Source of the DNA: Eubacteriales bacterium
Lineage (GTDB): Bacteria; Bacillota; Clostridia; Oscillospirales; CAG-272
Direction: 5' to 3'
DNA: 64,000 nucleotides
Assembly (NCBI GenBank): GCA_045596925.1
Contig: JAZODH010000058.1
Span: 5,791 to 69,790 of the forward strand
Shown: piece after piece, positions 1 through 64,000 of the stretch
Numbering within the stretch: position 1 is the first letter of the stretch
Layout of the letters: the number at the start of each line of letters is the position of its first letter
Position numbers and translations under genes: made by a program
Notes under the pieces: generated by a model
Told to the model about the DNA's origin: nothing
What the model saw: the letters and a program-made list of their open reading frames with translations, nothing else
Database searches by the model: none

Positions 1-568
1 CTGCGAAAATTTCTGTTATCTGACCCTTTTCCCCGTGCTTTCGGGATGTGCCGCCTTTGCCGCCGCGTCAGCATTTTCCGACCGCACGGGACTTGACGGG
101 GTCGCAAAGGGCATAAAAAAGATTTTTACCTTTCTTTTGGGGCTAATGGCGCTGATAATCTCCGCCGTCATGTCGGGGCAGACTCTCCTTTCGGCAAAGG
201 CGGATTCCGTGGCGTCAAGAACCGCCAAATTCGCCGCAGGAACATTTATTCCCGTAGTGGGCGGCACGGTGGGCGAGGCCCTGCGGACCGTGTCGGCGGG
301 GGTCGAATATCTCCGCTCATCGGTAGGGATAGGTGCAATAATCATCATTTGCGCCCTGCTCTTACCCACCCTCCTTTCCCTTGTTCTGGGGCGGATCTCT
401 CTATCTCTCTGCTCGTCCTGCGCCTCGTTTCTGGGACTCTCCAAGGAAGCCTCGATCTTAAGCGACTCCACAGGCTTTTACGGGTATCTTATCGCCGTCT
501 GCTCTATCTGCTCGGTGCTGGTCATATACGCGCTGGTGCTTTTTGTGAGAATATCGGCGGCTGTCTGA
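1..568 (+). CDS. spoIIIAE: Stage III sporulation protein AE, C-terminal part (5' end outside window)
   Basis: Frame is open from nt 2 to TGA 566-568 (track ORF 35..568 begins at an internal GTG). Polytopic membrane sequence (FIPVVGGTVGEALRTV, GIGAIIIICALLLPTLL) resembles SpoIIIAE. Followed by spoIIIAF/AH-like genes. Confidence 0.75.
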   Translation, partial: CENFCYLTLFPVLSGCAAFAAASAFSDRTGLDGVAKGIKKIFTFLLGLMALIISAVMSGQTLLSAKADSVASRTAKFAAGTFIPVVGGTVGEALRTVSAGVEYLRSSVGIGAIIIICALLLPTLLSLVLGRISLSLCSSCASFLGLSKEASILSDSTGFYGYLIAVCSICSVLVIYALVLFVRISAAV

Positions 569-578
569 AAGGAAGAAA

Positions 579-1076
579 ATGAAGCATTACCTCTATTCCA
601 TTGTTACCGTTTCGGTGGCGTCCTCGCTTTTCCGCGCCCTTTGTCCGGGCAACGGGTCACTGAAAAAATATTTTTCCTTTCTCACCTCGGCGGTGCTTCT
701 TTGCGCAACGGTACTCCCCATCTCATCTCTCGTGGACGGGATACGGGCAGGCGCGGGACTTTTTTCAAGCACCGTACAGACCGAACCGCAGGATTTTCAA
801 GCGGTCTGGGCAGAGCATCTGTCAGACAAAACGAAGGAGGAGACCGATCGCGCCGTTAAAGTCCACATATGCGAAAAATTCGGCATCTCGGAAAAGAACG
901 TATCGGTAGACTGCTCGTTTTCGGAGGAGGACGGCGGCTTGCGCCTGACGGCTATTGATATTACCCTGCACTCGGGCGCTCTGCTGAAAAATCCGAGACA
1001 GATAGAAAGCTACGCAGAGGAGATCTTCGGCATTCCCTGCAATGTAACCGACGGTCGTCTGCTTCCGTCGGAATAA
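579..1076 (+). CDS. spoIIIAF: Stage III sporulation protein AF-like
   Basis: ATG 579 is preceded by AAAGGAAG. 165 aa with two N-terminal hydrophobic helices then an acidic soluble domain. Lies directly after spoIIIAE. Confidence 0.6.
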   Translation: MKHYLYSIVTVSVASSLFRALCPGNGSLKKYFSFLTSAVLLCATVLPISSLVDGIRAGAGLFSSTVQTEPQDFQAVWAEHLSDKTKEETDRAVKVHICEKFGISEKNVSVDCSFSEEDGGLRLTAIDITLHSGALLKNPRQIESYAEEIFGIPCNVTDGRLLPSE

Positions 1077-1127
1077 TAATAGGATCGCGCGCATAATATT
1101 TAACAAATCATTTTTTCGGAGGCAAAT

Positions 1128-1697
1128 ATGGAAATCAAGAAAGTATGGGAAAAAACCAAGAATTTCTTCAAAAAGATCGAGAAAAAGAATTTTATTATTG
1201 CAGGCTCGGTGCTGGCGGTGGGAGTCGCCGTAACTCTTGCCTGGGTCATGACCGACAACGCCGCCGACGGGGGCTTTGACTATTCCCAAAGCTCGGGCAT
1301 GATCTCCCAGAACGTACAGGCAGGCAATACAGACCAAAAGGAAGATTCTCAATCGGATTATTTCACCGTCTCCCAGGCGAATCGCACAAGAGCACGCGAG
1401 GAGGCTATGGCTGTGCTCTCAAGCGTAGTTGAAAGCGAGAGTGCCGACCAGACCGCAAAGGATAAGGCGGCAGAGGAGATCGCACAGATCGCCCGCGACA
1501 TCGAAAACGAATCGAACATTGAATCCCTCGTGATCTCAAAAGGCTTTGACGCCTGTGTGGCGGTAGTCAGCGGCGGCACGGCAAGCATCGTGGTGGACAG
1601 CGATTCGCTGATCGACAGCCAGCTCTCTCAGATAAACGAGATCGTTTACGAGTACACGGGAATCCTCCCCGAAAACATCAAGATAATCCACAAATAA
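1128..1697 (+). CDS. spoIIIAH: Stage III sporulation protein AH
   Basis: 189 aa with an N-terminal TM anchor. YFTVSQANRTRAREEAMAVL ... SKGFDACVAVVSGGTASIVVDS matches the SpoIIIAH C-terminal pattern. Confidence 0.75.
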   Translation: MEIKKVWEKTKNFFKKIEKKNFIIAGSVLAVGVAVTLAWVMTDNAADGGFDYSQSSGMISQNVQAGNTDQKEDSQSDYFTVSQANRTRAREEAMAVLSSVVESESADQTAKDKAAEEIAQIARDIENESNIESLVISKGFDACVAVVSGGTASIVVDSDSLIDSQLSQINEIVYEYTGILPENIKIIHK

Positions 1698-1698
1698 A

Positions 1699-1732
1699 AT
1701 AACGGCGAGCCTGCGGGCTCGCCGTTATTTTA
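1699..1732. terminator. Bidirectional intrinsic terminator between spoIIIAH (+) and addA (-)
   Basis: Stem AACGGCGAGCC (1701-1711) / GGCTCGCCGTT (1716-1726) with a 4-nt loop. A-rich upstream and T-run downstream. Confidence 0.85.
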
Positions 1733-4700
1733 TATTTGGTCGGTGTCAATGTCCACCGCCTCACCCAGAGGCAGAGAATAGATGCAGACCCTTGACGGTT
1801 CCCGTCCGAAGACCTTCTTCACCGCCTCGCGGTAGTAGGAAAGCTGTTCGCGGTGACGCTCCGTCAGCTTTTTCACCGCCAAAGCGGTATCGTCTTTTTC
1901 TTCCTGCGTCAAATAGTCGGTCTTATAGTCCGCAAGGATCAGCTCGCCGTTTTCGTTCTCAAAAACAAGGTCGATAACACCCTGTACGGCAAGCTTTGTA
2001 TCGCCCAGAGACATTGCTGTCTCCTTACTCTCGGTGAATTTCGATGCAGGCAGAAGCAGGTTGAATCTCTGCTCACGCCAGATCCTCCTCGCCCTTGAAA
2101 GAGAGGCGAAAAATCCGCTCTCAAAAAATCTATCAATCTGCCGAAAATTCATCAGCTCTATGCTTTCTTTGAAGATAAAGCCCTTGTGCGCCAACCTCTG
2201 AGCCTCTGCTCTCGCGCCTGATCGACGAGCATTTTCAAAATCGCAGAACTGCATAAACAGGTGTGTGGCAGTTCCCCTGTCGGCACCGTTTGCCCGCTCC
2301 CTGTCATCCAAAAGGAAGGCGGGCGCAACTTTTATCTCGGGAATTTCGATCTCACGATCGTCGCTCTCCCGCTCGGCGGTGTCAAGCACACCGGGATAAA
2401 GCCTTGAAACAGAAATTTTCGCGGGAACTCCAACAAATCTGTCGTCATATTTGAAATTAAATCTTTCAAGGAACAGACGCTTGTATTCTTCGATCTTTTC
2501 GGGGTCGGCCGCCTCGGTCTCACTCTCCTTCCGTTCAAGCGGGACGGGAGCTTCAACGTCATAAGGCTCAAGGTCGCGCACACAGCACAAGCCCTCTTTT
2601 CCGCTCAGCGCCGCCGAGATCCATATATCCCAGGTCGATGCGTTCATGACCCCGTAGGGGTGGGGATTTCGCGCCAGCTCCGCAATGTTGCGGAAGCGGG
2701 TTTCACCCGTGTACGAGCCGACCAGGAAAAGTCTTTCGCGGGCACGGGTCATGGCAACGTAAAGAACGCGCATTTCCTCCTCGCTGTCTTCCAGCGAATT
2801 TTGCTGTTTTATTGCCTCTGTAACGGGATTACGCAGCACCGCCAGTCCCGTCTTATCGCGGAAGGAGGCGGACACGCCGATCTCCCGTGAAAAAGCCACC
2901 GCACTTGAATCCGATCGATTCATGCTTCTTCCGCAGGAGGTGATAAAGCACACGGGAAATTCAAGTCCCTTTGATGAGTGAACGGTCATTATGCTGACGA
3001 TGTTGCTGTCTCCGCTCCGCCCCGCAGGCTCCACCGTCTGCTTTGCCTCGATTGTGTCTCGGATGAAGCAGATAAAGCTGTAAAGTCCTTTAAACGAGCC
3101 CGACTCAAAGTTCCTTGCGTACTCGTAGAGCACAAGCAGATTGGCGCGCCGTTCGCGAACGGCGTAGTTGTCCTCACCCTCCTGTCCGGGTGTGGCAAAG
3201 GACAGCATATCCGTATCAAAATAAAGGTATCTGAGCAGCTTATCAACGGGCAGGACTCTCGCCTGCTCACGGTAGAGTGCCAGCTTTTCCGAAAAATATC
3301 GTATTTTCTCGGCAATCTCACCCTCCTCACGCTCCGCCGCCTCGCAAAGATTGTCGTAAAGTGAAAGACCCTTGGTCCCTCTTTTTCTTATCCTTGCAAG
3401 CTCGTCCAGGTTGAAGCCGTAAAGAGGCGAGCGCAAAAGCCCCGCCAGGTAAACGTCCTTTTGAGGATTGTCGATGACGCTCAGCAGACAGATGGCAAGA
3501 AGCACCTCGGGGTTTTCAAAATAGCTTTCCGCCGTCAGGGTCGAGCATGGGATACCCGCCCGGTCAAGAGTTTCGGCAAAAGCCGCTGCCGCCGCCTTAG
3601 TCCTTGCCAGGATCGCTATGTCTTTCGGCTCGATCCGACGGAGCACTCCGCGATCCTCGCAGTATTCCTCACCGCGCAAAAGCTCGCTTATTCTCGCCGC
3701 AACGTATTTTGCCTCGTGCTCGACGCCCTTTCCGCCGTACCTCTCTGGGTCAGCCTTGTATTCCTTTGATCCCGCCGTGTAAGAGCGGATCATGGCAAAC
3801 TCTGCCTTTTTCTGCTCGCGCCCTTCGGGAGCTATGTTCTTGGAGCAGACCAGCGCGTCCTTTTCCACGTAACCGATAGAGTTTACGCCCTTTGAAAAGA
3901 TGAAATCCGAGACCGCGTTTGAAAAATCCACCACTCCGCGGTCACATCTGAAATTTTCGGACATATAAATGGCGCACTCGTCTCCCCCGTCCGACGCTTC
4001 CGCGTCGGGGAAGGTGTTTTTGTAGCCCGCAAAGACCGTGGGATTTGCGCCCCTGAAGCGGTAGATGCTCTGCTTGATATCGCCGACCATAAAGCGGTTG
4101 TCGGGACGGGAAATTGCGCGAAAAATCGTGTCCTGCACAAGATCCGTGTCCTGATATTCGTCGATATAGATGGCATCAAACCTCTGCGAGAACTCCTTTG
4201 CGTACTCGGTGGGATTCAGACCCTCGTCCACGAACAGACGCAAGGTCATTCTCTTGTTGTCTGTAAAATCGAGCACGCCCAGTGCGCGCTTGCGCTCGGT
4301 AAACCGACGGTCAAACTCCCGTAGCAGACCGTATATTTCACGGCAGAACAGAGCGTTTCGGCGCAGTATCTGTGCACAAGCCTCCTCGCTCTGGGAGAAA
4401 TATTTGTCCCTTAATTTTACGTAACCCTTTTGCAGGTCGTCCTGCAGGGCGGCAAAATTCACGCTCTCCTCGGTCTTTTTCTTTACGCTTCCTCTTTTGA
4501 TCCTTGCGTAGGAGCAGAAAAGTCTGCGCGCCTCGGCGTAATTCCCCGAAACAATGGCATCTCGGGTGTGGGAAAAATGGTCACGGTCGTAAAGGACCGA
4601 AGGATAATAGCAGGCAAGGTCGCCTCCCTGCGCCTCGTCACAAAGACGGGACACGGCAGAGACGGCGTAGTCGAGAAAATCAAGGCAGAAGCCTTTTACG

Positions 4701-5335
4701 GCCCTGCCGCTTCGGCTCTCAAAATAGGGTGCTTCAGACTCCTGTTCAAGAGTCTCGCCGTCCACCCTGAGAAATTCCAGAAATTCGGGATATCCCGACA
4801 GCTTTTCGTAGAGTGAGATAAGCTCCTTTTCAGCCGAACTCGATCCTCTGCTGTCAAGAAAGCAATCCATGGCAACGGCGAAATCACTGCTCTGCTCATA
4901 TCGCTGAGAAATTAGAGCAGAAAGTACCTCGCGCATGATTATGGCACGCTGATTTGAATCGATTATGCGTGAGGACGCTCCCACCCCCAGCGCCTGGAAA
5001 TTCTCCTTTACCACGTCGTAGTAAAAAGAGTCCATGGTGCAGATCTTTGCCCGACCCAGCTTCAACAACTGGCGGTTAAGATGCCTGTTTGAAGGATCTG
5101 CGGCAAGCGCTTTTGATACTGCCGCAGTGATCTTTGAACGCAGATCGGCTGCCGATGCGTTAGTAAAGGTGACGATAAGAAAACGTCCGATATCCGCAGG
5201 ATTTTCCTTGTCCGTGAGCAGTCGGATTATGCGCTCGGTCAGGGTCGTGGTCTTGCCCGAGCCTGCGGCGGCGGAGACGAGGATAGTTTTATTTCTTGTT
5301 TCTATAGCCTTGTTTTGTGCTGCTGTAAAAGCCAT
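1730..5335 (-). CDS. addA: ATP-dependent helicase/nuclease subunit A (AddA, UvrD-type helicase + C-terminal nuclease)
   Basis: 1201 aa. Walker A AAAGSGKTT near the N-terminus, UvrD-like motifs (DEYQDT), and a C-terminal PD-(D/E)XK-like region (DLVFENENGELILADYKTD). Immediately downstream of addB. Confidence 0.9.
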   Translation of the reverse strand: MAFTAAQNKAIETRNKTILVSAAAGSGKTTTLTERIIRLLTDKENPADIGRFLIVTFTNASAADLRSKITAAVSKALAADPSNRHLNRQLLKLGRAKICTMDSFYYDVVKENFQALGVGASSRIIDSNQRAIIMREVLSALISQRYEQSSDFAVAMDCFLDSRGSSSAEKELISLYEKLSGYPEFLEFLRVDGETLEQESEAPYFESRSGRAVKGFCLDFLDYAVSAVSRLCDEAQGGDLACYYPSVLYDRDHFSHTRDAIVSGNYAEARRLFCSYARIKRGSVKKKTEESVNFAALQDDLQKGYVKLRDKYFSQSEEACAQILRRNALFCREIYGLLREFDRRFTERKRALGVLDFTDNKRMTLRLFVDEGLNPTEYAKEFSQRFDAIYIDEYQDTDLVQDTIFRAISRPDNRFMVGDIKQSIYRFRGANPTVFAGYKNTFPDAEASDGGDECAIYMSENFRCDRGVVDFSNAVSDFIFSKGVNSIGYVEKDALVCSKNIAPEGREQKKAEFAMIRSYTAGSKEYKADPERYGGKGVEHEAKYVAARISELLRGEEYCEDRGVLRRIEPKDIAILARTKAAAAAFAETLDRAGIPCSTLTAESYFENPEVLLAICLLSVIDNPQKDVYLAGLLRSPLYGFNLDELARIRKRGTKGLSLYDNLCEAAEREEGEIAEKIRYFSEKLALYREQARVLPVDKLLRYLYFDTDMLSFATPGQEGEDNYAVRERRANLLVLYEYARNFESGSFKGLYSFICFIRDTIEAKQTVEPAGRSGDSNIVSIMTVHSSKGLEFPVCFITSCGRSMNRSDSSAVAFSREIGVSASFRDKTGLAVLRNPVTEAIKQQNSLEDSEEEMRVLYVAMTRARERLFLVGSYTGETRFRNIAELARNPHPYGVMNASTWDIWISAALSGKEGLCCVRDLEPYDVEAPVPLERKESETEAADPEKIEEYKRLFLERFNFKYDDRFVGVPAKISVSRLYPGVLDTAERESDDREIEIPEIKVAPAFLLDDRERANGADRGTATHLFMQFCDFENARRSGARAEAQRLAHKGFIFKESIELMNFRQIDRFFESGFFASLSRARRIWREQRFNLLLPASKFTESKETAMSLGDTKLAVQGVIDLVFENENGELILADYKTDYLTQEEKDDTALAVKKLTERHREQLSYYREAVKKVFGREPSRVCIYSLPLGEAVDIDTDQI

Positions 5336-5336
5336 A

Positions 5337-8300
5337 TTACGTATCCTCCTCGTCGTCGTATTTCATGGTCAGCGCCCGTCGGCAGACCGCACGCATTCCG
5401 CAGAAATTGCAAGGGCTGTCCTTGCCGTCGGACTCAGCGATCGAAGCGTCGCCGTCCGTCATTTGGGAAATTATCGAGCAGACTACGTGGGACAGCCGTC
5501 GGTTCAGCTCCTCAAAGCCGTCGCCGTCGGAGGTGATGCACTTGTCCTGACTGCCCTGCTTTTTTATGACGCTTTCGTCGCTTGTTACGACACCGCTTCG
5601 GCTTATCTGCCCATCGGCCGACCGCAGGACATCCTCCTCGCCGGTGTCGGCGCTTTCTTTTATACCTCCAAGCTTTGAGGACAGGTAGACCGCGCCGGCG
5701 GGCAAAAGTCTGCCGCCCTCTCCGCAGCCCATTTTAACACGGCTCTCCTCCTGCCCGTAGCAAATGTTGAACAGGTAAAGAAGTATCTGGATATTGAGTC
5801 CGCTCTCAACGTCGTCGATCTTAAAATGCTTTGCGCCCGTTTTGTAGTCCACCACCCTGACGTAAACGTCGTTTCCGCGTTTCATCAGATCCACGCGGTC
5901 AACGATACCGGAAAATACCGCCGTCTTTCCGTTTGCCGTGCGATATTCCGCGGGGCTTATCTGCGCATCCTCACCGTAGCCGATCTTCATTTCAAAGAAG
6001 GTAGGTACAAATCCGCTGCTCTTGAACTCTCCCACCACGTTGCCCGCAAGCACGCGGGAAAGACGCTTTAGGCGTGCAAGAGTGTGACGCATTTTGGCGT
6101 TGTCCGCTTCGCCGGGCAAACGCTCGCGGGCGTATTTTTCGATAAGGTCGGGCAAGGTATCAAGCCTTTGCGCCGCCAGCTCTGCATTAAATCCGTTTTC
6201 GTCGGTAACCGAGCGGATAAACTCCTCCAGCACCGCGTGGACCAGCGTTCCCGTATCGTTGACGGAATAGAAGTTTCGCTCGTCCTTTTGAAGCTTCAGA
6301 ACGTATCTGCAATAGTAATCAAAATGACATTTGACATATTTTTCAAGAGCCGACGGAGACATCGAGAGCCTGTCTCCGAAGACCTCGTCTGCCGTCTCGC
6401 GTGAGATCGATTGTGAATAGGTGTCGCTGTCGAAGATTCTCCTGTAATACCGTCCGCCCTCACCTCCGTCTTCCTTCAGGATCGAGCGCAGGGCGATGCC
6501 CTGAGCACCCTCTCCCAGAAGAGACGCATATTCAAGGGCGATCTTCGGAGTCAGAAGCCTGTCGGCAATAGGTGACTCGGAAAAATCAAATTCCTTCATT
6601 CCCAGGAGCAATTTTATACGGTTGTAAGCCATGGAGGGCAATCTCTCGCCGTCCCCCTGAAGCTTGGCATAGGAATAGGAAACGTACAGACCCACAGAGG
6701 GGCTTGTCACGGCGCGGTAAACGTAGAAAAGCTCCTCGGCACACTTGTCCGTGCCGTCCGAGGAAAGGCTTATGCCAAGAGAAGAAAGCTCTTCTCTCTC
6801 CGTATCGGTCAGAAGACTCTTATCATCGGCGTTTTGCGGAAAAACGCCGTCATTCATACCGATAATAAGCACGTATTTGGGGCGGTCGGCACGAAGCATA
6901 TGCGCCGAACCTACCGTCACCTCGTCGCAGGAGGTGGGAATAGCTCCCACCGTAACATGAGAGAAAACGGTGGTCAGAGCCTCCTCCAGCTCCTGCGAGG
7001 TAAAACGCTCTCCGTCGTTTTCAAAGCTCGCTATCATATCGAGAATATCTATCACCGAATTGTAAAGGGTAACGGTCTCGGCGGCATTTCTTCTCATACC
7101 GTCATCGGCGTATCTTTCGGCCTCTGCCGAAAGCCGGCCCGCCACGTCAAGGGCGCACATATAATCGAAAACCGCACGGGCAAGATCAGCATTTGTGCGT
7201 GCCCGATCAAGCGCGCCGAAAAAAGCGGACAAGGGCTCGCTCACCCGACGCCTTGCTCGGTTGACGCACTCAAGATAGGCAAGATCCTCCTCACGAAGCT
7301 CTCCCAAATAGGAGTGAGGATTCATGGTCCAGTCGTCTCCGCAAAAGGCGCGTCCCGACAGGCTCCAGCGCCATACGTAATCCTCAAAAAGGTCGGAGTC
7401 CCTCTGGTACGCTCCGCAAAGACCCGTTTTCACGTAAGAAATAACGTCCTCGGTCTGCCAGGAGCGGTTTTTGATGCGCAGAGCGCAGAGAAGCAGTTTT
7501 ATAAGGGGCTTGGACGACACGTCGGTGCGAGCGGACATATAAAATGGTATCCCCGCCTTTTCAAGGGAGTGGTCGATGATCCCTCTCCAGGACTCGGCAC
7601 TTCGGGCAATAACGGCGATCTCGCCGTATTTTGCACCCTCCCGCACAAGTCGTCCGATGTGGCATGCCGCCGCCTCAGCTTCCTCGTATTCGTTGGCACA
7701 TTTAACGAGAGTGACGCTTCCGTCATCGGGCAAGACTTCGCCGCCAACTGCCGAAAAGCTCCACAAATGGCGCTCTAGCACACGCAATGCCTCACTTTCG
7801 GTCCGTCTGTTGTCGGGCAGATAGGTCACACAGGGCTTGATATTTTTCTTTTCCGCCTGCAAAAGAAAGAAATCTACCGTCTTTTTCGACGCCTCAAAGT
7901 GCATGGGCAGAGGCTTTTGGTCGCAGAAGCAAACAGCCGCCGTCACGCTGTGCGCGCCGTCGATCATTCGGGAGATTATTCTGTGCTCCTGCTCAGTGAA
8001 GCTCAAAAAGGAATCTATGTAGACACTCATGCCGTCAAAAAAATCGTTTTCCGCCAGCACCGAGTCAAGCCTTGAAAGCTCGTCCGAGCCGTCACCGTAG
8101 GCCTCAAGTGACGCTTCATACGCCGCACAGATAAGAGAAATATCCCTCAGTTTTCCGCCCAGAGTACTGTTTTCCTCCAGCTTGTCTGCCGCCCTCTCAA
8201 GCTCGGCGGGACTTACACAGCTCGCCTTGAATTCCTCTGCCGCCGAAAGCATAAGAGAAATAAGAGACAGGTCTCCTCTGACCCCGCCGTATTTGCGCAA

Positions 8301-8606
8301 AAAGGGACGGAGAGAGGTCACCGTGTTCCACATGGTCAGCGCCTTTACGCCCTCGGAGATCCCGTGGCGTGAAAGCCCGCCGTACTGTCTGAAAACGCGG
8401 TTTGCAAGGCGCGTAAAATTCAGCACCTCAAAGCAGAGCTGTGCCGAGGGCGGCAAAAGAGAGAGCATTCGCCTCTCCGCCGACACCGTCTCCTGCTCGG
8501 GAACAAGCAAAATGACCTGCCGTCCGCTTTCAATATCCTTTTTTATATTTTCTTCGATCTGGGTAGTCTTTCCGCTGCCCGATCCGCCAAGTATCAAATT
8601 AAGCAT
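5337..8606 (-). CDS. addB: ATP-dependent helicase/nuclease subunit B (AddB) with C-terminal Fe-S nuclease domain
   Basis: Walker A GGSGSGKTT sits 7 aa after ATG 8606. Cys cluster KCHFDYYC ... CNFCGMRAVC at the C-terminus. The track ORF extends to TTG 8645, which would form a TTGA overlap with the upstream stop, so the start is ambiguous. Confidence 0.85.
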   Translation of the reverse strand: MLNLILGGSGSGKTTQIEENIKKDIESGRQVILLVPEQETVSAERRMLSLLPPSAQLCFEVLNFTRLANRVFRQYGGLSRHGISEGVKALTMWNTVTSLRPFLRKYGGVRGDLSLISLMLSAAEEFKASCVSPAELERAADKLEENSTLGGKLRDISLICAAYEASLEAYGDGSDELSRLDSVLAENDFFDGMSVYIDSFLSFTEQEHRIISRMIDGAHSVTAAVCFCDQKPLPMHFEASKKTVDFFLLQAEKKNIKPCVTYLPDNRRTESEALRVLERHLWSFSAVGGEVLPDDGSVTLVKCANEYEEAEAAACHIGRLVREGAKYGEIAVIARSAESWRGIIDHSLEKAGIPFYMSARTDVSSKPLIKLLLCALRIKNRSWQTEDVISYVKTGLCGAYQRDSDLFEDYVWRWSLSGRAFCGDDWTMNPHSYLGELREEDLAYLECVNRARRRVSEPLSAFFGALDRARTNADLARAVFDYMCALDVAGRLSAEAERYADDGMRRNAAETVTLYNSVIDILDMIASFENDGERFTSQELEEALTTVFSHVTVGAIPTSCDEVTVGSAHMLRADRPKYVLIIGMNDGVFPQNADDKSLLTDTEREELSSLGISLSSDGTDKCAEELFYVYRAVTSPSVGLYVSYSYAKLQGDGERLPSMAYNRIKLLLGMKEFDFSESPIADRLLTPKIALEYASLLGEGAQGIALRSILKEDGGEGGRYYRRIFDSDTYSQSISRETADEVFGDRLSMSPSALEKYVKCHFDYYCRYVLKLQKDERNFYSVNDTGTLVHAVLEEFIRSVTDENGFNAELAAQRLDTLPDLIEKYARERLPGEADNAKMRHTLARLKRLSRVLAGNVVGEFKSSGFVPTFFEMKIGYGEDAQISPAEYRTANGKTAVFSGIVDRVDLMKRGNDVYVRVVDYKTGAKHFKIDDVESGLNIQILLYLFNICYGQEESRVKMGCGEGGRLLPAGAVYLSSKLGGIKESADTGEEDVLRSADGQISRSGVVTSDESVIKKQGSQDKCITSDGDGFEELNRRLSHVVCSIISQMTDGDASIAESDGKDSPCNFCGMRAVCRRALTMKYDDEEDT

Positions 8607-8641
8607 TTGATTTAAACCGTCCTCCAAAATCAGATTTGGTT

Positions 8642-9463
8642 TCAATTATCTTCAAAGAGCTTCAGATTTCTCAGGATCGTCTCTTTTCCGCGCCAGGAAT
8701 ATGCGCGGTCGTCAAATTCCTCATCGGTCATTTTCTCAAGTTCCTCGACCGTCAGGGTCGGCAGACAGCTTTCCGAGAAAAAATCCACGGGAGAATAGAT
8801 GGTTCCGTCTTTTTTCGCCCTTTGGGTATGGGGACACGCCGTCTGGCACCTGTCACAGCCCCACACAAGCCCGTGTCGAAGGATCTTCTCCTTTTCCACC
8901 TCGGTCAGCTCACCTTTCTTCTGGGTCAGGGCCGAAAGGCACTCCCCCACCGAAAGGTCGACGGGACAAGCACATGAGCACAGCCCGCAGTTTTCACAAA
9001 ACCGGATCTCCTTGATCTCACTCTGCAGTTCAAGGTCTGTGATGATCTCACCGAGAAAAACGAATGAAGAATATTTTTCGGTAATGAGCAGGTGGTTTCG
9101 CCCGATGATGCCGAGTCCCGCCTTCGCCGCCCCGTTCACCTCGTCAATAGGGGAATGATCCGAGAAAAAGCCGAATTTTGAGAGCGGAAAATCCTTTGCA
9201 AATGCCTGCGAAAACCGCTGACAAAGCTCTTTAAAATACAGATGATAGTCCTGCGGGACAGCGTAAAGCGAGACGTTTCGGTTTTCACTTTCCGCCGCGC
9301 GACTGTAATAGGGTACAGCGAAGATCACTGCGCTTCCACCCGTCACACCGCACCTCTCAAGCAGATACGGACGAATGATCTTGCAGTCGTCAAGAGGAAG
9401 AAATCCGAAAAGCTCGATCCTCTCCTTTTCAAAAAAATCTCTGAAAAACTGCTCTCCGCTCAT
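8642..9463 (-). CDS. Epoxyqueuosine reductase (QueG)-like 4Fe-4S protein, short form
   Basis: 273 aa. GLGIIGRNHLLITEKYSSFVFLGEIITDL, CENCGLCSCACP and GCDRCQTACPH resemble the QueG core. Its ATGA overlaps the abcF stop. Confidence 0.6.
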   Translation of the reverse strand: MSGEQFFRDFFEKERIELFGFLPLDDCKIIRPYLLERCGVTGGSAVIFAVPYYSRAAESENRNVSLYAVPQDYHLYFKELCQRFSQAFAKDFPLSKFGFFSDHSPIDEVNGAAKAGLGIIGRNHLLITEKYSSFVFLGEIITDLELQSEIKEIRFCENCGLCSCACPVDLSVGECLSALTQKKGELTEVEKEKILRHGLVWGCDRCQTACPHTQRAKKDGTIYSPVDFFSESCLPTLTVEELEKMTDEEFDDRAYSWRGKETILRNLKLFEDN

Positions 9464-11406
9464 ACCTCGGTCTCCTCGTAGATCTCAAGCAGACGCTCCT
9501 CGATCTCGTTTTTTCGTCCGTCAAGCTCGGCGGCTCTTACGTAGTCGCTGGCGGCGTCGCCGTAAAGCTCCGCTTCGATCTGCTCAAGCTCGCTTTCCAG
9601 CTTTTTTGCTTCAAGACGGAGCTTTTCCATGCGCTTTTGCTCACGGCGAATGTCCGCCTGAGAACGCTTCTTTTCAAGGTAATTGGTCTTCTCCTCGGTC
9701 TGCTCCTTTACGGCAAGCTCGGGGTGGGAAGCGTTGTAAGCGTCGACGCGCTTTTGTCTGAATTCCCTGTATTCGTCGTAACCACCCTGCCCTGCGTGAC
9801 TGATGCGATAATCAAGCAAGTCGCCCGTGTCGCAGAAATCGCCGGGTGCGATCTCAAGGATCCTGGTTGCCAGCCGGTCGATAAAATATCTGTCGTGGGA
9901 AACGGTGACAATGGTTCCGTCAAATTTTTCAAGCGCCTCCTCCAAAACCTCACGGGAATTTATGTCCAGGTGGTTGGTAGGCTCGTCCAAAACGAGCAGA
10001 TTCATGTGGGACAGTATCAGCTTGCAAAGGGTGAGCCTTGCGCGCTCGCCGCCGCTGAGAACTCCCACCTCCTTGAAAACATCCTCTCCGATAAATCTGA
10101 AGAGCGCAAGAGCGTTTCTTATTTCGGTCTCCCTCATCGTGGGGTATGCGTTCCAGATCTCGTCAAGAACGGTATTTGCGGGATCAAGATTCTGGTTTTC
10201 CTGGTCGTAATAGCCGATCTCCACGTTGTAGCCCGTCTCAACAAAGCCTCCTGTGGCGACGGTTTTGCCCAGAAGTATCTTTATAAGGGTGGATTTTCCG
10301 CATCCGTTTGCGCCCACAATGAACACACGCTCGCGCTTCTTTATCATAAATGAGATCTTGTCAAAAAGCTTCTTTTCGCCGTATGCCATGGACAGATTTT
10401 TCGTCCAGATAACGTCGTTTCCGCTCTCGCCGCTATGGTTGAAGCTCATGCGGATAGACTTGGGATCGTTCTCCGGCTTGTCCAGCTTCACCATGCGGTC
10501 AAGGGCCTTCTGACGGCTCTCGGCGGCGATGATGTTGCGCTCGCGATTCCACGCCCTCTGTTGCTCGATGTAAGCCTCCTGGCGCGCGATCTCCCTCTGC
10601 TGATTTTTGTAGTGCCTTTCCTGGATCTCCCGATCCTTTTTTCTTTGCTCCATGCTCTGGGTATAAGAGCCGTTGTAAAGCTTCCCGCGGTGGTTTCCGA
10701 CGTAAAGCGTTTTATTTGTGATCTTGTCAAGGAAATATCGGTCGTGGGAGACCACGATCACGTTCTTTTTATAGGAAACAAGATAATTTTCAAGCCAGGT
10801 AAGCGTCTCGATGTCCAGGTGGTTGGTTGGCTCGTCAAGTATAAGGATGTCCGGCTCGCGGCAAAGCTGACGCGCCAAAGCAAGTCTCGTTCTCTGACCC
10901 CCGCTGAGAGCGTCCACGTGCAGGGACTGTTCCCGCTCGTTAAAGCCCATTTTAGACAGAATTGAGGCGCAACGGGAACGGAATTCAAGTCCGCCCGCGT
11001 CAACGAATCGAGTGTAAAGCTCGGTATATTCCGCCGCTCTTGCCACTTGGTGAGGGTCGTTTTCGTCCTTCATTTTTTCTTCAAGCATTGCCAGCTTCCG
11101 CTCGGCAGCCAGATGCTCGGGGAAAGCGGTATACATCTGCTCGATGACCGTCCCTCCGCACTCCTCGGAGACCTCAAAGGCCCCCTCCTGAGTGAGTATT
11201 CCCACAGTCTTGTCCTTTGAAATGTAAACACTTCCATGATCGGGCTCAAGCTCGCCCGTGATCAGGCGCAAAAGGGTGGATTTTCCGCTTCCGTTGACGC
11301 CGATGACGCCCAGCTTGTCCCCCTCTTCAAGGGAAAATGAAATATTTTCTATAATTACCGTCGTCCCCACCGAAAAGGAGAGGGACTCAACGCTGATCGA
11401 TGTCAT
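9460..11406 (-). CDS. ABC-F family ATPase (two ABC domains plus charged C-terminal coiled coil)
   Basis: 648 aa with two Walker A motifs (GVNGSGKST, GANGCGKST), two LSGG signatures and no TM segments. Confidence 0.85.
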   Translation of the reverse strand: MTSISVESLSFSVGTTVIIENISFSLEEGDKLGVIGVNGSGKSTLLRLITGELEPDHGSVYISKDKTVGILTQEGAFEVSEECGGTVIEQMYTAFPEHLAAERKLAMLEEKMKDENDPHQVARAAEYTELYTRFVDAGGLEFRSRCASILSKMGFNEREQSLHVDALSGGQRTRLALARQLCREPDILILDEPTNHLDIETLTWLENYLVSYKKNVIVVSHDRYFLDKITNKTLYVGNHRGKLYNGSYTQSMEQRKKDREIQERHYKNQQREIARQEAYIEQQRAWNRERNIIAAESRQKALDRMVKLDKPENDPKSIRMSFNHSGESGNDVIWTKNLSMAYGEKKLFDKISFMIKKRERVFIVGANGCGKSTLIKILLGKTVATGGFVETGYNVEIGYYDQENQNLDPANTVLDEIWNAYPTMRETEIRNALALFRFIGEDVFKEVGVLSGGERARLTLCKLILSHMNLLVLDEPTNHLDINSREVLEEALEKFDGTIVTVSHDRYFIDRLATRILEIAPGDFCDTGDLLDYRISHAGQGGYDEYREFRQKRVDAYNASHPELAVKEQTEEKTNYLEKKRSQADIRREQKRMEKLRLEAKKLESELEQIEAELYGDAASDYVRAAELDGRKNEIEERLLEIYEETEV

Positions 11407-11419
11407 TTTTTACTCCTAA

Positions 11420-12055
11420 TTAAAATCTTATCTTTAATTCCTTTGCAACGCCCAAAATCCGCGCACTTCCCGCCTCAAAATCCTCGGGGGTCAGCTCGAT
11501 GGGTTCGTAATCCTCATTTTCGGGCATGAGCAATATTCTCCTGCCGTCTCGATGGAAACGCTTGACGGTCGCACTGTCGTCTCCCACGAGACAGGCAACG
11601 ATGTTCCCCTCCTCGGCGTATTGCTGCTTGCGGAAAAGAACCAGGGAACCGTCAACCATTCCGCAGTCCTTCATGCTGTCGCCGCGGACGGACAAAAAGA
11701 AGTAATCCGACACGTCCTCACCGCGCCTGATGTCCGCCGACTCGTAGCCCAGCAAAGTCTCGTTGGTAACGATAGGCGCACCTGCCCGTATCTCGCCCAC
11801 GATGGGCACGCGTAAAGCGCCCCTGGGGCGGGAGGTGCTCTCAATATCCCGCACAGGCATAAAATCCTCGCCCATGAGAGATTCAAGGGACACGTCGAAA
11901 TATGCCGCTATTTTTTGCATTTTGTCGAGCTTTGGGGTGGAACGTCCGCTCTTCCAATCGCTGAAGGTGGAATTTGAAATTCCCGTCTCCTTTGCCACCT
12001 TGTAGGTGGTCGTCCCTCTTTCGACAAGAAGTTGTTCAAAATTTACATAACTCAT
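11420..12055 (-). CDS. XRE-type HTH repressor fused to an S24 (LexA/CI-like) self-cleaving peptidase domain
   Basis: N-terminal HTH (TTYKVAKETGISNSTFSDWKSGRSTP). C-terminal S24 motifs VRGDSM (Ser) and ATVKRF (Lys). It lacks the winged-helix N-domain of LexA proper. Confidence 0.8.
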   Translation of the reverse strand: MSYVNFEQLLVERGTTTYKVAKETGISNSTFSDWKSGRSTPKLDKMQKIAAYFDVSLESLMGEDFMPVRDIESTSRPRGALRVPIVGEIRAGAPIVTNETLLGYESADIRRGEDVSDYFFLSVRGDSMKDCGMVDGSLVLFRKQQYAEEGNIVACLVGDDSATVKRFHRDGRRILLMPENEDYEPIELTPEDFEAGSARILGVAKELKIRF

Positions 12056-12085
12056 TCTATCGAGTCCTGCCTTATCTTGTAGATT

Positions 12086-12114
12086 TTGCTTAAAGTTTTA
12101 TTTTTTGCTAAAAT
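12086..12114 (+). promoter_or_regulatory. Candidate promoter P0 (TTGCTT-17-TAAAAT with TGn)
   Basis: TTGCTT 12086-12091, 17-nt spacer ending TGC, TAAAAT 12109-12114. The region is AT-rich, so false positives are possible. Confidence 0.35.
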
Positions 12115-12118
12115 GGGG

Positions 12119-12147
12119 TTGACAATATTACGGATTTGCGATATAAT
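12119..12147 (+). promoter_or_regulatory. Perfect consensus sigma-A promoter P1 driving the Zn-ribbon/sigma-like genes
   Basis: TTGACA 12119-12124, exact 17-nt spacer, TATAAT 12142-12147. Confidence 0.7.
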
Positions 12148-12160
12148 TACGCCATACTAT

Positions 12161-12174
12161 TTCGGTTTACCGAA
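12161..12174. promoter_or_regulatory. Candidate operator: inverted repeat TTCGG-N4-CCGAA between the two facing promoters
   Basis: TTCGGTTTACCGAA is flanked by direct ACTATT copies and lies in the predicted overlap of the P1 and P2 transcripts. Confidence 0.4.
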
Positions 12175-12196
12175 CTATTACGGGTTTCATAATCAC

Positions 12197-12225
12197 ATTA
12201 TAACCCCATTTATCGAATTTGTCAA
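12197..12225 (-). promoter_or_regulatory. Perfect consensus sigma-A promoter P2 driving the XRE/S24 repressor
   Basis: Read on the minus strand: TTGACA (12225-12220), 17-nt spacer, TATAAT (12202-12197). Confidence 0.7.
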
Positions 12226-12267
12226 GTAATATCAAAAAACACGAAAAAGAAAGGTAAATGACAAAAA

Positions 12268-12531
12268 ATGTGCAAATTCTGTAAGCAGGTACATTGCCCC
12301 GAGAACTGCCCAAGCTACGGGCTTTTGCCACCCGATTATTCGAACAGACCCCGACGTTTTTGCAGAATTTGTCTGGGGCTTATCCCCTCGGGCGACGTGG
12401 CGTACAGATTTGGAAAAAAGTTTGTTTGCTTTAACTGCACCGAAGAAATGGACGTTCCCGATCTAATGCGGATTTGCGAAATCGAGAACCGCCGCGAGCT
12501 TATCTCAATCTTGGGATTCAGCGCCGACTGA
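12268..12531 (+). CDS. Small Cys-rich (putative zinc-ribbon) protein, unknown function
   Basis: 87 aa with CxxC...CxxxC...CxxC...CxxC (CKFC, CPENC, CRIC, CFNC). First gene downstream of P1. Confidence 0.55.
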   Translation: MCKFCKQVHCPENCPSYGLLPPDYSNRPRRFCRICLGLIPSGDVAYRFGKKFVCFNCTEEMDVPDLMRICEIENRRELISILGFSAD

Positions 12532-12542
12532 GGAGGATCTTT

Positions 12543-12941
12543 ATGCCAAAGACCAATACCGGCAAGTACGCCGACGTGAAAAATTTTCTCGAAAGCTACC
12601 TTATAAATAAAAAAATGATCGAGATGCTGGCATACGAGCGGGAATATTTCGGAGCACAAAGTCAGGGAGACGGTTTTCTCATGCTCCCGGGCGGCGACGA
12701 GGTGATCTTACGCTCGAAAATGTTCAACGTGCGAAAATTTATAACCACCCTTGACAACAACAACTGCAAATTACTTCTATATTACCACTACATACGCGGA
12801 AACTCGGTCGAAAAATGCGCCGAGCTGTTGGGGATCAGCCGCACAAGCGGATTTCGTCTGAAACGCCGCGCGCTTGAGCTGGCGGCGGACAAATATTATG
12901 CTCTGTTCGATCCCGACGGAAAGCCTGTTTCTTCTTTTTGA
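12543..12941 (+). CDS. Sigma-70 region-4-like / phage late-activator-like (DUF1492/ArpU/RinA-type) DNA-binding protein
   Basis: ATG 12543 follows GAGGAGGATCTTT. The C-terminal HTH LLLYYHYIRGNSVEKCAELLGISRTSGFRLKRRALE resembles sigma region 4. The track ORF start 12474 overlaps the previous gene and lacks an RBS. Confidence 0.6.
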   Translation: MPKTNTGKYADVKNFLESYLINKKMIEMLAYEREYFGAQSQGDGFLMLPGGDEVILRSKMFNVRKFITTLDNNNCKLLLYYHYIRGNSVEKCAELLGISRTSGFRLKRRALELAADKYYALFDPDGKPVSSF

Positions 12942-12972
12942 TAAATTTTTATTGTTTTTCGATAAAAAACCA

Positions 12973-13001
12973 TTGACAAACGAGTTTTTATGTGGTAAAA
13001 T
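12973..13001 (+). promoter_or_regulatory. Candidate promoter of the DUF2975-yozG-like operon
   Basis: TTGACA 12973-12978, 17-nt spacer ending TGG (extended -10), TAAAAT 12996-13001. Confidence 0.6.
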
Positions 13002-13042
13002 GCAGTCACAGTCAAATTTTACCCGAAAAGGAAGAAACGAAA

Positions 13043-13516
13043 ATGAAAGACCAAACGAACAAAATACCTTTCGCCACCGTCATAGCCATGGCAATGACGA
13101 TCCTGACCGCACTGCTGGTCGTGGCAATGACTATTTTTCTGCCCGCAATTCTCGATTTCTATCTTGAATACGTCAGCGGCGGGAACGCAAGCTATATCAG
13201 CACTCACAAAACCCCCGTCCTTATCCTGCTCTACGCGGCGCTCATTCCCGTTTACGCGGCGGTATCGGGACTGTTCCTTCTTCTCTCAAACGTTCATCGC
13301 GACCTGATCTTCACCCGCTCGTCGGTCCGTCTTATCAGCCTGCTTTCGGCTTGCTGTTACGCAGAGTCGGTGATATGCGCCGTCCTTTCCCACTATTTCA
13401 TTCTGGGTGCTGTGCTCTGCTTTGCGGCGCTTCTTCTCGGAACTCTTATGCTGGTAGTCCGCTCGGTAATCGCGCAGGCTGCCGAGATAAAAGCGGAAAA
13501 CGATTTTACCGTGTGA
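13043..13516 (+). CDS. DUF2975-family membrane protein (YoaS-like)
   Basis: Four hydrophobic helices and the characteristic C-terminal AEIKAENDFTV tail. Paired with a YozG-type HTH gene. ATG 13043 is preceded by GGAAGAAACGAAA. Confidence 0.7.
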   Translation: MKDQTNKIPFATVIAMAMTILTALLVVAMTIFLPAILDFYLEYVSGGNASYISTHKTPVLILLYAALIPVYAAVSGLFLLLSNVHRDLIFTRSSVRLISLLSACCYAESVICAVLSHYFILGAVLCFAALLLGTLMLVVRSVIAQAAEIKAENDFTV

Positions 13517-13525
13517 GGTGGCATC

Positions 13526-13747
13526 ATGATAATAGTTAATCTTGACGTTATGATGGCAAAGCGGAAGATCTCCCTGGGCGAGCTTGCGGACAGGGTAGGA
13601 ATCACCCCCGCAAACCTGTCTATTCTGAAAACAGGAAAGGCCAAGGCCGTCCGCTTTTCCACCCTTGATAAGATCTGCAGGATCCTTGACTGTCAGCCTG
13701 CGGATATTCTCGAATACGAATACTCCGAAAACGAAATGGAGGATTGA
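13526..13747 (+). CDS. YozG-type (Cro/C1) HTH transcriptional regulator
   Basis: 73 aa. MAKRKISLGELADRVGITPANLSILKTGKAKAVRFSTLDKICRILDCQPADILEY is the typical YozG-family sequence. Confidence 0.85.
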   Translation: MIIVNLDVMMAKRKISLGELADRVGITPANLSILKTGKAKAVRFSTLDKICRILDCQPADILEYEYSENEMED

Positions 13748-13749
13748 AT

Positions 13750-15291
13750 ATGGATAACAGCTTTGCTCCTCAGCCAACTCCCGTCACCCGCACCGAGTAC
13801 GGCAAGACCGACGTGTCTTTTGCGTGGATCTCGATACTGCTGGGCTATCTTATGGTGCTGGCGTGGCCCGGTGCGCAGTACCCGCTGGGAATGTTTCTTT
13901 TCACCGCGCTCTGCTACGGCGTCACCTTCTATTACGTCAAAAAGCAAAACGGCAATCTGCGCGGCGCGCGTTTATCTCTGCCCGTCAGCGCGCTCGTGCT
14001 CAATTTCGGGCTTCTCATAAATTCAAACCACACAGTCTTACGTTCGGTAGTAGCATACAGCTTTTTCGCTTACGTTTTGTGGGTCTACACCGCCTTTGAC
14101 GGCGAAAAGGAGCGTTCCCCCTTTGACGCATACCTTGTGCCGGGGCTGGGCAAAGCCCTGACGGTGCTTCCCTTTGGCTCCTTTTTCTCTGTTTTTGAGA
14201 GCAGCAGTCAGATAAAAAGCACAACGGGAAAGCAGATAACAAAAACTCTGCTTCGCATCGTTCTCGGTCTTGCCATCGCTGTGATCCCCACGATAATCAT
14301 CATGCTTCTCCTGTCATTTGACGAGGGCTTTTCTCGAATAGTAGACAGGATTTTTGACTTCGACCTGTCGGGAATTTTCCGCCACATCGGAAAATTCATT
14401 TTGGGAATCCCCGTTGCCATGTACCTTTTCGGACTTCTTTATTCCGCGTCCTCGGGCAGATACGGCCGCGGGATCAACCGCGAAAAATGCGACAATGCAG
14501 CAAAAAAGGTCAGATTCACGCCCGTAGCTATGGTCTGCGCCGCTCTGACCCCCATTATCTGCCTTTACGGTATATTCTTCTTTGCCCAGCTTGAATATTT
14601 TATTTCCGCGTTTTCGGGCACTCTTCCCCCGCACTTCACCTACGCTCAATACGCCCGTGAGGGCTTCTTCCAGCTTTGCATCGTTTCGGTACTGAATCTC
14701 ATAATGCTGGCGTGCGCCTACCTTTTCTGCCGCCGACGGGACAAAGCACCCTTGATCTTAAAGATCTACTGCACCGTTCTCTCCGCGCTGACACTGGTAC
14801 TCATCACAACTGCACTTTCCAAGATGATAATGTACATCGACACCTACGGGCTGACCGTCCGCCGCGTGCTTGCAAGCTGGTTTATCATTCTCATTGCCGC
14901 CGTTTTTATCTGCATCGTGGTTGCCATATTCGTAAAAAGCTTCAACCTGACAAAATCTTTGTTCTTCGTTTTCCTCGTGCTTTTTGCCCTGCTGGTTTTC
15001 TGCAACGTGGACGGAATGTGCTATTCCTACAACGCCAACCGTTGCATTGAGGGAACTCTTGACATCTCGGCGTTCGAGGGTCCCGAATACAGATACGGCA
15101 TCCACATAGATGAGTTTGCCGTCACCGCCCTTGACAAGATCGCCCGTGAGACTCCCGACTCAAAAAGCGGTGTCTGGGCAAAGAATCAGCTTCAGGCTGT
15201 GGCAAACCACGATCCTTACCTCGAAGACGGCTTCTTTTCGCAAAATCTACCTCGGATTTTACGTGAACACGTGCTGAATAAGTATAGATAG
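13750..15291 (+). CDS. Large polytopic membrane protein (DUF4153/DUF4173-like), unknown function
   Basis: About 513 aa with more than 10 hydrophobic segments. ATG 13750 lies 7 nt after GGAGG. The family assignment is from memory only. Confidence 0.65.
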   Translation: MDNSFAPQPTPVTRTEYGKTDVSFAWISILLGYLMVLAWPGAQYPLGMFLFTALCYGVTFYYVKKQNGNLRGARLSLPVSALVLNFGLLINSNHTVLRSVVAYSFFAYVLWVYTAFDGEKERSPFDAYLVPGLGKALTVLPFGSFFSVFESSSQIKSTTGKQITKTLLRIVLGLAIAVIPTIIIMLLLSFDEGFSRIVDRIFDFDLSGIFRHIGKFILGIPVAMYLFGLLYSASSGRYGRGINREKCDNAAKKVRFTPVAMVCAALTPIICLYGIFFFAQLEYFISAFSGTLPPHFTYAQYAREGFFQLCIVSVLNLIMLACAYLFCRRRDKAPLILKIYCTVLSALTLVLITTALSKMIMYIDTYGLTVRRVLASWFIILIAAVFICIVVAIFVKSFNLTKSLFFVFLVLFALLVFCNVDGMCYSYNANRCIEGTLDISAFEGPEYRYGIHIDEFAVTALDKIARETPDSKSGVWAKNQLQAVANHDPYLEDGFFSQNLPRILREHVLNKYR

Positions 15292-15301
15292 GAGCAAAAT
15301 T

Positions 15302-15580
15302 ATGTGTTTATTATTCGGAATTATTTCAATTATCGCCGCAATTTTTAATGTTATATGGACTATACGACACCGTGAAGCAAAATGGTTTCGCTTTATCAGC
15401 CTGTCATTCACGGCATTGACACTCTGTGCATATTATTCTCTGGCCAATCAATGGGTCTTAACAAATGCCGCAGATCAGTTGCTGGACGTTATGCCCACGC
15501 TGTCGTCGATTTTATGGTTTCTTACCATTGTATCCATAGCTATCAACAGTATTTCTTTGTTTAAAAAGAATAACAAGTAA
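15302..15580 (+). CDS. Small three-TM membrane protein, AT-rich gene
   Basis: 92 aa, AGGAG RBS, three hydrophobic helices. Composition is visibly more AT-rich than its neighbours. Confidence 0.5.
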   Translation: MCLLFGIISIIAAIFNVIWTIRHREAKWFRFISLSFTALTLCAYYSLANQWVLTNAADQLLDVMPTLSSILWFLTIVSIAINSISLFKKNNK

Positions 15581-15600
15581 ATTCATGTTCGTCAAATAGT

Positions 15601-15637
15601 AAGAACCCGACAGGACTTAAAAATCTGTCGGGTTCTT
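15601..15637. terminator. Bidirectional terminator hairpin
   Basis: AAGAACCCGACAG (15601-15613) / CTGTCGGGTTCTT (15625-15637), a 13-bp stem between convergent genes. Confidence 0.75.
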
Positions 15638-15672
15638 ATCATTCTTATGAGAAGCTGCCTTTACACCGTTTT

Positions 15673-16437
15673 TTATTCCGTTTCCTCTGAATAGGCTTTT
15701 ATACCGCCGAGCCTGCCGGCTTCCTTGAAGCCGTCGATACCCGCCCTCTGCATAGCTCCGAAAATACGGTAACGCAAGCCCTTGTGCTTTCTGTCAAGCT
15801 CGGACAGGAGCTTGTTCATCTCCTCACGCTGGGTGTTTCCGTCCGCGGGACATGGAGATTCAATGACGGGCAACTCGTTCCTCGACGCAAAATATTTTAC
15901 GTCCTTTTCGGGCATATAGACCATGGGACGGATAAGATTCAGCCCGATCCTCGAAAGATATGAAACGGGCGAAAAGCACCCGATCCTGCCCTCAAAGAAA
16001 AGATTGAGCATAAAGGTGTCCACCGCGTCGTCAAAGTGGTGTCCGAGAGCCACAGAGGTACAGCCCAGCTCTTTTGCCGCCGTATGAAGTGCGCCGCGGC
16101 GCATTTTAGCACACAGAGAACAGGGGCTTGTCTCTTTTCTCACGTCAAAAACGATCTTTGCTATCTGCGACTTCACGATATGGTATTCCACCTCAAGCTC
16201 ATCGCAAAACTTTTGGATAGGCGAAAAGTCCACGCCTTCAAAGCCCATGTCGATGGTAATGGCGATAAGCTCGAATTTCTTGGGATAAAACCGTCTCAAT
16301 TCCGCCATTCCCGCCAAAAGGGTAAGAGAATCCTTGCCTGCGGAAACGCCCACGGCGATCTTGTCGCCCTCTTGTATCATTTCGTAATCGTCAACTCCTC
16401 GGCGTATAAAGCTCAGGAGCCTTTTTGTTTCGTTCAT
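15673..16437 (-). CDS. ttcA: TtcA-family PP-loop ATPase (tRNA 2-thiocytidine synthetase-like)
   Basis: PP-loop SAGKDS, CSLCAKMRRGAL, and a C-terminal CP..G motif. 254 aa. Confidence 0.8.
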   Translation of the reverse strand: MNETKRLLSFIRRGVDDYEMIQEGDKIAVGVSAGKDSLTLLAGMAELRRFYPKKFELIAITIDMGFEGVDFSPIQKFCDELEVEYHIVKSQIAKIVFDVRKETSPCSLCAKMRRGALHTAAKELGCTSVALGHHFDDAVDTFMLNLFFEGRIGCFSPVSYLSRIGLNLIRPMVYMPEKDVKYFASRNELPVIESPCPADGNTQREEMNKLLSELDRKHKGLRYRIFGAMQRAGIDGFKEAGRLGGIKAYSEETE

Positions 16438-16462
16438 CTATTTTTTACCTCTCGGTACAATT

Positions 16463-17203
16463 TCAAAAATTACAGTTTTCGTATATCTGCCTTACCCTCT
16501 CGGTCTGATTTCCCTTTTCGTCGGTCAGGATCAGAGGCTCGGTCACACGCACTCCGGGCGCACCGCCCAGCTTTGCTTCTACAAGCACCATAGACGGCTC
16601 GCTGTCTGCTCGGGCACAGACAAAGGTCATGCGCTTCGGCTCAAGCCTTGCCCCGCGCAAAGCCGCGATAAGATCGACCAGTCTGTCGGGACGGTAAACA
16701 CAATAGAACAGCCCTCCGTGCTTGAGCATTTTCGCGGCACTGCGACAAAAATCGTCAATAGTACCGCAGACCTCGTGTCGGGCGATGTATTTCTCGTCTG
16801 CCTCGTTACGCTTTCCGCTGTCGGTCTTCATGTAAGGGGGGTTTGAGAACACCACGTCCACCTCACCCTGCGTATCGGCATGGGCCAGGTCACGCACGTC
16901 GCGGCAAAGCACCTCGATCTTATAGGAAAGACCGTTTAATTCCGCATTTCTCCCGATAATGTCCGCAAAGCTCTGCTGCACTTCAACACAAATAACCTTT
17001 TTGAATTTTTCTTTCGCCGCACAGAGAAGTGAGATTATGCCGGTGCCCGCGCCCATGTCTATGGCCACGGCATTCTTTTTCTCTCGCATAAACGCCGCCA
17101 GAAGATAAGCGTCCGTGCCAAATGTCAGCCCCTCACGGTGCTGTATCAAACGGAGATCTTCATTTATCTCGGTAATGCACTCATTTTCACGCAGAACAGG
17201 CAT
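16463..17203 (-). CDS. SAM-dependent N6-adenine methyltransferase, tRNA1(Val) m6A37 TrmN6/YfiC-like
   Basis: DMGAGTGII SAM motif and FSNPPYM catalytic motif. ATG 17203 was chosen because the longer track ORF (to 17341) runs into the ferredoxin gene. Confidence 0.75.
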   Translation of the reverse strand: MPVLRENECITEINEDLRLIQHREGLTFGTDAYLLAAFMREKKNAVAIDMGAGTGIISLLCAAKEKFKKVICVEVQQSFADIIGRNAELNGLSYKIEVLCRDVRDLAHADTQGEVDVVFSNPPYMKTDSGKRNEADEKYIARHEVCGTIDDFCRSAAKMLKHGGLFYCVYRPDRLVDLIAALRGARLEPKRMTFVCARADSEPSMVLVEAKLGGAPGVRVTEPLILTDEKGNQTERVRQIYENCNF

Positions 17204-17229
17204 AAGAAACTCCCTTCCTTTACACAACA

Positions 17230-17257
17230 GGGCTGTTGTGCTTTGGCACAACAGCCC
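17230..17257 (-). terminator. Strong hairpin between ferredoxin and trmN6-like gene (terminator/attenuator candidate)
   Basis: 12-bp perfect stem GGGCTGTTGTGC / GCACAACAGCCC with a 4-nt loop. The downstream U-tract is weak (UGUUGUGU on the minus strand). Confidence 0.5.
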
Positions 17258-17294
17258 GTGTGAGTCGATATATCCGACTGATGATGTAACTGAA

Positions 17295-17468
17295 TTATTC
17301 AGCCTTGGGTGCGCCAACAGGGCAGTTGCCTTCGCATGCACCGCAGTCGATGCACTTCTCAGGATCGATTACGAACTTGCCGTCAGCCTCGGAGATAGCG
17401 TCAACAGGGCAATCGCCTGCACATGCGCCACAACCGATGCACTCTTCTGCATTGATCTTGTAAGCCAT
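17295..17468 (-). CDS. fdx: 2x[4Fe-4S] ferredoxin
   Basis: 57 aa with two CxxCxxCxxxCP motifs (CIGCGACAGDCP, CIDCGACEGNCP). ATG 17468 follows GGAGGACACTGAA. Confidence 0.85.
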   Translation of the reverse strand: MAYKINAEECIGCGACAGDCPVDAISEADGKFVIDPEKCIDCGACEGNCPVGAPKAE

Positions 17469-17542
17469 TTCAGTGTCCTCCAATAAGTAATTTAATTATT
17501 TATGACGTTGGAGAAAAATCTCCGGACGTTCATTTCACGTCA

Positions 17543-17551
17543 ATTATACCA
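17543..17551 (-). promoter_or_regulatory. Extended -10 element (TGGTATAAT) upstream of ferredoxin
   Basis: Minus-strand TGGTATAAT with no clear -35. Confidence 0.35.
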
Positions 17552-17666
17552 TGAAGCAAAAATGTGTGCTTGCACAGACATTTTTGCGAAGCCGTCAAGG
17601 GCGCAGCCGCATGAAATGCGGGAGGGCAACGCCCAAGTGCTTGTGTAAACAAGCTCCTCTGCGTTC

Positions 17667-17694
17667 ATTATATCACGTTTGAAAAAAAATTCAA
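17667..17694 (-). promoter_or_regulatory. Candidate promoter TTGAAT-16-TATAAT in front of a structured about 105-nt segment
   Basis: Minus strand: TTGAAT (17694-17689), 16-nt spacer, TATAAT (17672-17667). Confidence 0.4.
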
Positions 17695-17727
17695 CCGTTT
17701 TTTGCAAAATACCATAATTTTTTGCCC

Positions 17728-19152
17728 TTACTTGCTCCGATCGGGCTCTTCCGTGCTCTGTGCTTGAGTCTTGGGAGATTTGATCACCGTCACAAGCTTC
17801 TTGTCGTAGAACTTGGGAGGAGCGTCCTTGTCGTTGATCTTTACCTTGACCAGACCCGCGATAGGATTGATCTCGATAACCGTACCGATACCGTCCTCGG
17901 TCTTGACCGTAGAATCAAGGGCAGGCATGAGCTTTATCTCCGCCTGGTATGCCTCGTGCTCGTAGCGCAGACAACACATGAGTCGTCCGCAGGTGCCCGA
18001 GATCTTGGTGGAGTTCAGGGAAAGATTCTGTTCCTTTGCCATCTTGATCGACACCTGCACAAAATCCGACAGGAACGTATGACAGCAGAAGGGACGTCCG
18101 CAAACGCCCAGACCGCCGATAGTCTTTGCTTCGTCGCGGATACCTATCTGACGCAGTTCGATCCTGGTACGGAATACCGACGCCAGATCCTTTACAAGCT
18201 CACGGAAGTCAACGCGTCCGTCGCTGGTAAAATAGAACAGAAGCTTTGAGCAGTCAAAAGTATATTCAACGTCCACCAGCTTCATTTCCAGCTTGTGATC
18301 CGCTATCTTCTTCATGCAGATGGTGAAAGCCTCTTCCTCTTTTTTGGTGTTCTCGGCATGCTTTTGATCATCTTCCTTCGTGGCCGCGCGTACCACCTGG
18401 CGCAGAGGAGGAACTATCTCGCTCTCGTCCACCTGGGTGTTACCCACCACAACGTAGCCGTATTCAAGACCTCTTGCGGTCTCCACCACCGCGTGGTCGC
18501 CGTTTTTGAGGGTTATCTCACCCGGCGCAAAATAATAGACCTTGCCCGCGCCGCGGAATCTGATGCCCACCACGTCAACGGGGTGCTCGGGGGGCTTCTT
18601 TTCGTAGGTGATAGGCTCGGGAAGCTCAGCCGGCTCAATGTCGTCCTCAACAGGCTCGGGATCGTAATCCGAACCGATGGTCAAAGAGTAATTGGTATAT
18701 CCAAGCTCGTTTTCTGCCGTGGAAATATCGTTTTCTTCGGTCTTAACGGGCTTTTCTTCTCTGTTCTGTCTGTCGGGACGTCTGTCAGAACGATGACGGT
18801 TTCTTCTGTTGCGGTTATTTCTGTTGTTTCTGCCGTTTCTTTGTCCGTCTCCACCCTCACGACCTTGCTTGTTCTCGCCGTTGCGGGGAGCTTCCGCCTC
18901 GTTTTTCTGAGGTGCGTCCTTTTTGGAAGCAGATGCATCAGCCATAAAGGAAAAGGCGTCGTCTGCCGAGCGAGTCTTTATACCGCCCTGATCTCCCTCG
19001 TTGTTTCTGTTCTGATTTTTATGGGGCTTTTTGCCGTAAAAGGGCCTGCCGTGTCTCTTGTTGCGGGGTCTGTTTTCCCCTTCGGCTCCTTTGGGCTTAT
19101 TTTCATTATCCATATTTGCTTTTTTATCCTTTCCGCGGCGGTCTTTTCCCAC
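17728..19152 (-). CDS. yaaT: PSP1-domain protein YaaT/RicT with a long basic low-complexity N-terminal extension
   Basis: The PSP1 core begins around VVGIRFRGAGKVYYFAPGE and carries the cysteine-rich CGRPFCC / CGRLMCC motifs. The first about 190 aa are R/N/K/G/E/P-rich. The track start 19152 is GTG, and ATG 19113 is an alternative. Confidence 0.85.
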   Translation of the reverse strand: MGKDRRGKDKKANMDNENKPKGAEGENRPRNKRHGRPFYGKKPHKNQNRNNEGDQGGIKTRSADDAFSFMADASASKKDAPQKNEAEAPRNGENKQGREGGDGQRNGRNNRNNRNRRNRHRSDRRPDRQNREEKPVKTEENDISTAENELGYTNYSLTIGSDYDPEPVEDDIEPAELPEPITYEKKPPEHPVDVVGIRFRGAGKVYYFAPGEITLKNGDHAVVETARGLEYGYVVVGNTQVDESEIVPPLRQVVRAATKEDDQKHAENTKKEEEAFTICMKKIADHKLEMKLVDVEYTFDCSKLLFYFTSDGRVDFRELVKDLASVFRTRIELRQIGIRDEAKTIGGLGVCGRPFCCHTFLSDFVQVSIKMAKEQNLSLNSTKISGTCGRLMCCLRYEHEAYQAEIKLMPALDSTVKTEDGIGTVIEINPIAGLVKVKINDKDAPPKFYDKKLVTVIKSPKTQAQSTEEPDRSK

Positions 19153-19155
19153 CGT

Positions 19156-20196
19156 TTATATGAGCTTGCACTTTGCGGCAAGCGAAAAAAGTATAAGTCT
19201 TACGTTTCCGTTGGCAGAGGTCAGGTCAACAGCCTCCTCCACCGCGTCAAAAACATCTAAAAGGTCGGAAGTGGCGAGAGCAAAAGACACGTCCTCAGCC
19301 TCTTCCCTTGAGGAGTAGAAGCAAAGCTCGCCCTCATCGCTCTTTTTTGCCACGATAAGGTCTCGCAGAGCAAGCCTTATCTGTTCAAGACAGAGCAAGA
19401 TCTCGTCTCTTTTCTGCGGAAGTCTTGAGATAAGCTGCGCTCCCGCGCGGGGAGAACGACTCTCAAGTGCCGAGATAAACTCTCGCGCCAGATCGCGTCT
19501 GGCAATGATCGGCTCACGCTTTTTTTCATCCAGAAGCTCAAGCGCCTGCCCGATGCTTCCTGCCGCCACCGTAAGAATATCCGCAAATTCCTGCGGGAAA
19601 TTTTTGCGCAATTCCTTTGCCTCGTCGTCCGCCGAGCAGATATATCCTTCAACCTCGCTTGCCGTCAGGCGTTGCATATTGAGTCGGGGTGCACGGCTTC
19701 TCACCGTCTCAAGCAACGCACCGCTGTCCTCACAAAGAAGCAGGAAAACAACGTAAGGAGGCGGTGATTCAAGGGTCAGAAGAAAGGCGTTTTGCGCCTG
19801 CGAATTCATTGTATGAGCATCTTCGATCGCATAGACCTTGCAGTCGGTGTCGTTTGGCAAAAGACGCACGTCCTCACGAAGAGAGCGGATGATATCCACA
19901 CCCATCTGCGCCTTCGAGGGATCTTTTTTAACGAATATCAGGTCGGGAGAATTGCCCGAAAGTATCTTTTTGCAGCTTGGGCAAAGTCCGCAAGGGAGAG
20001 GCAGGTCGCCATCGTCCTTTTTCTCGCAGGAAAGGGCCGCCGCCACCTGATATGCCAAAGTGTGCTTACCGCTTCCCTTCGCGCCTTCGATAATATACGC
20101 GTGGGAAAGCCCGTGGCCGAGAATGTCCGTCGCCAATCGCTCACGGAGCGCTTTATTGCCCGCCAAAGCCGGAAATGCCGTTTTCAATCCTCGCAC
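19156..20196 (-). CDS. holB: DNA polymerase III subunit delta' (HolB)
   Basis: 346 aa. HAYIIEGAKGSGKHT P-loop-like motif, a Cys-rich CGLCPSC zinc module, and SRAPRL (the SRC-like sensor position). GTG start. Confidence 0.8.
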   Translation of the reverse strand: MRGLKTAFPALAGNKALRERLATDILGHGLSHAYIIEGAKGSGKHTLAYQVAAALSCEKKDDGDLPLPCGLCPSCKKILSGNSPDLIFVKKDPSKAQMGVDIIRSLREDVRLLPNDTDCKVYAIEDAHTMNSQAQNAFLLTLESPPPYVVFLLLCEDSGALLETVRSRAPRLNMQRLTASEVEGYICSADDEAKELRKNFPQEFADILTVAAGSIGQALELLDEKKREPIIARRDLAREFISALESRSPRAGAQLISRLPQKRDEILLCLEQIRLALRDLIVAKKSDEGELCFYSSREEAEDVSFALATSDLLDVFDAVEEAVDLTSANGNVRLILFSLAAKCKLI

Positions 20197-20225
20197 CCTT
20201 TCGTTTTTATTTTTTGCCGATTCTA

Positions 20226-20254
20226 ATTATATCAAAAAAAAAACGTAATGTCAA
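20226..20254 (-). promoter_or_regulatory. Consensus promoter of holB-yaaT with a T10 tract in the spacer
   Basis: Minus strand: TTGACA (20254-20249), 17-nt spacer containing T10 (A10 at 20234-20243 on +), TATAAT (20231-20226). Confidence 0.6.
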
Positions 20255-20327
20255 GTGCCGCTAAAAAACGCACGGCGAAAGAGATAATAAACCCCTCGGT
20301 CATTTTCACCAAATCGCAAAAAACCAC

Positions 20328-20356
20328 TTGCAAAGGCTTTTCAAGTATGGTAGAAT
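20328..20356 (+). promoter_or_regulatory. Candidate promoter of the cohesin/dockerin gene
   Basis: TTGCAA 20328-20333, 17-nt spacer ending TGG, TAGAAT 20351-20356. Confidence 0.55.
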
Positions 20357-20393
20357 AGGCTGAATTGTTATATAAAATATGGGAAAGGGTTTT

Positions 20394-23300
20394 ATGGCTC
20401 GGAACATGACAAGGAAATCACGTATTCATACCTTTATTTTTTTGCTTATGCTGATAGCTTCCGTTTTTGCGGCAACCGTCTTTGCGAACAGCGCCGACGG
20501 AACCATCTCGGTCACTTCATCAGATATAACCAGCGGAAAGGTCACCGCCACGGTGAAAATTTCGGGCAACCCCGGCATTTCGGGCATGAGCCTGAAGCTT
20601 TCCTTTGACCACACGAAGCTGACACCCGTGTCCTTTGACACGTCAAAGGGTATATACTCCGAGGCATACTCAAACGTTACCGAGGATGGCGCAGACCTGA
20701 CGGCAATGGATGCTGTCACCTATTTCTTCGCATCTTCCGACGATATCAAAAAGGACGGCGAGCTTTTCAGCGTCACCTTCAGTGTATCGGAGGCGGCGGT
20801 GGGCACCACCGACCTCAGCATCTCCTTTGCACAGGGTGGCGTGACCAACTCAAAGTATGAAAACCTCAACCCCGACGTGTCGGGCTGCACCATCGACATT
20901 TCAAGCGCAAGATACCCCGCGGGCGTTATAACTCTTGAGAGCGAGCACCTGGGGCTTGATTACTACCGCGTCAACGTGGGTCTTTACGGCAATCCCGGTA
21001 TTGCGGCGCTCAGATTCAAGCTGGTGCTTTCAAATTCTATCGTCGTCCGCTCCGTGGACTTTGACGGCATATTTGATAAGGTCACCTCAAACTCCACTCA
21101 GCCCGGCGTGACCCTTTCGAGCCTTCATGACATCACATACAACTACACAAACACCGAAAATTCAACAAAAACGGGTAAGCTTTTCAGCTTCACCTTCCGC
21201 CTGGTCGACGGCTTCGGTCGGGTAAGCGTATCCTATGCAAACGGAGATATCGTAAATTCCGAGCTTGAAATGCTCTCTCCCCACAGATCCGCTCTGACCT
21301 TCGGTACACTTGACGTTGCGACCGTTTCCTTTGACGCAAATACAGATCTGTCCCTGAACGACGAGACCCCTGCGGAGATCACGTTCGTCAAAAACGGATA
21401 CATCACTCTTCCCTTCTGCCCCGAGCGTGAAGACAAGGCGTATTTCCTCGGTTGGTCGGAATCAAAGAATGCCACATCTGCCGCCTATAAGCCCGGAGAA
21501 AAATACCTTGTCACACAGGACGTGACTCTTTACGCCGTCTGGACGGTCAGGACCTACACGGTGACCTACAACGCAAACGGCGGGTCAAACGCCCCTGCCA
21601 CGCAGACCAAGGTCCACGGCGCTCCCATAACCCTTTCAAGCGCGATACCTACAAGAGCCAATTACGATTTTGTGGGCTGGTCGGCGCTCAAAAACGGCAC
21701 GGCGGCGGATTACGCGGCAGGTGACGTTTTCGCCGAGAACGTTTCAGTCACCCTTTACGCCGTTTGGCGTCCCCATGAATATAAAATAATCTTTGATGCA
21801 AACAGCGGCGCAAACGCGCCTGCGCCTGCTACAAAATTCTACGGCACCGATATAACTCTCCCCGCGGAGATCCCCTCAAAGCCGGGCTTCGGATTTGCGG
21901 GTTGGTCTGACACTGAAACGGGCAGCGCAAAATATCTCCCCGGCGCGACCTACGCAGCAAACGGGAACGCTACTCTCTACGCCGTTTGGACAAGCGACAA
22001 GTACGACGTCACCTTTGACGCAAACGGAGGAACAGGCGCGCCCGCAGTACAATCTCCGGCACAGACTTTCGATCTTTTCCTACCTCTGACCACCCCCGAA
22101 AAGATCGGCTACTCCTTCCTTGGCTGGTCCGAGTCAAAGAGTGCGACCACGGCCGACTACAAGCCGGGCGACGTATTCTCAAAGAAGACCTCAACGACCC
22201 TTTTCGCAGTATGGGAGATCGCAAAATACACCGTAACCTTTGACGTAAACGGAGGCGAGGGCAGCTTTACTCCTCTCACCTTCAGCTTCGGCGGCTCGGC
22301 AACGCTTCCCACCGCAGCCCCCACAAAAACCGGATTCGATTTTCTTGGCTGGGCGGAAAGTCCCGATGCCGTGACGGCGGAATATACCTCGGGCTCCGCC
22401 TACGCGTACAACCGCTCCGCTACCCTCTATGCAGTCTGGAGCGCGCATAAATATAAGGTAACCTTTGTGGCAAACGGCGGAACGAATGCACCCGCCGCAC
22501 AGTACAAGCTCCACAATACAGACCTTCGTCTGTCCGCCGTGAAGCCCATCATGGAGGGCTACGTTTTCCTTGGCTGGGCAGAGAGTACCGACGCTCTTGA
22601 GCCTGCTTACAAGGCGGGCACCCTTTACACGGAAAACAGAGATATCACTCTCTACGCCCTGTGGACCCCTGCCACCTACACGGTCACCTACGACATCAAC
22701 GGCGGTAACAGCGGAACGGTGGGTACAGAAGAAAAGATCCACGGAAAGCCCCTGGTCATCGCTTCCTTCTTCCCCACGAAAACAGGCTACACCTTCCTGG
22801 GCTGGGCATATTCCCCCGATGCTCTGACTCCCGATTTCAAGGCAGGCGATCTCTACCGCGAGGAGGCGGACGTGACCCTTTACGCCGTCTGGACGGCAAA
22901 GGAATACACGGTAACATACGATGCAAACGGCGGCACGCTTGCCCCCGGAGCACAAAAGAAGCCCCACGGTGCAACCCTCACCTTAGTAAACGTCAAGCCC
23001 GAGTACAAAGGCTACGTCTTTATCGGCTGGTCTACCGCCCCTGACGGAACGACGGTCGAATACCTGCCGGGTGACCTGTACAACGACGACGCCGATCTTA
23101 CCCTCTACGCCACCTGGTGCGAGGAAGCAAGCGCGTTAAACACTCAACTGAACGTAAGATCAATGGGAGGCGGCAAGGTGAAGGTGGAGATCCTTCTGAC
23201 CTCGAACCCCGGAATCACCTCCCTGTCCCTCAGACTTGATTTTGACCGCACCAAGGTCAAGCTGGTCGAGATCGCCTCAAACGAGGACGACGAGCCGGAA

Positions 23301-23747
23301 AGCGTGCTCAACGGTCTTTTCGTTAATTTCAATATCGATAATATCCCCGACAACACAAGCTATATCAATCTGGGTTGGTCAAGCTCCTCAAACAGAAAGG
23401 CAACCGGCGTGATACTCAGCGCTACATTTGAGGTTCTTTGCCCGGTGGGTGACAGCACGGACTTCTCCTTAAGTCTCGTGAAGGACACCATAAACGCAAG
23501 CGGAAAGAAGGTGCCCACGGGCGTGGACAAGGTAACCTTCACAGTCCCCGATTACCTGCCCGGCGATCTGAATGACGACGGCACGATCAACGCAAAGGAC
23601 AGCGTTCTGCTGGCCCAGTTCCTTGCAAATTGGGACGTTGAGCTTAACGAGGATGCCGCCGACTGCAACGGCGACGGGGTCATCAACGCAATAGACAGCG
23701 TTCTGCTGGCCCAGTTCCTTGCAAACTGGGACGTTTCGCTGGGTTGA
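20394..23747 (+). CDS. Secreted scaffoldin-like protein: 2 cohesin-like modules, 8 Listeria-Bacteroides (Flg_new/InlB-B-type) repeats, a third cohesin-like module, C-terminal dockerin
   Basis: Signal peptide MARNMTRKSRIHTFIFLLMLIASVFAATVFA. Module evidence is given in the sub-features. ATG 20394 follows GGGAAAGGG, and the track ORF begins at ATG 20379. Confidence 0.85.
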   Translation: MARNMTRKSRIHTFIFLLMLIASVFAATVFANSADGTISVTSSDITSGKVTATVKISGNPGISGMSLKLSFDHTKLTPVSFDTSKGIYSEAYSNVTEDGADLTAMDAVTYFFASSDDIKKDGELFSVTFSVSEAAVGTTDLSISFAQGGVTNSKYENLNPDVSGCTIDISSARYPAGVITLESEHLGLDYYRVNVGLYGNPGIAALRFKLVLSNSIVVRSVDFDGIFDKVTSNSTQPGVTLSSLHDITYNYTNTENSTKTGKLFSFTFRLVDGFGRVSVSYANGDIVNSELEMLSPHRSALTFGTLDVATVSFDANTDLSLNDETPAEITFVKNGYITLPFCPEREDKAYFLGWSESKNATSAAYKPGEKYLVTQDVTLYAVWTVRTYTVTYNANGGSNAPATQTKVHGAPITLSSAIPTRANYDFVGWSALKNGTAADYAAGDVFAENVSVTLYAVWRPHEYKIIFDANSGANAPAPATKFYGTDITLPAEIPSKPGFGFAGWSDTETGSAKYLPGATYAANGNATLYAVWTSDKYDVTFDANGGTGAPAVQSPAQTFDLFLPLTTPEKIGYSFLGWSESKSATTADYKPGDVFSKKTSTTLFAVWEIAKYTVTFDVNGGEGSFTPLTFSFGGSATLPTAAPTKTGFDFLGWAESPDAVTAEYTSGSAYAYNRSATLYAVWSAHKYKVTFVANGGTNAPAAQYKLHNTDLRLSAVKPIMEGYVFLGWAESTDALEPAYKAGTLYTENRDITLYALWTPATYTVTYDINGGNSGTVGTEEKIHGKPLVIASFFPTKTGYTFLGWAYSPDALTPDFKAGDLYREEADVTLYAVWTAKEYTVTYDANGGTLAPGAQKKPHGATLTLVNVKPEYKGYVFIGWSTAPDGTTVEYLPGDLYNDDADLTLYATWCEEASALNTQLNVRSMGGGKVKVEILLTSNPGITSLSLRLDFDRTKVKLVEIASNEDDEPESVLNGLFVNFNIDNIPDNTSYINLGWSSSSNRKATGVILSATFEVLCPVGDSTDFSLSLVKDTINASGKKVPTGVDKVTFTVPDYLPGDLNDDGTINAKDSVLLAQFLANWDVELNEDAADCNGDGVINAIDSVLLAQFLANWDVSLG
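20499..20903 (+). other. Cohesin-like module 1
   Basis: GKVTATVKISGNPGISGMSLKLSFDHTKLTPVSFD ... DGELFSVTFSVSEAAVGTTDLSISF. This shows the cohesin-style beta-sandwich pattern (V.V.I....GI.....L.FD...L). Confidence 0.55.
20922..21317 (+). other. Cohesin-like module 2
   Basis: YYRVNVGLYGNPGIAALRFKLVLSNSIVVRSVDFD ... GKLFSFTFRLVDG shows the same pattern as module 1. Confidence 0.5.
21321..23117 (+). repeat. Eight in-frame tandem coding repeats of about 225 bp (about 75 aa)
   Basis: Units start near 21321, 21555, 21780, 22002, 22227, 22452, 22677 and 22905. Each reads Y.V.F/Y.ANGG..AP......G....LP...P...GY.F.GW.......Y..G........TLYAVW. Confidence 0.85.
23136..23546 (+). other. Cohesin-like module 3
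   Basis: GKVKVEILLTSNPGITSLSLRLDFDRTKVKLVEI ... GVILSATFEVLCPVGDSTDFSLSL. Confidence 0.55.
23562..23744 (+). other. Type-I-like dockerin (two Ca-binding F-hand segments)
   Basis: DLNDDGTINAKDSVLLAQFLANW and DCNGDGVINAIDSVLLAQFLANW. The 42-nt DNA segments 23598-23639 and 23694-23735 differ at one base. Confidence 0.8.
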
Positions 23748-23769
23748 ATCGACAATTCAAGCAAATAAA

Positions 23770-23800
23770 AACGGCGGTTTTTACACCGCCGTTTTCTTTT
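23770..23800 (+). terminator. Intrinsic terminator of the scaffoldin-like gene
   Basis: AACGGCGGT (23770-23778) / ACCGCCGTT (23785-23793) followed by TTTTCTTTT. Confidence 0.8.
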
Positions 23801-23928
23801 CGCACTTTGCATATTCATGCATCGCTATTCGTCGAGTTTTTTCTCGTTTTTTCGTTGTTTCTTTTGCATTTTCTCTGTTTTGAACAAATGTAAACTTTCC
23901 TCCGAAAAAGTGCATTTTTGCTCCGTTC

Positions 23929-24011
23929 TGTGGAAAAGTCTGTGGAAACTGTGTAAAACCTCGGTCCAAATTGTCCTGTCCCCCGAGCCACCTTGTGGAA
24001 AAGTGGAAAAA
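23929..24011 (+). promoter_or_regulatory. Cluster of five co-oriented DnaA-box-like 9-mers
   Basis: TGTGGAAAA 23929, TGTGGAAAC 23941, TGTGTAAAA 23950, TGTGGAAAA 23994, GTGGAAAAA 24003. Their reverse complements TTTTCCACA / TTTTACACA fit the relaxed DnaA box TTWTNCACA. Confidence 0.35.
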
Positions 24012-24092
24012 CCTGTTTAAAACTTTTTTACAAATAAAATCAAATTCGTGCTTTTGCACAAAAGCACTTTAAGACAGTAAATGAATAAAATT

Positions 24093-24134
24093 CACCCCTA
24101 TGAAAAAGGAGTTTCACAGGGGTGTTTTCTTTTC
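24093..24134. terminator. Bidirectional terminator downstream of the FAD oxidoreductase gene
   Basis: CACCCCT (24093-24099) / AGGGGTG (24118-24124). TTTTCTTTT follows on the + strand and AATTTTATT on the - strand. Confidence 0.65.
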
Positions 24135-25428
24135 AGATTCCCGCCTTTGCCTGGATCTTCTTTACGTCAAGGTCGCGCAGTGCCACGTTTTCTCTAAGCG
24201 ACAGCGCCGCGGCAAGCCCCGCCGCCTCACCGATAGCTATGCAGACCGACATGATCCGAAAGTTTGAGTGTGCCATGTGACTGCCCGAAATGTTTCTGCC
24301 GGACAGGAGGAGACCCTCCACGTTTTTCGGAAGCAGACAGCCGTAAGGAATCGAATATTCACCTTTCTGGGTGAACTTGTGCTGAACGCCCGTTTTGTCC
24401 AGACTTGCGCCCGTCAGATTGTGCACGTCAAAATTGAAATGCCCGCGTCTGACCACCCAGTTGTCGTAGAATTTAGCTTCAAGAATGTCCTCCTTGGTGA
24501 GTGTCTGGAGTCCCTCAAAGTGGCGGGTCTCGCGGATTCCCAGCAGAGACGCCGAGCTCATGAGCCAGCAATTTTCATAACCGGGAACGTACTCACGCAA
24601 AAATTTGATTATATGAGGGATCTGCGAGCGGCAGGTCATAAGCGCCCTTGAAACGCTCTCGGCATCTGTGCCGTCCACTTCGATGGCGTTTGTCATGTTG
24701 CAGACCACCGTACCGGGGGTGGTGTTCCTGTAAAGGAGCACGTGACCCGCAGGGTGTGGCAAAAGCTCCTTGGCAAGCGCCTGAAGCTCGCCCTTCTCGG
24801 TGGGGACCAGAGTCTCAAAAGAACCGGGGATCACGCTGTCCGGCGCAACTCCGCCCACCTTGAACATAAGAGTTGCGGGCTGCATTCTGCCGTCGGTCTC
24901 GCGACCCTTAATATACGGAACTCCCGCATAAGCCGCCACGTCACCGTCACCCGTGGCGTCGATCACACGTTTCGCTTCAATATATCCCCTGCCCGTCTTG
25001 TTCTCCACCGTCACGCCCACGACCCTGCCGTCAACGACGGTGGTATCCACCGCCTTGGTGTAAAAGAGAACGCGGACACACGCTTCTTGCATCATTCGGT
25101 CGAGAGCGATCTTCTGAACTTCATGGTAAATAGTGTTTCTGCCGCAGTCTTTTTGGGTGCACTCGAAATCAAGCTCCTTTTGCAGCTCCTCGCAACGGTC
25201 GTATATCTCGTCCAGAACTTTGCTTGAGGAGCTTCCACCCCAATGGGACATCATGCCCGCGGTGGCAACGCCCCCAAGACAGCCCTCCATTTCAAGAAGC
25301 ATTACGCTGACGCCCTCACGGGCCGCCATGAGCGCCGCACCGATTCCCGCAGGACCTGCGCCCGCGACCAGCACGTCGACCGACGCGATAACGGGTATCT
25401 GTTTGGCTTTTTCTTCATAGTATTTCAT
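24133..25428 (-). CDS. FAD-dependent oxidoreductase (FAD_oxidored/GlcNAc-utilisation-type family)
   Basis: N-terminal dinucleotide fold VDVLVAGAGPAGIGAALMAAREG. 431 aa. Confidence 0.8.
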   Translation of the reverse strand: MKYYEEKAKQIPVIASVDVLVAGAGPAGIGAALMAAREGVSVMLLEMEGCLGGVATAGMMSHWGGSSSSKVLDEIYDRCEELQKELDFECTQKDCGRNTIYHEVQKIALDRMMQEACVRVLFYTKAVDTTVVDGRVVGVTVENKTGRGYIEAKRVIDATGDGDVAAYAGVPYIKGRETDGRMQPATLMFKVGGVAPDSVIPGSFETLVPTEKGELQALAKELLPHPAGHVLLYRNTTPGTVVCNMTNAIEVDGTDAESVSRALMTCRSQIPHIIKFLREYVPGYENCWLMSSASLLGIRETRHFEGLQTLTKEDILEAKFYDNWVVRRGHFNFDVHNLTGASLDKTGVQHKFTQKGEYSIPYGCLLPKNVEGLLLSGRNISGSHMAHSNFRIMSVCIAIGEAAGLAAALSLRENVALRDLDVKKIQAKAGI

Positions 25429-25453
25429 ATTAATCTCCGTATAAAAATTTCTG

Positions 25454-25482
25454 TTGACTTTCCTACGATTAGAGTATATAAT
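25454..25482 (+). promoter_or_regulatory. Candidate promoter of the AraC-family gene
   Basis: TTGACT 25454-25459, 17-nt spacer, TATAAT 25477-25482. Confidence 0.55.
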
Positions 25483-25550
25483 AAAATTATCAAAGATTCC
25501 TTTGGATTTTGAGCATCTTTTCTTTGAAATTCGGCAATGGAAGAGGTAAA

Positions 25551-26411
25551 ATGCAGAGCAAAGCCATAAAAGACATCACTTCATATATTGATTTTCTGCG
25601 GGAATGCGGCTTTTCTCTCACCCTCAGCTGTTTTTCCGAGGTACTGCGCCCATACTATGAAAATCTTCTTCAATACGAGCCACACCTGTGCCGAGTGTGC
25701 ACCCATTTGAAATCTTGCCCCGAGACAAGATCCAGGTGCATCGAAAACAAGGACAGACTCAACAGGAGCAACCCAAAAAGCACTTACTATTACTGCTGCT
25801 GGGCAGGGGTGGAGGAATTCGTTTTCCCCGTTTTACAGAACGGCGAGCCTATATGCTGTATCAACCTTTCGGGCTATCGTGGAAAGCTTGAAATATCAAA
25901 AAAGCTCAAGGAAAAACTGAAAAAACGCTTGGGAGAAGGATATACGGAAAATTACGAGGCTCTCAGCGACACGGTACCCACCCAAGACGAGGCAGAGAGG
26001 GCAATAAACCCTCTTAAATATATGCTCCGTTCACTTTACCGTCAAGCGCTCCTGACTCCGCAGGAAAACGACCCGTCGGGCGAGGTGTACATTCAGACTC
26101 TGCGATACGTATACGACCACTACATGGAACGCATTTCTGCCGAGGATATTGCCGCCGCTCTTTGCTATTCGTCGTCGCACCTGCGACACGTCTTTCTTAA
26201 AAAGAGCGGAAAGACCATATCCGACACCCTCACCGCCGTGCGCTTGTCTGCCGCCGAGCAGCTGCTGACCCAAAGCGAGCTTTCCGTGACGCAGATCGCC
26301 CTTGACTGCGGATTCTGCGACGGCAATTATTTTTCCACCGTTTTCAAAAAGCACAAGGGGGTCTCCCCAAAGGACTACCGCGCCGAGCTTCGGACAAAGC
26401 GCGGAATTTGA
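25551..26411 (+). CDS. AraC-family regulator with Cys-rich PocR-like sensory N-domain
   Basis: C-terminal AraC HTH (SVTQIALDCGFCDGNYFSTVFKKHKGVSPKDYR). N-domain CRVCTHLKSCPETRSRC...YYYCCWAGVEEFVFPV resembles PocR. ATG 25551 follows GGAAGAGG. Confidence 0.85.
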   Translation: MQSKAIKDITSYIDFLRECGFSLTLSCFSEVLRPYYENLLQYEPHLCRVCTHLKSCPETRSRCIENKDRLNRSNPKSTYYYCCWAGVEEFVFPVLQNGEPICCINLSGYRGKLEISKKLKEKLKKRLGEGYTENYEALSDTVPTQDEAERAINPLKYMLRSLYRQALLTPQENDPSGEVYIQTLRYVYDHYMERISAEDIAAALCYSSSHLRHVFLKKSGKTISDTLTAVRLSAAEQLLTQSELSVTQIALDCGFCDGNYFSTVFKKHKGVSPKDYRAELRTKRGI

Positions 26412-26454
26412 AGCAAAACAAAAAATCCGCTGACGCGGACAAGGAGATATATTT

Positions 26455-27138
26455 ATGGAAGAAAACAAATTTGAAAAATTTTACGGCGAGGTCTTTCCCT
26501 TCTGGGAAAATCTTCCCGAATCCGAGAAAAAATTCGTGTGCGACAGCTCTTTTGAGATCAACTACAAAAAGGGCACGCACATTCACGACGGAAGCGAGTG
26601 CTCGGGAGTTTTTATGGTTCAAAGCGGCTGTCTGCGTATCTACATCATGTCGGAGGAGGGCAAGGACATAACCCTGTACCGCCTGCACACAGGAGATATG
26701 TGCATGTTGGCGGCGTCCTGCGTAATACAGGCGATCACCTTTGACGTGTTCATTGACGCAGAGGAAGACAGCCGGTGCTTTGTAATTTCAGGTCCCGCCT
26801 TTGCAGCCCTGTCCGAGAGAAATCAGGCAGTAAAAATCTTTTCTCTTGAAACGGCAGTCGAACGCTTTTCCGACGTCATGTGGGTCATGCAGCAGATACT
26901 TTTCATGAGCATGGACCGCCGTCTGGCAATCTTTTTGACAGAAGAAAGTGCCCGTCTGGGGACGGACACGGTCGAGCTTTCCCACGAGCAGATCGCACGT
27001 TACATGGGATCTGCCCGCGAGGTGGTATCAAGAATGCTCAAATATTTTGTATCTGAGGGAATAGTGGAGCTTTCCCGCCGAGGGGTTAAGATCACCGACC
27101 GCAAAAAGCTCCGCTCACTCGCCCTGGAGCATAGCTAA
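26455..27138 (+). CDS. Crp/Fnr-family transcriptional regulator
   Basis: cNMP-binding-like beta-roll plus a C-terminal HTH SHEQIARYMGSAREVVSRMLK. No N-terminal FNR-type Cys cluster. Confidence 0.85.
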   Translation: MEENKFEKFYGEVFPFWENLPESEKKFVCDSSFEINYKKGTHIHDGSECSGVFMVQSGCLRIYIMSEEGKDITLYRLHTGDMCMLAASCVIQAITFDVFIDAEEDSRCFVISGPAFAALSERNQAVKIFSLETAVERFSDVMWVMQQILFMSMDRRLAIFLTEESARLGTDTVELSHEQIARYMGSAREVVSRMLKYFVSEGIVELSRRGVKITDRKKLRSLALEHS

Positions 27139-27426
27139 GATCTCAGCCTTGGGACGCGCGCCCACAGACTGAGCTACGACCTTGCCGTCACGGAGGACCG
27201 CCAGCATGGGAATGCTCATAACGCCGAACTGCTGAGCAAGCTCGCCCTCGTCGTCAACATTTACCTTTCCCACGGCGTACTCGGGGTGCTCGGCGGCGAT
27301 CTCCTCAATGATGGGCGCCACCATACGGCAGGGACCGCACCAATCTGCAAAAAAATCAAGCAGAACGGGCTTGCCACTTGAAATAACTTCGGAAAAATTG
27401 TTCTTATTTACATGAATTACTGACAT
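27115..27426 (-). CDS. trxA: Thioredoxin
   Basis: 103 aa with the WCGPC active site. ATG 27426 follows AAGAGGTAAAAGTT. The 3' end overlaps the crp-like 3' end by 24 nt. Confidence 0.9.
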   Translation of the reverse strand: MSVIHVNKNNFSEVISSGKPVLLDFFADWCGPCRMVAPIIEEIAAEHPEYAVGKVNVDDEGELAQQFGVMSIPMLAVLRDGKVVAQSVGARPKAEILAMLQGE

Positions 27427-27487
27427 AACTTTTACCTCTTTTCTTTGATTTTGTACCCTTATTTTACCCTCTTTTTCAATTTTTTTC

Positions 27488-27502
27488 TGTGACAAAGTCA
27501 CA
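27488..27502. promoter_or_regulatory. Perfect palindrome TGTGAC-AAA-GTCACA (CRP-type half-sites) upstream of trxA
   Basis: Its centre (27495) lies 29 nt upstream of the first base of a minus-strand TAAAAT (27466-27461). That places it at about -41 if this hexamer is the -10. Confidence 0.45.
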
Positions 27503-27596
27503 TTTTTTGAAATTTTTGTAATTTTCCCGAAAAAATCCCGACTTTAATTGTGAAAGGCCTTCAAATACACGCAAGAAGGAGGTGCGAAGGACGATT

Positions 27597-28148
27597 ATGG
27601 ACGACGAAAAGATCATCGAGATGTTTTTTGACCGCAACGAGCAGGCCGTCGGCGAGACCGAGAAGAAATACGGAAGATATTGCCACAGCATTTCTTACAG
27701 GATCCTGAACTCAAACGAGGACAGCGAGGAATGCGTAAACGACACCTGGCTTTCCGCATGGAATGCGATCCCACCGAAAAAGCCCGAAAGTCTGAGAGGG
27801 TTTTTGGGCAGGATCTGCCGAAACATTTCCCTTGACCGCCTGGATTTTCTCCGTGCAGACAAGCGAAATACAAACGTAACCGAGGCATTCGAGGAGCTTG
27901 AGTTGTTTCTTTCGGGCAAGGAAGAAAATATCCCCGAAGAAATTTTTATGCGCGAGACGGTGAACAAATTCCTCAAATCGCTGGACCAAAAGACAAGGAT
28001 CATTTTCATGCGCAGATATTGGTATTTCTGCTCCGTTGAGGAAATTGCGGACAGCATGGGAATAACGGAAAACAACGTCCGAGTCACCCTGCACCGCACC
28101 AAACTTAAGATGAGAAGCTTTTTTGAAAAGGAGGGTATTACAATATGA
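27597..28148 (+). CDS. ECF-like sigma-70 family RNA polymerase sigma factor
   Basis: Region 2 (ECVNDTWLSAWNAI) and region 4 (CSVEEIADSMGITENNVRVTLHRTKLKM). ATGA overlap with the downstream gene. Confidence 0.85.
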   Translation: MDDEKIIEMFFDRNEQAVGETEKKYGRYCHSISYRILNSNEDSEECVNDTWLSAWNAIPPKKPESLRGFLGRICRNISLDRLDFLRADKRNTNVTEAFEELELFLSGKEENIPEEIFMRETVNKFLKSLDQKTRIIFMRRYWYFCSVEEIADSMGITENNVRVTLHRTKLKMRSFFEKEGITI

Positions 28149-30163
28149 AAAGAAAATACGATCTCATGCGTTATGCAGACGACAAATATATTGAGGAAGC
28201 GAATCCCGAAAGAAGGGTCCGCAAGAAAAGCCGGCTGACCGTTCTCATAGCGGCAGTCCTGTCCCTTGCCCTGCTTGTGGGCGCGTTGTCCGTCTTCCTG
28301 CTTCCCGCAAACAAAAGGGACAATAACGGCGGCAGACCTCACGGCTACCTGGCAATTCAAAGCGGGATCGAAGGCTACCTTGAAAGCCACGGAAGATACG
28401 CGAGAAAGAATCAAGTATCTCAGGGCGGATTCTGGGACAATTTGTTTAATATGTTCGGCGGCGGTGCCAAGGGTGAGGCCACAATGGACGACGGCTTTGC
28501 CTTTAACGGTGCTGTTGACGAAGCAGACAGAGACGTAGTTGCCGATTATTTTGAGGAATATTCCCCCGAAGCCGCATTGCCAAATGAAAAAAGCGAGACT
28601 GACAACTCCTCGGTTGAAGTCACCGACAACCAGGTTGAGGGCGTCACCGAGGGCGACCGCTTCAAGAGAAGCAACACTCACATCTTCTATCTTGACCGTT
28701 ACAGTGTGCTCAAGGTCTACACCATTGAGGGGCTTGATTCAAAGGAGGTAGCGTCGCTTTACGTTGCCGCAGACTTTGAGGCAGATATAGCCGACGCACA
28801 AAAAGCTGTCAACGTGGCAGTTGAAGAAATGTTCCTTTCCCCCGATGCAAAAACTCTCACTCTGATCTTCGTCTTCAGCTCCCCCGATGACGGATCGGTC
28901 TACACGGGAATTGCAAACTATGACGTTTCCGTGCCTGAAAACGTAAAAATGACGGCGCGCGTTATCCTTTCGGGCGACTATCTTTCCGCTCGCTTTATCG
29001 ACGGCAAGCTGCTTGTTATGAGCAGTCAGATGCTCAAGGAAGAAGTACTTTACAAGAACGGCGAGATCGATTTCTCCGACAAGACCGATTATCTCCCCCA
29101 AATTTCCGACGTAAACGGTGATCTTGAGATCATGTCCGAGGACGACATCATAATCCCCGAGGAGACCTCACGGCTGTGCTACACAAACGTGACCGTCCGC
29201 GACAGCGTGACCCTCCAGAGCCTTGGCGACAAGTCCCTTTTCTCTCACAGCACCGACGCTTACGTCACGCGTGATCGCATCTATCTGACCAGCATCTGGG
29301 CAAAGATGACCGAAAAGAGCAGCTCTACTGTCCGCGACGCCATGACAGACATCACCTGCCTGAAAATAGGCGAGGGTGAGCTGACAGAGGAAGGCGTTAT
29401 TACCGTCCGCGGCTACGTTAAGGACCAGTACAGCATGGACGAGTACGAGGGCATTTTACGCGTGGTGACCACCACAAACTCTACCGAATATCACAATTCC
29501 AATTACGTCAGCTATGGCTACGACGAAAGATTTACCATTGCAACCGCCACAGGACGCTCAAATGCAAGCCTTTACTGCATTGACGCGACTACCTTTGAGC
29601 TGGTTTCCGAGGTCGTTGATTTTGCGCCTCCTCACGAGGAAGTGCAGTCCGCAAGATTTAACAAGACTATGGCTTACGTCTGCACGTCGATCGAGATGAG
29701 TGACCCCGTGTTCTTCTTTGACCTGTCCGATATAAATAACATCACCTACAAGGACACAGGTACGATCGAGGGCTATTCCACCTCTCTTGTAAACCTTCAG
29801 GACGGCTTTTTGCTGGGCTTTGGCGTGGTCAACTGGAGCGACGCCAAAATCGAGATATACGAAGAGACCGAGGACGGTGTCAGCTCGGTATGCGATCTCA
29901 CCATTCCCGGTGCAGACATCTCCCACGAGCACAAAGCGCACTATATCAACCGCGATGAAAACCTTATCGGATTTGGAGTATATCACCGCGACGGCTCGGG
30001 CAAGACCGAATATATCCTGCTTGGATTTACGGGCGGTGAGCTGGTGGAGATAATCCGCGTGGAAGTGGGCTTTGACCTTGACACCCAGCGCGCGACTCTC
30101 ATTGACGACTACTTCTATATCCTCCACTCGGACGGACTGACAGTCAAAAAGCTTTACAACTAA
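28145..30163 (+). CDS. Membrane-anchored beta-propeller-domain protein (putative anti-sigma/partner of the preceding sigma)
   Basis: N-terminal cytoplasmic DDKYIEEA motif, a single TM (LTVLIAAVLSLALLVGALSVFLL), and a large extracytoplasmic domain resembling the secreted Beta_propel family. Confidence 0.7.
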   Translation: MKRKYDLMRYADDKYIEEANPERRVRKKSRLTVLIAAVLSLALLVGALSVFLLPANKRDNNGGRPHGYLAIQSGIEGYLESHGRYARKNQVSQGGFWDNLFNMFGGGAKGEATMDDGFAFNGAVDEADRDVVADYFEEYSPEAALPNEKSETDNSSVEVTDNQVEGVTEGDRFKRSNTHIFYLDRYSVLKVYTIEGLDSKEVASLYVAADFEADIADAQKAVNVAVEEMFLSPDAKTLTLIFVFSSPDDGSVYTGIANYDVSVPENVKMTARVILSGDYLSARFIDGKLLVMSSQMLKEEVLYKNGEIDFSDKTDYLPQISDVNGDLEIMSEDDIIIPEETSRLCYTNVTVRDSVTLQSLGDKSLFSHSTDAYVTRDRIYLTSIWAKMTEKSSSTVRDAMTDITCLKIGEGELTEEGVITVRGYVKDQYSMDEYEGILRVVTTTNSTEYHNSNYVSYGYDERFTIATATGRSNASLYCIDATTFELVSEVVDFAPPHEEVQSARFNKTMAYVCTSIEMSDPVFFFDLSDINNITYKDTGTIEGYSTSLVNLQDGFLLGFGVVNWSDAKIEIYEETEDGVSSVCDLTIPGADISHEHKAHYINRDENLIGFGVYHRDGSGKTEYILLGFTGGELVEIIRVEVGFDLDTQRATLIDDYFYILHSDGLTVKKLYN

Positions 30164-30172
30164 ATGACAATA

Positions 30173-30204
30173 CCCCCGCAGACTACGGTCTGCGGGGGAT
30201 TTGT
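30173..30204 (+). terminator. Intrinsic terminator
   Basis: CCCCCGCAGAC (30173-30183) / GTCTGCGGGGG (30188-30198), loop TACG, then ATTTGTT. Confidence 0.8.
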
Positions 30205-30222
30205 TCGCAGGTAAACACCCTG

Positions 30223-30270
30223 AGCCTTCTCCAGTGGGAGAAGGTGGCAGCCGAAGGCTGACGGATGAGG
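30223..30270. repeat. Left arm of an imperfect inverted repeat bracketing the DUF559 gene
   Basis: AGCCTTCTCCAGTGGGAGAAGGTGGCAGCC...GGATGAGG. Contains the internal 8-bp hairpin CCTTCTCC/GGAGAAGG (30225-30244). Confidence 0.7.
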
Positions 30271-30275
30271 TGTCC

Positions 30276-30689
30276 TTACTTGGATTGCAAATCAGAATAT
30301 TCCAACTCAAGTTTTTTCAAAATATCAGTTACAACTTTGAAAAAATTATTCTTAATGCTTTCGTTTGAGTACCGCAAAACTTTTATACCCCAAGAAGCAA
30401 GACAATTATCTCTTTGCTCATCTGCTCTCCTGTGTTCGATCGATGCATGCTGTATTCCATCTATTTCTACAACTATCTTCTTTTCTGCAATATAAAAATC
30501 AACAATATAATTTTCTATATTATGCTGCCGTCTTACGTTATATGGCAATCTTTTGAGAAAATCATACCATAAATGTTTTTCTTCGGGAGTCATGTTTTTT
30601 CGAAGCTCTCTGGCATTCGACACATATTTTTTGTTATAAGGTATTATCAGCAACTCCTCATCCACCGCAAGCGGTCCCCCCTCTCCCAC
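30276..30689 (-). CDS. DUF559 (Vsr-like, very-short-patch-repair-type fold) endonuclease-domain protein
   Basis: ARELRKNMTPEEKHLWYDFLK ... NYIVDFYIAEKKIVVEIDG ... RDNCLASWGIKVLRYSN. The start is uncertain: GTG 30689 lies inside the right repeat arm. The gene is visibly AT-rich. Confidence 0.8.
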   Translation of the reverse strand: MGEGGPLAVDEELLIIPYNKKYVSNARELRKNMTPEEKHLWYDFLKRLPYNVRRQHNIENYIVDFYIAEKKIVVEIDGIQHASIEHRRADEQRDNCLASWGIKVLRYSNESIKNNFFKVVTDILKKLELEYSDLQSK

Positions 30690-30700
30690 AGGAGAAGGCT
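30656..30700. repeat. Right arm of the inverted repeat bracketing the DUF559 gene
   Basis: The reverse complement reads AGCCTTCTCCTGTGGGAGAGGGGGGACCGC...GGATGAGG. The first about 27 nt match the left arm with few mismatches, and the terminal GGATGAGG is shared. Confidence 0.7.
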
Positions 30701-30705
30701 TACTT

Positions 30706-31800
30706 TTAATACGACGTATTTACAACCGAATTTTTGATATTGTATTTTGCGATAACGTCCTCGTGGACCACGATATCGTCCTTAAATTCGGAAAGGCGCT
30801 CACTCAGCTTTATCGTAACGAGGTTTGGCTCGAAATCCGTAAAGAAATCGGCGTTTGCAGAAGACGCGTAACCACCCTCGTCAAGCTCCTCGCGCAGAAT
30901 TATGTGGATTCCGTATTCGGATTTTACCATGGCGAACTTGCCTACCTCAAGAGAGAAGGCAAGGTCCACCACCTCCGTCACGTACTGTGAGGTCTTTGTG
31001 AAATAGTAGCCGCCGGGGTACTGCTCGTTTGCCTTGTCCTCGCTGTATTTGTCCATGAGGGTGGCAAAATTCTCGCCCTTTGAAAGCATTCCGAGTATAT
31101 CCTCTGCCTTTTTCTCCTGCGTCGCGATCTCCGCGTCGGTGAAATCGCGGGTCGCCACGTTGCCCTGCTCGTCGTAGGTGAAATTGCCCTCGTCGTCGGT
31201 TATGGGCTTGTTTGAGGTGTAAAGAAATATCTGCTTTATACGGGCGTAATTCTCCGTATAATATTCCGCTTTTTCCTCATCTGTTATCTTCTCCGTTCCG
31301 TTAGAACCGTAAAGATATTCTTCGAGGTAGTCAAGCTTTGCTTCGATTATATACACCTCGCGGAGAATGTCGTAGTTTACACCGTATGCGGAAAGATAGG
31401 AATTGAGAGTGGACTTGCTTCCGTCCCCGCGCTCTCGGAGGATCGTCTCCATGGTCTGATCTATCTCTTTTATCTCGGACTTGGGCAATTCAAGCTCAAG
31501 CTCACTGAAAAGGTGCATAGCGGAAATAAAGGTCTTTGCGTTATCGGTGACAAAGCCCGTAAAAACCTCGTTGTAGGTCTTGCCGTCCTCGTTCACCTCG
31601 TCCCAGATGTCGTCACCTGCATTGCTGTAAACGCCTTTTACACGCGACAGCCACAGGCGGTACATATTGACCGTTATTTTCTGCTCGCCCAGCTCAAACG
31701 CCACCTCCTGCTTCTTTTTGCCGCAGGACACAAGAGCCGTCAGCATGGCAACCGCCAAAGCAAAAGCCAGAAATCTTGCAAAAAATTTATTGTTCCTCAT
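30706..31800 (-). CDS. prsA: PrsA/SurA-like parvulin peptidyl-prolyl isomerase lipoprotein
   Basis: Lipobox LVSCG. C-terminal PpiC-type domain (GGYYFTKTSQYVTEVVDLAFSLEVGKFAMVKSEYGIHIILRE). ATG 31800 overlaps the mfd 3' end by 14 nt. Confidence 0.8.
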   Translation of the reverse strand: MRNNKFFARFLAFALAVAMLTALVSCGKKKQEVAFELGEQKITVNMYRLWLSRVKGVYSNAGDDIWDEVNEDGKTYNEVFTGFVTDNAKTFISAMHLFSELELELPKSEIKEIDQTMETILRERGDGSKSTLNSYLSAYGVNYDILREVYIIEAKLDYLEEYLYGSNGTEKITDEEKAEYYTENYARIKQIFLYTSNKPITDDEGNFTYDEQGNVATRDFTDAEIATQEKKAEDILGMLSKGENFATLMDKYSEDKANEQYPGGYYFTKTSQYVTEVVDLAFSLEVGKFAMVKSEYGIHIILREELDEGGYASSANADFFTDFEPNLVTIKLSERLSEFKDDIVVHEDVIAKYNIKNSVVNTSY

Positions 31801-34800
31801 TTGTTTCGTTCTCCTTTTTTGCTTCACTCATTCGGATATAGTCAAAGAGAAGTGCCTCGGTTATATCGGTGGGCTTTTCGTCCTTTTGCAGTCGCAGGTT
31901 CATATACGGCGTGCCCGACATGACGATCTTTATCCTGCCGCCGTACTTCTTTGACAGATCCGACCAAATCTCCCAATCGAATTTCGTCGGGAAAATATGC
32001 ACCTCACTACCCGACTGCTCTACTCTTGTAACACCGCATTTTATGGCGTAAGCTCGGATAAGAGCGATCTGCAGAAGATTCAACGCCGCCTTTGGAGGCG
32101 TTCCGAAGCGGTCGTAAAGCTCGTCGGTAATATCCTCACGATCGTATTCGCTGTCGATCATGGCGATCTTCTTGTAAAGTGCCATTCGCTCGGAGGAAGA
32201 GCCTACGTATTTTTCGGGCAGGTAAGCGTCTGCGTTCAGGGCAATATTGCAGTCGGGCTTTTCCACGATCTTACCGCCCTTTTCTTCAAGCACGGCTTCA
32301 TTTAAGAGCTTGATGTAAAGATCATAACCGATAGCCTCAAGGTGTCCGTGCTGCTCTGCTCCCAGCAAATTTCCCGCACCGCGCAGCTCCATGTCGCGCA
32401 AGGCGATCTTAAAGCCCGCGCCGAATTCCGCATACTCCCGTATTGCTTCAAGCCGTTTTTCGGCTATCTCGTCAAGAACCCTGCCGCGGGGGAAGGTGAA
32501 ATACGCATAGGCGCGGCGGGACGAACGTCCAACTCGACCTCTCAACTGATGCAACTGTGAAAGACCAAGTCTGTGGGCGTTCTCAACTATAAGCGTATTG
32601 GCATTAGGCACGTCAACGCCCGTTTCAATGATCGTGGTGCTGACCAAAATATCCGTCTCGCCCGAGAGCATTCTTCCCCAGATCTCCTCAAGCTCCTCCC
32701 TTTCCATACGCCCGTGAGCCACGGTTATGCGGGCATCGGGAATCGCCGCGGAAAGTCTTGCCGCCACCACGTTTATATTGTCAATATTGTTATACAGATA
32801 AAAGATCTGGCCTCCGCGGCGAAGCTCGCGCCGTATTGCCTCCTCGATTATGAGATCGTCGTGCTCAAGAACGTAGGTCTGAACGGGCAGACGGTCGCCC
32901 GGTGCCTCGTCAAGAATGGAGATATCGCGCAGACCGCCCATTGCCATGTTCAGCGTTCGGGGGATCGGCGTAGCACTAAGTGTCAGCACGTCAACGTTGC
33001 CGCAAAGCTGTTTCAGCTTTTCCTTTTGGGCAACCCCAAATCTCTGTTCCTCGTCAATAATGAGCAGACCCAGATCTTTAAATTCAATATCCTTTGAAAC
33101 CAGGCGATGAGTGCCGATTATCATGTCCACCTCACCGCGCTTCAATCGGCGCAACGTCAATGCCTGCTGCTTTGGAGTGCGGAAGCGAGAGATGATGTCC
33201 ACCTCAACGGGGAAGGAGCGGAAGCGCGCCAGCGCCGTCTGGTAATGCTGCATTGCAAGAATGGTGGTAGGCACCAAGATCGCCACCTGCTTGCCGCCAA
33301 GGATCGCCTTGTATGCGGCGCGGAACGCCACCTCGGTCTTGCCGAATCCAACGTCGCCGCAGAGCAGTCTGTCCATGGGAACCGTGCTCATCATGTCCTG
33401 CTTTATTTCCTCAATGGCAGTCACCTGACTGCTTGTTTCCTCGTAGTCAAATGCCACCTCGAAATCCTGCTGAAAATCGTCGTCGGGCGGGAAAGCAATG
33501 CCGCTGAGGCGCATACGGGAGGCGTAAAGCTGAATAAGCTCCTTCGCCATCTCACGGACCGCGCCCTTGACCTTGGATTTCGCCTTACCCCATTCACCGC
33601 CGCCGAATTTGGACAGCTTTACCGTACCGTCGTCGGCATGAGCACCGATGTATTTTGACACGCGGTCAAGCTTTTCGGTAGGCAGGAACAGCTTATCTGC
33701 TCCCGCGTACTGAATGCTTATATAGTCACGGCTGACGCCGTTTATTACCTTGTTTGAAATACCCAGGTAGATACCTATACCGTAGTCCTCGTGAACCACG
33801 TAGTCTCCCACCTTCAGCTCGGCGTAAGAAAGAATCTTCTGCGTTCCCGCGATCTTCTTACCACGTCTTTTGCCCGTGGCAGTTTTAAGGTAAGAACCCT
33901 TACCCTGCCCGTAGGTGGAAAGAACGGAGATCTTTGCCGCAGGAAGCTCGTAGCCGCCGATAAAGTGCCGCCAGACAAGCTGTACCGTTCCCGCAGGCTG
34001 TGTAGCCGATGTCAGTTCATCCTCCTCGGTGCTCTTGAAAGTGGTATATTCCTCACTTGAAAGAAGCTCGGAAAGGCTGTTTGCCGCCGCCTCGTTTTCG
34101 CAAAGGACCACCGTTTTGTAGCCGTTCTTTGCGTAAGAAGAAAGGTCCTCCCGCAAAAGGTCAAAATTCTCTGCATAGGAAACGGTGTGCTTTGTGCGGA
34201 AGCCAAAAAGTCCGCCCAATTTCTTACCCGACAGACCTGTCGTCATAGACCCCGCGTGTAAAGTAACGTTACGCTCGCAGAAAAGCTCGAAAGCCGAGAC
34301 AGGCTTTGTATAGTCGGCATATTTTGAGGAGATCGTGCCGCCTTCCATCAGCTCCTCGATCTGACGGTGCAGAGTCCACTCGGCGGTTTTCAACCGTTCG
34401 TTTACGGCGGCTGTGCCGCGGATTATGACAAGATTATTTTCGCCCAAATAGTCAAGCAAGCTCACCCTCTCGGGGTAGATAAGCGAAATATATTTGTCCG
34501 CAAAATTTACATCAAGATCGTCCTCAAGGGCACGAATCTCAAGCTCCATTTCCTCTCTTGCACGGCTGTCCTCGCTCTTTTTCAGGTGCGAAGCAATGGC
34601 TTTTTTCAGCTTTTCCCTGCCCTCGGCGGTGATTATCAGCTCGCGCGCGGGAGGAAGCTCTGCATAATCTATGTGGTCGGTGATTCGCTGGCTGTCCACC
34701 TCAAAAAGACCCATTCTGTCAATGTCGTCACCGAAAAGCTCGATTCGCAGGGGCGCCACCGAGTTTTTCTCGTTGCCGTCCACGTCCACGTATCTGCCGT

Positions 34801-35377
34801 AAGGCGGGAAAATGTCAAGAATACCGCCGCGAACTGCAAACTGACCCGCGCAATCAACTCTGTCAACACGGCTGTAGCCCGCGTCGACGAGCTTTTTCAC
34901 CGTTTCGTCAAGATTCAGCAGCTTATTGTAGTCGATACGCATGGAATTGTCGCGCAACACCTGCTCAGGCACCGTATATCCCAGCGCCGCATCGGGGGTG
35001 GTAACGACCACGTCAAACTCGCCGCTCAAAATTCCATACAACACGTTCAGCCTCTCATGCTCGTACTCATGGGAGGCAGTAATATTATAGAATGTAAGGT
35101 CGCGGGCGATGAAAAATCCGCATTTCAGCCCAAAGGAGCTTAGCAGATTCCGCATAGCCACCGCTTCTTTTTCCTCGGGACAGACCATCAAGGTCACACC
35201 GCCTCGCGCCTCCCGCACGTCCTCGACCAGAGCCGTACAAAGCGCGTCGGATGCGCCCGAGCAAAGACCGCTTGCCACCACGGGCAATTTCACTTCGCGG
35301 TCAAAGGTTTTGATGACCGTTCCGAGAAGTCCGGCATATTCGCCGTCCCGGCGGATACTATCGGTTAAAATATTCAT
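31787..35377 (-). CDS. mfd: Transcription-repair coupling factor Mfd
   Basis: 1196 aa. UvrB-homology N-region, CarD/RID-like segment, SF2 translocase motifs (GDVGFGKTEVA, DEEQRFG), TRG motif region. Confidence 0.95.
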   Translation of the reverse strand: MNILTDSIRRDGEYAGLLGTVIKTFDREVKLPVVASGLCSGASDALCTALVEDVREARGGVTLMVCPEEKEAVAMRNLLSSFGLKCGFFIARDLTFYNITASHEYEHERLNVLYGILSGEFDVVVTTPDAALGYTVPEQVLRDNSMRIDYNKLLNLDETVKKLVDAGYSRVDRVDCAGQFAVRGGILDIFPPYGRYVDVDGNEKNSVAPLRIELFGDDIDRMGLFEVDSQRITDHIDYAELPPARELIITAEGREKLKKAIASHLKKSEDSRAREEMELEIRALEDDLDVNFADKYISLIYPERVSLLDYLGENNLVIIRGTAAVNERLKTAEWTLHRQIEELMEGGTISSKYADYTKPVSAFELFCERNVTLHAGSMTTGLSGKKLGGLFGFRTKHTVSYAENFDLLREDLSSYAKNGYKTVVLCENEAAANSLSELLSSEEYTTFKSTEEDELTSATQPAGTVQLVWRHFIGGYELPAAKISVLSTYGQGKGSYLKTATGKRRGKKIAGTQKILSYAELKVGDYVVHEDYGIGIYLGISNKVINGVSRDYISIQYAGADKLFLPTEKLDRVSKYIGAHADDGTVKLSKFGGGEWGKAKSKVKGAVREMAKELIQLYASRMRLSGIAFPPDDDFQQDFEVAFDYEETSSQVTAIEEIKQDMMSTVPMDRLLCGDVGFGKTEVAFRAAYKAILGGKQVAILVPTTILAMQHYQTALARFRSFPVEVDIISRFRTPKQQALTLRRLKRGEVDMIIGTHRLVSKDIEFKDLGLLIIDEEQRFGVAQKEKLKQLCGNVDVLTLSATPIPRTLNMAMGGLRDISILDEAPGDRLPVQTYVLEHDDLIIEEAIRRELRRGGQIFYLYNNIDNINVVAARLSAAIPDARITVAHGRMEREELEEIWGRMLSGETDILVSTTIIETGVDVPNANTLIVENAHRLGLSQLHQLRGRVGRSSRRAYAYFTFPRGRVLDEIAEKRLEAIREYAEFGAGFKIALRDMELRGAGNLLGAEQHGHLEAIGYDLYIKLLNEAVLEEKGGKIVEKPDCNIALNADAYLPEKYVGSSSERMALYKKIAMIDSEYDREDITDELYDRFGTPPKAALNLLQIALIRAYAIKCGVTRVEQSGSEVHIFPTKFDWEIWSDLSKKYGGRIKIVMSGTPYMNLRLQKDEKPTDITEALLFDYIRMSEAKKENETNEEQ

Positions 35378-35389
35378 CTTCTACCTGCG

Positions 35390-36031
35390 TTATGCTTTTT
35401 TTGAGTTGCAGATCTGCATGGCACCGTCAACGTCTCCCGAAAGGATCTTTTCAAGCCCCTCCTGCGCCACGCCAAAGGCATCAAAGAGCTTTTCCTGCTC
35501 GTCCTTTTGAAAAGTTGAAAGCACCCAGTCCGCCAGGTCGTAATCGGGGTTAGGCTTGGCACCAACACCCATCTTTATTCGGGGAAAATTCTGCGTTCCA
35601 AGGTGCTCGATAATGCTCTTGATACCATTGTGACCGCCCGCACTTCCCTCTCGCCGAACACGCAAACGTCCGGGTTCAAGGCTTATATCGTCAAAAATAA
35701 CGATAATATTCTCGGGCGGTATCTTATAAAAGGACGCCGCGGCGGAAACCGCCTCGCCCGACAGATTCATAAAGGTCTGGGGCTTTATGAACAGCACTCT
35801 TTTCCCTGCCACTGTGGCTTCGCCCGTCAGCGCATTGAATTTCAGACGGTCGATCTTGAAATTCAGCTTTTGAGAGATGTAATCAAGGGTCAAAAATCCC
35901 GCGTTGTGACGGGTAAAAGTGTACTTCGCGCCGGGATTTCCCAGTCCCACCACGATGTGGGAGATTGTGGCTGTGCCGCTTTCTTCCCTATCCTTTTTTA
36001 TTTTGTTAAAAAGCTCAAAAATATCTGCCAT
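35390..36031 (-). CDS. pth: Peptidyl-tRNA hydrolase
   Basis: VVGLGNPGAKYTFTRHNAGF and GGHNGIKS motifs, with a about 25-aa N-terminal extension. Confidence 0.9.
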   Translation of the reverse strand: MADIFELFNKIKKDREESGTATISHIVVGLGNPGAKYTFTRHNAGFLTLDYISQKLNFKIDRLKFNALTGEATVAGKRVLFIKPQTFMNLSGEAVSAAASFYKIPPENIIVIFDDISLEPGRLRVRREGSAGGHNGIKSIIEHLGTQNFPRIKMGVGAKPNPDYDLADWVLSTFQKDEQEKLFDAFGVAQEGLEKILSGDVDGAMQICNSKKA

Positions 36032-36048
36032 TTTCTTTGTTTCCCAAT

Positions 36049-37209
36049 TTATTTTCTGATTCTCACAAGGCTTGAAACCCCTTCGGAAACTGCCGCCAGA
36101 AAGACGTCCGCCTCGTCCTGCGTATTCTTTGCATTCAGGCTGACCCGAATAGTGCAGTCGGCGCTGTTGTTATCAAGACCGAAAGCGGAAAGTGCCGAGC
36201 TGACCGTCCTTGAATGGGACGAACAAGCCGATCCGCTCGAAACGCATATTCCCTTTGACGAGAGGAAATGAAGCATGGTCTCGCTCTTGATAGACGGCAA
36301 TTTCAGGCTCAAAATGTGCGGAGCGCGCTCACCCAGCGGAAGATTTATTTCCACCTCGGCAGGCAACCTTTCCGCAATATAATCGCGCAAAGCCGTCATG
36401 TGCGCAATATCTCGGTCAAGATTTTCAAATCCTTGCGCCGCCGCGCCGCCAAATCCCGCGACACCCACGGTGTTCTCGGTGCCCGAGCGAAGCCCAAACT
36501 CCTGACCGCCACCAAGCAGCCACGGAACTATTTTCTTTGCTCGCAGTACAGCAGGTGATATCCAAAGCGCGCCGATTCCTTTGGGACCGTGAATTTTATG
36601 CGCGCTGACCGTCACCAGATCCGCACCGAGAGTCGAAACGGAAAATTTCCGCTTCATGTATCCCTGAACTGCATCGCTGTGGCAGAGAGCGTCGGGACTT
36701 GCCGCTTTGATCGTCTTAAAAGCACTTGAAATATCGTAGAGTGCGCCCGTTTCGTTGTTCACCATCATAAAGGTGGCAAGAAGGACGCCCTGCGCTTCGC
36801 GCCTGACCTGTTCCAGGTCAAGCACACCGCCCGCAGTGGAGATGCGAACGATGTTAAAACCCTGCTCTTCAAGCCTTCCCAAGGCATTTTCAACCGCAGG
36901 ATGCTCACCTGCGGTGGTGAGTATCTTGTTGGCAGTCCTGCGAGACTTGGCAAAGACCGTGCCGAAAATGGCAAGGTTGTCCGACTCGCTTCCGCAGGAC
37001 GTAAATATCAGCTCACCGTCCTTTGGATTTCTTATTCCAAGAGAACGGCAGACAGAGGCGCGTGCCTCGCGCACCATTTTCTCCGCCTCAAGTCCCGCCG
37101 TATGCAAGGATGAGGGATTCCCGTAGCACTCTATCGCCTGAGCCATCTTCTCCTTTGCAAGAGAACAAAGCTCGGTGGTAGCACTGTTGTCAAAATAAAT
37201 TCTATCCAT
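36049..37209 (-). CDS. nifS: Cysteine desulfurase (NifS/IscS-type class V aminotransferase)
   Basis: YFDNSATT, SAHKIHGPKGIGAL (PLP Lys), and the C-terminal SSGSACSS active-site loop. Confidence 0.85.
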   Translation of the reverse strand: MDRIYFDNSATTELCSLAKEKMAQAIECYGNPSSLHTAGLEAEKMVREARASVCRSLGIRNPKDGELIFTSCGSESDNLAIFGTVFAKSRRTANKILTTAGEHPAVENALGRLEEQGFNIVRISTAGGVLDLEQVRREAQGVLLATFMMVNNETGALYDISSAFKTIKAASPDALCHSDAVQGYMKRKFSVSTLGADLVTVSAHKIHGPKGIGALWISPAVLRAKKIVPWLLGGGQEFGLRSGTENTVGVAGFGGAAAQGFENLDRDIAHMTALRDYIAERLPAEVEINLPLGERAPHILSLKLPSIKSETMLHFLSSKGICVSSGSACSSHSRTVSSALSAFGLDNNSADCTIRVSLNAKNTQDEADVFLAAVSEGVSSLVRIRK

Positions 37210-37724
37210 TATTTGAACTTGAAATTCTCGATTACGGCCTGAAGCTCGGTCTCGTGGAGATCGTAGTTTTCGGGGGTTGAGGTGTAGGTCATAATGTAGA
37301 ACTTGTCCCCGTGAACGGCAATTATCTGACGGTATTTCAGAGCCTGACCGGCGATCTCGCCCTCAAAAATATAGGACGCGGCCGCCTTACCGCCCAGTAC
37401 CATCTCCTTTGCTTCCTCGATGACCTTAAAATTATCGTAAGTCGCGCCGTAGCTTTCCTTGCACATTTCCCAGTAGGCTGCAATGCTGGTGATGTCAAGC
37501 TCGGGGTAGTAGGATGTAACGCTGACGCTGGATTTGTCCTCCTGAGAATAGTATCCGCCGTCTATGTCGTGAGAGGGATTCCACGTAGCGGGAATGTAAA
37601 GCGAGTAAGCCACGCCCTCGCCCGAAACGTCCTGCATTCCGTCGGGGGTGCCCTTGTCCTTTCCACAGGCAACCATTGTAATGCAAAGTACCGCCAGAAT
37701 TATTATTGATACGAGTTTTTTCAT
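37209..37724 (-). CDS. Lipoprotein of unknown function (PsbP/DcrB-like fold suspected)
   Basis: Signal plus lipobox MVACG. 171 aa. Its stop shares one base with the nifS ATG (TAATG). Confidence 0.6.
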   Translation of the reverse strand: MKKLVSIIILAVLCITMVACGKDKGTPDGMQDVSGEGVAYSLYIPATWNPSHDIDGGYYSQEDKSSVSVTSYYPELDITSIAAYWEMCKESYGATYDNFKVIEEAKEMVLGGKAAASYIFEGEIAGQALKYRQIIAVHGDKFYIMTYTSTPENYDLHETELQAVIENFKFK

Positions 37725-37736
37725 TTGTTTTTCCTC

Positions 37737-38999
37737 TTATTTTTTGTTTTTAATATCCAGCATCGCCTGTGCGGCGCTCATGATTCCGATCTTGCCGCTC
37801 TCGTAGGTAAGACCGCCCTGGAAATAAGCGGTGTAAGGAGGGCGGCAAGGACCGTCTGCGCTTATCTCGATGGACGAGCCCTGCGTAAAGGCACCCGCCG
37901 CCATAACTACGCGGTCTGTGTAACCGGGCATTTCCCAAGGCTCGGGGGAAACGAAAGCGTCAATGGGCGAGCCCGCCTGGATTCCGCGGCAGAACGCCAC
38001 GAGAAGCTCTTCCTTGCCCGTAATTACCTGCTGAATGATGTCGCTTCTGACCTCGTTCCACGCAGGCTCCACCTCGTAGCCCAGCTTATCGAACATATAA
38101 GCCGCCAGGTGAGCGGTCTTTATAGCCTGGGCAACCGTGTGAGGCGCATAGAAAAGTCCCTTGTAGAAGCTCTTGTTGATACCGAGGGTGGCGCCCACCT
38201 CCGTACCCGTGCCAACGGTCGTAAGACGGTAGCTTGCAAGCTCGATAGCCCTCTCTTTTCCCGCGAGATACCCGCCGATCTCGGCCATGCCTCCTCCGGG
38301 GTTCTTTATAAGCGAGCCGATTATCATGTCGGCGCCTACCGCGGTAGGCTCCTTTGTCTCCACGAACTCGCCGTAGCAGTTATCTACCACAACGTATGTA
38401 TCGGGGGATTTTTTATGTACGAACTCTGCCGCCTCGCCGATCTCGTCTACGGTCAGGGTACGGCGGTTGAGATAGCCCTTGGAGCGCTGTATCCAGACCA
38501 CCTTGACCCGCTTTCCGTACGTATCCAGCATCTCGCCGATCTTGTCGTAATCGAACTTGCCGTCCACAAGATCCACCTGCTCATATCCGATACCAAAGTC
38601 CGCAAGAGAGCCGTTTCCGGGCGTGCCTGCGATTCCGATGACCTCCTCCAAGGTGTCATAGGGCTTGCCCGCAATAGAAAGCAGAATGTCGCCCGGACGA
38701 AGCAGTCCGAAAAGACCGATGGAGAGGGCGTGAGTTCCGTTGACTATCTGACAGCGCACGAAAGCACGCTCCGCGCCCATAACGTCCGCCCAGATCTCAT
38801 CCAAGGTGTCACGGCCCTTGTCGTCGTAGCCGTAACCGCTTGTGGGGTTAAAAAGTGCCTCGGAAACACGGTGAGAACGGAACACGTCCATCACCTTTTG
38901 TGTGTTCTCAAAGGATATCTTGTCGATACGCTGAAAATGCTCTTTAAGTTCCTGCTCTGCCTGCGCGGCAAGAGCTACGATTTCATTTGAAAAATCCAT
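37737..38999 (-). CDS. ynbB: YnbB-type PLP enzyme (methionine gamma-lyase family / 'aluminium resistance' protein)
   Basis: 420 aa. GYGYDDKGRDTLDEIWADVMGAERAFVRCQIVNGTHAL is characteristic of the Met_gamma_lyase (YnbB) family. Confidence 0.8.
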   Translation of the reverse strand: MDFSNEIVALAAQAEQELKEHFQRIDKISFENTQKVMDVFRSHRVSEALFNPTSGYGYDDKGRDTLDEIWADVMGAERAFVRCQIVNGTHALSIGLFGLLRPGDILLSIAGKPYDTLEEVIGIAGTPGNGSLADFGIGYEQVDLVDGKFDYDKIGEMLDTYGKRVKVVWIQRSKGYLNRRTLTVDEIGEAAEFVHKKSPDTYVVVDNCYGEFVETKEPTAVGADMIIGSLIKNPGGGMAEIGGYLAGKERAIELASYRLTTVGTGTEVGATLGINKSFYKGLFYAPHTVAQAIKTAHLAAYMFDKLGYEVEPAWNEVRSDIIQQVITGKEELLVAFCRGIQAGSPIDAFVSPEPWEMPGYTDRVVMAAGAFTQGSSIEISADGPCRPPYTAYFQGGLTYESGKIGIMSAAQAMLDIKNKK

Positions 39000-39013
39000 T
39001 TTTCGGTCCTCCG

Positions 39014-39808
39014 TTATTTTATCTTGATCTCAAGAAATTTTCTGTACATATCCGCAGTCTCGTCCGACTTGCTGGAATGAAATTCTACTTTGCCGCGCTC
39101 GGTTCTGTCCGATAGCAGTCCCGACGCATCAATTCTGCGCCTCGCCTCTCTGGCAGTTCCCTCCGAGCCGTCAAACACGACCGTGCCCGGCAGATTCTTC
39201 TCAATGAGGTGACGCACAAAAGGATAGTGGGTACAGCCAAGCACCACCGAGTCCACACCGTGGTAAGGCGCGAGAAGCTCACTTACGTAATCGGCAAGCT
39301 CGGGACTGTCAAGGTCGCCCTGCTCAATAAGCCTCGCCAGGTCGTGGCAAGGCAGAGGGATTATCTGCGCCCGTCCCGCGTATTCGCCAACAAGACGCTC
39401 GAACTTTTCCTGCTCAAGCGTGGTGGGGGTCGCCATAACGAGCACGGTCGAGCTACCGTCGGTCTTGCCCAAATCCCGCTCGCCGTAAAGCACCGCGGGC
39501 TTTATGGCAGGCTCGATGCCGACGATAGGAACGTGGGGATAGGTCTCCCTCAGACGGCGCACTGCCGCCGCCGTTGCCGTGTTGCAGGCGACCACTAAGG
39601 CTTTTGCGCCCGCGTCAAAAAGTCGCTCGGCTATGTCAAAGGTAAGCGTTCTTACCTGCTCTGCCGACTTTTCGCCGTAAGGAGCGTTTGCGCTGTCCCC
39701 AAAAAATATGAAATTTTCGTTTGGCATCTGCCGCACCAGCTCCAAAAGAACGCTGACGCCGCCGACACCCGAATCTATGACCGCAACAGGTCCGTTTTTG
39801 TCTGCCAT
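39014..39808 (-). CDS. murI: Glutamate racemase
   Basis: VIDSGVGGVSVL, ACNTA and GCTHYP motifs. ATG 39808 follows AAGGAAAC. The track ORF begins at TTG 39829. Confidence 0.9.
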   Translation of the reverse strand: MADKNGPVAVIDSGVGGVSVLLELVRQMPNENFIFFGDSANAPYGEKSAEQVRTLTFDIAERLFDAGAKALVVACNTATAAAVRRLRETYPHVPIVGIEPAIKPAVLYGERDLGKTDGSSTVLVMATPTTLEQEKFERLVGEYAGRAQIIPLPCHDLARLIEQGDLDSPELADYVSELLAPYHGVDSVVLGCTHYPFVRHLIEKNLPGTVVFDGSEGTAREARRRIDASGLLSDRTERGKVEFHSSKSDETADMYRKFLEIKIK

Positions 39809-39818
39809 TTTTGTTTCC

Positions 39819-41246
39819 TTATACTTCAAACGAATTTACGATATTCTTGAAGGTGTTTCCGCGCTCCTCGAAATTTCGGAAGGCATCAAAGCTGGCGCAG
39901 GCAGGGGACAGGAGCACCGTATCGCCGCACTCTGCCATGCTTTTCGCCGTCTCAACAGCCCCCTTGAAATCAGGTTCAAGGGCTACGGAAAGCCCGCTTT
40001 TTTCTGCACCCGATCTGTCAAGTGCATCTTTTATCTTTTGGGCAGTTGCGCCCGTCAGAACCACAGCTCGGGCACGCTCAATAAGAGCCTGAGCCAAAGG
40101 CTCAAAGGGAATATTTTTGTCGTAGCCGCCGCAAATAACGATAGGCTTTTCGGTCAGAGCCGAAAGTGCCGCCGCCGTTCTGGTGGGGCTTGAATCGATT
40201 GAGCTGTTGTAATATTTAACACCGCCAAGTTCTCGCACGAATTCCAATCGGTGCTCAACACCGCCGAAGGTCCTCGCCACCGCTCTCACGCTCTCACACG
40301 AGACGTAAGGGCGTGTGATGGAGATCGCCGCCATGTAATTTTCCACGTTGTGCCGTCCGGGGAGCTTGATGTCGGAGACCTTTATGATCTCTTCCTCCGT
40401 CACCCCGTCCGAATAATATATAATTCCGTCCCGTTCAAAGATGGCACAGGCGCCGTCTATCCCTTTGACAGTCTCTGCATAGCTTTTCGCCACGGAAGAA
40501 AACAGAGTCACAGGGATCTCGCTCTCTCTTGCAAGAGAGTATGTAATCTCATTTTCCGCATTAAAGGTCGCGTGAGAAATGGGCGCGTGACGGAAGATGT
40601 TGCACTTTGCCTGTGTGTATTCCTCCATGCCCGTGTGCCAGTTCAGGTGATTTGGCGTAAGATTTGTCACGATCGCTCTGTAAGGCGAACGGGTCATGGT
40701 CTGAAGCTGAAAGCTTGAAAGCTCTACTACCGCAAAATCATTTTCGGTCATCTGATCAGCTTGGTCAAGAAGCGGAGTTCCGATATTTCCACCCACCCAA
40801 ACCTTTCCTTTACCGCTTTTTTCAAGCTCTCGCGCAAGAATTTTCGAGGTCAGCGTAGTTGTGGTGGTCTTTCCGTCGCTTCCCGTGATACCGAGCACCG
40901 TGGCAGGTGTTATTTCAAGGAAAAACTCCATTTCCGAGGTGAGAAGCGCGCCGCGGTCGGCGGCTGCCTTTATACATGGCAGATCGGGACGGATCCCGGG
41001 CGCGCGGAAGATAATATCTCCCTCAATATTTTCAAGATATCCCTCGCCTGTCACCAGTCTGACGCCAAGACCCTTCAGCTCGGCGGCAATATCCCCCAGT
41101 TGTTCCTCTGTTTTCATGTCCCGTGCCGTGACCGTCGCTCCCATTTTGCAAAGCAGACGGATAAGAGGCAGATTTGAAATGCCGATTCCCAGCACGTCAC
41201 ACTTTCCATGTTCAACTAAGCGGTATATTTCATCCCTGAGCTTCAT
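39819..41246 (-). CDS. murD: UDP-N-acetylmuramoyl-L-alanine--D-glutamate ligase
   Basis: GITGSDGKTTTT P-loop and Mur ligase central/C domains. ATG 41246 lies 4 nt after GGAGGG. The track ORF begins at TTG 41264. Confidence 0.9.
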   Translation of the reverse strand: MKLRDEIYRLVEHGKCDVLGIGISNLPLIRLLCKMGATVTARDMKTEEQLGDIAAELKGLGVRLVTGEGYLENIEGDIIFRAPGIRPDLPCIKAAADRGALLTSEMEFFLEITPATVLGITGSDGKTTTTTLTSKILARELEKSGKGKVWVGGNIGTPLLDQADQMTENDFAVVELSSFQLQTMTRSPYRAIVTNLTPNHLNWHTGMEEYTQAKCNIFRHAPISHATFNAENEITYSLARESEIPVTLFSSVAKSYAETVKGIDGACAIFERDGIIYYSDGVTEEEIIKVSDIKLPGRHNVENYMAAISITRPYVSCESVRAVARTFGGVEHRLEFVRELGGVKYYNSSIDSSPTRTAAALSALTEKPIVICGGYDKNIPFEPLAQALIERARAVVLTGATAQKIKDALDRSGAEKSGLSVALEPDFKGAVETAKSMAECGDTVLLSPACASFDAFRNFEERGNTFKNIVNSFEV

Positions 41247-41279
41247 TTGACCCTCCGATCTCAAAATTTGTCACCTTAT

Positions 41280-41308
41280 ATTATATAACAAAACGCGAAA
41301 ATATTCAA
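41280..41308 (-). promoter_or_regulatory. Candidate promoter of the murD operon
   Basis: Minus strand: TTGAAT (41308-41303), 17-nt spacer, TATAAT (41285-41280). Confidence 0.55.
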
Positions 41309-41438
41309 GGCTTTGCGCAATTTTTTACCGTTTGAACACATTCTTTTTTAATTTAAGAAAATCTTAAGGTTTTACCCCCTTTTATCTTAATAAATTTTGT
41401 GATAGAATATGAACGAAAGATAAAACAGGAGGTCACAC

Positions 41439-42143
41439 ATGAGCAGGATACTTATTTGCGACGACGAGCGTGACATCGTCTCCGCTCTGAAAATATACCT
41501 TGGTGCCGAGGGCTACGAGTGCCTTGAAGCATACGATGGCGAGCAGGCCTTGAAAATTCTCAAAAGCGAGAATGTTCAGACGGTGCTCCTTGACGTGATG
41601 ATGCCGAAAATGGACGGGTTGACCGCCCTTGATCTCATAAGAAAAGAGAGCAACGTGCCCGTTATCCTGCTGACCGCCAAGAGCGAGGATTCGGACAAGG
41701 TGCTGGGACTGAACGTTGGCGCAGACGACTACGTAACAAAGCCCTTCAACCCCGTTGAGGTGGTGGCGCGGGTTCGGGCGCAGGTGCGCCGATACACGAA
41801 ATTGGGAAGCAGTCCGACCCCCGACGGCGACAAGATCCTGTCGGCAGGCGAGATCGAAATGAACTGCAGAACACGTGAGGTACGCGCCTACGGCGATCCC
41901 GTTTCCCTCACCGCCACCGAATACGATATTCTCCGTCTGCTTCTCTCCCACCCCGGTCAGGTGTTCAAGAGTCGCGAGATCTACCGACTTATCCGCGACG
42001 AATCACCCGTGGGAAGCGAAAATACCATCGCAGTTCACATTCGCCACTTAAGAGAGAAGATAGAAATAAACCCCGCCGAACCCAAGTACTTAAAAGTCCT
42101 TTGGGGACACGGCTATAAGATCGACGCAAAGGAGCAAAAATAA
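41439..42143 (+). CDS. OmpR-family response regulator
   Basis: Receiver domain (DDERD...LLDVMMPKMDG) plus a winged-helix C-terminus (LTATEYDILRLLLSHPGQVF...VHIRHLREKIE). Confidence 0.9.
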   Translation: MSRILICDDERDIVSALKIYLGAEGYECLEAYDGEQALKILKSENVQTVLLDVMMPKMDGLTALDLIRKESNVPVILLTAKSEDSDKVLGLNVGADDYVTKPFNPVEVVARVRAQVRRYTKLGSSPTPDGDKILSAGEIEMNCRTREVRAYGDPVSLTATEYDILRLLLSHPGQVFKSREIYRLIRDESPVGSENTIAVHIRHLREKIEINPAEPKYLKVLWGHGYKIDAKEQK

Positions 42144-44467
42144 TGAAAAGCAACTATTTACTTAAATCTGTCGCGTTCGTCCTTGCCGCAGTTATGCTCA
42201 TCTGCACCGTGGCATCGGCTGCGGGTCTCGTTGTCTGCCTCGCATTCGGAGCGTACAGCGACGGCAAGGGCGCGCTTACCAGAAACTTAAACGACAACAT
42301 ACTTTCCGACTATGCCTACGATGTTGAGGCATACCTTTTCGACGACCCCGAAAAGCTCAAAGAGGTTTTTGAGGGCACGGGAATCCAGGCGAAGATCACA
42401 AAACCCGACGGAAGCCTTCACCTGATAGCAGGCGAGGAGGACGCAAAAGCGGGCGGATATTTCATCACCTTCAAGTGTGTCTACCTTGAGAATTACGAAT
42501 ATGAAGTAAGCCACGACTCCATGAGATTTTATTTCATCGACGTCGACGGTGAGATAAAGCGTCTGCCGTCAGACAGCGACATTTATTACATCACCCCCGA
42601 CAAAATGGAACACCTCCTTGAGGCAGGAGGTAAGATAGTATCACCAAACCCCGATGTTCCCGTCAGTCCCGAGACCCTGCCCTCCTACCCTCACAGAGAC
42701 GACACCTATCCGCCTGTTGACATAGAGAGCGACACCGCGACGGATATTCCCGACACTCAAACCCCCGAGGAAACTCCCGAGCTTTATCCGTACAGTCCCC
42801 TGCAGGACAATTACGTTATCCTGCGAAACGGCGCATATTCTCCCGTTTATGCTTCAACCAGGCCCGAAACAAAATACTACACAGGCTCATACATTTACAG
42901 CCGTGACGGTGAGTTTGGGCATATCGGAAACGTCTTTGACGACGAGATCGAGGACAAGGCATACACGGTCAAGCTGACCATGACAGAGCACTATCACGCA
43001 AAGGGCGAATATGATTATGAGTATCTTCTCCTCGATTTTGTGGGCGACAACATGTATCACTTCGTCTGGCTCACACCGATTTTCTTGATCATTGCTGTTC
43101 TCCTGTTGATCTACCTTGCGTCTGCCGCAGGACACACAAAGGACGGCCTGCGTGAAAGCTGGATCGAAAAGATCCCCACCGATCTATACCTTGCCATTTG
43201 CGCTATCATTTGCTTGATCCCCCTATATCTTGACGTGGAACGCCTTATCTTTGTCGCCGGCGATATCTACTCCGTGGGAGCTATCATCGGAGTGATGGCG
43301 GCAGGCTACGCGGCGCTTTTCGTGGGCATCGTCATGAGCCTGGCTTTGAGGATAAAGACCAAAAAGATATTCTCTTACACACTTGTTGCCATAGCCATGA
43401 AGTATGTTTGGGTCGGTATTAAATTTTTGTACCGCGCACTTGCTTTCCTGTGCAAAAACATCGGCACGCTGTGGACGAACGTACTCGGCGCCGTTATTTT
43501 CTTCTTCTGGGCGATAGCTCTTGCCATCTCCTGCTCCCACTATTACTTTGACGGCCCCGTAATACTTTTGCTTATATTCGGTCTCTCCTTTTTCCCTGCC
43601 ATATTCATTTATGTAGGCTACCAGCAAAACAAGATAAACCGCGTGTGCAAAAAGATCGGAGACGGACAGGTTGACAGCAAGGTAGACACCAAATACATGA
43701 CCCCCAATCACCGCTCCCAGGCAGAGACAGTCAACCGCATCGGAAGCGGACTTTCCGCAGCACTCACCGAAAGAATAAAAAGCGAACGGCTCAAGACCGA
43801 GCTGATAACCAATGTCTCTCATGATCTGAAAACTCCGCTTACGTCTATTGTAAACTATGCCGATCTGCTCTCCCGCGAGCAGGAGTCGGAAAATCCCGAC
43901 GGCGAGAAAATGAAGGAATATACAAACGTCATTTCCCGCCAGTCCGCGCGGCTGAAAAAGCTCACAGAGGATTTGGTTGAGGCATCAAAGGCATCCACGG
44001 GCAACGTGGAATCCTGCCCCGAGGTGCTGGACGTTTCCGAGCTGCTCTCCCAGAGCGTTGGAGAGTTTGCGGACAGATTCGAGGCGGCGAGTCTGACCCC
44101 GGTTGAGAGCAAGCCCGGCACACCCGTTCAGATATTTGCCGACGGTCGCCACGTTTGGAGAATTTTTGAGAATCTGCTGGTGAATACCTGCAAATATTCT
44201 CTTGCAGGAACCCGCGTCTACATCGATCTTGCACAGCGGGACACACATGTCACTGTAACGATAAAGAACATCTCCTCGCAACCGCTGAATATAAGCCCCG
44301 AGGAGCTGACAGAACGCTTTGTACGCGGAGATTCCTCCCGTCACACCGAGGGAAGCGGACTTGGACTTTCCATCGCGAAAAGCCTTGCCGAGCTTCAAGG
44401 CGGATCTCTTGACATCGACATCGACGGCGACTGCTTCAAGGCCACCGTAACCTTTAAAAAGGTATAA
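42143..44467 (+). CDS. Sensor histidine kinase with about 300-aa extracytoplasmic domain and multi-TM block
   Basis: H-box ELITNVSHDLKTPLTSI. ATPase N/G boxes (NLLVNTCKYS, GSGLGLSIAKS). ATGA overlap with the response-regulator gene. Confidence 0.85.
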   Translation: MKSNYLLKSVAFVLAAVMLICTVASAAGLVVCLAFGAYSDGKGALTRNLNDNILSDYAYDVEAYLFDDPEKLKEVFEGTGIQAKITKPDGSLHLIAGEEDAKAGGYFITFKCVYLENYEYEVSHDSMRFYFIDVDGEIKRLPSDSDIYYITPDKMEHLLEAGGKIVSPNPDVPVSPETLPSYPHRDDTYPPVDIESDTATDIPDTQTPEETPELYPYSPLQDNYVILRNGAYSPVYASTRPETKYYTGSYIYSRDGEFGHIGNVFDDEIEDKAYTVKLTMTEHYHAKGEYDYEYLLLDFVGDNMYHFVWLTPIFLIIAVLLLIYLASAAGHTKDGLRESWIEKIPTDLYLAICAIICLIPLYLDVERLIFVAGDIYSVGAIIGVMAAGYAALFVGIVMSLALRIKTKKIFSYTLVAIAMKYVWVGIKFLYRALAFLCKNIGTLWTNVLGAVIFFFWAIALAISCSHYYFDGPVILLLIFGLSFFPAIFIYVGYQQNKINRVCKKIGDGQVDSKVDTKYMTPNHRSQAETVNRIGSGLSAALTERIKSERLKTELITNVSHDLKTPLTSIVNYADLLSREQESENPDGEKMKEYTNVISRQSARLKKLTEDLVEASKASTGNVESCPEVLDVSELLSQSVGEFADRFEAASLTPVESKPGTPVQIFADGRHVWRIFENLLVNTCKYSLAGTRVYIDLAQRDTHVTVTIKNISSQPLNISPEELTERFVRGDSSRHTEGSGLGLSIAKSLAELQGGSLDIDIDGDCFKATVTFKKV

Positions 44468-44471
44468 AAAA

Positions 44472-44490
44472 ATCCCCCCGTCAGGGGGAT
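44472..44490. terminator. Bidirectional terminator between the kinase gene (+) and radC (-)
   Basis: ATCCCCC ... GGGGGAT hairpin flanked by an A-run and a T-run. Confidence 0.8.
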
Positions 44491-44498
44491 TTTTTATT

Positions 44499-45179
44499 TT
44501 AACACTCTCCTCGATGCCCGTCGATCATATACCAATCATCGTCCGCAACCACAAAATGCCCGTCAAAGCCTATGCCCATAAGCCTGAACGCCGTACGAAG
44601 CTCATCTGTGATGCGCATATCGCTGTCAGTTGGGCAAGCGATACCGTCGGGGTGATTGTGGGATATCACCACCGAGCAAGCCTTGTGCTTGTATGCATAT
44701 TCGACAGCCGTACGAATAAGCACCTGTGTCGCGTTGACCGTTCCCTCGCCCAACTTTTTGAAGCCGATCATGCGGTGCCTACCGTTAAAGAGCATTATAT
44801 GGCACTCCTCGTGCTTCTTGTCCTGATACTTTTTGAGCAAAAGCCTTCCGATCTTCTCCTCGCTGTCGTACAGTGTGCGGTCGGTTTTACCCATCTTTTC
44901 GGGGCGGCTTCTCAGCTCGTGCATCAGCTTTATCATAACGGCAGTCTTAGGCCCTACGCCCTCGACCATCGTCAGCTCCTCCATGTCTGCCGCCAGGATC
45001 TCCTCAAAGCTGCCAAAACGCCCCAGCAGAATGTGCGCCGTTCTGTTGGTATCCCGACGGGGAATCGAATACGTCAGCAGAAGCTCCAGAAGCTCGTGAG
45101 TCTCAAAATGCTCACCGTCCTCGATAAAACGCTTCCTCAACCTCTCTCTGTGTCCCTTGTGAATGTTGTCGTTAGCCAT
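44499..45179 (-). CDS. radC: RadC-family JAB-domain protein
   Basis: HKGHRERLRKRF, HhH region EELTMVEGVGPKTAV, and C-terminal JAB motif VISHNHPDG..CPTDSD. ATG 45179; the longer track ORF has no support. Confidence 0.85.
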   Translation of the reverse strand: MANDNIHKGHRERLRKRFIEDGEHFETHELLELLLTYSIPRRDTNRTAHILLGRFGSFEEILAADMEELTMVEGVGPKTAVMIKLMHELRSRPEKMGKTDRTLYDSEEKIGRLLLKKYQDKKHEECHIMLFNGRHRMIGFKKLGEGTVNATQVLIRTAVEYAYKHKACSVVISHNHPDGIACPTDSDMRITDELRTAFRLMGIGFDGHFVVADDDWYMIDGHRGEC

Positions 45180-45213
45180 GTTTTTTCTCCGCAAATAAAA
45201 TTCTTCTACCCAA

Positions 45214-45242
45214 ATTATAACAAAGTCCGACAATTTTTGCAA
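45214..45242 (-). promoter_or_regulatory. Candidate radC promoter
   Basis: Minus strand: TTGCAA (45242-45237), 17-nt spacer, TATAAT (45219-45214). Confidence 0.6.
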
Positions 45243-45374
45243 TAGCATATACTACAAATAAAACTCGACCCCCGTTATTTGGTAAAAATCACCATCTCAC
45301 CACGCTCACCCCCCTGCTCTTATGTAATTTATGTTAAAATTTGAAAAAAACTCTTTTTTATAGTAGATTTTATC

Positions 45375-45403
45375 TTGACAAGACCACTTCACCGTGATAT
45401 AAT
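45375..45403 (+). promoter_or_regulatory. Perfect consensus promoter of the yerC-his operon
   Basis: TTGACA 45375-45380, 17-nt spacer, TATAAT 45398-45403. Confidence 0.65.
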
Positions 45404-45444
45404 GATGAAGTATTTTCAAAAGAAAACCGAAAGGACGGATACAC

Positions 45445-45729
45445 ATGGAAAGAATTCATTCAGAATTGACAGATAAACTGTTTGAGACGATACTTCGCCT
45501 CAAGACCGTCGACGAATGTTACGATTTCTTTGAGGACATCTGCACCATAAAGGAGCTGCGCGACCTGGCGCTTCGTCTGCGCGTGGCTGAAATGCTCTGC
45601 GAAGGAAAGAGCTACCAAGAAGTTACGCGTGAAACGGGCGCAAGCCCCGCAACCATCTGCCGAGTCAACAAGTGCCTCACCTACGGCAAAGGCTACAAGG
45701 CGGTCTTGAAGGAAGGAAATAAAAAATGA
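45445..45729 (+). CDS. yerC: YerC/YecD (TrpR-like) DNA-binding protein, first gene of the his operon
   Basis: 94 aa. LFETILRLKTVDECYDFFEDICTIKELRDLALRLRVAEMLCEGKSYQEVTRETGASPATICRVNKCL is the YerC/YecD pattern. Its stop overlaps the hisZG ATG (ATGA). Confidence 0.8.
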   Translation: MERIHSELTDKLFETILRLKTVDECYDFFEDICTIKELRDLALRLRVAEMLCEGKSYQEVTRETGASPATICRVNKCLTYGKGYKAVLKEGNKK

Positions 45730-47315
45730 AAATAAACGACAATGTGCTCTCCCCCATCGAAAAAGCGGTCTTCTGCCTGCGAGGTCTCTATCGCTCGTAC
45801 GGATATTCACAATACAAAATGAGCAAATTTGAGGAATACGACCTGTATGCCGAGAACAAAAATTTCCTCATCTCCGACAATATAATCACCTTTACGGGCA
45901 TCGGCGGCAAATTGATGGCTCTCAAGCCCGACGTTACCCTGTCTATCGTCAAGAGCACCAAGGAAGAAAAGGCTTACAAGGTCTTCTACAACGAAAACGT
46001 ATACAGGCCCACAGGCTCCGAGGGTGACTTCAAGGAAATAATGCAGACGGGGCTTGAATATATCGGTGACGTGGACGACACGGCGCTGTCCGAGGTCATG
46101 ACCTTGGCGGCAAAGAGCCTTGAGACTATTTCCGAGGATTTCGTTCTTGACGTCTCCCATCTCGGCATCGTCTCCGAGGCTGTGGACCTGCCAGAAATAA
46201 CCCCTGCTCAGCGCGCAGACTTGCTTTCGGCCATCAAGGAGAAAAATCTCGGTGAGGCGCTCAGCATTTGCCGAGAGGCGGGTGTCCCCGAGGAAAAGAC
46301 GGCATTGCTGAAAAGCATAATCACCTGCCACGGCGACCCCGAGACGGTTCTCGGTACGATCGAGCCTCAGCTTGAGAGTGCTGAAGGCAAAACGGCGGCC
46401 GCTGTCCTTCGCCGTCAGTTTGATCTGCTTTGCGACTACGTAAAGGCAGGCAAGATCCGCATTGATTTCTCGGTCACAGACGACATGAGCTATTACAGCG
46501 GGATCGTCATGAGAGGATTTATCCGCGGTCTGTCAAAAAGTATTCTGTCGGGCGGTCAGTACGATAACCTGCTCCGCAAAATGGGCAAGAAGAACTCCGC
46601 CGTCGGCTTTGCTCTCTACCTTGATCTGATGGAGGAGCTTGAGGAATCCTCCGACGCGGAGATCTCTCCCGCCGATGACGGTCAGGATTACCTGAACATA
46701 GCGCTTCCCAAAGGAAGACTTGGCGAAAAGGTCTACAAAATGTTCGCCGAGGCGGGCTTTGAGTGCCCTGCACTCCTTGAAAACAGCCGAAAGCTCATTT
46801 TCACAAACGACGAAGCAAAGGTCCGCTACTTCTGGGTCAAGCCCTCGGACGTTTCCATTTACGTTGAAAGAGGCGCCGCCGACATCGGCGTCTGCGGAAA
46901 GGATATTCTCCTTGAATACGCCCCCGACGTATACGAGCTTCTGGACATGAACACGGGCATTTGCCGAATGGCTGTTGCCGCAAAAAAGGATTTTTGCGAC
47001 GACGGTACAAAGACCCTCAAGGTTGCAACGAAGTTTTCACGGATCGCGCGCAACTATTACGCGTCGATCGGCCGCGACATCGACATTATACATCTGAACG
47101 GCTCCATCGAGATAGCGCCTATTTTAGGGCTTTCCGATGTCATTGTGGACATCGTTGAAACGGGTACTACCTTAAAGGAAAACGACCTTGAGGTAAAGGA
47201 GACCATCGTTCCCATCAGCGCGCGTCTCATTGCCAACAAGGCAGGCTTTAAATTCAAGGGCGCACAGATCGAAAAGCTCCGCGACCACATTGCAAAGCAG
47301 ATAAAAGAGCAGTAA
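45726..47315 (+). CDS. hisG: Fused HisZ (regulatory, HisRS-like) - HisG (short-form ATP phosphoribosyltransferase)
   Basis: aa 1 to about 305 are class-II aaRS-like HisZ (LRGLYRSYGYSQYKMSKFEEYDLY...). From Tyr322 (nt 46689) the sequence is short HisG (NIALPKGRL...DIGVCGKDIL...VDIVETGTTLKEN). Confidence 0.85.
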   Translation: MKINDNVLSPIEKAVFCLRGLYRSYGYSQYKMSKFEEYDLYAENKNFLISDNIITFTGIGGKLMALKPDVTLSIVKSTKEEKAYKVFYNENVYRPTGSEGDFKEIMQTGLEYIGDVDDTALSEVMTLAAKSLETISEDFVLDVSHLGIVSEAVDLPEITPAQRADLLSAIKEKNLGEALSICREAGVPEEKTALLKSIITCHGDPETVLGTIEPQLESAEGKTAAAVLRRQFDLLCDYVKAGKIRIDFSVTDDMSYYSGIVMRGFIRGLSKSILSGGQYDNLLRKMGKKNSAVGFALYLDLMEELEESSDAEISPADDGQDYLNIALPKGRLGEKVYKMFAEAGFECPALLENSRKLIFTNDEAKVRYFWVKPSDVSIYVERGAADIGVCGKDILLEYAPDVYELLDMNTGICRMAVAAKKDFCDDGTKTLKVATKFSRIARNYYASIGRDIDIIHLNGSIEIAPILGLSDVIVDIVETGTTLKENDLEVKETIVPISARLIANKAGFKFKGAQIEKLRDHIAKQIKEQ

Positions 47316-47330
47316 AGAAAGGCACATAAA

Positions 47331-48605
47331 ATGATTAAAATTTTAAGATACGGTGAGGTGGCAAACAAGGATATCTTCGCCAGAGTTATACCCACCTTTA
47401 ACGTAGAAGAAATAGTTGCGGACATTATCGCAAACGTAAGAGAAAATGGCGACCAAGCCCTGCTTGAATACACGGCAAAATTCGACGGCGCGACCCTGAC
47501 CGCTCTGGCTGTCACGCCCGAAGAGATCGACGAGGCGGTGGCGGCAGTCGAGCCTCGCTTCCTCGAGATTCTAGAAAAAGCGGCTGTAAACATTCGTAAA
47601 TTTCACGAAAAGCAAAGAAGAAACAGCTTTATTATCAACGACGAGGACGGCATTGTTGTAGGTCAGAAGATAATCCCCGTTGACCGCGCGGGACTTTACG
47701 TTCCCGGCGGCCCGGCGGCCTACCCCTCCACCGTGCTCATGGATTCCATTCCCGCAAAGGTTGCAGGTGTAAAAGAGGTGGTCATGGTAACGCCTCCCCA
47801 GAAAAACGGAAAGGTAAATCCCGTAATTTTGGCGGCGGCAAAGATAGCGGGCATCGACAAGATATTCAAGGTCGGCGGCGCACAGGCGGTAGCGGCTCTG
47901 GCGTACGGAACCGAGAGCGTTCCCAAGGTTGACAAGATCGTTGGCCCCGGCAACGCCTTCGTAGCAGAGGCAAAAAAGCAGGTATTCGGTCAGGTGTCCA
48001 TCGACATGATTGCGGGTCCCAGCGAAATTCTTATCGTTGCCGACGGCGAGACTGATCCCCGTCACGCGGCAGCAGATCTGCTCTCACAGGCTGAGCACGA
48101 CAAGCTGGCAAGCGCGGTGCTGGTAACCGATTCAATGGAGTTGGCACAGGCAGTATCCGAGGAGCTGGAGCGTCAGATCCCCTTGCTTGAGCGTGCCGAG
48201 ATCGCCCGCGAGTCTATCGACGTTGGCGGCAAGATCATCGTGGCCGACACGCTTGACGCAGCAATTGAGATCGCAAACGAGATCGCTCCCGAGCACCTTG
48301 AGCTTTGCGTCTCAAATCCTTTTGACTATCTTGACAAGATCCGCCACGCAGGATCCATCTTCATGGGCAGAAACTGCCCCGAGGCTCTGGGTGACTACAT
48401 GGCAGGCCCCAACCACACCCTGCCCACAAGCGGCACGGCAAAGTTCTCAAGCCCCCTGTCTGTAGACGATTTCATCAAAAAGACACAGTACACCTACTAC
48501 ACAAAGGAAGCTTTGGCAAAGATCGCGCGCGACGTTGAATACTTTGCTACAAAGGAAGGACTTACCGCTCACGCAAAGAGCGCAGTCATTCGACTTGAGG
48601 ACTGA
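47331..48605 (+). CDS. hisD: Histidinol dehydrogenase
   Basis: 424 aa. GGAQAVAALAYGTESVPKVDKIVGPGNAFV and SQAEHD motifs. Confidence 0.95.
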   Translation: MIKILRYGEVANKDIFARVIPTFNVEEIVADIIANVRENGDQALLEYTAKFDGATLTALAVTPEEIDEAVAAVEPRFLEILEKAAVNIRKFHEKQRRNSFIINDEDGIVVGQKIIPVDRAGLYVPGGPAAYPSTVLMDSIPAKVAGVKEVVMVTPPQKNGKVNPVILAAAKIAGIDKIFKVGGAQAVAALAYGTESVPKVDKIVGPGNAFVAEAKKQVFGQVSIDMIAGPSEILIVADGETDPRHAAADLLSQAEHDKLASAVLVTDSMELAQAVSEELERQIPLLERAEIARESIDVGGKIIVADTLDAAIEIANEIAPEHLELCVSNPFDYLDKIRHAGSIFMGRNCPEALGDYMAGPNHTLPTSGTAKFSSPLSVDDFIKKTQYTYYTKEALAKIARDVEYFATKEGLTAHAKSAVIRLED

Positions 48606-48607
48606 AA

Positions 48608-49663
48608 ATGAGCAAATATCTAAGCCGAAAATACGAATTCCTGGTTCCCTACACCCCCGGTGAACAGCCAAAGGAGCGTAAATTTATAAAACTCAACACA
48701 AACGAATCCCCCTTTCCGCCTTCGGCAAAAGCCGTTGAATATGCATCAAGAGCGGCGGAATCGCTTCAGCTTTACTCCGATCCCGAATGCACACCGCTTC
48801 ACGCAAAGTTTGCCGAGGCGTGCGGGGTCACCCCCGATATGGTCCTTGCCACCAACGGCTCGGACGAGATCCTCAATTTCGCTTTCATGGCGTTCTGCGA
48901 CAAGGACACTCCCGCGGTCTTTGCGGACATCACCTACGGCTTTTACTCGGTATTTGCCGAGATAAATTCCCTGCCCGCAAGAGTTATTCCTCTCAAAGAC
49001 GATTTCACTTTAAATATTGAGGACTATTTTGATGCCAAAGGAACGATCTTCATCGCAAACCCCAACGCGCCCACCGGAATCGCCTTGACACGGGACGAGA
49101 TCGAGCTTATCCTGCAGAAAAAACCCGACAACGTGGTAGTTATCGACGAGGCTTACGTGGATTTCGGCGGTGAGAGCTGTATTCCTCTTATTGAGAAATA
49201 CGATAACCTGCTGGTGACCCAGACCTTCTCAAAATCCCGATCGATGGCAGGTGCGCGTCTGGGATTTGGCATCGGTTCAAAGGCTCTTATCGCAGACCTT
49301 CGGACGATCAAATACTCAACCAATCCCTACAATATAAATTCTATGACCATGGCTGCCGGTATCGGTCAGCTTGAGGACGAGGAAACAACTCGCAAAAACT
49401 GCAAAATCATCGCCGAAAACCGTGATTTTCTGACGAGCGAGCTTCGCTCCCTCGGCTTTGACGTCACCGATTCAAAGACAAATTTCGTCTTTGCAAAGTC
49501 CGACAAAATTGGCGGCGCAGACCTCTACTCTGCTCTGCGTGAACGCGGAATACTTGTGCGCCACTTCACCGCCGAAAAAATTGCGGACTACAACCGCATA
49601 ACCGTCGGCACCCGAGATCAGGTTGATGCGCTCCTGGGCGCAATAAAGGATATTCTATCGTAA
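48608..49663 (+). CDS. hisC: Histidinol-phosphate aminotransferase
   Basis: 351 aa. LNTNESP, VIDEAY and TFSKSRSMAGARLG (PLP Lys) motifs. Confidence 0.9.
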   Translation: MSKYLSRKYEFLVPYTPGEQPKERKFIKLNTNESPFPPSAKAVEYASRAAESLQLYSDPECTPLHAKFAEACGVTPDMVLATNGSDEILNFAFMAFCDKDTPAVFADITYGFYSVFAEINSLPARVIPLKDDFTLNIEDYFDAKGTIFIANPNAPTGIALTRDEIELILQKKPDNVVVIDEAYVDFGGESCIPLIEKYDNLLVTQTFSKSRSMAGARLGFGIGSKALIADLRTIKYSTNPYNINSMTMAAGIGQLEDEETTRKNCKIIAENRDFLTSELRSLGFDVTDSKTNFVFAKSDKIGGADLYSALRERGILVRHFTAEKIADYNRITVGTRDQVDALLGAIKDILS

Positions 49664-49677
49664 AGGAACGAAAAAAT

Positions 49678-50265
49678 ATGAGAACATCAGAAATTATTCG
49701 CAAAACAGCGGAAACAGACATAAATCTGACCCTTGCCCTCGACGGCACGGGAAAAAGCGAGATCGACACAGGCTGCGGCTTTCTCGACCATATGCTGACC
49801 CTCTTTGCCCGTCACGGCAGATTTGATCTGACGGTAAAATGCACGGGTGACACCAACGTGGACTTCCACCACACAGTGGAGGACATCGGCATTTGTCTCG
49901 GAATGGCACTTTCCGAAGCTCTCGGCGACAAAAAGGGCATCTGCCGTTACGGCTCTATGATGCTTCCCATGGACGAAGCACTCATCACCGCCGCACTCGA
50001 CATCTCGGGCAGAAGCTACCTCGCCTACGGTCTTGAAATCCCCGCCGTGAAGGTCGGCGACTTTGATACCGAGCTTTGCGAGGAATTCTGGCAGGCGTTT
50101 GTCCGCACGTCGAGCATTACTCTGCACATCGTTCAGAACGCCGGCAGAAACTCCCACCACATAATCGAGGGAGCTTTTAAAGCCGTTGCCCGCGCACTTC
50201 GCGCGGCTGTAAAAATCGACCCCGATTTTGCAGGCGAGATCCCGTCTACGAAAGGTGTTCTCTGA
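49678..50265 (+). CDS. hisB: Imidazoleglycerol-phosphate dehydratase
   Basis: 195 aa. ETDI..L.LDG, HHTVEDIGI and HHIIEGAFKA motifs. Confidence 0.95.
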   Translation: MRTSEIIRKTAETDINLTLALDGTGKSEIDTGCGFLDHMLTLFARHGRFDLTVKCTGDTNVDFHHTVEDIGICLGMALSEALGDKKGICRYGSMMLPMDEALITAALDISGRSYLAYGLEIPAVKVGDFDTELCEEFWQAFVRTSSITLHIVQNAGRNSHHIIEGAFKAVARALRAAVKIDPDFAGEIPSTKGVL

Positions 50266-50873
50266 TGATAGCAGTTGTAGATTACGGCGTGGGAAATCTC
50301 TTTTCTCTGGTCAGTTCCCTGAAGGCCGTGGGCGCGGATGCTGTGGTTACAGGCGACGCGGACGTGATCAGAAATGCCGATAAAATAATACTTCCGGGTG
50401 TCGGAGCCTTTGGTGACGCGGCGGCAAAGCTGCGCGCTACGGGTCTTGACCGTGTCATAATCGAGGAAGCCAAAGCGGGTAAGCCCCTGCTTGGTATTTG
50501 CCTTGGTATGCAGCTTCTGCTTGAGCGAAGCTTTGAGTACGGTGAACACAAGGGACTCGGACTGATTGAGGGCGACATCGTTCCAATCTCAAGCGTTATC
50601 CCCGCTGACCTGAAAATCCCACACATAGGTTGGAACGCGCTGAAATTCACCGAAAACAAGTCACCTCTGTTCAAATATATAAACGAGGGTGATCACGTTT
50701 ATTTCGTTCACTCCTACTATGGCGCAAATTGCGCCAAGGACACTGTCGCCGTCGCTGAATACGGAGCAGAATTGACCGCCGCCGTGGCCCGCGGCAACGT
50801 TATGGGCTGTCAGTTCCACCCCGAAAAAAGCGGTGAGGTTGGTCTTAAAATCCTAAAAGCATTCTGCGAGTAA
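50265..50873 (+). CDS. hisH: Imidazole glycerol phosphate synthase, glutaminase subunit
   Basis: 202 aa. LPGVGAFG, GICLGMQLL (catalytic Cys) and QFHPEKS motifs. Confidence 0.95.
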   Translation: MIAVVDYGVGNLFSLVSSLKAVGADAVVTGDADVIRNADKIILPGVGAFGDAAAKLRATGLDRVIIEEAKAGKPLLGICLGMQLLLERSFEYGEHKGLGLIEGDIVPISSVIPADLKIPHIGWNALKFTENKSPLFKYINEGDHVYFVHSYYGANCAKDTVAVAEYGAELTAAVARGNVMGCQFHPEKSGEVGLKILKAFCE

Positions 50874-50891
50874 ATCCTAAAGAGGTATAAA

Positions 50892-51605
50892 ATGTTAATT
50901 TTTCCCGCGATCGATCTCTATGGCGGCAAGGCGGTTCGCCTGCTCCACGGAGACTATAATAAAATGACTATTTATTCTGACGATCCCCCGTCCTTAGCAA
51001 AGGATTTTGCTCTGAGGGGTGCTACCTGCCTTCATCTGGTAGACCTTGAAGGTGCTCGGGACGGCACTACACCGAATCTTGAAACGATAAAGAAAATAAT
51101 CGCGGATTCGGGACTTTTCACCGAGGTCGGCGGCGGAATACGAAGCATGGAAACGGTGGATACCTACCTTTCGGCCGGAATAGACCGCGTCATTCTCGGA
51201 ACGGCGGCAGTAAAGGACAGAAATTTTCTTCTGACAGCCCTTGAAAAGTACGGTGAAAGAATCGCTGTCGGCATTGACATAAAGGACGGAAAAGTCGCCA
51301 TCAAGGGCTGGACCGAGACTGCCGACATCACCGCCGAGGAGTTTTTTGCCGACATGGAAAAGATCGGCGTGCAAACCATAATCTGCACCGATATTTCAAA
51401 GGACGGCGCAATGCAGGGCGCAAACCACGACCTCTATCGCACGCTGTCCGAAAAATTCAAGGTAAATATCATAGCATCGGGCGGTGTTTCATCCATTGAT
51501 GACGTGGCGCGCCTGCGCCGTATGAATATGCACGGCGCAATTATCGGCAAGGCTTATTACGTTGGCGCGATCGACCTAACAGAAGCTATCGAGGTGGCAA
51601 GATGA
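50892..51605 (+). CDS. hisA: ProFAR isomerase
   Basis: 237 aa. IFPAIDL..GK.VRL and ASGGVSSIDD motifs. Confidence 0.95.
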   Translation: MLIFPAIDLYGGKAVRLLHGDYNKMTIYSDDPPSLAKDFALRGATCLHLVDLEGARDGTTPNLETIKKIIADSGLFTEVGGGIRSMETVDTYLSAGIDRVILGTAAVKDRNFLLTALEKYGERIAVGIDIKDGKVAIKGWTETADITAEEFFADMEKIGVQTIICTDISKDGAMQGANHDLYRTLSEKFKVNIIASGGVSSIDDVARLRRMNMHGAIIGKAYYVGAIDLTEAIEVAR

Positions 51606-52363
51606 TAACGAAAAGAATAATTCCCTGCCTTGACGTAAAGAACGGACGGGTTGTCAAAGGCGTAAATTTTGAAGGACTTGGCGACGTTGCATCCCCCGTG
51701 GAGCTTGCAAAATTTTACAGCGAATGCGGTGCCGACGAGCTTGTTTTCTACGACATCACAGCCTCTGCTGAGGGCCGTGAGCTCTTTACGGACATACTCC
51801 GTGAGCTTGCAAAATCCGTCTTCATTCCCCTGACCGTCGGCGGCGGTATAAACACCCTGTCCGACTTTGACCGCGTGCTCAAATGCGGTGCCGACAAGGT
51901 AAGCGTAAATTCGGGCGCAATAAAAAATCCCTCGCTTATAGCCGAAGCGGCAAAGCGCTACGGCGACCAGTGCGTGGTACTTTCCTGCGACATCAAGCGC
52001 GTTGACGGAGTTTTTCGCGTGTTTGCCAAGGGCGGACGAGAGAACACGGGCATGGAGGCCATTGAGTGGATACGTCGAGGAGCCGAGTCCGGTGCGGGCG
52101 AGATAGTCGTAAATTCTATCGACACCGACGGCGTTAAAGGCGGCTTCGACCTTGAAATGCTTGACGCCGTTTGCCAAGCCGTCAGCGTTCCCGTAATTGC
52201 ATCGGGCGGTGCGGGCTGCATTGATGATTTTACAAAGCTATTCCGTGCTCTGCCCAAGGTTGACGCAGGTCTTGCGGCATCTATCTTCCATTTCGGAGAA
52301 GTCAAGATCCGCGACCTCAAAGAAGAACTGAAGAGAAACGACATTCCCGTAAGAATTGTTTAA
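51602..52363 (+). CDS. hisF: Imidazole glycerol phosphate synthase, cyclase subunit
   Basis: 253 aa. [28 protein letters not shown] and ASGGAG motifs. Confidence 0.95.
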
Positions 52364-52374
52364 GGAGATATATT

Positions 52375-53025
52375 ATGTTAGACATCGAAAAGCTTAAATT
52401 TGACGAGAAAGGTCTCATTCCCGCCATCGTCGTCGATTCTGTTACAAAAAAGGTCCTCACCCTGGCTTACATGAACCGTGAGAGCCTTAAAATATCAATG
52501 GAAAAAGGTCTGACCTGCTTCTTTAGCCGTTCCCGTCAGGAGCTTTGGCTCAAAGGCGAGACCAGCGGAAACTACCAGCACATCGTTTCTATCACCGCAG
52601 ACTGCGACTACGACGCGCTGACCGTGATAGTTGAGCCTGACGGCCCTGCCTGCCACACAGGCAGCTTCTCCTGCTTTGAAAATCCCGTTTGGGAAAGCGA
52701 GGAGCTTCACGAATTTTCCCTGCAAGGGCTGATAAAACTCATCGAGGGCAGAAAGCTGAACCCTCAGGAAGGTTCTTACACCACTTACCTGTTCAATAAA
52801 GGTCTTGACAAGATCCTCAAAAAAGTCGGCGAGGAGTGCACCGAGGTCATCATCGCCGCCAAGGCAGAGGACAAAAAGGAAACTATCTACGAGATCGCAG
52901 ATCTGGCATATCATACCCTCGTGCTTATGACCGAAGCAGGAATCTCTCTTGAGGATATCCACCGCGAGCTGGCTTCCCGCCACGTTATCGACCACAAGGT
53001 AAAGCAGGAGAAGATGACAAAATGA
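52375..53025 (+). CDS. hisI: Bifunctional phosphoribosyl-AMP cyclohydrolase / phosphoribosyl-ATP pyrophosphatase
   Basis: 216 aa. The HisI part has [16 protein letters not shown] and CHTG..SCF. The HisE part has [19 protein letters not shown]. Confidence 0.9.
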
Positions 53026-53768
53026 TCGGGCGCGATCTTCACTGCCACACCTGCTTTTGCGACGGAAAAAACACCGCGGAAGAGATGGTTTTGGCGGCAA
53101 TTAAGCGCGGTCTGACCATCATCGGCATATCCGAGCACGGGTACACCGCCTTCGATTCAAGCTACTGCCTTTCCCTTGAAAAAACCGAGGAATACAAGGC
53201 GGAGATTCGCCGTCTGAAAGAAAAATATTCGGATAAGATCGAGGTTTTGCTCGGCATTGAGCTTGACGCCCTTTCCGACCTTGACACCTCGGATTACGAT
53301 TACGTCATCGGCTCGGCTCACTACGTAAAAATCGGCGGCAAGCACCTGTCGATCGACGAATCTCCGTCGGATTTTGAGCAGATCTGCCGTGAATGTTTCG
53401 GTGGCGACTATTACGCCTTTGCCGAGGAATATTACCGCACGGTAGCAACGCTGGCAAACAAGAAGATCGACATCGTGGGGCACATTGACCTCATAACCAA
53501 ATTCAACGAGGGAAATCGTCTGTTCGACATGGAAGCCCCCCGATATCTGGCGGCGGCACAGAGCGCCATTGATTCACTTCTGCCCCTGAAAATTCCATTT
53601 GAGGTAAACACGGGAGCCATCTCCCGGGGCTATCGCACGTCTCCCTACCCCGACACGACTTTGGCAGAATACGTAAAGCAAAAGGGCGGTACTCTGATAC
53701 TTTCAAGCGACGCTCACTCGGCAAATAATCTCTGCTTCAGTTTCGAAAAATTCCAAAATATGCTTTAA
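53022..53768 (+). CDS. hisK: Histidinol-phosphatase, PHP family
   Basis: 248 aa. [16 protein letters not shown] and SSDAHS PHP metal motifs. Last gene of the his operon. Confidence 0.85.
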
Positions 53769-53772
53769 AAAA

Positions 53773-53801
53773 GATCCCGACGGTACGTCGGGATCTTTTT
53801 T
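53773..53801. terminator. Bidirectional terminator between hisK (+) and the second yerC-like gene (-)
   Basis: GATCCCGAC (53773-53781) / GTCGGGATC (53787-53795), with A6 before and T6 after. Confidence 0.85.
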
Positions 53802-54102
53802 ATAAATAGGTCTCTATTCCGAAAATCTGTGCCAGAATACGGCTGTAACCGCCGCTTCCATGCTGAGTGCAGCGAGAAACACGGCTCAAGGTCGCCGAGG
53901 AGACCTCAGTCTCCGCTATGATCTTGCTGTAAGTGTTTCCTTCAAGCAAAAGCTTCGCGCATTCAATGCGCTGGGCCATCTGCTCTATCTCACCGCCGGT
54001 GCAAAGGTCCTCTAAAAGTGCTTCTATCTGCTTTGGGTCTCTGATACTTGCCAGAACCGAGCAAAGCTGTTCTACAAGTCTTTTTTTCTCGTTTGAGTCC
54101 AT
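53800..54102 (-). CDS. Second YerC/TrpR-like DNA-binding protein (paralog of 45445-45729)
   Basis: LLEDLCTGGEIEQMAQRIECAKLLLEGNTYSKIIAETEVSSATLSRVSRC aligns with the first YerC-like protein. ATG 54102 follows GGAGGAGCCGAA. Confidence 0.7.
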   Translation of the reverse strand: MDSNEKKRLVEQLCSVLASIRDPKQIEALLEDLCTGGEIEQMAQRIECAKLLLEGNTYSKIIAETEVSSATLSRVSRCTQHGSGGYSRILAQIFGIETYL

Positions 54103-54135
54103 TTCGGCTCCTCCACACATGAAATATTTGATTAT

Positions 54136-54164
54136 ATTCTATCCCTATAGGCGGGATTTGTAAA
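54136..54164 (-). promoter_or_regulatory. Candidate promoter of the second yerC-like gene
   Basis: Minus strand: TTTACA (54164-54159), 17-nt spacer containing the palindrome CCTATAGG, TAGAAT (54141-54136). Confidence 0.4.
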
Positions 54165-54179
54165 GTGTTTTCTCGAAAA

Positions 54180-56264
54180 TTATCCTTCAAGTCCAAAATA
54201 GTGATCAAAGACCGCCTTTACGGTAATTCCCGCATCGGTACCGTTGCTTCCCTGCTCGATCACGCAGGTGCTGATGATCTCGGGATCGTCGTAAGGCGCA
54301 AAAGCCGTGAAGATAGCGTTATCACTCTTCTTGTCACTGACCTGCGCCGTTCCTGTCTTGCCGCCGATGGCAATGGGGTATTTAGAGAATATCCTCTTAG
54401 CCGAGCCTTCCTCCGTCACACTCTTCATGGCGCGGCGGATGGTATTGTAGGTGCTGTCGGATATCTCGATCTCGTCAAGCACAACGGGCGTGTATTCGTA
54501 GATTATCTCGTTTGTATAATAGTGGCGGACGCTTGACAGCAGGTGTGCCGAATATCTCGTTCCTCCATTTGTTATCATGGCAATATAACAACTTATCTGC
54601 ATGGGAGTAAACAGGTTATCCGACTGTCCGATGGCTGCCTGCAGGGTATCGCCGGGGTACCATTCAAGCCCCTTTGAATCTCTGTATTCCTTGCCCGCAA
54701 GAATGCCCGAGTACTCGGAAAGCTCGATTCCAGTGCTGACGCCCAGTCCGAATTTCTTCGAATACTCGTTCATCGTCTCGATGGTCAGCCGTCTGCCCAC
54801 GTCGTAGAAGAAATAGTTGCAGGAGACCTCGATAGCCTCGACCACGTTTATGGTGCCGTGGGTACCTCCGTTTCTCAGATACACCCAGCAACGGGGACCG
54901 TTTTCATCGTAATAGGTGTACCGACCCTTGGTGGTAATGGTAGAATTAGGGGTTATTATCTTCTCTTCCAGAGCCGCCGTGGCAACGCCGATCTTGAAGG
55001 TGGAACCGGGCTGGTAAAGTCCCATAGTGGAGCGGTTGAGCAGAGGCTTTGTCTCGTCGTCCCGCATCGACTCATAATCCCGGCTAAAGGTCTCAAGATT
55101 ATATGTGGGATTTGAGGCAAGAGCGTAAATGTCGCCGTTGTTTGCACCAATGGCGGTAATTGCGCCTGCGGACGCGTCCTCACCGTCAAGTGCTCCCGCC
55201 GTCTCCTTTGCCTTGTCGCGGATATACCGGATATTTTCCTTCAATGCGTCCTCGGCGGTGATCTGCATATCAATGTCGATAGTCAGCCACACGTCGTTGC
55301 CGGGGATAGGCTCTTTTATGACCTTACGGGAGAGGATATTTCCGTTTTCGTCCTCCTCGATCAGCATTTTGCCGTCTGTGCCGTGCAGGTATTCCTCAAA
55401 CACCTGTTCACAGCCCGAAATGCCAACGATAGCGTCCATATCGTAGCCGAGCTCCTTGTAATATTCCCAGTTCTCGGCGGGTATCTTGCCCACTCGCCCG
55501 AGAATGTGGGATGCATAGCCCGGATACTCGTATTTTCTGGTGGTCTCGGTGTTGATCGACACTCCTCGGATATTGGACTCCTCAAAATAGGTAATGATAC
55601 CCACGTCCGCGTCCCGGGCGAAAACGTAAGGCTCTGCGGTGCTGAATTTCCTCAAATCCATGGCGAAGCGCACGGAGATCAGAAAATCCACCTGATCCAC
55701 CGTGTAGACGGGCTTCCCGTCCTTCTCCGCGTCAAGCTCGAAGCGCTTGACATAGTATTCGGCAAGCTCGGTGGCGCGGATATCGCCGTCCATCTTCTTT
55801 GATTTGAGCATCTTCTCAAACTCGGATATATAGGCGCTGTCCGCCAGCTTCCGCTCGTCATAGATGAGATTGGGATAGCTTCCAAGGAAAATGCTATCCC
55901 GATTCACGTTGTTCTCGATACCGCCCGCTTCCTCCAGCACCTGCTTTGCCACAAGGATCGTGGCGTTTGACTCGTGAGCACCGTAGGGCATAGACCCGTA
56001 ATCAAAGACAACGCTGTATTTATATTCGTTTGTGACCAGAGGCTTTCCGTTTCGGTCGAATATCTCGCCTCTGTGGGCAGGTATGACCACCGTTCGGGAA
56101 TCGGCGCTTACCAGAACACCGCTGATATATCTGTCACGGTCTACCACCTGAAGTCGCATCAGCATCGCCACGTAAAAAATCAGCGCGACCGCCAGAAAAA
56201 CGCCCACCGACGCTATTCGAAGCAGATGGTGGGACTGCCTTTTGCCTTCCTTTTTCCCTCTCAT
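54180..56264 (-). CDS. mrdA: Penicillin-binding protein 2 (elongasome transpeptidase)
   Basis: 694 aa. N-terminal TM, PBP dimerisation domain, transpeptidase motifs STFK, SCN and KTGTA. Downstream of mreBCD. Confidence 0.9.
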   Translation of the reverse strand: MRGKKEGKRQSHHLLRIASVGVFLAVALIFYVAMLMRLQVVDRDRYISGVLVSADSRTVVIPAHRGEIFDRNGKPLVTNEYKYSVVFDYGSMPYGAHESNATILVAKQVLEEAGGIENNVNRDSIFLGSYPNLIYDERKLADSAYISEFEKMLKSKKMDGDIRATELAEYYVKRFELDAEKDGKPVYTVDQVDFLISVRFAMDLRKFSTAEPYVFARDADVGIITYFEESNIRGVSINTETTRKYEYPGYASHILGRVGKIPAENWEYYKELGYDMDAIVGISGCEQVFEEYLHGTDGKMLIEEDENGNILSRKVIKEPIPGNDVWLTIDIDMQITAEDALKENIRYIRDKAKETAGALDGEDASAGAITAIGANNGDIYALASNPTYNLETFSRDYESMRDDETKPLLNRSTMGLYQPGSTFKIGVATAALEEKIITPNSTITTKGRYTYYDENGPRCWVYLRNGGTHGTINVVEAIEVSCNYFFYDVGRRLTIETMNEYSKKFGLGVSTGIELSEYSGILAGKEYRDSKGLEWYPGDTLQAAIGQSDNLFTPMQISCYIAMITNGGTRYSAHLLSSVRHYYTNEIIYEYTPVVLDEIEISDSTYNTIRRAMKSVTEEGSAKRIFSKYPIAIGGKTGTAQVSDKKSDNAIFTAFAPYDDPEIISTCVIEQGSNGTDAGITVKAVFDHYFGLEG

Positions 56265-56305
56265 ACGGACAGCCTCCTTTCGTAGAATTTAACAAATTAA
56301 AAATA

Positions 56306-56848
56306 TCAGCCTTCCATTTCTCTGTTGTTAAAAAATCTGTGCCATATAAGCCGTGTCACAAGATAAAAGGGCAAGGAGAAAATGAAGGAAGAAAATACAT
56401 ACTTAAAAAATGTGCGCCCAAGATATTCAAAAAAGGGAGCACCAACAGAGATCCGAGCGTAGATCGCGGAGGTCAGGCAGCAAAGTACCAGAGCCAAGAC
56501 CGTGGCGATGACCCAGGACAAAAAGTCCCGACTGAGCACGGAATAGGTAAGAAAAGCCGCCACTACCGCCAAAAGCATATAAAGCACCGCGGAAGCGGAA
56601 AACCCACCGGTACCGAGAGCATCTATAATAAGTCCGCCCATGATACCGCAGATGGTCGCCGACCGCTCACCGTCGTGAATAGCAATAGCTATAACGCAGG
56701 GAAGCACGATCTCCGGAACCACCCCAAAGGGTTGATACCGCGCAAAAACGCAGGTCTGTACCAAAGCCGAGCCAAACAGCCACAGAAACCAGACTATGCT
56801 TTTCTTGGTCAGCTTTTGCCACGTAATGGGCGATCTTTGGCTGTTCAT
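56306..56848 (-). CDS. mreD: Rod shape-determining protein MreD
   Basis: 180 aa polytopic membrane protein directly after mreC. Confidence 0.75.
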   Translation of the reverse strand: MNSQRSPITWQKLTKKSIVWFLWLFGSALVQTCVFARYQPFGVVPEIVLPCVIAIAIHDGERSATICGIMGGLIIDALGTGGFSASAVLYMLLAVVAAFLTYSVLSRDFLSWVIATVLALVLCCLTSAIYARISVGAPFFEYLGRTFFKYVFSSFIFSLPFYLVTRLIWHRFFNNREMEG

Positions 56849-56866
56849 GCCTTTCCTCCTTCGTTT

Positions 56867-57727
56867 TTATTCTGTCGTGTCCGCAGACTCCTCTGTGTAA
56901 CCTGCAAAGTCCTTGATTATCATCACCCGCGAAATATCGCGCAGGTCCACCGCAGGCTCAACGTAAGCGCTGAGGGTTCTGCTTGCCTCGTCGGGAACTA
57001 TCTCTGAGACCGTTCCGATGAGAAGTCCTCTGGGATATACGACGCCGATACCGCTTGAGATTATTCTGTCCCCCACCTTGATATCCGAGTCGGTGGAAAG
57101 ATAGGACATCTGGCAATATCCTTGATTTTTAAGAGAAAAATCTCCTTTGACTATGCCTATCTCACCCGAGCGCTCAACGTAAGCGCCCACCGAGGTGGCC
57201 GTTTCTATAATGGTGGACACCTTGCACCAGGTGAGTCCTACCTCGGACACGTATCCCACGATACCCTCGCCCGTGATCACAGGCATATTCAGCTTTACGC
57301 CGTTGGCCGAACCGCAGTCAAGAGTCAGAACCGTCATGTAATTTCCCGACTCGCGTCCGACCACCGTCGCCGCTTCAAAAACGTAGTCGGGGTGCAAACG
57401 GTGCAGACCCAGGTAATCATAGAGCCACTCGTTCTCCTCGCGGACGACCTCCGAGCGGTAGACCTGGTCCTCCAGCTCCTTTATCCTTGCGCGTAAAGCC
57501 TTGTTTTCCTCGTTCATCTGGTCGAACTCGCGGAAATACATGGCAAAGCCCTCGATAGCCTCCTCTGTCCTGGTTATGACGAATCTGAAGGGGGTGGCTA
57601 TGACGTTCAGGGCGTTGCGGACCACCGAGCCTTGTCCCATAAGGGAAAGCACGGTAGGCACGGTCACAAGAACTATTGCCAAAAGCAATGCGATTATAAA
57701 AAATCTTGATCTTAAGAATCTCGCCAC
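56867..57727 (-). CDS. mreC: Rod shape-determining protein MreC
   Basis: N-terminal TM, coiled coil (ENKALRARIKELEDQV), and beta-barrel domains with ...GIVGYVSEV... and ...YPRGLLIGTVSEI.... Confidence 0.9.
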   Translation of the reverse strand: MARFLRSRFFIIALLLAIVLVTVPTVLSLMGQGSVVRNALNVIATPFRFVITRTEEAIEGFAMYFREFDQMNEENKALRARIKELEDQVYRSEVVREENEWLYDYLGLHRLHPDYVFEAATVVGRESGNYMTVLTLDCGSANGVKLNMPVITGEGIVGYVSEVGLTWCKVSTIIETATSVGAYVERSGEIGIVKGDFSLKNQGYCQMSYLSTDSDIKVGDRIISSGIGVVYPRGLLIGTVSEIVPDEASRTLSAYVEPAVDLRDISRVMIIKDFAGYTEESADTTE

Positions 57728-57750
57728 AGCGAAGTCTCCTTTATCTGAAT

Positions 57751-58758
57751 TTATCTGCGAAGAACCACATTACGGAGCAGTCTCGGCTCCTCGATTCCCA
57801 TGCCCAGTCCCAGTGCAACGCAGTCAAGAGGACGCTTTGCCACGTTTACGCGCAGTCCCGTCCGTTCGGTTATAAGGGTAGGCAGACCGCGCAGGAGCGC
57901 ACCTCCACCCGCCAGAGTTATTCCGTAGTCGTAGATATCTGCCGAAAGCTCGGGAGGCGTGCCCTCCAGGGTGTGCTTTATGCAGTCGATGATCTTTTCG
58001 ATCTGCTCTTCCATTGCGTATCTCATGTCAGCCGAGGTGAGGCGCAGAACGCTGGGAAGTCCCGTGCGCAGGTCACGACCGCGTATCTCTGTCTCCTCGA
58101 TGTCGGCGGTCGGGTGGACCGAGCCAATCTTCTTTTTCAGTTCCTCGCCCGTGGATGTTCCGATTGCCACGCCGTACTGACGGCGAACGTAATTTACAAT
58201 AGCCTCGTCAAGCTCGTCGCCCGCAGTGCGCAGAGAGCGCGCCGCCACGATTCCGTCAAGGCTGATGACCGCCACCTCGGTAGTGCCGCCGCCGATGTCC
58301 ACTATCATGTTTCCGCGGGGACCCGAAATCCTCAGTCCCGCGCCGATAGCCGCCGCCATAGGCTCCTCAACAAGATCCACCGACTTTGACATAGCGTCGT
58401 ATGCCGCATCCTCAAATGCCTTTTTCTCAACCTCGGTGACCCCGTAAGGTATGCAGATTATAACGCTGGGACGGTCGAAAAATCCGCCCGTGTTTATCTT
58501 GCGGAAAAACTGGTGTATCATCTGGGTCGTGACATCAAAGTCCGCGATAACGCCGTCCTTGAGAGGCTTGAACGCGGCGATGGTACCGGGTGTCTTACCC
58601 AGCATCTTCTTTGCGTCCGAACCCACCGACACAACCTTGCCCGTCACGCTGTTTTTGGCTACTACCGAGGGCTCGCGCAGAACGATCCCCTTGCCCTTCA
58701 TAAAGAACAGGGTGTTGGTAGTACCAAGATCTATTCCTATCTGTTTGTTCATTGCCAT
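57751..58758 (-). CDS. mreB: Rod shape-determining actin homolog MreB
   Basis: IGIDLGTTNT, DIGGGTTEVAVISL and GGGALLRGL motifs. 335 aa. Confidence 0.95.
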   Translation of the reverse strand: MAMNKQIGIDLGTTNTLFFMKGKGIVLREPSVVAKNSVTGKVVSVGSDAKKMLGKTPGTIAAFKPLKDGVIADFDVTTQMIHQFFRKINTGGFFDRPSVIICIPYGVTEVEKKAFEDAAYDAMSKSVDLVEEPMAAAIGAGLRISGPRGNMIVDIGGGTTEVAVISLDGIVAARSLRTAGDELDEAIVNYVRRQYGVAIGTSTGEELKKKIGSVHPTADIEETEIRGRDLRTGLPSVLRLTSADMRYAMEEQIEKIIDCIKHTLEGTPPELSADIYDYGITLAGGGALLRGLPTLITERTGLRVNVAKRPLDCVALGLGMGIEEPRLLRNVVLRR

Positions 58759-58813
58759 TATGTAATTTCCTGCCCTGTCGGCGTGCCGACAGATTTTCCT
58801 TCCTGCGGAATTT

Positions 58814-59419
58814 TTATTTTATCAGATCGATCACGTCAATGCCGAATGCGGCTTTGAGCAGTCGGCAGAGCTTTGAGGTGGGAAGTCCCACCACGTTGAA
58901 ATAACAGCCGTCTATTCCTTCGACCCACATTGAAGCGTGACCCTGAATAGCGTAAGCCCCTGCCTTGTCGTCCGGCTCGCCGCTGTCGGCATACCACTCT
59001 ATCTCACGCTCGGAAAGCTGTGAAAAGCGCACGTAGGTCTCCTCGTAGGCGCCTGCAGTCTTGCCGTTGTATTCAACGTAAAGTCCGCTGAGCACGCTGT
59101 GGTCTCTGCCCGAAAGCAAGCGGAGCATTCTGAGAGTATCCTCGCGGTCGCGGGGCTTGCCCAATATCTCACCTGCACAAGCCACCACCGTGTCGCAGGC
59201 GATGATCAGCGTGTCGGTCAGGTCTTCTCCTTTTTTGCGGAGGCTCCCTGACACAGCCCTTCCCTTTTGGGCGGCAATGGACATTACTGCCTGCCCGGGT
59301 GTCAGTCCGTCCTCGACCTTTTCCTCGCACTCGCTAACGATTATCTCAAAATCAAGCCCCAGAGAGCCTAAAATCTCTTTTCTTCTTGGTGATTTTGATG
59401 CAAGAATTATTCTCATCAC
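58814..59419 (-). CDS. maf: Maf-family nucleoside triphosphate pyrophosphatase
   Basis: ILASKSPRRKEIL and AGAYAIQG motifs. Confidence 0.9.
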   Translation of the reverse strand: MMRIILASKSPRRKEILGSLGLDFEIIVSECEEKVEDGLTPGQAVMSIAAQKGRAVSGSLRKKGEDLTDTLIIACDTVVACAGEILGKPRDREDTLRMLRLLSGRDHSVLSGLYVEYNGKTAGAYEETYVRFSQLSEREIEWYADSGEPDDKAGAYAIQGHASMWVEGIDGCYFNVVGLPTSKLCRLLKAAFGIDVIDLIK

Positions 59420-59874
59420 TTGATACCCGTAGAGCCAAAGCCGCCTGTACCGCGCTCGGTCTCGTCAAGCTCGTCGCACTCGATAAGCTCTGCCGCAAAG
59501 ACGGGCATGAACATAAGCTGTGCTATTCTGTCGCCGTGCTCCACCGTAAAATCCTGCGCGCTTCTGTTGTAAAGCCCTACCGAGATCTCTCCGCGATAGT
59601 CGCTGTCGATAACTCCGATGCCGTTTCCGAGGCTTATACCTTTTTTGATGCCAAGACCGCTTCTTGCGGCAACAACGGCAACCACTCCGCTGTCCTGCGG
59701 GGAAATCGAGATTCCCGTAGGCACGGAGACAGTCTCACCGGGGTGGATAACGAGGGTCGTGCCCTCCTCGATAGCGGCGCAAAGGTCAAGTGCCGCCGAA
59801 CCCGAGGTTGCGTATTTTGGCAAAGTCATGCCGCGACTCAGCTTTATTTTTACATTTATTTTGTCCATTTTCAA
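59416..59874 (-). CDS. dut: dUTP diphosphatase
   Basis: GSAALDL, IDSDYRGE and RGTGGFGSTG motifs. Confidence 0.9.
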   Translation of the reverse strand: MKMDKINVKIKLSRGMTLPKYATSGSAALDLCAAIEEGTTLVIHPGETVSVPTGISISPQDSGVVAVVAARSGLGIKKGISLGNGIGVIDSDYRGEISVGLYNRSAQDFTVEHGDRIAQLMFMPVFAAELIECDELDETERGTGGFGSTGIK

Positions 59875-59878
59875 ATCC

Positions 59879-61906
59879 TCATTTTATTCTTCTTACCCTC
59901 GTGTTATCGGAGGGTGGGGTTCTTTCCTTGTAGCGTCGGATAACGCCGTCAACCTGTGCGGGCGTCTCGTCCGAGAAAATAAAGTGACGGCTTCCTATGC
60001 CGTTTTTTGTCAGCTCCTCTTCCCTGTCCGCCATGTAGGTGGGAAAAGAATTGTAAATGACGTTCCTGTGCTCCGCTTCGCGGAAAACGGGGAATTTTAT
60101 CCCCTTTCTGTCAGTCAGGGTCGCCTTGCCTGCCGCGCAGGCGTTGCAGTCCGCAACCTCGCGTATGACGCACTTTTCCACCGTCATCAAGGGAATACGT
60201 CCGTAGACCACGGCAGAACCGCCGATGTCGCGGGTCTGAGCCAGAGTCAGCTCGGGAGAGGATATGAACTCTCTTACCCCCAAAGCCTCAAGCTCTCTCG
60301 CCGCCGCTCCGTTAAAGATGTTCAGACGGAAATCACCTCTGATCTCAAGTCCGCATCCGCGAGCAAGCCCAAGGTGTCCCAAATTGCCCACAAGAGCGAA
60401 CTTTGCGCCCTTTTGCGCGGCAATTTTTATCATTTGTGCCACCGACTCACTCTCCGTGTCGGTTACGACCGCAGGGATTATCACGCCCACCTTACCCTCG
60501 CCGCCCACAGGCAGCTCAAAGCCGTGTACGGGAAGATATATCTCGTCGAAATATTCAAGCGCCGTCTCACTGATCTGTGATACGGACAAAAACCGCGCGG
60601 TCCTCTTATGAGGCTGCATCCCAGGCTTGTCCAGAGGAGCAAATTTTATCTGTGTCTCCTCCCTTGCGGGTGAGCCTGCAAGCGCTTCCACCGCACCGCG
60701 TCTAAGCTCGTTCACCTTTGACAGGGGAAGCATTATGTCTCCCTCAACGAAAATATCCACCGACCTCGCTTCAAAGGGGGTGCCTCCGAACTTGGTGAGA
60801 TTTTTTTCGATAGATTCGCGAGACAAAGGCGCATTTATGGCCTTTTCGGGGGCTTGTCCCGTGACCTTGACCGTCCGCTCGCCGCATTTCAGCGTAAGCT
60901 CGCAGGGACGTCCCACCTCAAAAGCAGCCGTCATATCCACGGGGATCTTTCTCGTGATTTTATCAAAGGGAGTCAGAAGTCGGCTGTCCTCTTTGTTTTC
61001 CTCTCGGCGAACACCCAGCATCCTGCTCGAAATATTCGATCTGAAATAACCGTCCGTAAAGCCGTCGCGTGAAAATACCGACGCAAGATATTTCATCTCC
61101 TGGGCATCGGCGCCTCTGCCCTCGTCCAGAAGCTTGCGATAGACTGCCGTCACCGCCCGGACGTATTCGGGGGACTTCATGCGACCCTCTATCTTAAGAG
61201 ACGCCACCCCGGAGTCAATTATCTGCGGAATGTAGGGCGCAAGACACAAATCCTTTAAGCTGAGGGGATATTTTTCCTTTCCTCCCACCGAAAAAGGTAG
61301 TCTGCAGGGCTGCGCGCACTCCCCTCGGTTTCCGCTTCGACCGCCCACAAGCGAGCTGAAAAGGCATTGTCCCGAATGGGAAACGCAAAGAGCACCGTGG
61401 ACGAACATTTCTATTTCAACGGGCGAATTTTCTGTCAGAGCGCAGACGTTTTCATAAGACAGCTCGCGGGCGCAAACCACCCTTGAAAAGCCGAGCTTTG
61501 CAAGCTCTACAGCTCCCGACGCGCTGTGGCAGGACATCTGAGTGCTTGCGTGAAGCTCAAGCTCGGGCAGGTATTTTCGCAGATATGCCGCGCCTCCAAG
61601 GTCAGCAACGATAGCCGCATCCGCGCCCATTCGATAGACCTTTTCGGCGGTACGCACGAAGTTCTCCGCCTCGCGGTCAAGCACCAGAGTATTAAGAGTA
61701 ACGTAAGCCTTGACCCCGTAGGCATGGCAAAGCTTGAACGCCTCCTCAAGCTCACCGTCGACGAAATTCTGCGCACGTATGCGGGCATTAAAATCGGGCG
61801 CGCCGAAATATACCGCATCGGCACCGCCGTCAATGGCGGCCATAAGCGCCTTCAGCGACCCCGCCGGGGCAAGCAACTCCGGCAAAGCTCCTTTTGCTAT
61901 TCTCAT
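59879..61906 (-). CDS. U32-family peptidase-like protein (long form)
   Basis: 675 aa. ELLAPAGS, ADAVY.G and E.F.HGALC.S.SGQC.LS signature region. Confidence 0.85.
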   Translation of the reverse strand: MRIAKGALPELLAPAGSLKALMAAIDGGADAVYFGAPDFNARIRAQNFVDGELEEAFKLCHAYGVKAYVTLNTLVLDREAENFVRTAEKVYRMGADAAIVADLGGAAYLRKYLPELELHASTQMSCHSASGAVELAKLGFSRVVCARELSYENVCALTENSPVEIEMFVHGALCVSHSGQCLFSSLVGGRSGNRGECAQPCRLPFSVGGKEKYPLSLKDLCLAPYIPQIIDSGVASLKIEGRMKSPEYVRAVTAVYRKLLDEGRGADAQEMKYLASVFSRDGFTDGYFRSNISSRMLGVRREENKEDSRLLTPFDKITRKIPVDMTAAFEVGRPCELTLKCGERTVKVTGQAPEKAINAPLSRESIEKNLTKFGGTPFEARSVDIFVEGDIMLPLSKVNELRRGAVEALAGSPAREETQIKFAPLDKPGMQPHKRTARFLSVSQISETALEYFDEIYLPVHGFELPVGGEGKVGVIIPAVVTDTESESVAQMIKIAAQKGAKFALVGNLGHLGLARGCGLEIRGDFRLNIFNGAAARELEALGVREFISSPELTLAQTRDIGGSAVVYGRIPLMTVEKCVIREVADCNACAAGKATLTDRKGIKFPVFREAEHRNVIYNSFPTYMADREEELTKNGIGSRHFIFSDETPAQVDGVIRRYKERTPPSDNTRVRRIK

Positions 61907-62241
61907 CTTCTGCCCCGCAGACGTGAAATCTCCTCACGCAAGCGCTCGATCTCCGCCTTCTGCTTTTCGTTCTCTTGTGCCAAGCGGTTGAGCTGTGCGT
62001 TTTTCAGGGCTATCTCCGCATCGTATGTACGGTTCTTCCTTGTGAGTCTCACCTTGTCCGAGCAGTAATCAAGCGCGCATAAAAACGCCGCCTCGGTCTT
62101 TGAACAACGGCGAGATGAGCTGTTTATCTCTCTCATCTTGCGGTCGAGTATACCCACCACCTCGTCAACAAATTCCGGCGCCTCGTCGGTGAGCACGTTC
62201 ATCTCTGTTCCCGCTATGGTTATGGTGTATTTCTGTTTCAT
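61903..62241 (-). CDS. zapA: Cell division protein ZapA
   Basis: 112 aa. YTITIAGTEMNVLTDE start and a C-terminal coiled coil. Confidence 0.75.
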   Translation of the reverse strand: MKQKYTITIAGTEMNVLTDEAPEFVDEVVGILDRKMREINSSSRRCSKTEAAFLCALDYCSDKVRLTRKNRTYDAEIALKNAQLNRLAQENEKQKAEIERLREEISRLRGRR

Positions 62242-62264
62242 GACCTTTCCTCCGGAATTTTTTG

Positions 62265-62293
62265 TTGCTTTTTTGACTTGAGTGTTGTATAAT
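62265..62293 (+). promoter_or_regulatory. Candidate nth promoter
   Basis: TTGCTT 62265-62270, 17-nt spacer, TATAAT 62288-62293. The region is AT-rich. Confidence 0.4.
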
Positions 62294-62426
62294 ATTACTG
62301 CAAGTTACAATAAGCCTTATTATATATTATAATACATTTTAACTTATTTGAAAAGGGCTTATTGAAAATATTTCTGAAAAATTCGCCGTTTTTTTATTTT
62401 TGATCAAAAATGGCACAGGAGAAAAG

Positions 62427-63086
62427 ATGAGAAGCATAAAGGAAAAGAAGCAAAGGGGTGCGGAAATAGTCGACGCCCTGAAAAAAATATACCCGTCCTC
62501 GGAATGTGCTCTGCAGTACGACGGCGAGCCGTGGAAGCTACTGGTCATGGGCAGGCTGTCCGCCCAATGCACCGACGCACGGGTAAATATCGTCTGCCGC
62601 GAGCTTTTTGATGTATTTCCCACCGCACAGGCAATGGCGGACGGCGACCTTCGCGAGATTGAGCGGATCGTGCGCCCCTGCGGACTGTACCGCACAAAAG
62701 CCGAAAGCATAAAAGCCGCCTGTAAAATGCTCGTCGAAGACTACGGCGGGGTTATTCCCGCAGACATGGACGAGCTGTTAAAATTCCCCGGGGTGGGCAG
62801 AAAGATCGCAAATCTGCTCCTGGGGGACATATACAAAATGCCCGCCATAGTGGCGGACACACATTGTATTCGCATTTGCGGACGTCTGGGCTTTTACCCC
62901 GAGACGCTGAAGGATCCGACAAAGGTAGAAAAGACACTCGTGCCCATAATCGAACCGACCGAGCAGAGCGACTTCTGCCACCGCATCGTTATGTTCGGAC
63001 GTGAATACTGCATGGCGCGTTCACCCAGGTGCAAGGAGTGTCCTATCGCACGTTTATGCGACAAGTACGCAAAAGCAAAAAAATGA
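62427..63086 (+). CDS. nth: Endonuclease III
   Basis: HhH-GPD (LLKFPGVGRKIANLLL, catalytic Lys/Asp region) and the C-terminal Fe-S loop C..C..C....C (CMARSPRCKECPIARLC). ATG 62427 follows AGGAG. Confidence 0.9.
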   Translation: MRSIKEKKQRGAEIVDALKKIYPSSECALQYDGEPWKLLVMGRLSAQCTDARVNIVCRELFDVFPTAQAMADGDLREIERIVRPCGLYRTKAESIKAACKMLVEDYGGVIPADMDELLKFPGVGRKIANLLLGDIYKMPAIVADTHCIRICGRLGFYPETLKDPTKVEKTLVPIIEPTEQSDFCHRIVMFGREYCMARSPRCKECPIARLCDKYAKAKK

Positions 63087-63092
63087 TGAAAA

Positions 63093-63124
63093 GGCACTTG
63101 TGAAAGTCCGCTTTCACAAGTGCC
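63093..63124. terminator. Bidirectional terminator between nth (+) and spoVAC (-)
   Basis: 14-bp stem GGCACTTGTGAAAG / CTTTCACAAGTGCC, loop TCCG, followed by TTTGCTTTT. Confidence 0.85.
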
Positions 63125-63132
63125 TTTGCTTT

Positions 63133-63576
63133 TCACATCATCTGACAAATCCAATAAATCACCCCGTAAAGCGTTCCTGCCAAGGTCGCGTAAAGCAACA
63201 CGGGGCCTGCCACCGTAAATATCTTCGCACCAACCCCCAGCACAAGCCCCTCCGCCTTTGTATCAATGGCGGGCGACACGACCGAATTGGCAAATCCCGT
63301 AATGGGAACGAGCGTTCCCGCGCCTGCGTGCTTTGCGATCTTGTCGAAAACTCCGATTCCCGTCAAAAGTGCCGCCAAAAACACCAGCGACACCGAAGCG
63401 AGAAGCCCCGAATCCTCTTCGTTCATTCCCCAAACGCCGTAAAGATTGGTCAAAAGCTGAGCAAACGCGCATATTCCGCCTCCGAAAAGAAATGCTTTCG
63501 TGCAATCCTTCACAACGGGGGATTTGGGCGCACGCCCCTGCGCGTATTTTTTGTAGGTTTTTTTGTCCATGTTCAT
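63133..63576 (-). CDS. spoVAC: Stage V sporulation protein AC
   Basis: 147 aa. KDCTKAFLFGGGICAFAQ and GAGTLVPITGFANSVVSPAIDTKAEGLVLGV closely follow the SpoVAC pattern. Confidence 0.85.
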   Translation of the reverse strand: MNMDKKTYKKYAQGRAPKSPVVKDCTKAFLFGGGICAFAQLLTNLYGVWGMNEEDSGLLASVSLVFLAALLTGIGVFDKIAKHAGAGTLVPITGFANSVVSPAIDTKAEGLVLGVGAKIFTVAGPVLLYATLAGTLYGVIYWICQMM

Positions 63577-63737
63577 GATTTTCTACCTCCACGGCTATCT
63601 TTTTACTGAAATTTTTTCCCGAAACTTAAAATTTTATTCCTTTTGCTGTTTACTTTTTCCTTGACGGGCGGTATAATAAAAGCAGAAAAGCAAAAAATAA
63701 CACCGACGAATACAGAACGGAAGGAATGATCACAGAT

Positions 63738-64000
63738 ATGTCAAGATTCGATGATTGTGCAAAAACCGCAGGACGGGTGGCAAAGAAGGCCGCCGAGGGC
63801 GTGGCAAAGCTGACCGACAGCGCAGCTACTGCAGTAAAGATCAAGGTTGAGGAGTCAAAGCTGAAGTCCGACATGGCAGAGCTTGGAAGACTGTGCCTTG
63901 ACTATTTTAAAGACGCCGAAAGCGTTCCACAGAGCATAGCCGAGCAGATCGACGAGATCAACGCGCAGAAGGCTATTATTAAAAAAATCAAGGAAGAGTC
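63738..64000 (+). CDS. Hypothetical coiled-coil protein, 3'-truncated by window edge (not in ORF track)
   Basis: ATG 63738 follows GGAAGGAA. The frame stays open to nt 64000 (MSRFDDCAKTAGRVAKKAAEGVAKL...IDEINAQKAIIKKIKEE). This reading is more protein-like than the antisense track ORF 63650..63874. Confidence 0.4.
   Translation, partial: MSRFDDCAKTAGRVAKKAAEGVAKLTDSAATAVKIKVEESKLKSDMAELGRLCLDYFKDAESVPQSIAEQIDEINAQKAIIKKIKEE

Follow-up and report, generated by a model that had tools for sequence, protein, structure and literature searches.

A candidate SOS-type switch built on a phage-type S24 repressor in uncultured Clostridia

What is a phage-type repressor doing on a chromosome, divergent from genes for a cysteine-rich mini-protein and a sigma-region-4-like protein? 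The earlier note on this locus offered two answers, a domesticated DNA-damage-responsive cassette or what is left of a prophage or satellite after decay. Our analysis of the whole 64-kb stretch of DNA (the window) and of 80 species loci, defined as loci carrying the 132-aa protein and examined with 10-kb flanks, supports a model whereby the locus is a vertically inherited chromosomal SOS-type switch of a large, uncultured, mostly gut clade of Clostridia that employs a co-opted phage-type repressor. We consider this model on balance probable. Four genes are central to it:

9460..11406, minus strand: ABC-F ATPase, 648 aa, following REP in the same direction after 13 nt
11420..12055, minus strand: REP, 211 aa, XRE-HTH plus LexA-type S24 autoprotease repressor
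12268..12531, plus strand: Cys protein, 87 aa, 8-Cys mini-protein, with its stop codon 11 nt before the SIG start
12543..12941, plus strand: SIG, 132 aa, sigma-region-4-only, DUF1492/Ltr-like putative DNA-binding protein

The module and its chromosomal setting

REP is the repressor with XRE HTH and S24 motifs that had been read at this position, and Pfam HTH_3 (1e-9) and Peptidase_S24 (7.8e-24) agree with that reading. At 84 bits PF00717 clears its cutoff of 23.3, which places REP in the S24 (LexA/CI/UmuD) family, and the phrog_4 transcriptional repressor profile matches at 1e-34. The predicted cleavage bond, A91-G92, and the predicted catalytic dyad, Ser127 (GDSM) and Lys165 (VKRF), are invariant across 28 aligned homologs, which removes the concern, raised earlier, that the dyad might not be conserved; the same cleavage determinants are also conserved in a 58-homolog alignment including E. 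coli LexA, where they align with A84-G85, S119 and K156. Cleavage of REP would be RecA-dependent. The earlier description of REP as CI-like rather than LexA proper fits the N-terminal domain, which is HTH_3/HTH_26 and not the LexA winged helix, but does not fit the C-terminal domain, which matches LexA C-terminal domains in the PDB at 3e-16, UmuD at 2e-6 and lambda CI at only 1e-4. The TIGR00498 lexA model reaches 100.2 bits, under its cutoff of 110.95, in an alignment restricted to residues 73-195; by its N-terminal domain and this score, REP is not a canonical LexA. It has instead the attributes of HdiR- and FddR-type repressors, namely XRE/S24 architecture, clade-wide chromosomal conservation, a putative operator in its own leader and divergent genes. 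The REP family holds more than 1168 protein clusters at E<=1e-30. Searches for phage copies of REP with a single sequence and with a 28-sequence profile gave only distant repressors, 37-42% identical; overall, the nearest phage repressors are 31-42% identical to REP, and the one phage REP-like repressor that we inspected (L084) belongs to a classical integrase/Cro module. These similarities make it likely that REP came from a phage long ago.

SIG begins at the ATG at 12543, with GGAGG just ahead. DUF1492 (PF07374) matches the window copy at E 7e-4 and 20.2 bits, just under the gathering score of 21.5, and phrog_36 (3e-8) and phrog_248, "transcriptional activator" (1e-5), match as well. Among 43 relatives, 41 match DUF1492 at E<=0.01 (best 2.9e-6) and all match phrog_248; the family comprises about 144 clusters. 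The AF2 model (pLDDT 84) consists of an N-terminal helical hairpin and a sigma-4-like domain, with no sigma-2 domain, and its structural matches in the PDB (SigD4, SigL4 and sigmaE r4; target TM ~0.65-0.7, rmsd ~2.1-2.5 A) span about 60 residues of region 4, with Foldseek probabilities of ~1 and weak E-values (0.02-0.1). A PDB sequence search with the SIG profile gave no informative match. Sigma HMMs match at E>=0.008 and in region 4 only, so SIG is not a sigma-70 factor with regions 2 and 4. The predicted fold and the relatives thus uphold the first impression of a C-terminus resembling sigma region 4 or DUF1492, with the window copy itself below the DUF1492 cutoff, and on the model and profiles SIG would be a DNA-binding activator. 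Searches for SIG relatives in IMG/VR (family motifs) and in 50,697 phage genomes (tblastn) found none. The genes downstream of SIG vary between loci, and we found no SIG target or SIG-binding repeat, nor conserved repeats after the SIG stop codon.

The Cys protein comprises an N-terminal Cx2Cx4Cx3CP knuckle, a CxxC...CxxC ribbon and a C-terminal helical "LMRICE...LGF" tail. The four Cys pairs recognized from the sequence at the outset are a family trait: 34 relatives, which share just 26-38% identity, all retain C2, C5, C10, C14, C32, C35, C54 and C57. Close homologs numbered only 8, and a full HMMER search of 1.84 billion representatives returned 53 clusters, of which 52 are standalone proteins 59-99 aa long. 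No curated family for it was found in Pfam, NCBIfam or PHROGs, 43 family members matched no anti-sigma or zinc-ribbon family and gave only sub-threshold LIM and FYVE matches, and the AF2 model is poor (pLDDT 60). Most loci have a Cys ORF separating REP from SIG, although it behaves as a modular element; gene order alone suggests that the Cys protein and SIG are partners.

The ATPase downstream of REP is an ABC-F protein by NCBIfam NF000355 (ribosomal-protection-like ABC-F; 455.5 bits, cutoff 380). It is found in 56 species loci, at a median of 14 nt from REP (44 loci). Median pairwise identity is 64% for REP and 64% for ABC-F, and their pairwise identity matrices correlate (Spearman 0.68, Mantel 0/500): REP co-evolves with ABC-F and is as conserved. 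ABC-F is part of the conserved core and presumably co-transcribed with REP from the minus-strand promoter described below. The notion that the ABC-F/addAB genes are an unrelated flank therefore fails for ABC-F, given its tight spacing to REP. Co-directional with ABC-F in the window are three further genes:

8642-9463, minus strand: queG-like gene
5337-8645, minus strand: addB
1730-5335, minus strand: addA

The junctions of the block formed by ABC-F, queG-like, addB and addA (1730..9463 for the last three) are -4, -4 and +1 nt, and the promoter ahead of REP may therefore drive a long operon through addA. The same order is repeated in L001, L002, L086 and L088. As addB plus the queG-like gene occur in only 10 species loci, the queG-like, addB and addA genes are lineage-specific and lie outside the conserved core.

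The annotated genes of the window are housekeeping genes (SpoIIIAH, AddAB, Mfd, MreBC, PBP2, HisZ/HisG, a cohesin/dockerin protein). As the earlier note had observed, there is no phage body: the 64 kb yielded no phage genes (integrase, structural and the like), no tRNA genes and no flanking att-like repeats. Lysogeny-module genes were found neither in the 64 kb nor in the flanks of the species loci, and REP is by this measure not a prophage CI. A divergent REP adjoins SIG in 61 loci, namely the window and 60 of the 80 species loci, with 54-92% identity to the window REP, and at species level more than 55 genomes share the arrangement. Farther out, the neighbours change from locus to locus and are again housekeeping genes (Pfs, LuxS, MscL, HAD, DUF421, Rnf); REP-SIG pairs without ABC-F also occur. 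Homologs are therefore not confined to intact prophages, which would have spoken against domestication, but form a chromosomal module in dozens of genomes. Together with the housekeeping flanks, the co-evolution of REP and ABC-F and the LexA box of a sister lineage described below, this recurrence gives good support to the idea of a domesticated DNA-damage-responsive cassette, while species-level conservation and housekeeping flanks leave the decayed-prophage idea unsupported as a recent event. The DUF2975-YozG-DUF4153 cluster was considered as a further part of the module and set aside, being common to only 5 close relatives and having its own promoter, as noted before (near-consensus, 11/12 in the promoter scan).

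Promoters, operator boxes and the SOS link

The region between and just inside the divergent genes contains the following elements, the face-to-face promoters and operator boxes being absent from the earlier note:

12119..12147, plus strand: P+, TTGACA-N17-TATAAT, perfect (promoter-scan score 12/12), driving the Cys-SIG operon
12129..12140, plus strand: putative operator box A, TACGGATTTGCG, within the P+ spacer
12161..12189, plus strand: two degenerate box-like elements between the predicted P+ and P- transcription starts, read from the sequence
12161-12174, plus strand: the first of these, palindrome TTCGGTTTACCGAA, tentative
12178-12189, plus strand: the second, TTACGGGTTTCA, tentative
12197..12225, minus strand: P-, TTGACA-N17-TATAAT, perfect (12/12), face-to-face with P+
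12464..12482, plus strand: operator-like copy in the Cys ORF, codons M-R-I-C-E (ATG CGG ATT TGC GAA)

P+ is perfect in 59 of the 61 REP-containing loci and both promoters are perfect in 53. P- is predicted to read through the boxes into REP-ABCF. In 43 of the 53 loci with two perfect promoters the predicted starts lie 0-4 nt apart, as against ~36 nt in the window's group.

The 12-bp family box motif, derived from position counts in 59 loci, is TWCGGAWWTSCG. Of its exact matches in 1.14 Mb, 97 fall in the intergenic regions of modules and 5 elsewhere; in the window there are only two, the box A site and 21888. L001, L002 and L005, which are close relatives, also have the TTCGGTTTACCGAA and TTACGGGTTTCA elements, whose assignment as boxes is tentative because they carry 2-3 mismatches to the motif. 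The copy in the Cys ORF is a direct repeat (D13), 84% identical to 12126-12144 with 1 mismatch to the motif, and its ATT, TGC and GAA codons show no synonymous variation in the 11 loci with the RICE motif. The box is present with REP even in loci without the Cys gene and missing in loci without REP and Cys though SIG persists; from position and co-occurrence alone we infer that REP is its binder. That the box is SIG's own site is less likely, as none of the loci that lack REP and Cys yet keep SIG carries it. The intergenic region yielded no further conserved motif, and a riboswitch or attenuator in the leaders was rejected, with no Rfam match in the module and a 5' UTR fold z of -1.2, which is not significant.

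Support for the idea that this is an SOS-type locus comes from the sister lineage. All 10 REP-less, box-less loci carry AGAAC-N4-GTTC at a distance of 5-18 nt past the -10 element of P+, and one locus, L082, has two such boxes, one on each side of P+. GAAC-N4-GTTC is the LexA operator of B. subtilis and clostridia (PMC4234289); it is absent from the window intergenic region, its sole match in the window being at 63305, far from the module. Because a canonical LexA box occupies the same promoter in a REP-less sister lineage, we regard the locus as SOS-type and the circuit as most likely a DNA-damage circuit. It would thus appear from these promoters that a co-opted phage-type repressor replaced LexA control, or the reverse. 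Searches of the sampled DNA with lexA and recA queries matched only the REP C-terminal domain.

A proposed circuit and its alternatives

In our model of the switch, REP dimers would bind the boxes, and bound REP would occlude P+ and roadblock transcripts from P-, making REP-ABCF autoregulated. Upon DNA damage, RecA*-stimulated self-cleavage of REP at A91-G92 would free P+, the Cys protein and SIG would be co-produced and act as partners, and SIG might then, as phage late activators do, switch on genes not adjacent to the module. ABC-F would be co-induced from P-, possibly with AddAB in the window's lineage. A more elaborate version holds that SIG and an obligatory 8-Cys partner form a DNA-damage-induced, metal- or redox-gated two-part transcription factor, a functional counterpart in Firmicutes of Wbl/sigma-4 pairs, with a hidden, unlinked regulon in gut Clostridia, that the co-induced ABC-F adjusts translation in the course of the SOS response, and that REP is the clade's LexA replacement; we find this combination distinctly unlikely.

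REP could alternatively be the global SOS master regulator of the clade, a non-canonical LexA as in Bacteroidetes, with many more boxes at recA, uvr and other genes elsewhere and with this locus as no more than its own autoregulated gene and the SOS genes divergent from it, a proposal that is possible, though we think it unlikely. The REP family (more than 1168 clusters) is much larger than that of SIG (~144), REP is conserved like a housekeeping gene and has a LexA-like C-terminal domain, its boxes stand in place of LexA boxes at the same promoter, and 865 kb of flanking DNA from the REP lineage showed no clear Cheo box. Moreover, five loci keep a box on Cys-SIG without an adjacent REP, from which REP appears to act in trans, and precedents exist (PMC8565304, PMC13148647). 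Against this, the 5 exact boxes outside the module in 1.14 Mb, a sample without recA or uvr promoters and hence of little power, are at chance level (~2 expected); of the three inspected in the REP lineage, two lie within coding sequence and one (L078) is intergenic and ambiguous, and in the window neither addAB nor mfd has a box of its own.

The input, too, could differ from the one in our model. IrvR/IrvA of S. mutans pairs a LexA-like repressor with a divergently encoded regulator, the repressor needing no RecA to cleave itself (PMC7101444), and HdiR responds to heat as well (PMC8565304). Were REP likewise RecA-independent, the switch would sense some other stress, be it heat, envelope, redox or, via the Cys protein, metal, and the 8 invariant cysteines would suit a redox or metal sensor. 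However, the LexA box at the orthologous promoter of the sister lineage suggests that the switch originally responded to DNA damage, and REP retains the intact AG/Ser/Lys set and LexA-like C-terminal domain, making RecA independence very unlikely.

A purely local role is highly improbable. SIG and the Cys protein would here be a counter-regulator (Cro/Apl/MOR-like) or a dedicated ABC-F regulator, and the unit a self-contained bistable switch with ABC-F (and AddAB) as the only output. The divergent ABCF-SIG adjacency is indeed kept in eight REP-less, Cys-less LexA-box loci (L009, L027, L029, L039, L041, L043, L045 and L052) and, together with the Cys gene, in L082; face-to-face promoters with nearly coincident starts suit mutual exclusion, as in phage 186 (PMC3675496), and there is no conserved downstream target. 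SIG, however, resembles activators and sigma region 4 in profile and fold and not Cro-type repressors, the two promoters match the consensus perfectly and so require no activator, the intergenic region has no second conserved motif, and REP-SIG pairs exist that lack ABC-F. Finally, we give practically no credence to a recently decayed prophage, satellite or ICE whose immunity region and late activator were left after deletion: the phage-like architecture of REP, the DUF1492/PHROG similarity of SIG and a fall in GC to 42-49% over 11.7-13.2 kb (~52% elsewhere) would fit, but the GC dip coincides with AT-rich intergenic regions, more than 55 genomes carry the module at species level between housekeeping genes, REP evolves in step with ABC-F, the window lacks an integrase, tRNA genes, att repeats and structural genes, and no phage copies of the SIG family were found.

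Significance and comparison with known systems

If our model of a chromosomal SOS-type switch is correct, repressor replacement is seen in place, with one promoter controlled by LexA or by a domesticated phage-type S24 repressor depending on the lineage, which would fit the recently proposed route of SOS network rebuilding by a "self-contained divergently transcribed unit". It would also reveal an uncharacterised second DNA-damage tier, made of an 8-Cys protein and a sigma-4-only regulator, in uncultured gut and rumen Clostridia, and the SIG regulon could include lysis, bacteriocins, division arrest or sporulation control. An ABC-F translation factor, here possibly with AddAB, would be tied to an SOS-type promoter, a link of which we found no earlier description in the literature examined.

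Among the co-opted S24-repressor units already described (HdiR, FddR, PrtR/PrtN), the module is a variant whose outputs are unusual. Similarly to REP, the Francisella repressor FddR and the Lactococcus and Streptococcus repressor HdiR have an XRE/CI-type N-terminus and an S24 autoprotease and are chromosomal and clade-conserved, and they regulate themselves and divergent genes upon DNA damage (PMC13148647, PMC8565304). The outputs differ, being umuC cassettes or recA for HdiR, lineage-specific genes for FddR, and an ABC-F, an 8-Cys mini-protein and a sigma-4-only regulator here. The operator is GTG-N11-CAC for FddR as against TWCGGAWWTSCG for the family described here, which is further set apart by its face-to-face perfect promoters and by the replacement of a LexA box by a new box that is visible at one orthologous promoter.

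The two-tier logic of PrtR/PrtN is the closest match to the proposed REP-SIG model. PrtR of P. aeruginosa is a chromosomal CI-like S24 repressor that is cleaved after RecA activation and holds off the small activator PrtN, which, once released, turns on genes elsewhere (PMC8609362). SIG and PrtN are unrelated; the known targets of PrtN are pyocin genes that carry P-boxes, some of them adjacent, and PrtR/PrtN has neither a Cys partner nor an ABC-F; no tailocin or bacteriocin cluster lies near SIG. SIG itself shares DUF1492/PHROG similarity and a sigma-region-4-like C-terminus with the phage Ltr activators (RinA, ArpU, LtrA and LtrB, the last being DUF1492). DUF1492 (LtrB) proteins activate phage late operons, and ltr expression in those phages needs relief of CI repression after SOS (PMC3753634). 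Ltr genes lie in prophages just upstream of terS, and each product binds direct repeats that follow directly after its own gene, whereas SIG is chromosomal, lacks a terS neighbour, is followed by neither a conserved gene nor conserved repeats, and in its window copy falls under the DUF1492 threshold; it is thus not of the LtrB type.

Two further arrangements bear comparison. In Firmicutes an SOS gene can lie divergent from the gene for a canonical LexA, as yneA does from lexA in B. subtilis. The module likewise would place an autoregulated S24 repressor divergent from a small SOS-induced effector gene, but REP differs from canonical LexA in its XRE HTH in place of a winged helix, its operator other than GAAC-N4-GTTC and its TIGR00498 score below cutoff. 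In coliphage 186 and P2-type phages, two strong convergent promoters with close starts and one repressor produce transcriptional interference or mutual exclusion (PMC3675496). The proteins of 186 are unrelated to those of the module, whose starts are predicted to be nearly coincident in most species and some 36 nt apart in the window. The starts in coliphage 186 are tens of bp apart. With its face-to-face perfect promoters and nearly coincident predicted starts, the module might also offer a compact natural model of promoter competition.

A conserved chromosomal module

The three ORFs described in the earlier note are real and lie where it had placed them. With the minus-strand ABC-F gene they make up a module with the following features:

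11420-12055, minus strand: REP, 211 aa, HTH_3 and Peptidase_S24 domains
12119-12147, toward Cys-SIG: P+, a perfect 12/12 sigma-A promoter
12129-12140, in the P+ spacer: the conserved box TWCGGAWWTSCG (in the window TACGGATTTGCG)
12225-12197, toward REP: P-, a perfect 12/12 sigma-A promoter
12268-12531, plus strand: Cys protein, 87 aa, eight Cys
12464-12482, within the Cys ORF: operator-like copy TAATGCGGATTTGCGAAAT, encoding M-R-I-C-E
12543-12941, plus strand: SIG, 132 aa, ATG start at 12543 with GGAGG ahead of it

A species-level scan with one genome per species yielded 80 loci encoding SIG relatives (34-92% identity to the window SIG). Every locus comes from a MAG of uncultured Clostridia, Eubacteriales or Oscillospiraceae, and gut or rumen samples are the source of many. 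REP lies divergently beside SIG in 61 loci (60/80 plus the window) and is 54-92% identical to the window REP. The survey of SIG neighbourhoods that the earlier note had proposed, done by clustering flanking ORFs, gave a recurrent core, ABC-F(-) REP(-) / small Cys ORF(+) SIG(+), also seen in two further look-ups; the outer neighbours differ by locus and have ordinary functions (Pfs, LuxS, MscL, HAD hydrolase, DUF421, Rnf, rubrerythrin). In two close relatives (L001, L002), the same three genes follow addA-addB-queG-like-ABC-F and the right flank is different. The ABC-F is bona fide (NF000355, 455 bits) and begins a median of 14 nt after REP (44 loci). Median pairwise identity is 64% for REP and likewise 64% for ABC-F, and their identity matrices are correlated (Spearman 0.68, reached by 0/500 permutations), indicating that REP has long been inherited together with this housekeeping neighbour. 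The annotated genes of the 64 kb are housekeeping, and the stretch lacks phage and tRNA genes as well as att-like repeats, in agreement with the earlier observation that no phage body is attached. The module is thus conserved and chromosomal and no remnant; the decayed prophage that had been offered as one explanation is not supported, given the 61 REP-SIG loci, the housekeeping flanks, the co-inheritance of REP and ABC-F, and the lack of SIG-family copies in IMG/VR and in 50,697 phage genomes.

On the minus strand of the window (1730-12055), REP, ABC-F, queG-like, addB and addA all run in one direction, separated by 13, -4, -4 and +1 nt; in this lineage the REP-controlled P- may therefore also drive AddAB, the DSB-repair helicase-nuclease. 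The MAG RGIG9137 carries a REP, Cys and SIG module on each of two contigs (L021 and L057), which means that the genome has two copies or that the bin is redundant.

Next to SIG in the window, a cluster encoding two membrane proteins, DUF2975 and DUF4153, and a 73-aa HTH_26 (YozG-like) regulator (12973-15291) has its own strong promoter, an 11/12 extended -10; it was rejected as part of the module because it is common only to the five closest relatives. A 19-bp inverted repeat between convergent genes (15595-15643), the source of the region's only, sub-threshold, Rfam matches, is probably a bidirectional terminator. Elsewhere, a 529-aa ORF (45726-47315) with a HisZ-like domain (tRNA-synt_His, residues 17-300) and HisG (residues 372-523) looks like a HisZ-HisG fusion and, judged from gene lengths, appears to head a his operon.

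The encoded proteins

REP matches HTH_3 (1e-9), Peptidase_S24 (7.8e-24) and phrog_4 'transcriptional repressor'. Its N-terminal domain is an XRE helix-turn-helix; its C-terminal domain, with PDB matches to LexA chains (3e-16), UmuD (2e-6) and lambda CI (1e-4), is LexA-like rather than lambda-CI-like as judged by sequence. The lexA profile TIGR00498 scores 100 bits, under its cutoff, and matches residues 73-195 only. The earlier description of REP as CI-like and not LexA proper thus holds for the XRE N-terminus but not for the C-terminal domain; neither the N-terminal domain nor the operator of REP is that of a canonical LexA, and REP is therefore not counted as one. It may be a purely local regulator or the clade's stand-in for LexA. 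The S24 dyad (Ser127, Lys165), whose conservation the earlier note had left to be checked, and the predicted cleavage bond A91-G92 are invariant across 28 homologs, and an alignment of 58 homologs with E. coli LexA gives the same conservation. The family is large (>1168 clusters at E<=1e-30). Because phage copies of SIG were not found and the nearest phage repressors are only 31-42% identical to REP, a phage origin of REP is plausible but would be ancient; the one phage locus of a REP-like repressor that was inspected is a normal integrase/CI/Cro module. In this real phage locus (L084), a 125-aa S24-only ORF (8705-9082) lies between the CI-like repressor and the integrase.

The Cys protein matched none of the curated families and is outside every described family. 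All eight of its Cys are unchanged across 34 relatives with just 26-38% identity. A full HMMER search of 1.84 billion representatives returned no more than 53 clusters, and in 52 of these the protein stands alone, with a length of 59-99 aa. Its stop codon lies 11 nt ahead of the SIG start.

SIG matches PHROGs 36 and 248 (phage regulators) and falls narrowly under the DUF1492 threshold (20.2 vs 21.5 bits); among 43 relatives, 41 match DUF1492 and all match phrog_248. Its AF2 model (pLDDT 84) comprises a long N-terminal helical hairpin and a second domain matching sigma region 4 of SigD, SigL and sigmaE on superposition, and a sigma-2 domain is absent from it. SIG is therefore a predicted sigma-4-only, Ltr-like DNA binder; lacking region 2, it is no sigma factor. 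Of the earlier alternatives, sigma region 4 or DUF1492-like, the former is borne out by the fold, and the latter by the relatives but not by the window protein's own score. That score and the genomic context also exclude a bona fide phage LtrB. No SIG target was found, and the genes 3' of SIG differ between loci.

Facing promoters, boxes and a LexA-box sister lineage

P+ and P- are face-to-face, so that each transcript has to cross the opposite promoter. P+ is perfect in 59/61 REP loci and both promoters in 53/61; predicted starts are 0-4 nt apart in 43 of these 53 and ~36 nt in the window's group. Perfect 12/12 TTGACA-N17-TATAAT promoters are very common in these genomes: 215 occur in 1.1 Mb (all of L001-L082 and the window's first 26 kb), with ~0.1 expected by chance and only roughly two thirds belonging to the module by our estimates.

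A second box lies directly upstream of the -35 in most species and a third near P- in some. Exact boxes occur 97 times within module intergenic regions vs 5 elsewhere (1.14 Mb), where we estimate a chance expectation of ~2; three outside boxes were inspected in REP-lineage loci, of which two fall in coding sequence and the third, in L078, is an ambiguous intergenic case. Since the box accompanies REP even in loci without the Cys gene, and is missing from SIG-keeping loci without both REP and Cys, REP is most likely its binder. In five loci Cys-SIG is separated from REP yet retains promoter and box, which implies control in trans. The operator-like copy in the Cys ORF might serve looping as a distal operator, or might be a conserved-peptide coincidence; in the 11 loci with the RICE motif, the ATT, TGC and GAA codons show no synonymous-site variation. 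The window's sole other exact match to the box (21888), probably due to chance, lies inside a gene (20379-23747) for a 1122-aa protein. With its cohesin domain, C-terminal dockerin and eight Listeria-Bacteroides repeats, this protein hints at a surface system of the cellulosome type.

Ten loci without REP and box have AGAAC-N4(A/T-rich)-GTTC(G/T) 5-18 nt downstream of a perfect P+ -10, and nine of them form one coherent SIG subclade; in an eleventh (L082), which retains the Cys gene, two such boxes flank P+. In B. subtilis and clostridia, GAAC-N4-GTTC serves as LexA operator (PMC4234289). In REP loci this pattern is no more frequent than expected by chance; its occurrences lie inside ORFs, and most have G/C-rich spacers. 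LexA boxes at P+ argue that the SIG locus, with the opposing ABC-F promoter, belongs to the SOS regulon in the REP-less lineage, and that in the REP lineage the predicted site of the resident S24 repressor has taken the place of the LexA site. Because of this exchange and the intact cleavage determinants of REP, we regard the module as probably SOS-type; together with species-level conservation, they favour the domesticated DNA-damage cassette that had been proposed. Cleavage of REP would presumably depend on RecA; LexA-like proteins that are RecA-independent do exist (IrvR; PMC7101444). In two LexA-box species (L025, 1394-2279; L037, 9109-10001), SIG lies right behind an rnfE-rnfA-rnfB operon and not opposite ABC-F, and the SIG promoter and LexA box thus move as a unit.

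A model of the switch and its known counterparts

Our model is founded on what was observed: gene order, promoters and boxes, the conservation of all three, and the replacement of the LexA box. In the uninduced state, REP would sit on the boxes, occluding P+ and roadblocking P- transcripts, and the latter would provide negative autoregulation of REP-ABCF. Upon damage, REP would cleave itself and P+ would fire, leading to joint synthesis of the Cys protein and SIG, and SIG might act on distant promoters in the manner of phage Ltr activators (PMC3753634). P- would also increase after damage, such that REP resets the switch and ABC-F rises, and in the window's lineage QueG-like, AddB and AddA might be co-induced from P-.

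This kind of system is already known, and what is unusual and uncharacterised is the module's outputs. Its regulatory logic matches that of PrtR/PrtN (PMC8609362) and of the phage CI->Ltr cascade (PMC3753634). HdiR and especially FddR, which are co-opted phage S24 repressors controlling themselves and divergent genes, have the same evolutionary status as REP (PMC8565304, PMC13148647), and the geometry of the P+/P- pair is reminiscent of phage 186 (PMC3675496).

Follow-up and report, generated by a model that had tools for sequence, protein, structure and literature searches.

The locus described here raises a simple question: why do two promoters of perfect consensus point at each other in the short space between the gene for a LexA-like repressor and a small operon transcribed away from it? 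It lies within 64 kb of clostridial DNA, and this whole stretch, referred to below as the window, was analyzed. A previous reading of the same DNA from its letters (the sequence-only reading) had proposed a bistable or damage-inducible switch of the coliphage 186/P2 kind. Comparison with related loci leads us to a partly different view. The locus is probably a damage-controlled head-on promoter switch, residing in the chromosomes of gut and rumen Clostridia, in which a LexA-like repressor would act together with interference between the two promoters.

The promoter pair and its conservation

In a promoter scan of the window, the rightward promoter P+ and the leftward promoter P- (Table 1) both match the sigma-A/sigma-70 consensus at 12 of 12 positions, and the hexamers and positions given for them by the sequence-only reading all agreed with the sequence. 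The -10 hexamers face inward across a gap of 49 bp (12148-12196), and the span from -35 to -35 is 107 bp. With start sites placed about 7 nt beyond each -10, transcription would begin near 12154 from P+ and near 12190 from P-, in both cases at a purine on the transcribed strand. Taken singly, such promoters are unremarkable, since they are fairly common in the lineage: TTGACA-N17-TATAAT with at most one mismatch occurs six times in the window, four times in the perfect form (0.11 in shuffles), and 532 kb of related loci contain 43 perfect promoters besides the pair, including rRNA promoters. What stands out is a face-to-face arrangement of two perfect promoters within 107 bp, which is found again in 63 of 72 related loci.

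Table 1. Genes, promoters and predicted regulatory sites of the locus, in window coordinates
Feature	Position	Strand	Description
ABC-F ATPase gene	9460..11406	-	13 nt downstream of the repressor gene; assigned by NCBIfam
Repressor gene	11420..12055	-	211 aa; XRE-type helix-turn-helix and S24 (LexA-like) domain; assigned by Pfam
P+ promoter	12119..12147	+	TTGACA 12119-12124, 17-nt spacer, TATAAT 12142-12147; directed towards the Cys-rich ORF and the DUF1492-like gene
OA, predicted operator	12129..12142		TACGGATTTGCGAT; in the P+ spacer, +11..+24 from the first -35 base; 29.2 bits
Predicted 5'-end overlap of P+ and P- transcripts	12154..12190		about 36 nt, from the -10 positions
OB, predicted operator	12161..12174		perfect TTCGG-TTTA-CCGAA; about +8..+21 of P+ and +17..+30 of P-; 21.9 bits
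OC, candidate weak operator	12179..12192		TACGGGTTTCATAA; over the predicted P- start; 4.6 bits
P- promoter	12197..12225	-	TTGACA 12225-12220, 17-nt spacer, TATAAT 12202-12197; directed towards the repressor and ABC-F genes
Cys-rich protein gene	12268..12531	+	87 aa; MCxxCxxxxCPxxCP and CxxC...CxxC; first gene of the P+ operon
Candidate intragenic operator	12467..12480		TGCGGATTTGCGAA; in the Cys-rich ORF, R-I-C-E codons; 6.3 bits
DUF1492-like protein gene	12543..12941	+	132 aa; sigma-region-4-like C-terminal domain; second gene of the P+ operon

Related loci were collected by alignment of homologs of the DUF1492-like protein. The resulting 80 loci come from species-representative genomes, all of them metagenome-assembled genomes of gut or rumen Clostridia. 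About 60 loci have the gene order ABC-F <- repressor | (Cys-rich ORF) -> DUF1492-like; here, identity to the proteins of the window is 54-92% for the repressor and 36-92% for the DUF1492-like protein. The genes that flank the module are housekeeping genes and vary from locus to locus. Of the 80 loci, 72 have the inward-facing promoter pair, with two perfect promoters in 63 cases and one in 8; the others are single-base variants. Thus, the geometry from which the sequence-only reading argued, and whose absence would have counted against it, is kept in orthologous loci. The promoter spacer is 17 bp in every head-on locus. Hexamer columns are at least 90% conserved, and about 99% of the columns retain the hexamers and their 17-bp spacing. 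By contrast, the P- spacer and the region between the promoters drift, with columns that are only 30-60% conserved. This pattern indicates selection on promoter function rather than on a long inverted repeat; judged from the alignment, this selection on the hexamer pairs is strong.

A chance origin of the hexamers could appeal to the A+T-rich composition of the intergenic region and to the excess of promoter-like matches in the region (28 observed against 9.1 expected). However, 63 of the 72 loci share both hexamer pairs, their 17-bp spacing, and their orientation, although the proteins are only 36-68% identical to those of the window. This conservation refutes chance, to which we assign practically no weight.

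The distance between the promoters is variable, with -35 to -35 spans from 71 to 256 bp. In 55 loci the span is 71-75 bp, the -10 hexamers are 13-17 bp apart, and the predicted start sites coincide within about 4 nt. RNA polymerase protects roughly positions -55 to +20 of a promoter; given this footprint and the 13-17-bp gap, P+ and P- could not be occupied together in these 55 loci. The variation of the span means, in turn, that strict mutual exclusion cannot be essential at every locus. The 107-bp span of the window is shared with its closest relatives L002 and L003, and spans of 98-155 bp are found in other loci of this subgroup. Thus, as the alignment places it, the window is a member of a derived subgroup with a 49-bp gap.

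The sequence-only reading had estimated that the two RNAs overlap by about 35 nt at their 5' ends. The geometry of the window agrees with this estimate, but such an overlap is peculiar to the subgroup of the window, the common form having about 4 nt. The same numbers bear on control by antisense RNA, in which the complementary 5' ends would pair and block translation or trigger decay, as in the antisense pairing of RNA-IN and RNA-OUT of IS10. The overlap predicted in the window, together with overlaps of roughly 27-84 nt expected for the relatives with 98-155-bp spans, would be compatible with such control. However, only about 4 nt are predicted to overlap in 55 of the 72 loci, the overlap in the window ends short of both ribosome-binding sites, and the predicted leaders of P+ and P- fold no better than shuffled sequences (z -1.07 and -0.61, respectively). 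We therefore consider antisense control highly unlikely. A comparison of positions 11300-13100 with Rfam gave no family beyond a chance lncRNA match at E 0.68; with neither a family nor a leader structure signal, an RNA element in the locus was rejected.

Loci with an altered gene content help to assign the two promoters. In four loci (L023, L031, L032, and L040) the Cys-rich/DUF1492 operon has no adjacent repressor or ABC-F gene; P+ and the operators are kept, and P- is absent. All loci with a repressor or ABC-F gene to the left have P-, and in loci with an ABC-F gene but without a repressor gene it is kept and faces the ABC-F gene directly. Because P- is lost exactly where the leftward genes are absent, P- can be assigned to the leftward genes, and P+ to the rightward operon as its regulated promoter. 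The ABC-F protein belongs to the ribosomal-protection-like type of NCBIfam (455.5 bits against a cut-off of 380), and its gene is probably co-transcribed with the repressor gene from P-. Past the ABC-F gene follow, tightly packed, a QueG-like gene, addB, and addA, and in the window transcription from P- may run on into these three genes.

Predicted operators, the repressor, and a probable link to DNA damage

Alignment of the loci on P+ revealed a single motif, ATATT(T/A)CGG-A(A/T)(A/T)T-(C/G)CGA(A/T)AT, with the core TTCGG-N4-CCGAA. In about 50 loci it occupies two positions relative to the -35 hexamer, +11..+24 in the P+ spacer (O1) and -20..-7 upstream (O2), 31 bp apart. The position of OA in the window is matched in most of the approximately 60 loci that carry the repressor gene. 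In the window subgroup, the upstream O2 site is lost and operators are found between the promoters instead, and this difference in arrangement suggests that autoregulation may differ between the subgroups as well. The centers of OA and OB are 32 bp apart, or about three helical turns, and OA lies at about +49..+62 of P-. When up to one mismatch is allowed, TTCGG-N4-CCGAA matches the 64-kb window at OB alone; L002 and L003 have retained this site. A 22-nt matrix was built from O1- and O2-class sites, with no match at 14 bits or more in shuffled sequences; neither this matrix nor the search for TTCGG-N4-CCGAA detected a further operator in the window beyond OA and OB. Two weaker candidates are seen better in the relatives. 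With the same matrix, the position of OC reaches 18.6 bits in L002 and 11.5 bits in L003. The candidate within the Cys-rich ORF reaches 10-22 bits in ten relatives, and the synonymous codons for its R-I-C-E residues are nearly fixed as CGS-ATT-TGC-GAA, contrary to the codon usage of the ORFs themselves.

These results give a common meaning to most of the repeats that the sequence-only reading had listed as possible operators. The palindrome, the ACTATT copies (12156-12161 and 12174-12179), and the 12-mers TATTACGG(A/G)TTT (12126-12137 and 12176-12187) are all present. One quasi-palindrome, whose position relative to P+ is fixed in about 50 loci, accounts for both the ATTACGG repeats, which are its left halves, and the palindrome, which is a complete copy; by this alignment, the 12-mers and the ACTATT copies are left halves and flanks of the predicted operators. 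Two further elements of that reading, a third ATTACG (12146-12151) and a weak promoter-like TTGCTT-17-TAAAAT (12086-12114), exist in the window but are absent from L002 and L003. Both are provisionally treated as chance or recent features, as is a 10-nt inverted repeat of the window, AAATGGGGTT/AACCCCATTT, which L002 and L003 also lack.

The repressor combines a Peptidase_S24 domain (PF00717, 84 bits against a cut-off of 23.3) with an HTH_3 domain (38.7 bits), and in the PDB it best matches C-terminal domains of LexA (E 3e-16). Its segments VGEIRAG, GDSM, and TVKR align with VGRVAAG, GMSM, and TVKR of E. coli LexA, so that the cleavage site corresponds to Ala91-Gly92 and the catalytic dyad to Ser127 and Lys165. 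Among 51 orthologs, A91, G92, and S127 are 100% conserved, the TVKR motif that bears K165 is conserved in at least 90%, and the helix-turn-helix is highly conserved. The protein thus has the S24 domain, the Ala-Gly site, and the Ser-Lys dyad of the LexA/S24 repressor superfamily. It is not a canonical LexA: the TIGR00498 score of 100.2 is below the cut-off of 110.95 and covers only residues 73-195, and the N-terminus is of the HTH_3/XRE type instead of the LexA winged helix. A Cheo box (CGAAC-N4-GTTCG with at most one mismatch) is absent from the window.

A further pointer to DNA damage comes from relatives that have no repressor gene. Seven such loci (L024, L026, L028, L037, L039, L042, and L049) keep the head-on pair and have a canonical Cheo box, GAAC-N4-GTTC (AGAACAnnTGTTC), at +41..+45 of P+. 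In the window this place is taken by OB, at +43. An eighth repressor-less locus, L008, has the same LexA box, but its P- is degenerate. Among the related loci, Cheo boxes occur only at these eight. The operon of the repressor-less relatives thus appears, from its sequence, to be under LexA control, and given the LexA box in these related operons, induction by damage is the simplest interpretation of the XRE-S24 form too. The damage-inducible switch of the sequence-only reading hence gains plausibility both from the conserved LexA cleavage and catalytic residues and from the LexA box at the same position in the repressor-less loci. Self-cleavage of the repressor after DNA damage is plausible on the same grounds; RecA-independent LexA-like proteins also exist, and IrvR is described as one of them (PMC7101444).

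A simpler scenario is plain SOS-type co-repression. Here, P+ and P- would be ordinary strong promoters of divergent operons, one cluster of operators would close both and damage would open both, and the head-on layout would be merely a compact way of operator sharing, with no meaningful interference. Operators located within or downstream of both promoters fit this scenario, and the LexA-box variant follows the same logic; the variable span (71 to 256 bp) and the abundance of strong consensus promoters in the lineage also agree with it. It accounts less well for the head-on orientation, which is found in all 72 loci regardless of the repressor type and costs each mRNA a long leader through the opposite promoter. 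Moreover, with 13-17 bp between the -10 hexamers in 55 loci, joint occupancy is physically implausible and interference hard to avoid. We therefore keep plain co-repression as a tentative alternative of clearly lower probability than the damage-controlled switch with promoter interference.

Chromosomal setting and products of the rightward operon

The first protein of the P+ operon, the Cys-rich one, had no match to any family in family and profile searches, and a word-index search returned its close homologs only. An equivalent ORF was recovered from the ORFs of 46 of 73 loci, and in L051 and L052 it is fused to the DUF1492-like protein, from which binding between the two proteins would be predicted.

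The second protein scores 20.2 bits with Pfam DUF1492 (PF07374), just below the cut-off of 21.5, and several of its homologs have a precomputed PF07374 match. It is also similar to the phage regulator families phrog_36 (E 3e-8) and phrog_248, the latter annotated as "transcriptional activator." Its AlphaFold model (pLDDT 83.8) consists of a long N-terminal helix, a disordered loop, and a C-terminal three-helix unit. In a fold search, the C-terminal ~60 residues of the model superpose on sigma region 4 with an rmsd of ~2.1 Å; a sequence-profile search of the PDB with this protein gave no significant match, to sigma factors or otherwise. Model comparison found no sigma region 2, and therefore the protein is not a sigma factor. 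Thus, the label "sigma-like" given by the sequence-only reading holds for the C-terminal domain but not for the rest of the protein. A defense-system role was rejected after a PADLOC search of the four proteins, in which nothing was found for the Cys-rich and DUF1492-like proteins and the repressor and ABC-F protein had generic helix-turn-helix or ATPase matches only.

The phage-like similarities bring up another explanation, a lysis-lysogeny switch of the 186/P2 kind in a prophage or mobile element, or a remnant of one, with the DUF1492-like protein as late-gene activator. The repressor matches the phage repressor family phrog_4, the DUF1492-like protein resembles phrog_36 and phrog_248, and proteins of the DUF1492 (LtrB) type are activators of late operons in Gram-positive phages (PMC3753634). 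In addition, the 12-13 kb bin of the window has a low G+C content, 0.427 against about 0.52. On the other hand, the module stands beside the ABC-F gene in conserved synteny across more than 60 species, among housekeeping genes. No phage structural, integrase, or terminase genes are found near the locus, and the DUF1492-like protein has no confirmed relative in IMG/VR and no tblastn match in 50,697 phage genomes. The conserved synteny and the lack of viral relatives indicate a vertically conserved chromosomal module and not a prophage. The phage switch that the sequence-only reading had in mind is thus contradicted by the chromosomal synteny and by both phage collections; we consider it improbable, and the comparison with 186 and P2 valid for the mechanism only. 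Ancient domestication of a phage module is possible.

The relation to the LtrB late activators (PMC3753634) shows the same mixture. Like them, the DUF1492-like protein is small and has a sigma-region-4-like helix-turn-helix, and the sequences are distantly similar. Unlike theirs, its gene is chromosomal, has no adjacent terminase gene, and is preceded by the Cys-rich gene or sometimes fused to it. The position upstream of terS that is typical of LtrB is not observed, since the downstream genes are unrelated housekeeping genes that vary between the loci.

Proposed mechanism and comparison with known systems

The scheme that we favor, damage control combined with promoter interference, is built on sequence comparison, which shows the promoter geometry, its conservation, the positions of the operators, and the catalytic residues. 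We infer from it the start sites, repressor binding and cleavage, the interference, and an activating role of the DUF1492-like protein; the bistability assumed by the sequence-only reading would be a further step of this kind. A repressor dimer would most likely bind the quasi-palindrome TTCGG-N4-CCGAA. In the repressed state, the repressor bound to OA in the P+ spacer and to OB at the P+ start, and maybe to the weak OC, would shut P+. Since all operators of the window lie downstream of the P- start, it would also act as a partial roadblock on its own promoter. Upon DNA damage, the repressor would cut itself at Ala91-Gly92, as LexA does, and the freed P+ would compete with P-. Because of this competition, firing of P+ should delay the re-synthesis of the repressor, and the induced state would become sharper or longer.

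The form of interference may depend on the spacing. In most relatives, with coincident start sites, only one polymerase could be accommodated at a time, and interference would result from exclusion. In the window the footprints of the two polymerases would just touch, both polymerases could probably bind simultaneously, and interference would take the form of a front-end clash and of collision. As the predicted overlap is about 4 nt in the common form, what has been conserved is more likely competition between two polymerases for one stretch of DNA than the pairing of antisense RNAs or collision over a long distance. Several points weigh against the favored scheme: the span varies, both polymerases could probably bind at once in the window, the window has no upstream O2 site and a very weak OC, and, with perfect consensus promoters being common in the lineage, perfection alone need not mean a tug of war.

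A more elaborate scenario is a hard-wired toggle with room for one polymerase, carried by a whole lineage of gut Clostridia. Here, two equal, perfect promoters would use a common start region and be held in balance, the XRE-S24 repressor would tip this balance, the Cys-rich protein and the sigma-region-4-like protein, the latter redirecting transcription, would form a new pair of damage effectors, and the intragenic operator would allow DNA looping. In this scenario, the repressor replaced LexA at this locus, or LexA replaced the repressor. We regard the complete toggle as speculative and, like plain co-repression, as considerably less probable than the simpler damage-controlled switch.

Among the closest known layouts is that of the Ecl18kI restriction-modification system. 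There, divergent genes have face-to-face promoters that compete, their start sites being separated by 50 bp, and the regulator of one promoter relieves the other (PMC2760811). The locus has the same general layout, with divergent genes, inward promoters, and a predicted palindromic operator over one of them. As in Ecl18kI/SsoII, this operator is bound by a product of the system itself, which at our locus is a prediction, and the distance between the start sites is comparable (about 36 bp predicted in the window). The differences concern the setting and the promoters. Ecl18kI/SsoII is a plasmid restriction-modification system with a methyltransferase as regulator, whereas an S24 repressor takes this role here; its Pr promoter is non-canonical and weak-looking, whereas both promoters are perfect here; and in most relatives of the window locus the predicted start sites coincide.

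Face-to-face promoters with mutual interference are also known in coliphage 186, where pR and pL interfere (PMC3675496). Similar features of 186 pR/pL (P2 Pe/Pc) and the locus are converging promoters with overlapping transcripts, the overlap being predicted in our case, and a repressor of the outward promoter that indirectly aids its own promoter by easing interference. However, 186 is a phage whose lytic promoter is strong and whose lysogenic promoter is weak, whereas the locus is chromosomal and 63 of 72 loci have the perfect consensus in both promoters. The repressors differ as well: 186 CI is a 14-mer wheel and not an S24 protein, and SOS induction of 186 proceeds via a separate antirepressor, Tum, whereas the repressor here carries its own cleavage domain.

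With LexA and the Cheo-box regulon of Firmicutes the locus shares the S24 domain with Ala-Gly and Ser-Lys residues, a palindromic operator, and probable negative autoregulation, and orthologous operons of seven related species have a true Cheo box. It differs in the XRE helix-turn-helix and the TTCGG-N4-CCGAA operator, as opposed to the winged helix and GAAC-N4-GTTC, and in the single target seen in 64 kb. XRE-S24 "LexA-like" regulators such as HdiR and IrvR form another related group (PMC8565304, PMC7101444, PMC9578287). HdiR, IrvR, and phage repressors of the lambda CI type have the same domain architecture as the repressor of the locus and are dedicated local regulators. We know of no system of this type with a conserved head-on consensus pair or with a DUF1492/Cys-rich target operon.

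A description of this switch was not found in the searchable literature. Its two components, a LexA-like repressor and face-to-face promoter interference, are each of a known kind, and the novelty lies in their being joined. To our knowledge, natural switches that use promoter competition as the second arm, instead of a second repressor, are few and mostly come from phages or plasmids. Here, the same design is observed in the chromosomes of dozens of species, with both promoters at the exact consensus and mostly with a spacing that should leave room for one polymerase only. The natural variants of this spacing, from 71 to 256 bp, together with the exchange between XRE-S24 repressor and LexA, make models of transcriptional interference directly testable. 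The locus also suggests a so far unstudied output of the damage response in abundant, uncultured Clostridia of the gut and rumen, namely the DUF1492-like protein and its Cys-rich partner.

Exchange of the repressor and additional operon copies

At the head-on promoter pair, otherwise conserved, the predicted controlling repressor is exchanged. Where orthologous loci lack the XRE-S24 repressor, a canonical LexA (Cheo) box is present just 3' of the rightward promoter P+, located at +41 to +45 from its -35 element in L024, L026, L028, L037, L039, L042, and L049; the box of L008 is listed in the table. Additional copies of the Cys-rich/DUF1492 operon lie elsewhere in the chromosome, with recG-, luxS-, or glmS-like genes among their neighbors. 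These copies retain P+ with its operators and lack both the repressor gene and the leftward promoter P-, and their regulation would be in trans. In two relatives, the Cys-rich and DUF1492-like proteins are fused, which suggests that they act together physically.

Candidate operators outside the core region

In one subgroup (L012, L020, L021, L025, L045, L053, and L066), an operator-like site, ATATTATGCAAAACCGAAATAT, is found just upstream of the P- -35 element, 11-35 nt outside it, mirroring the O2 site upstream of P+. The subgroups seem to differ in direct control of P-.

Another operator-like site, TGCGGATTTGCGAA, lies within the Cys-rich ORF, where it encodes a conserved R-I-C-E motif, and the equivalent place is also operator-like in L002, L004, L006, L007, L009, L013, L027, L070, L074, and L077. 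In 13 loci the codons of this motif are nearly invariant (CGG/CGC-ATT-TGC-GAA), despite ATT, GAA, and CGS being minority codons in the remainder of the same ORFs, which suggests a constraint at the DNA level. Perhaps this site is a third operator. Measured from its center, OA is 338 bp and OB 306 bp away; both are predicted operators at the promoter pair, and at such separations DNA looping is conceivable.

Genomic surroundings of the module

Coordinates of features in the window and related loci
Feature	Locus	Positions	Strand
Cys-rich/DUF1492 fusion, single ORF of ~190 aa	L051	1851-2426	
Same	L052	3755-4327	
Cheo box	L008	3880-3895	
Operon copy	L023	3127-3480	
Operon copy	L031	233-590	
Operon copy	L032	3590-4351	
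Operon copy	L040	1760-2408	
Intragenic operator-like site	window	12467-12480	
Repressor, ABC-F, QueG-like, AddB, AddA genes	window	1730-12055	-
DUF2975 membrane protein, small HTH_26 regulator, DUF4153 membrane protein	window	12992-15291	+
Cellulosome-type surface protein, 1122 aa	window	20379-23747	+
Perfect or near-perfect TTGACA-17-TATAAT	window	12973-13001	+
Same	window	20226-20254	-
Same	window	45375-45403	+

Promoters that match TTGACA-17-TATAAT perfectly or nearly so are unusually common in this lineage (approximately one per 12-16 kb), with many in L004-L080. Among them are rRNA/tRNA promoters that carry A-rich upstream elements, as well as promoters immediately 3' of the DUF1492-like gene. 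The DUF2975, HTH_26, and DUF4153 genes following the module are outside the conserved unit; by tblastn, the first two have matches only in the closest relatives, L001-L003. The surface protein, with cohesin and dockerin domains and eight Listeria-Bacteroides repeats, is consistent with the host being a fibre-degrading member of the gut or rumen Clostridia.

Behind P-, the leftward genes from the repressor to AddA are tightly packed (successive gaps of 13, -4, -4, and 1 nt), and a scan of this region revealed no convincing terminator between them. A transcript of ~10 kb from P- may cover the double-strand-break repair nuclease AddAB.
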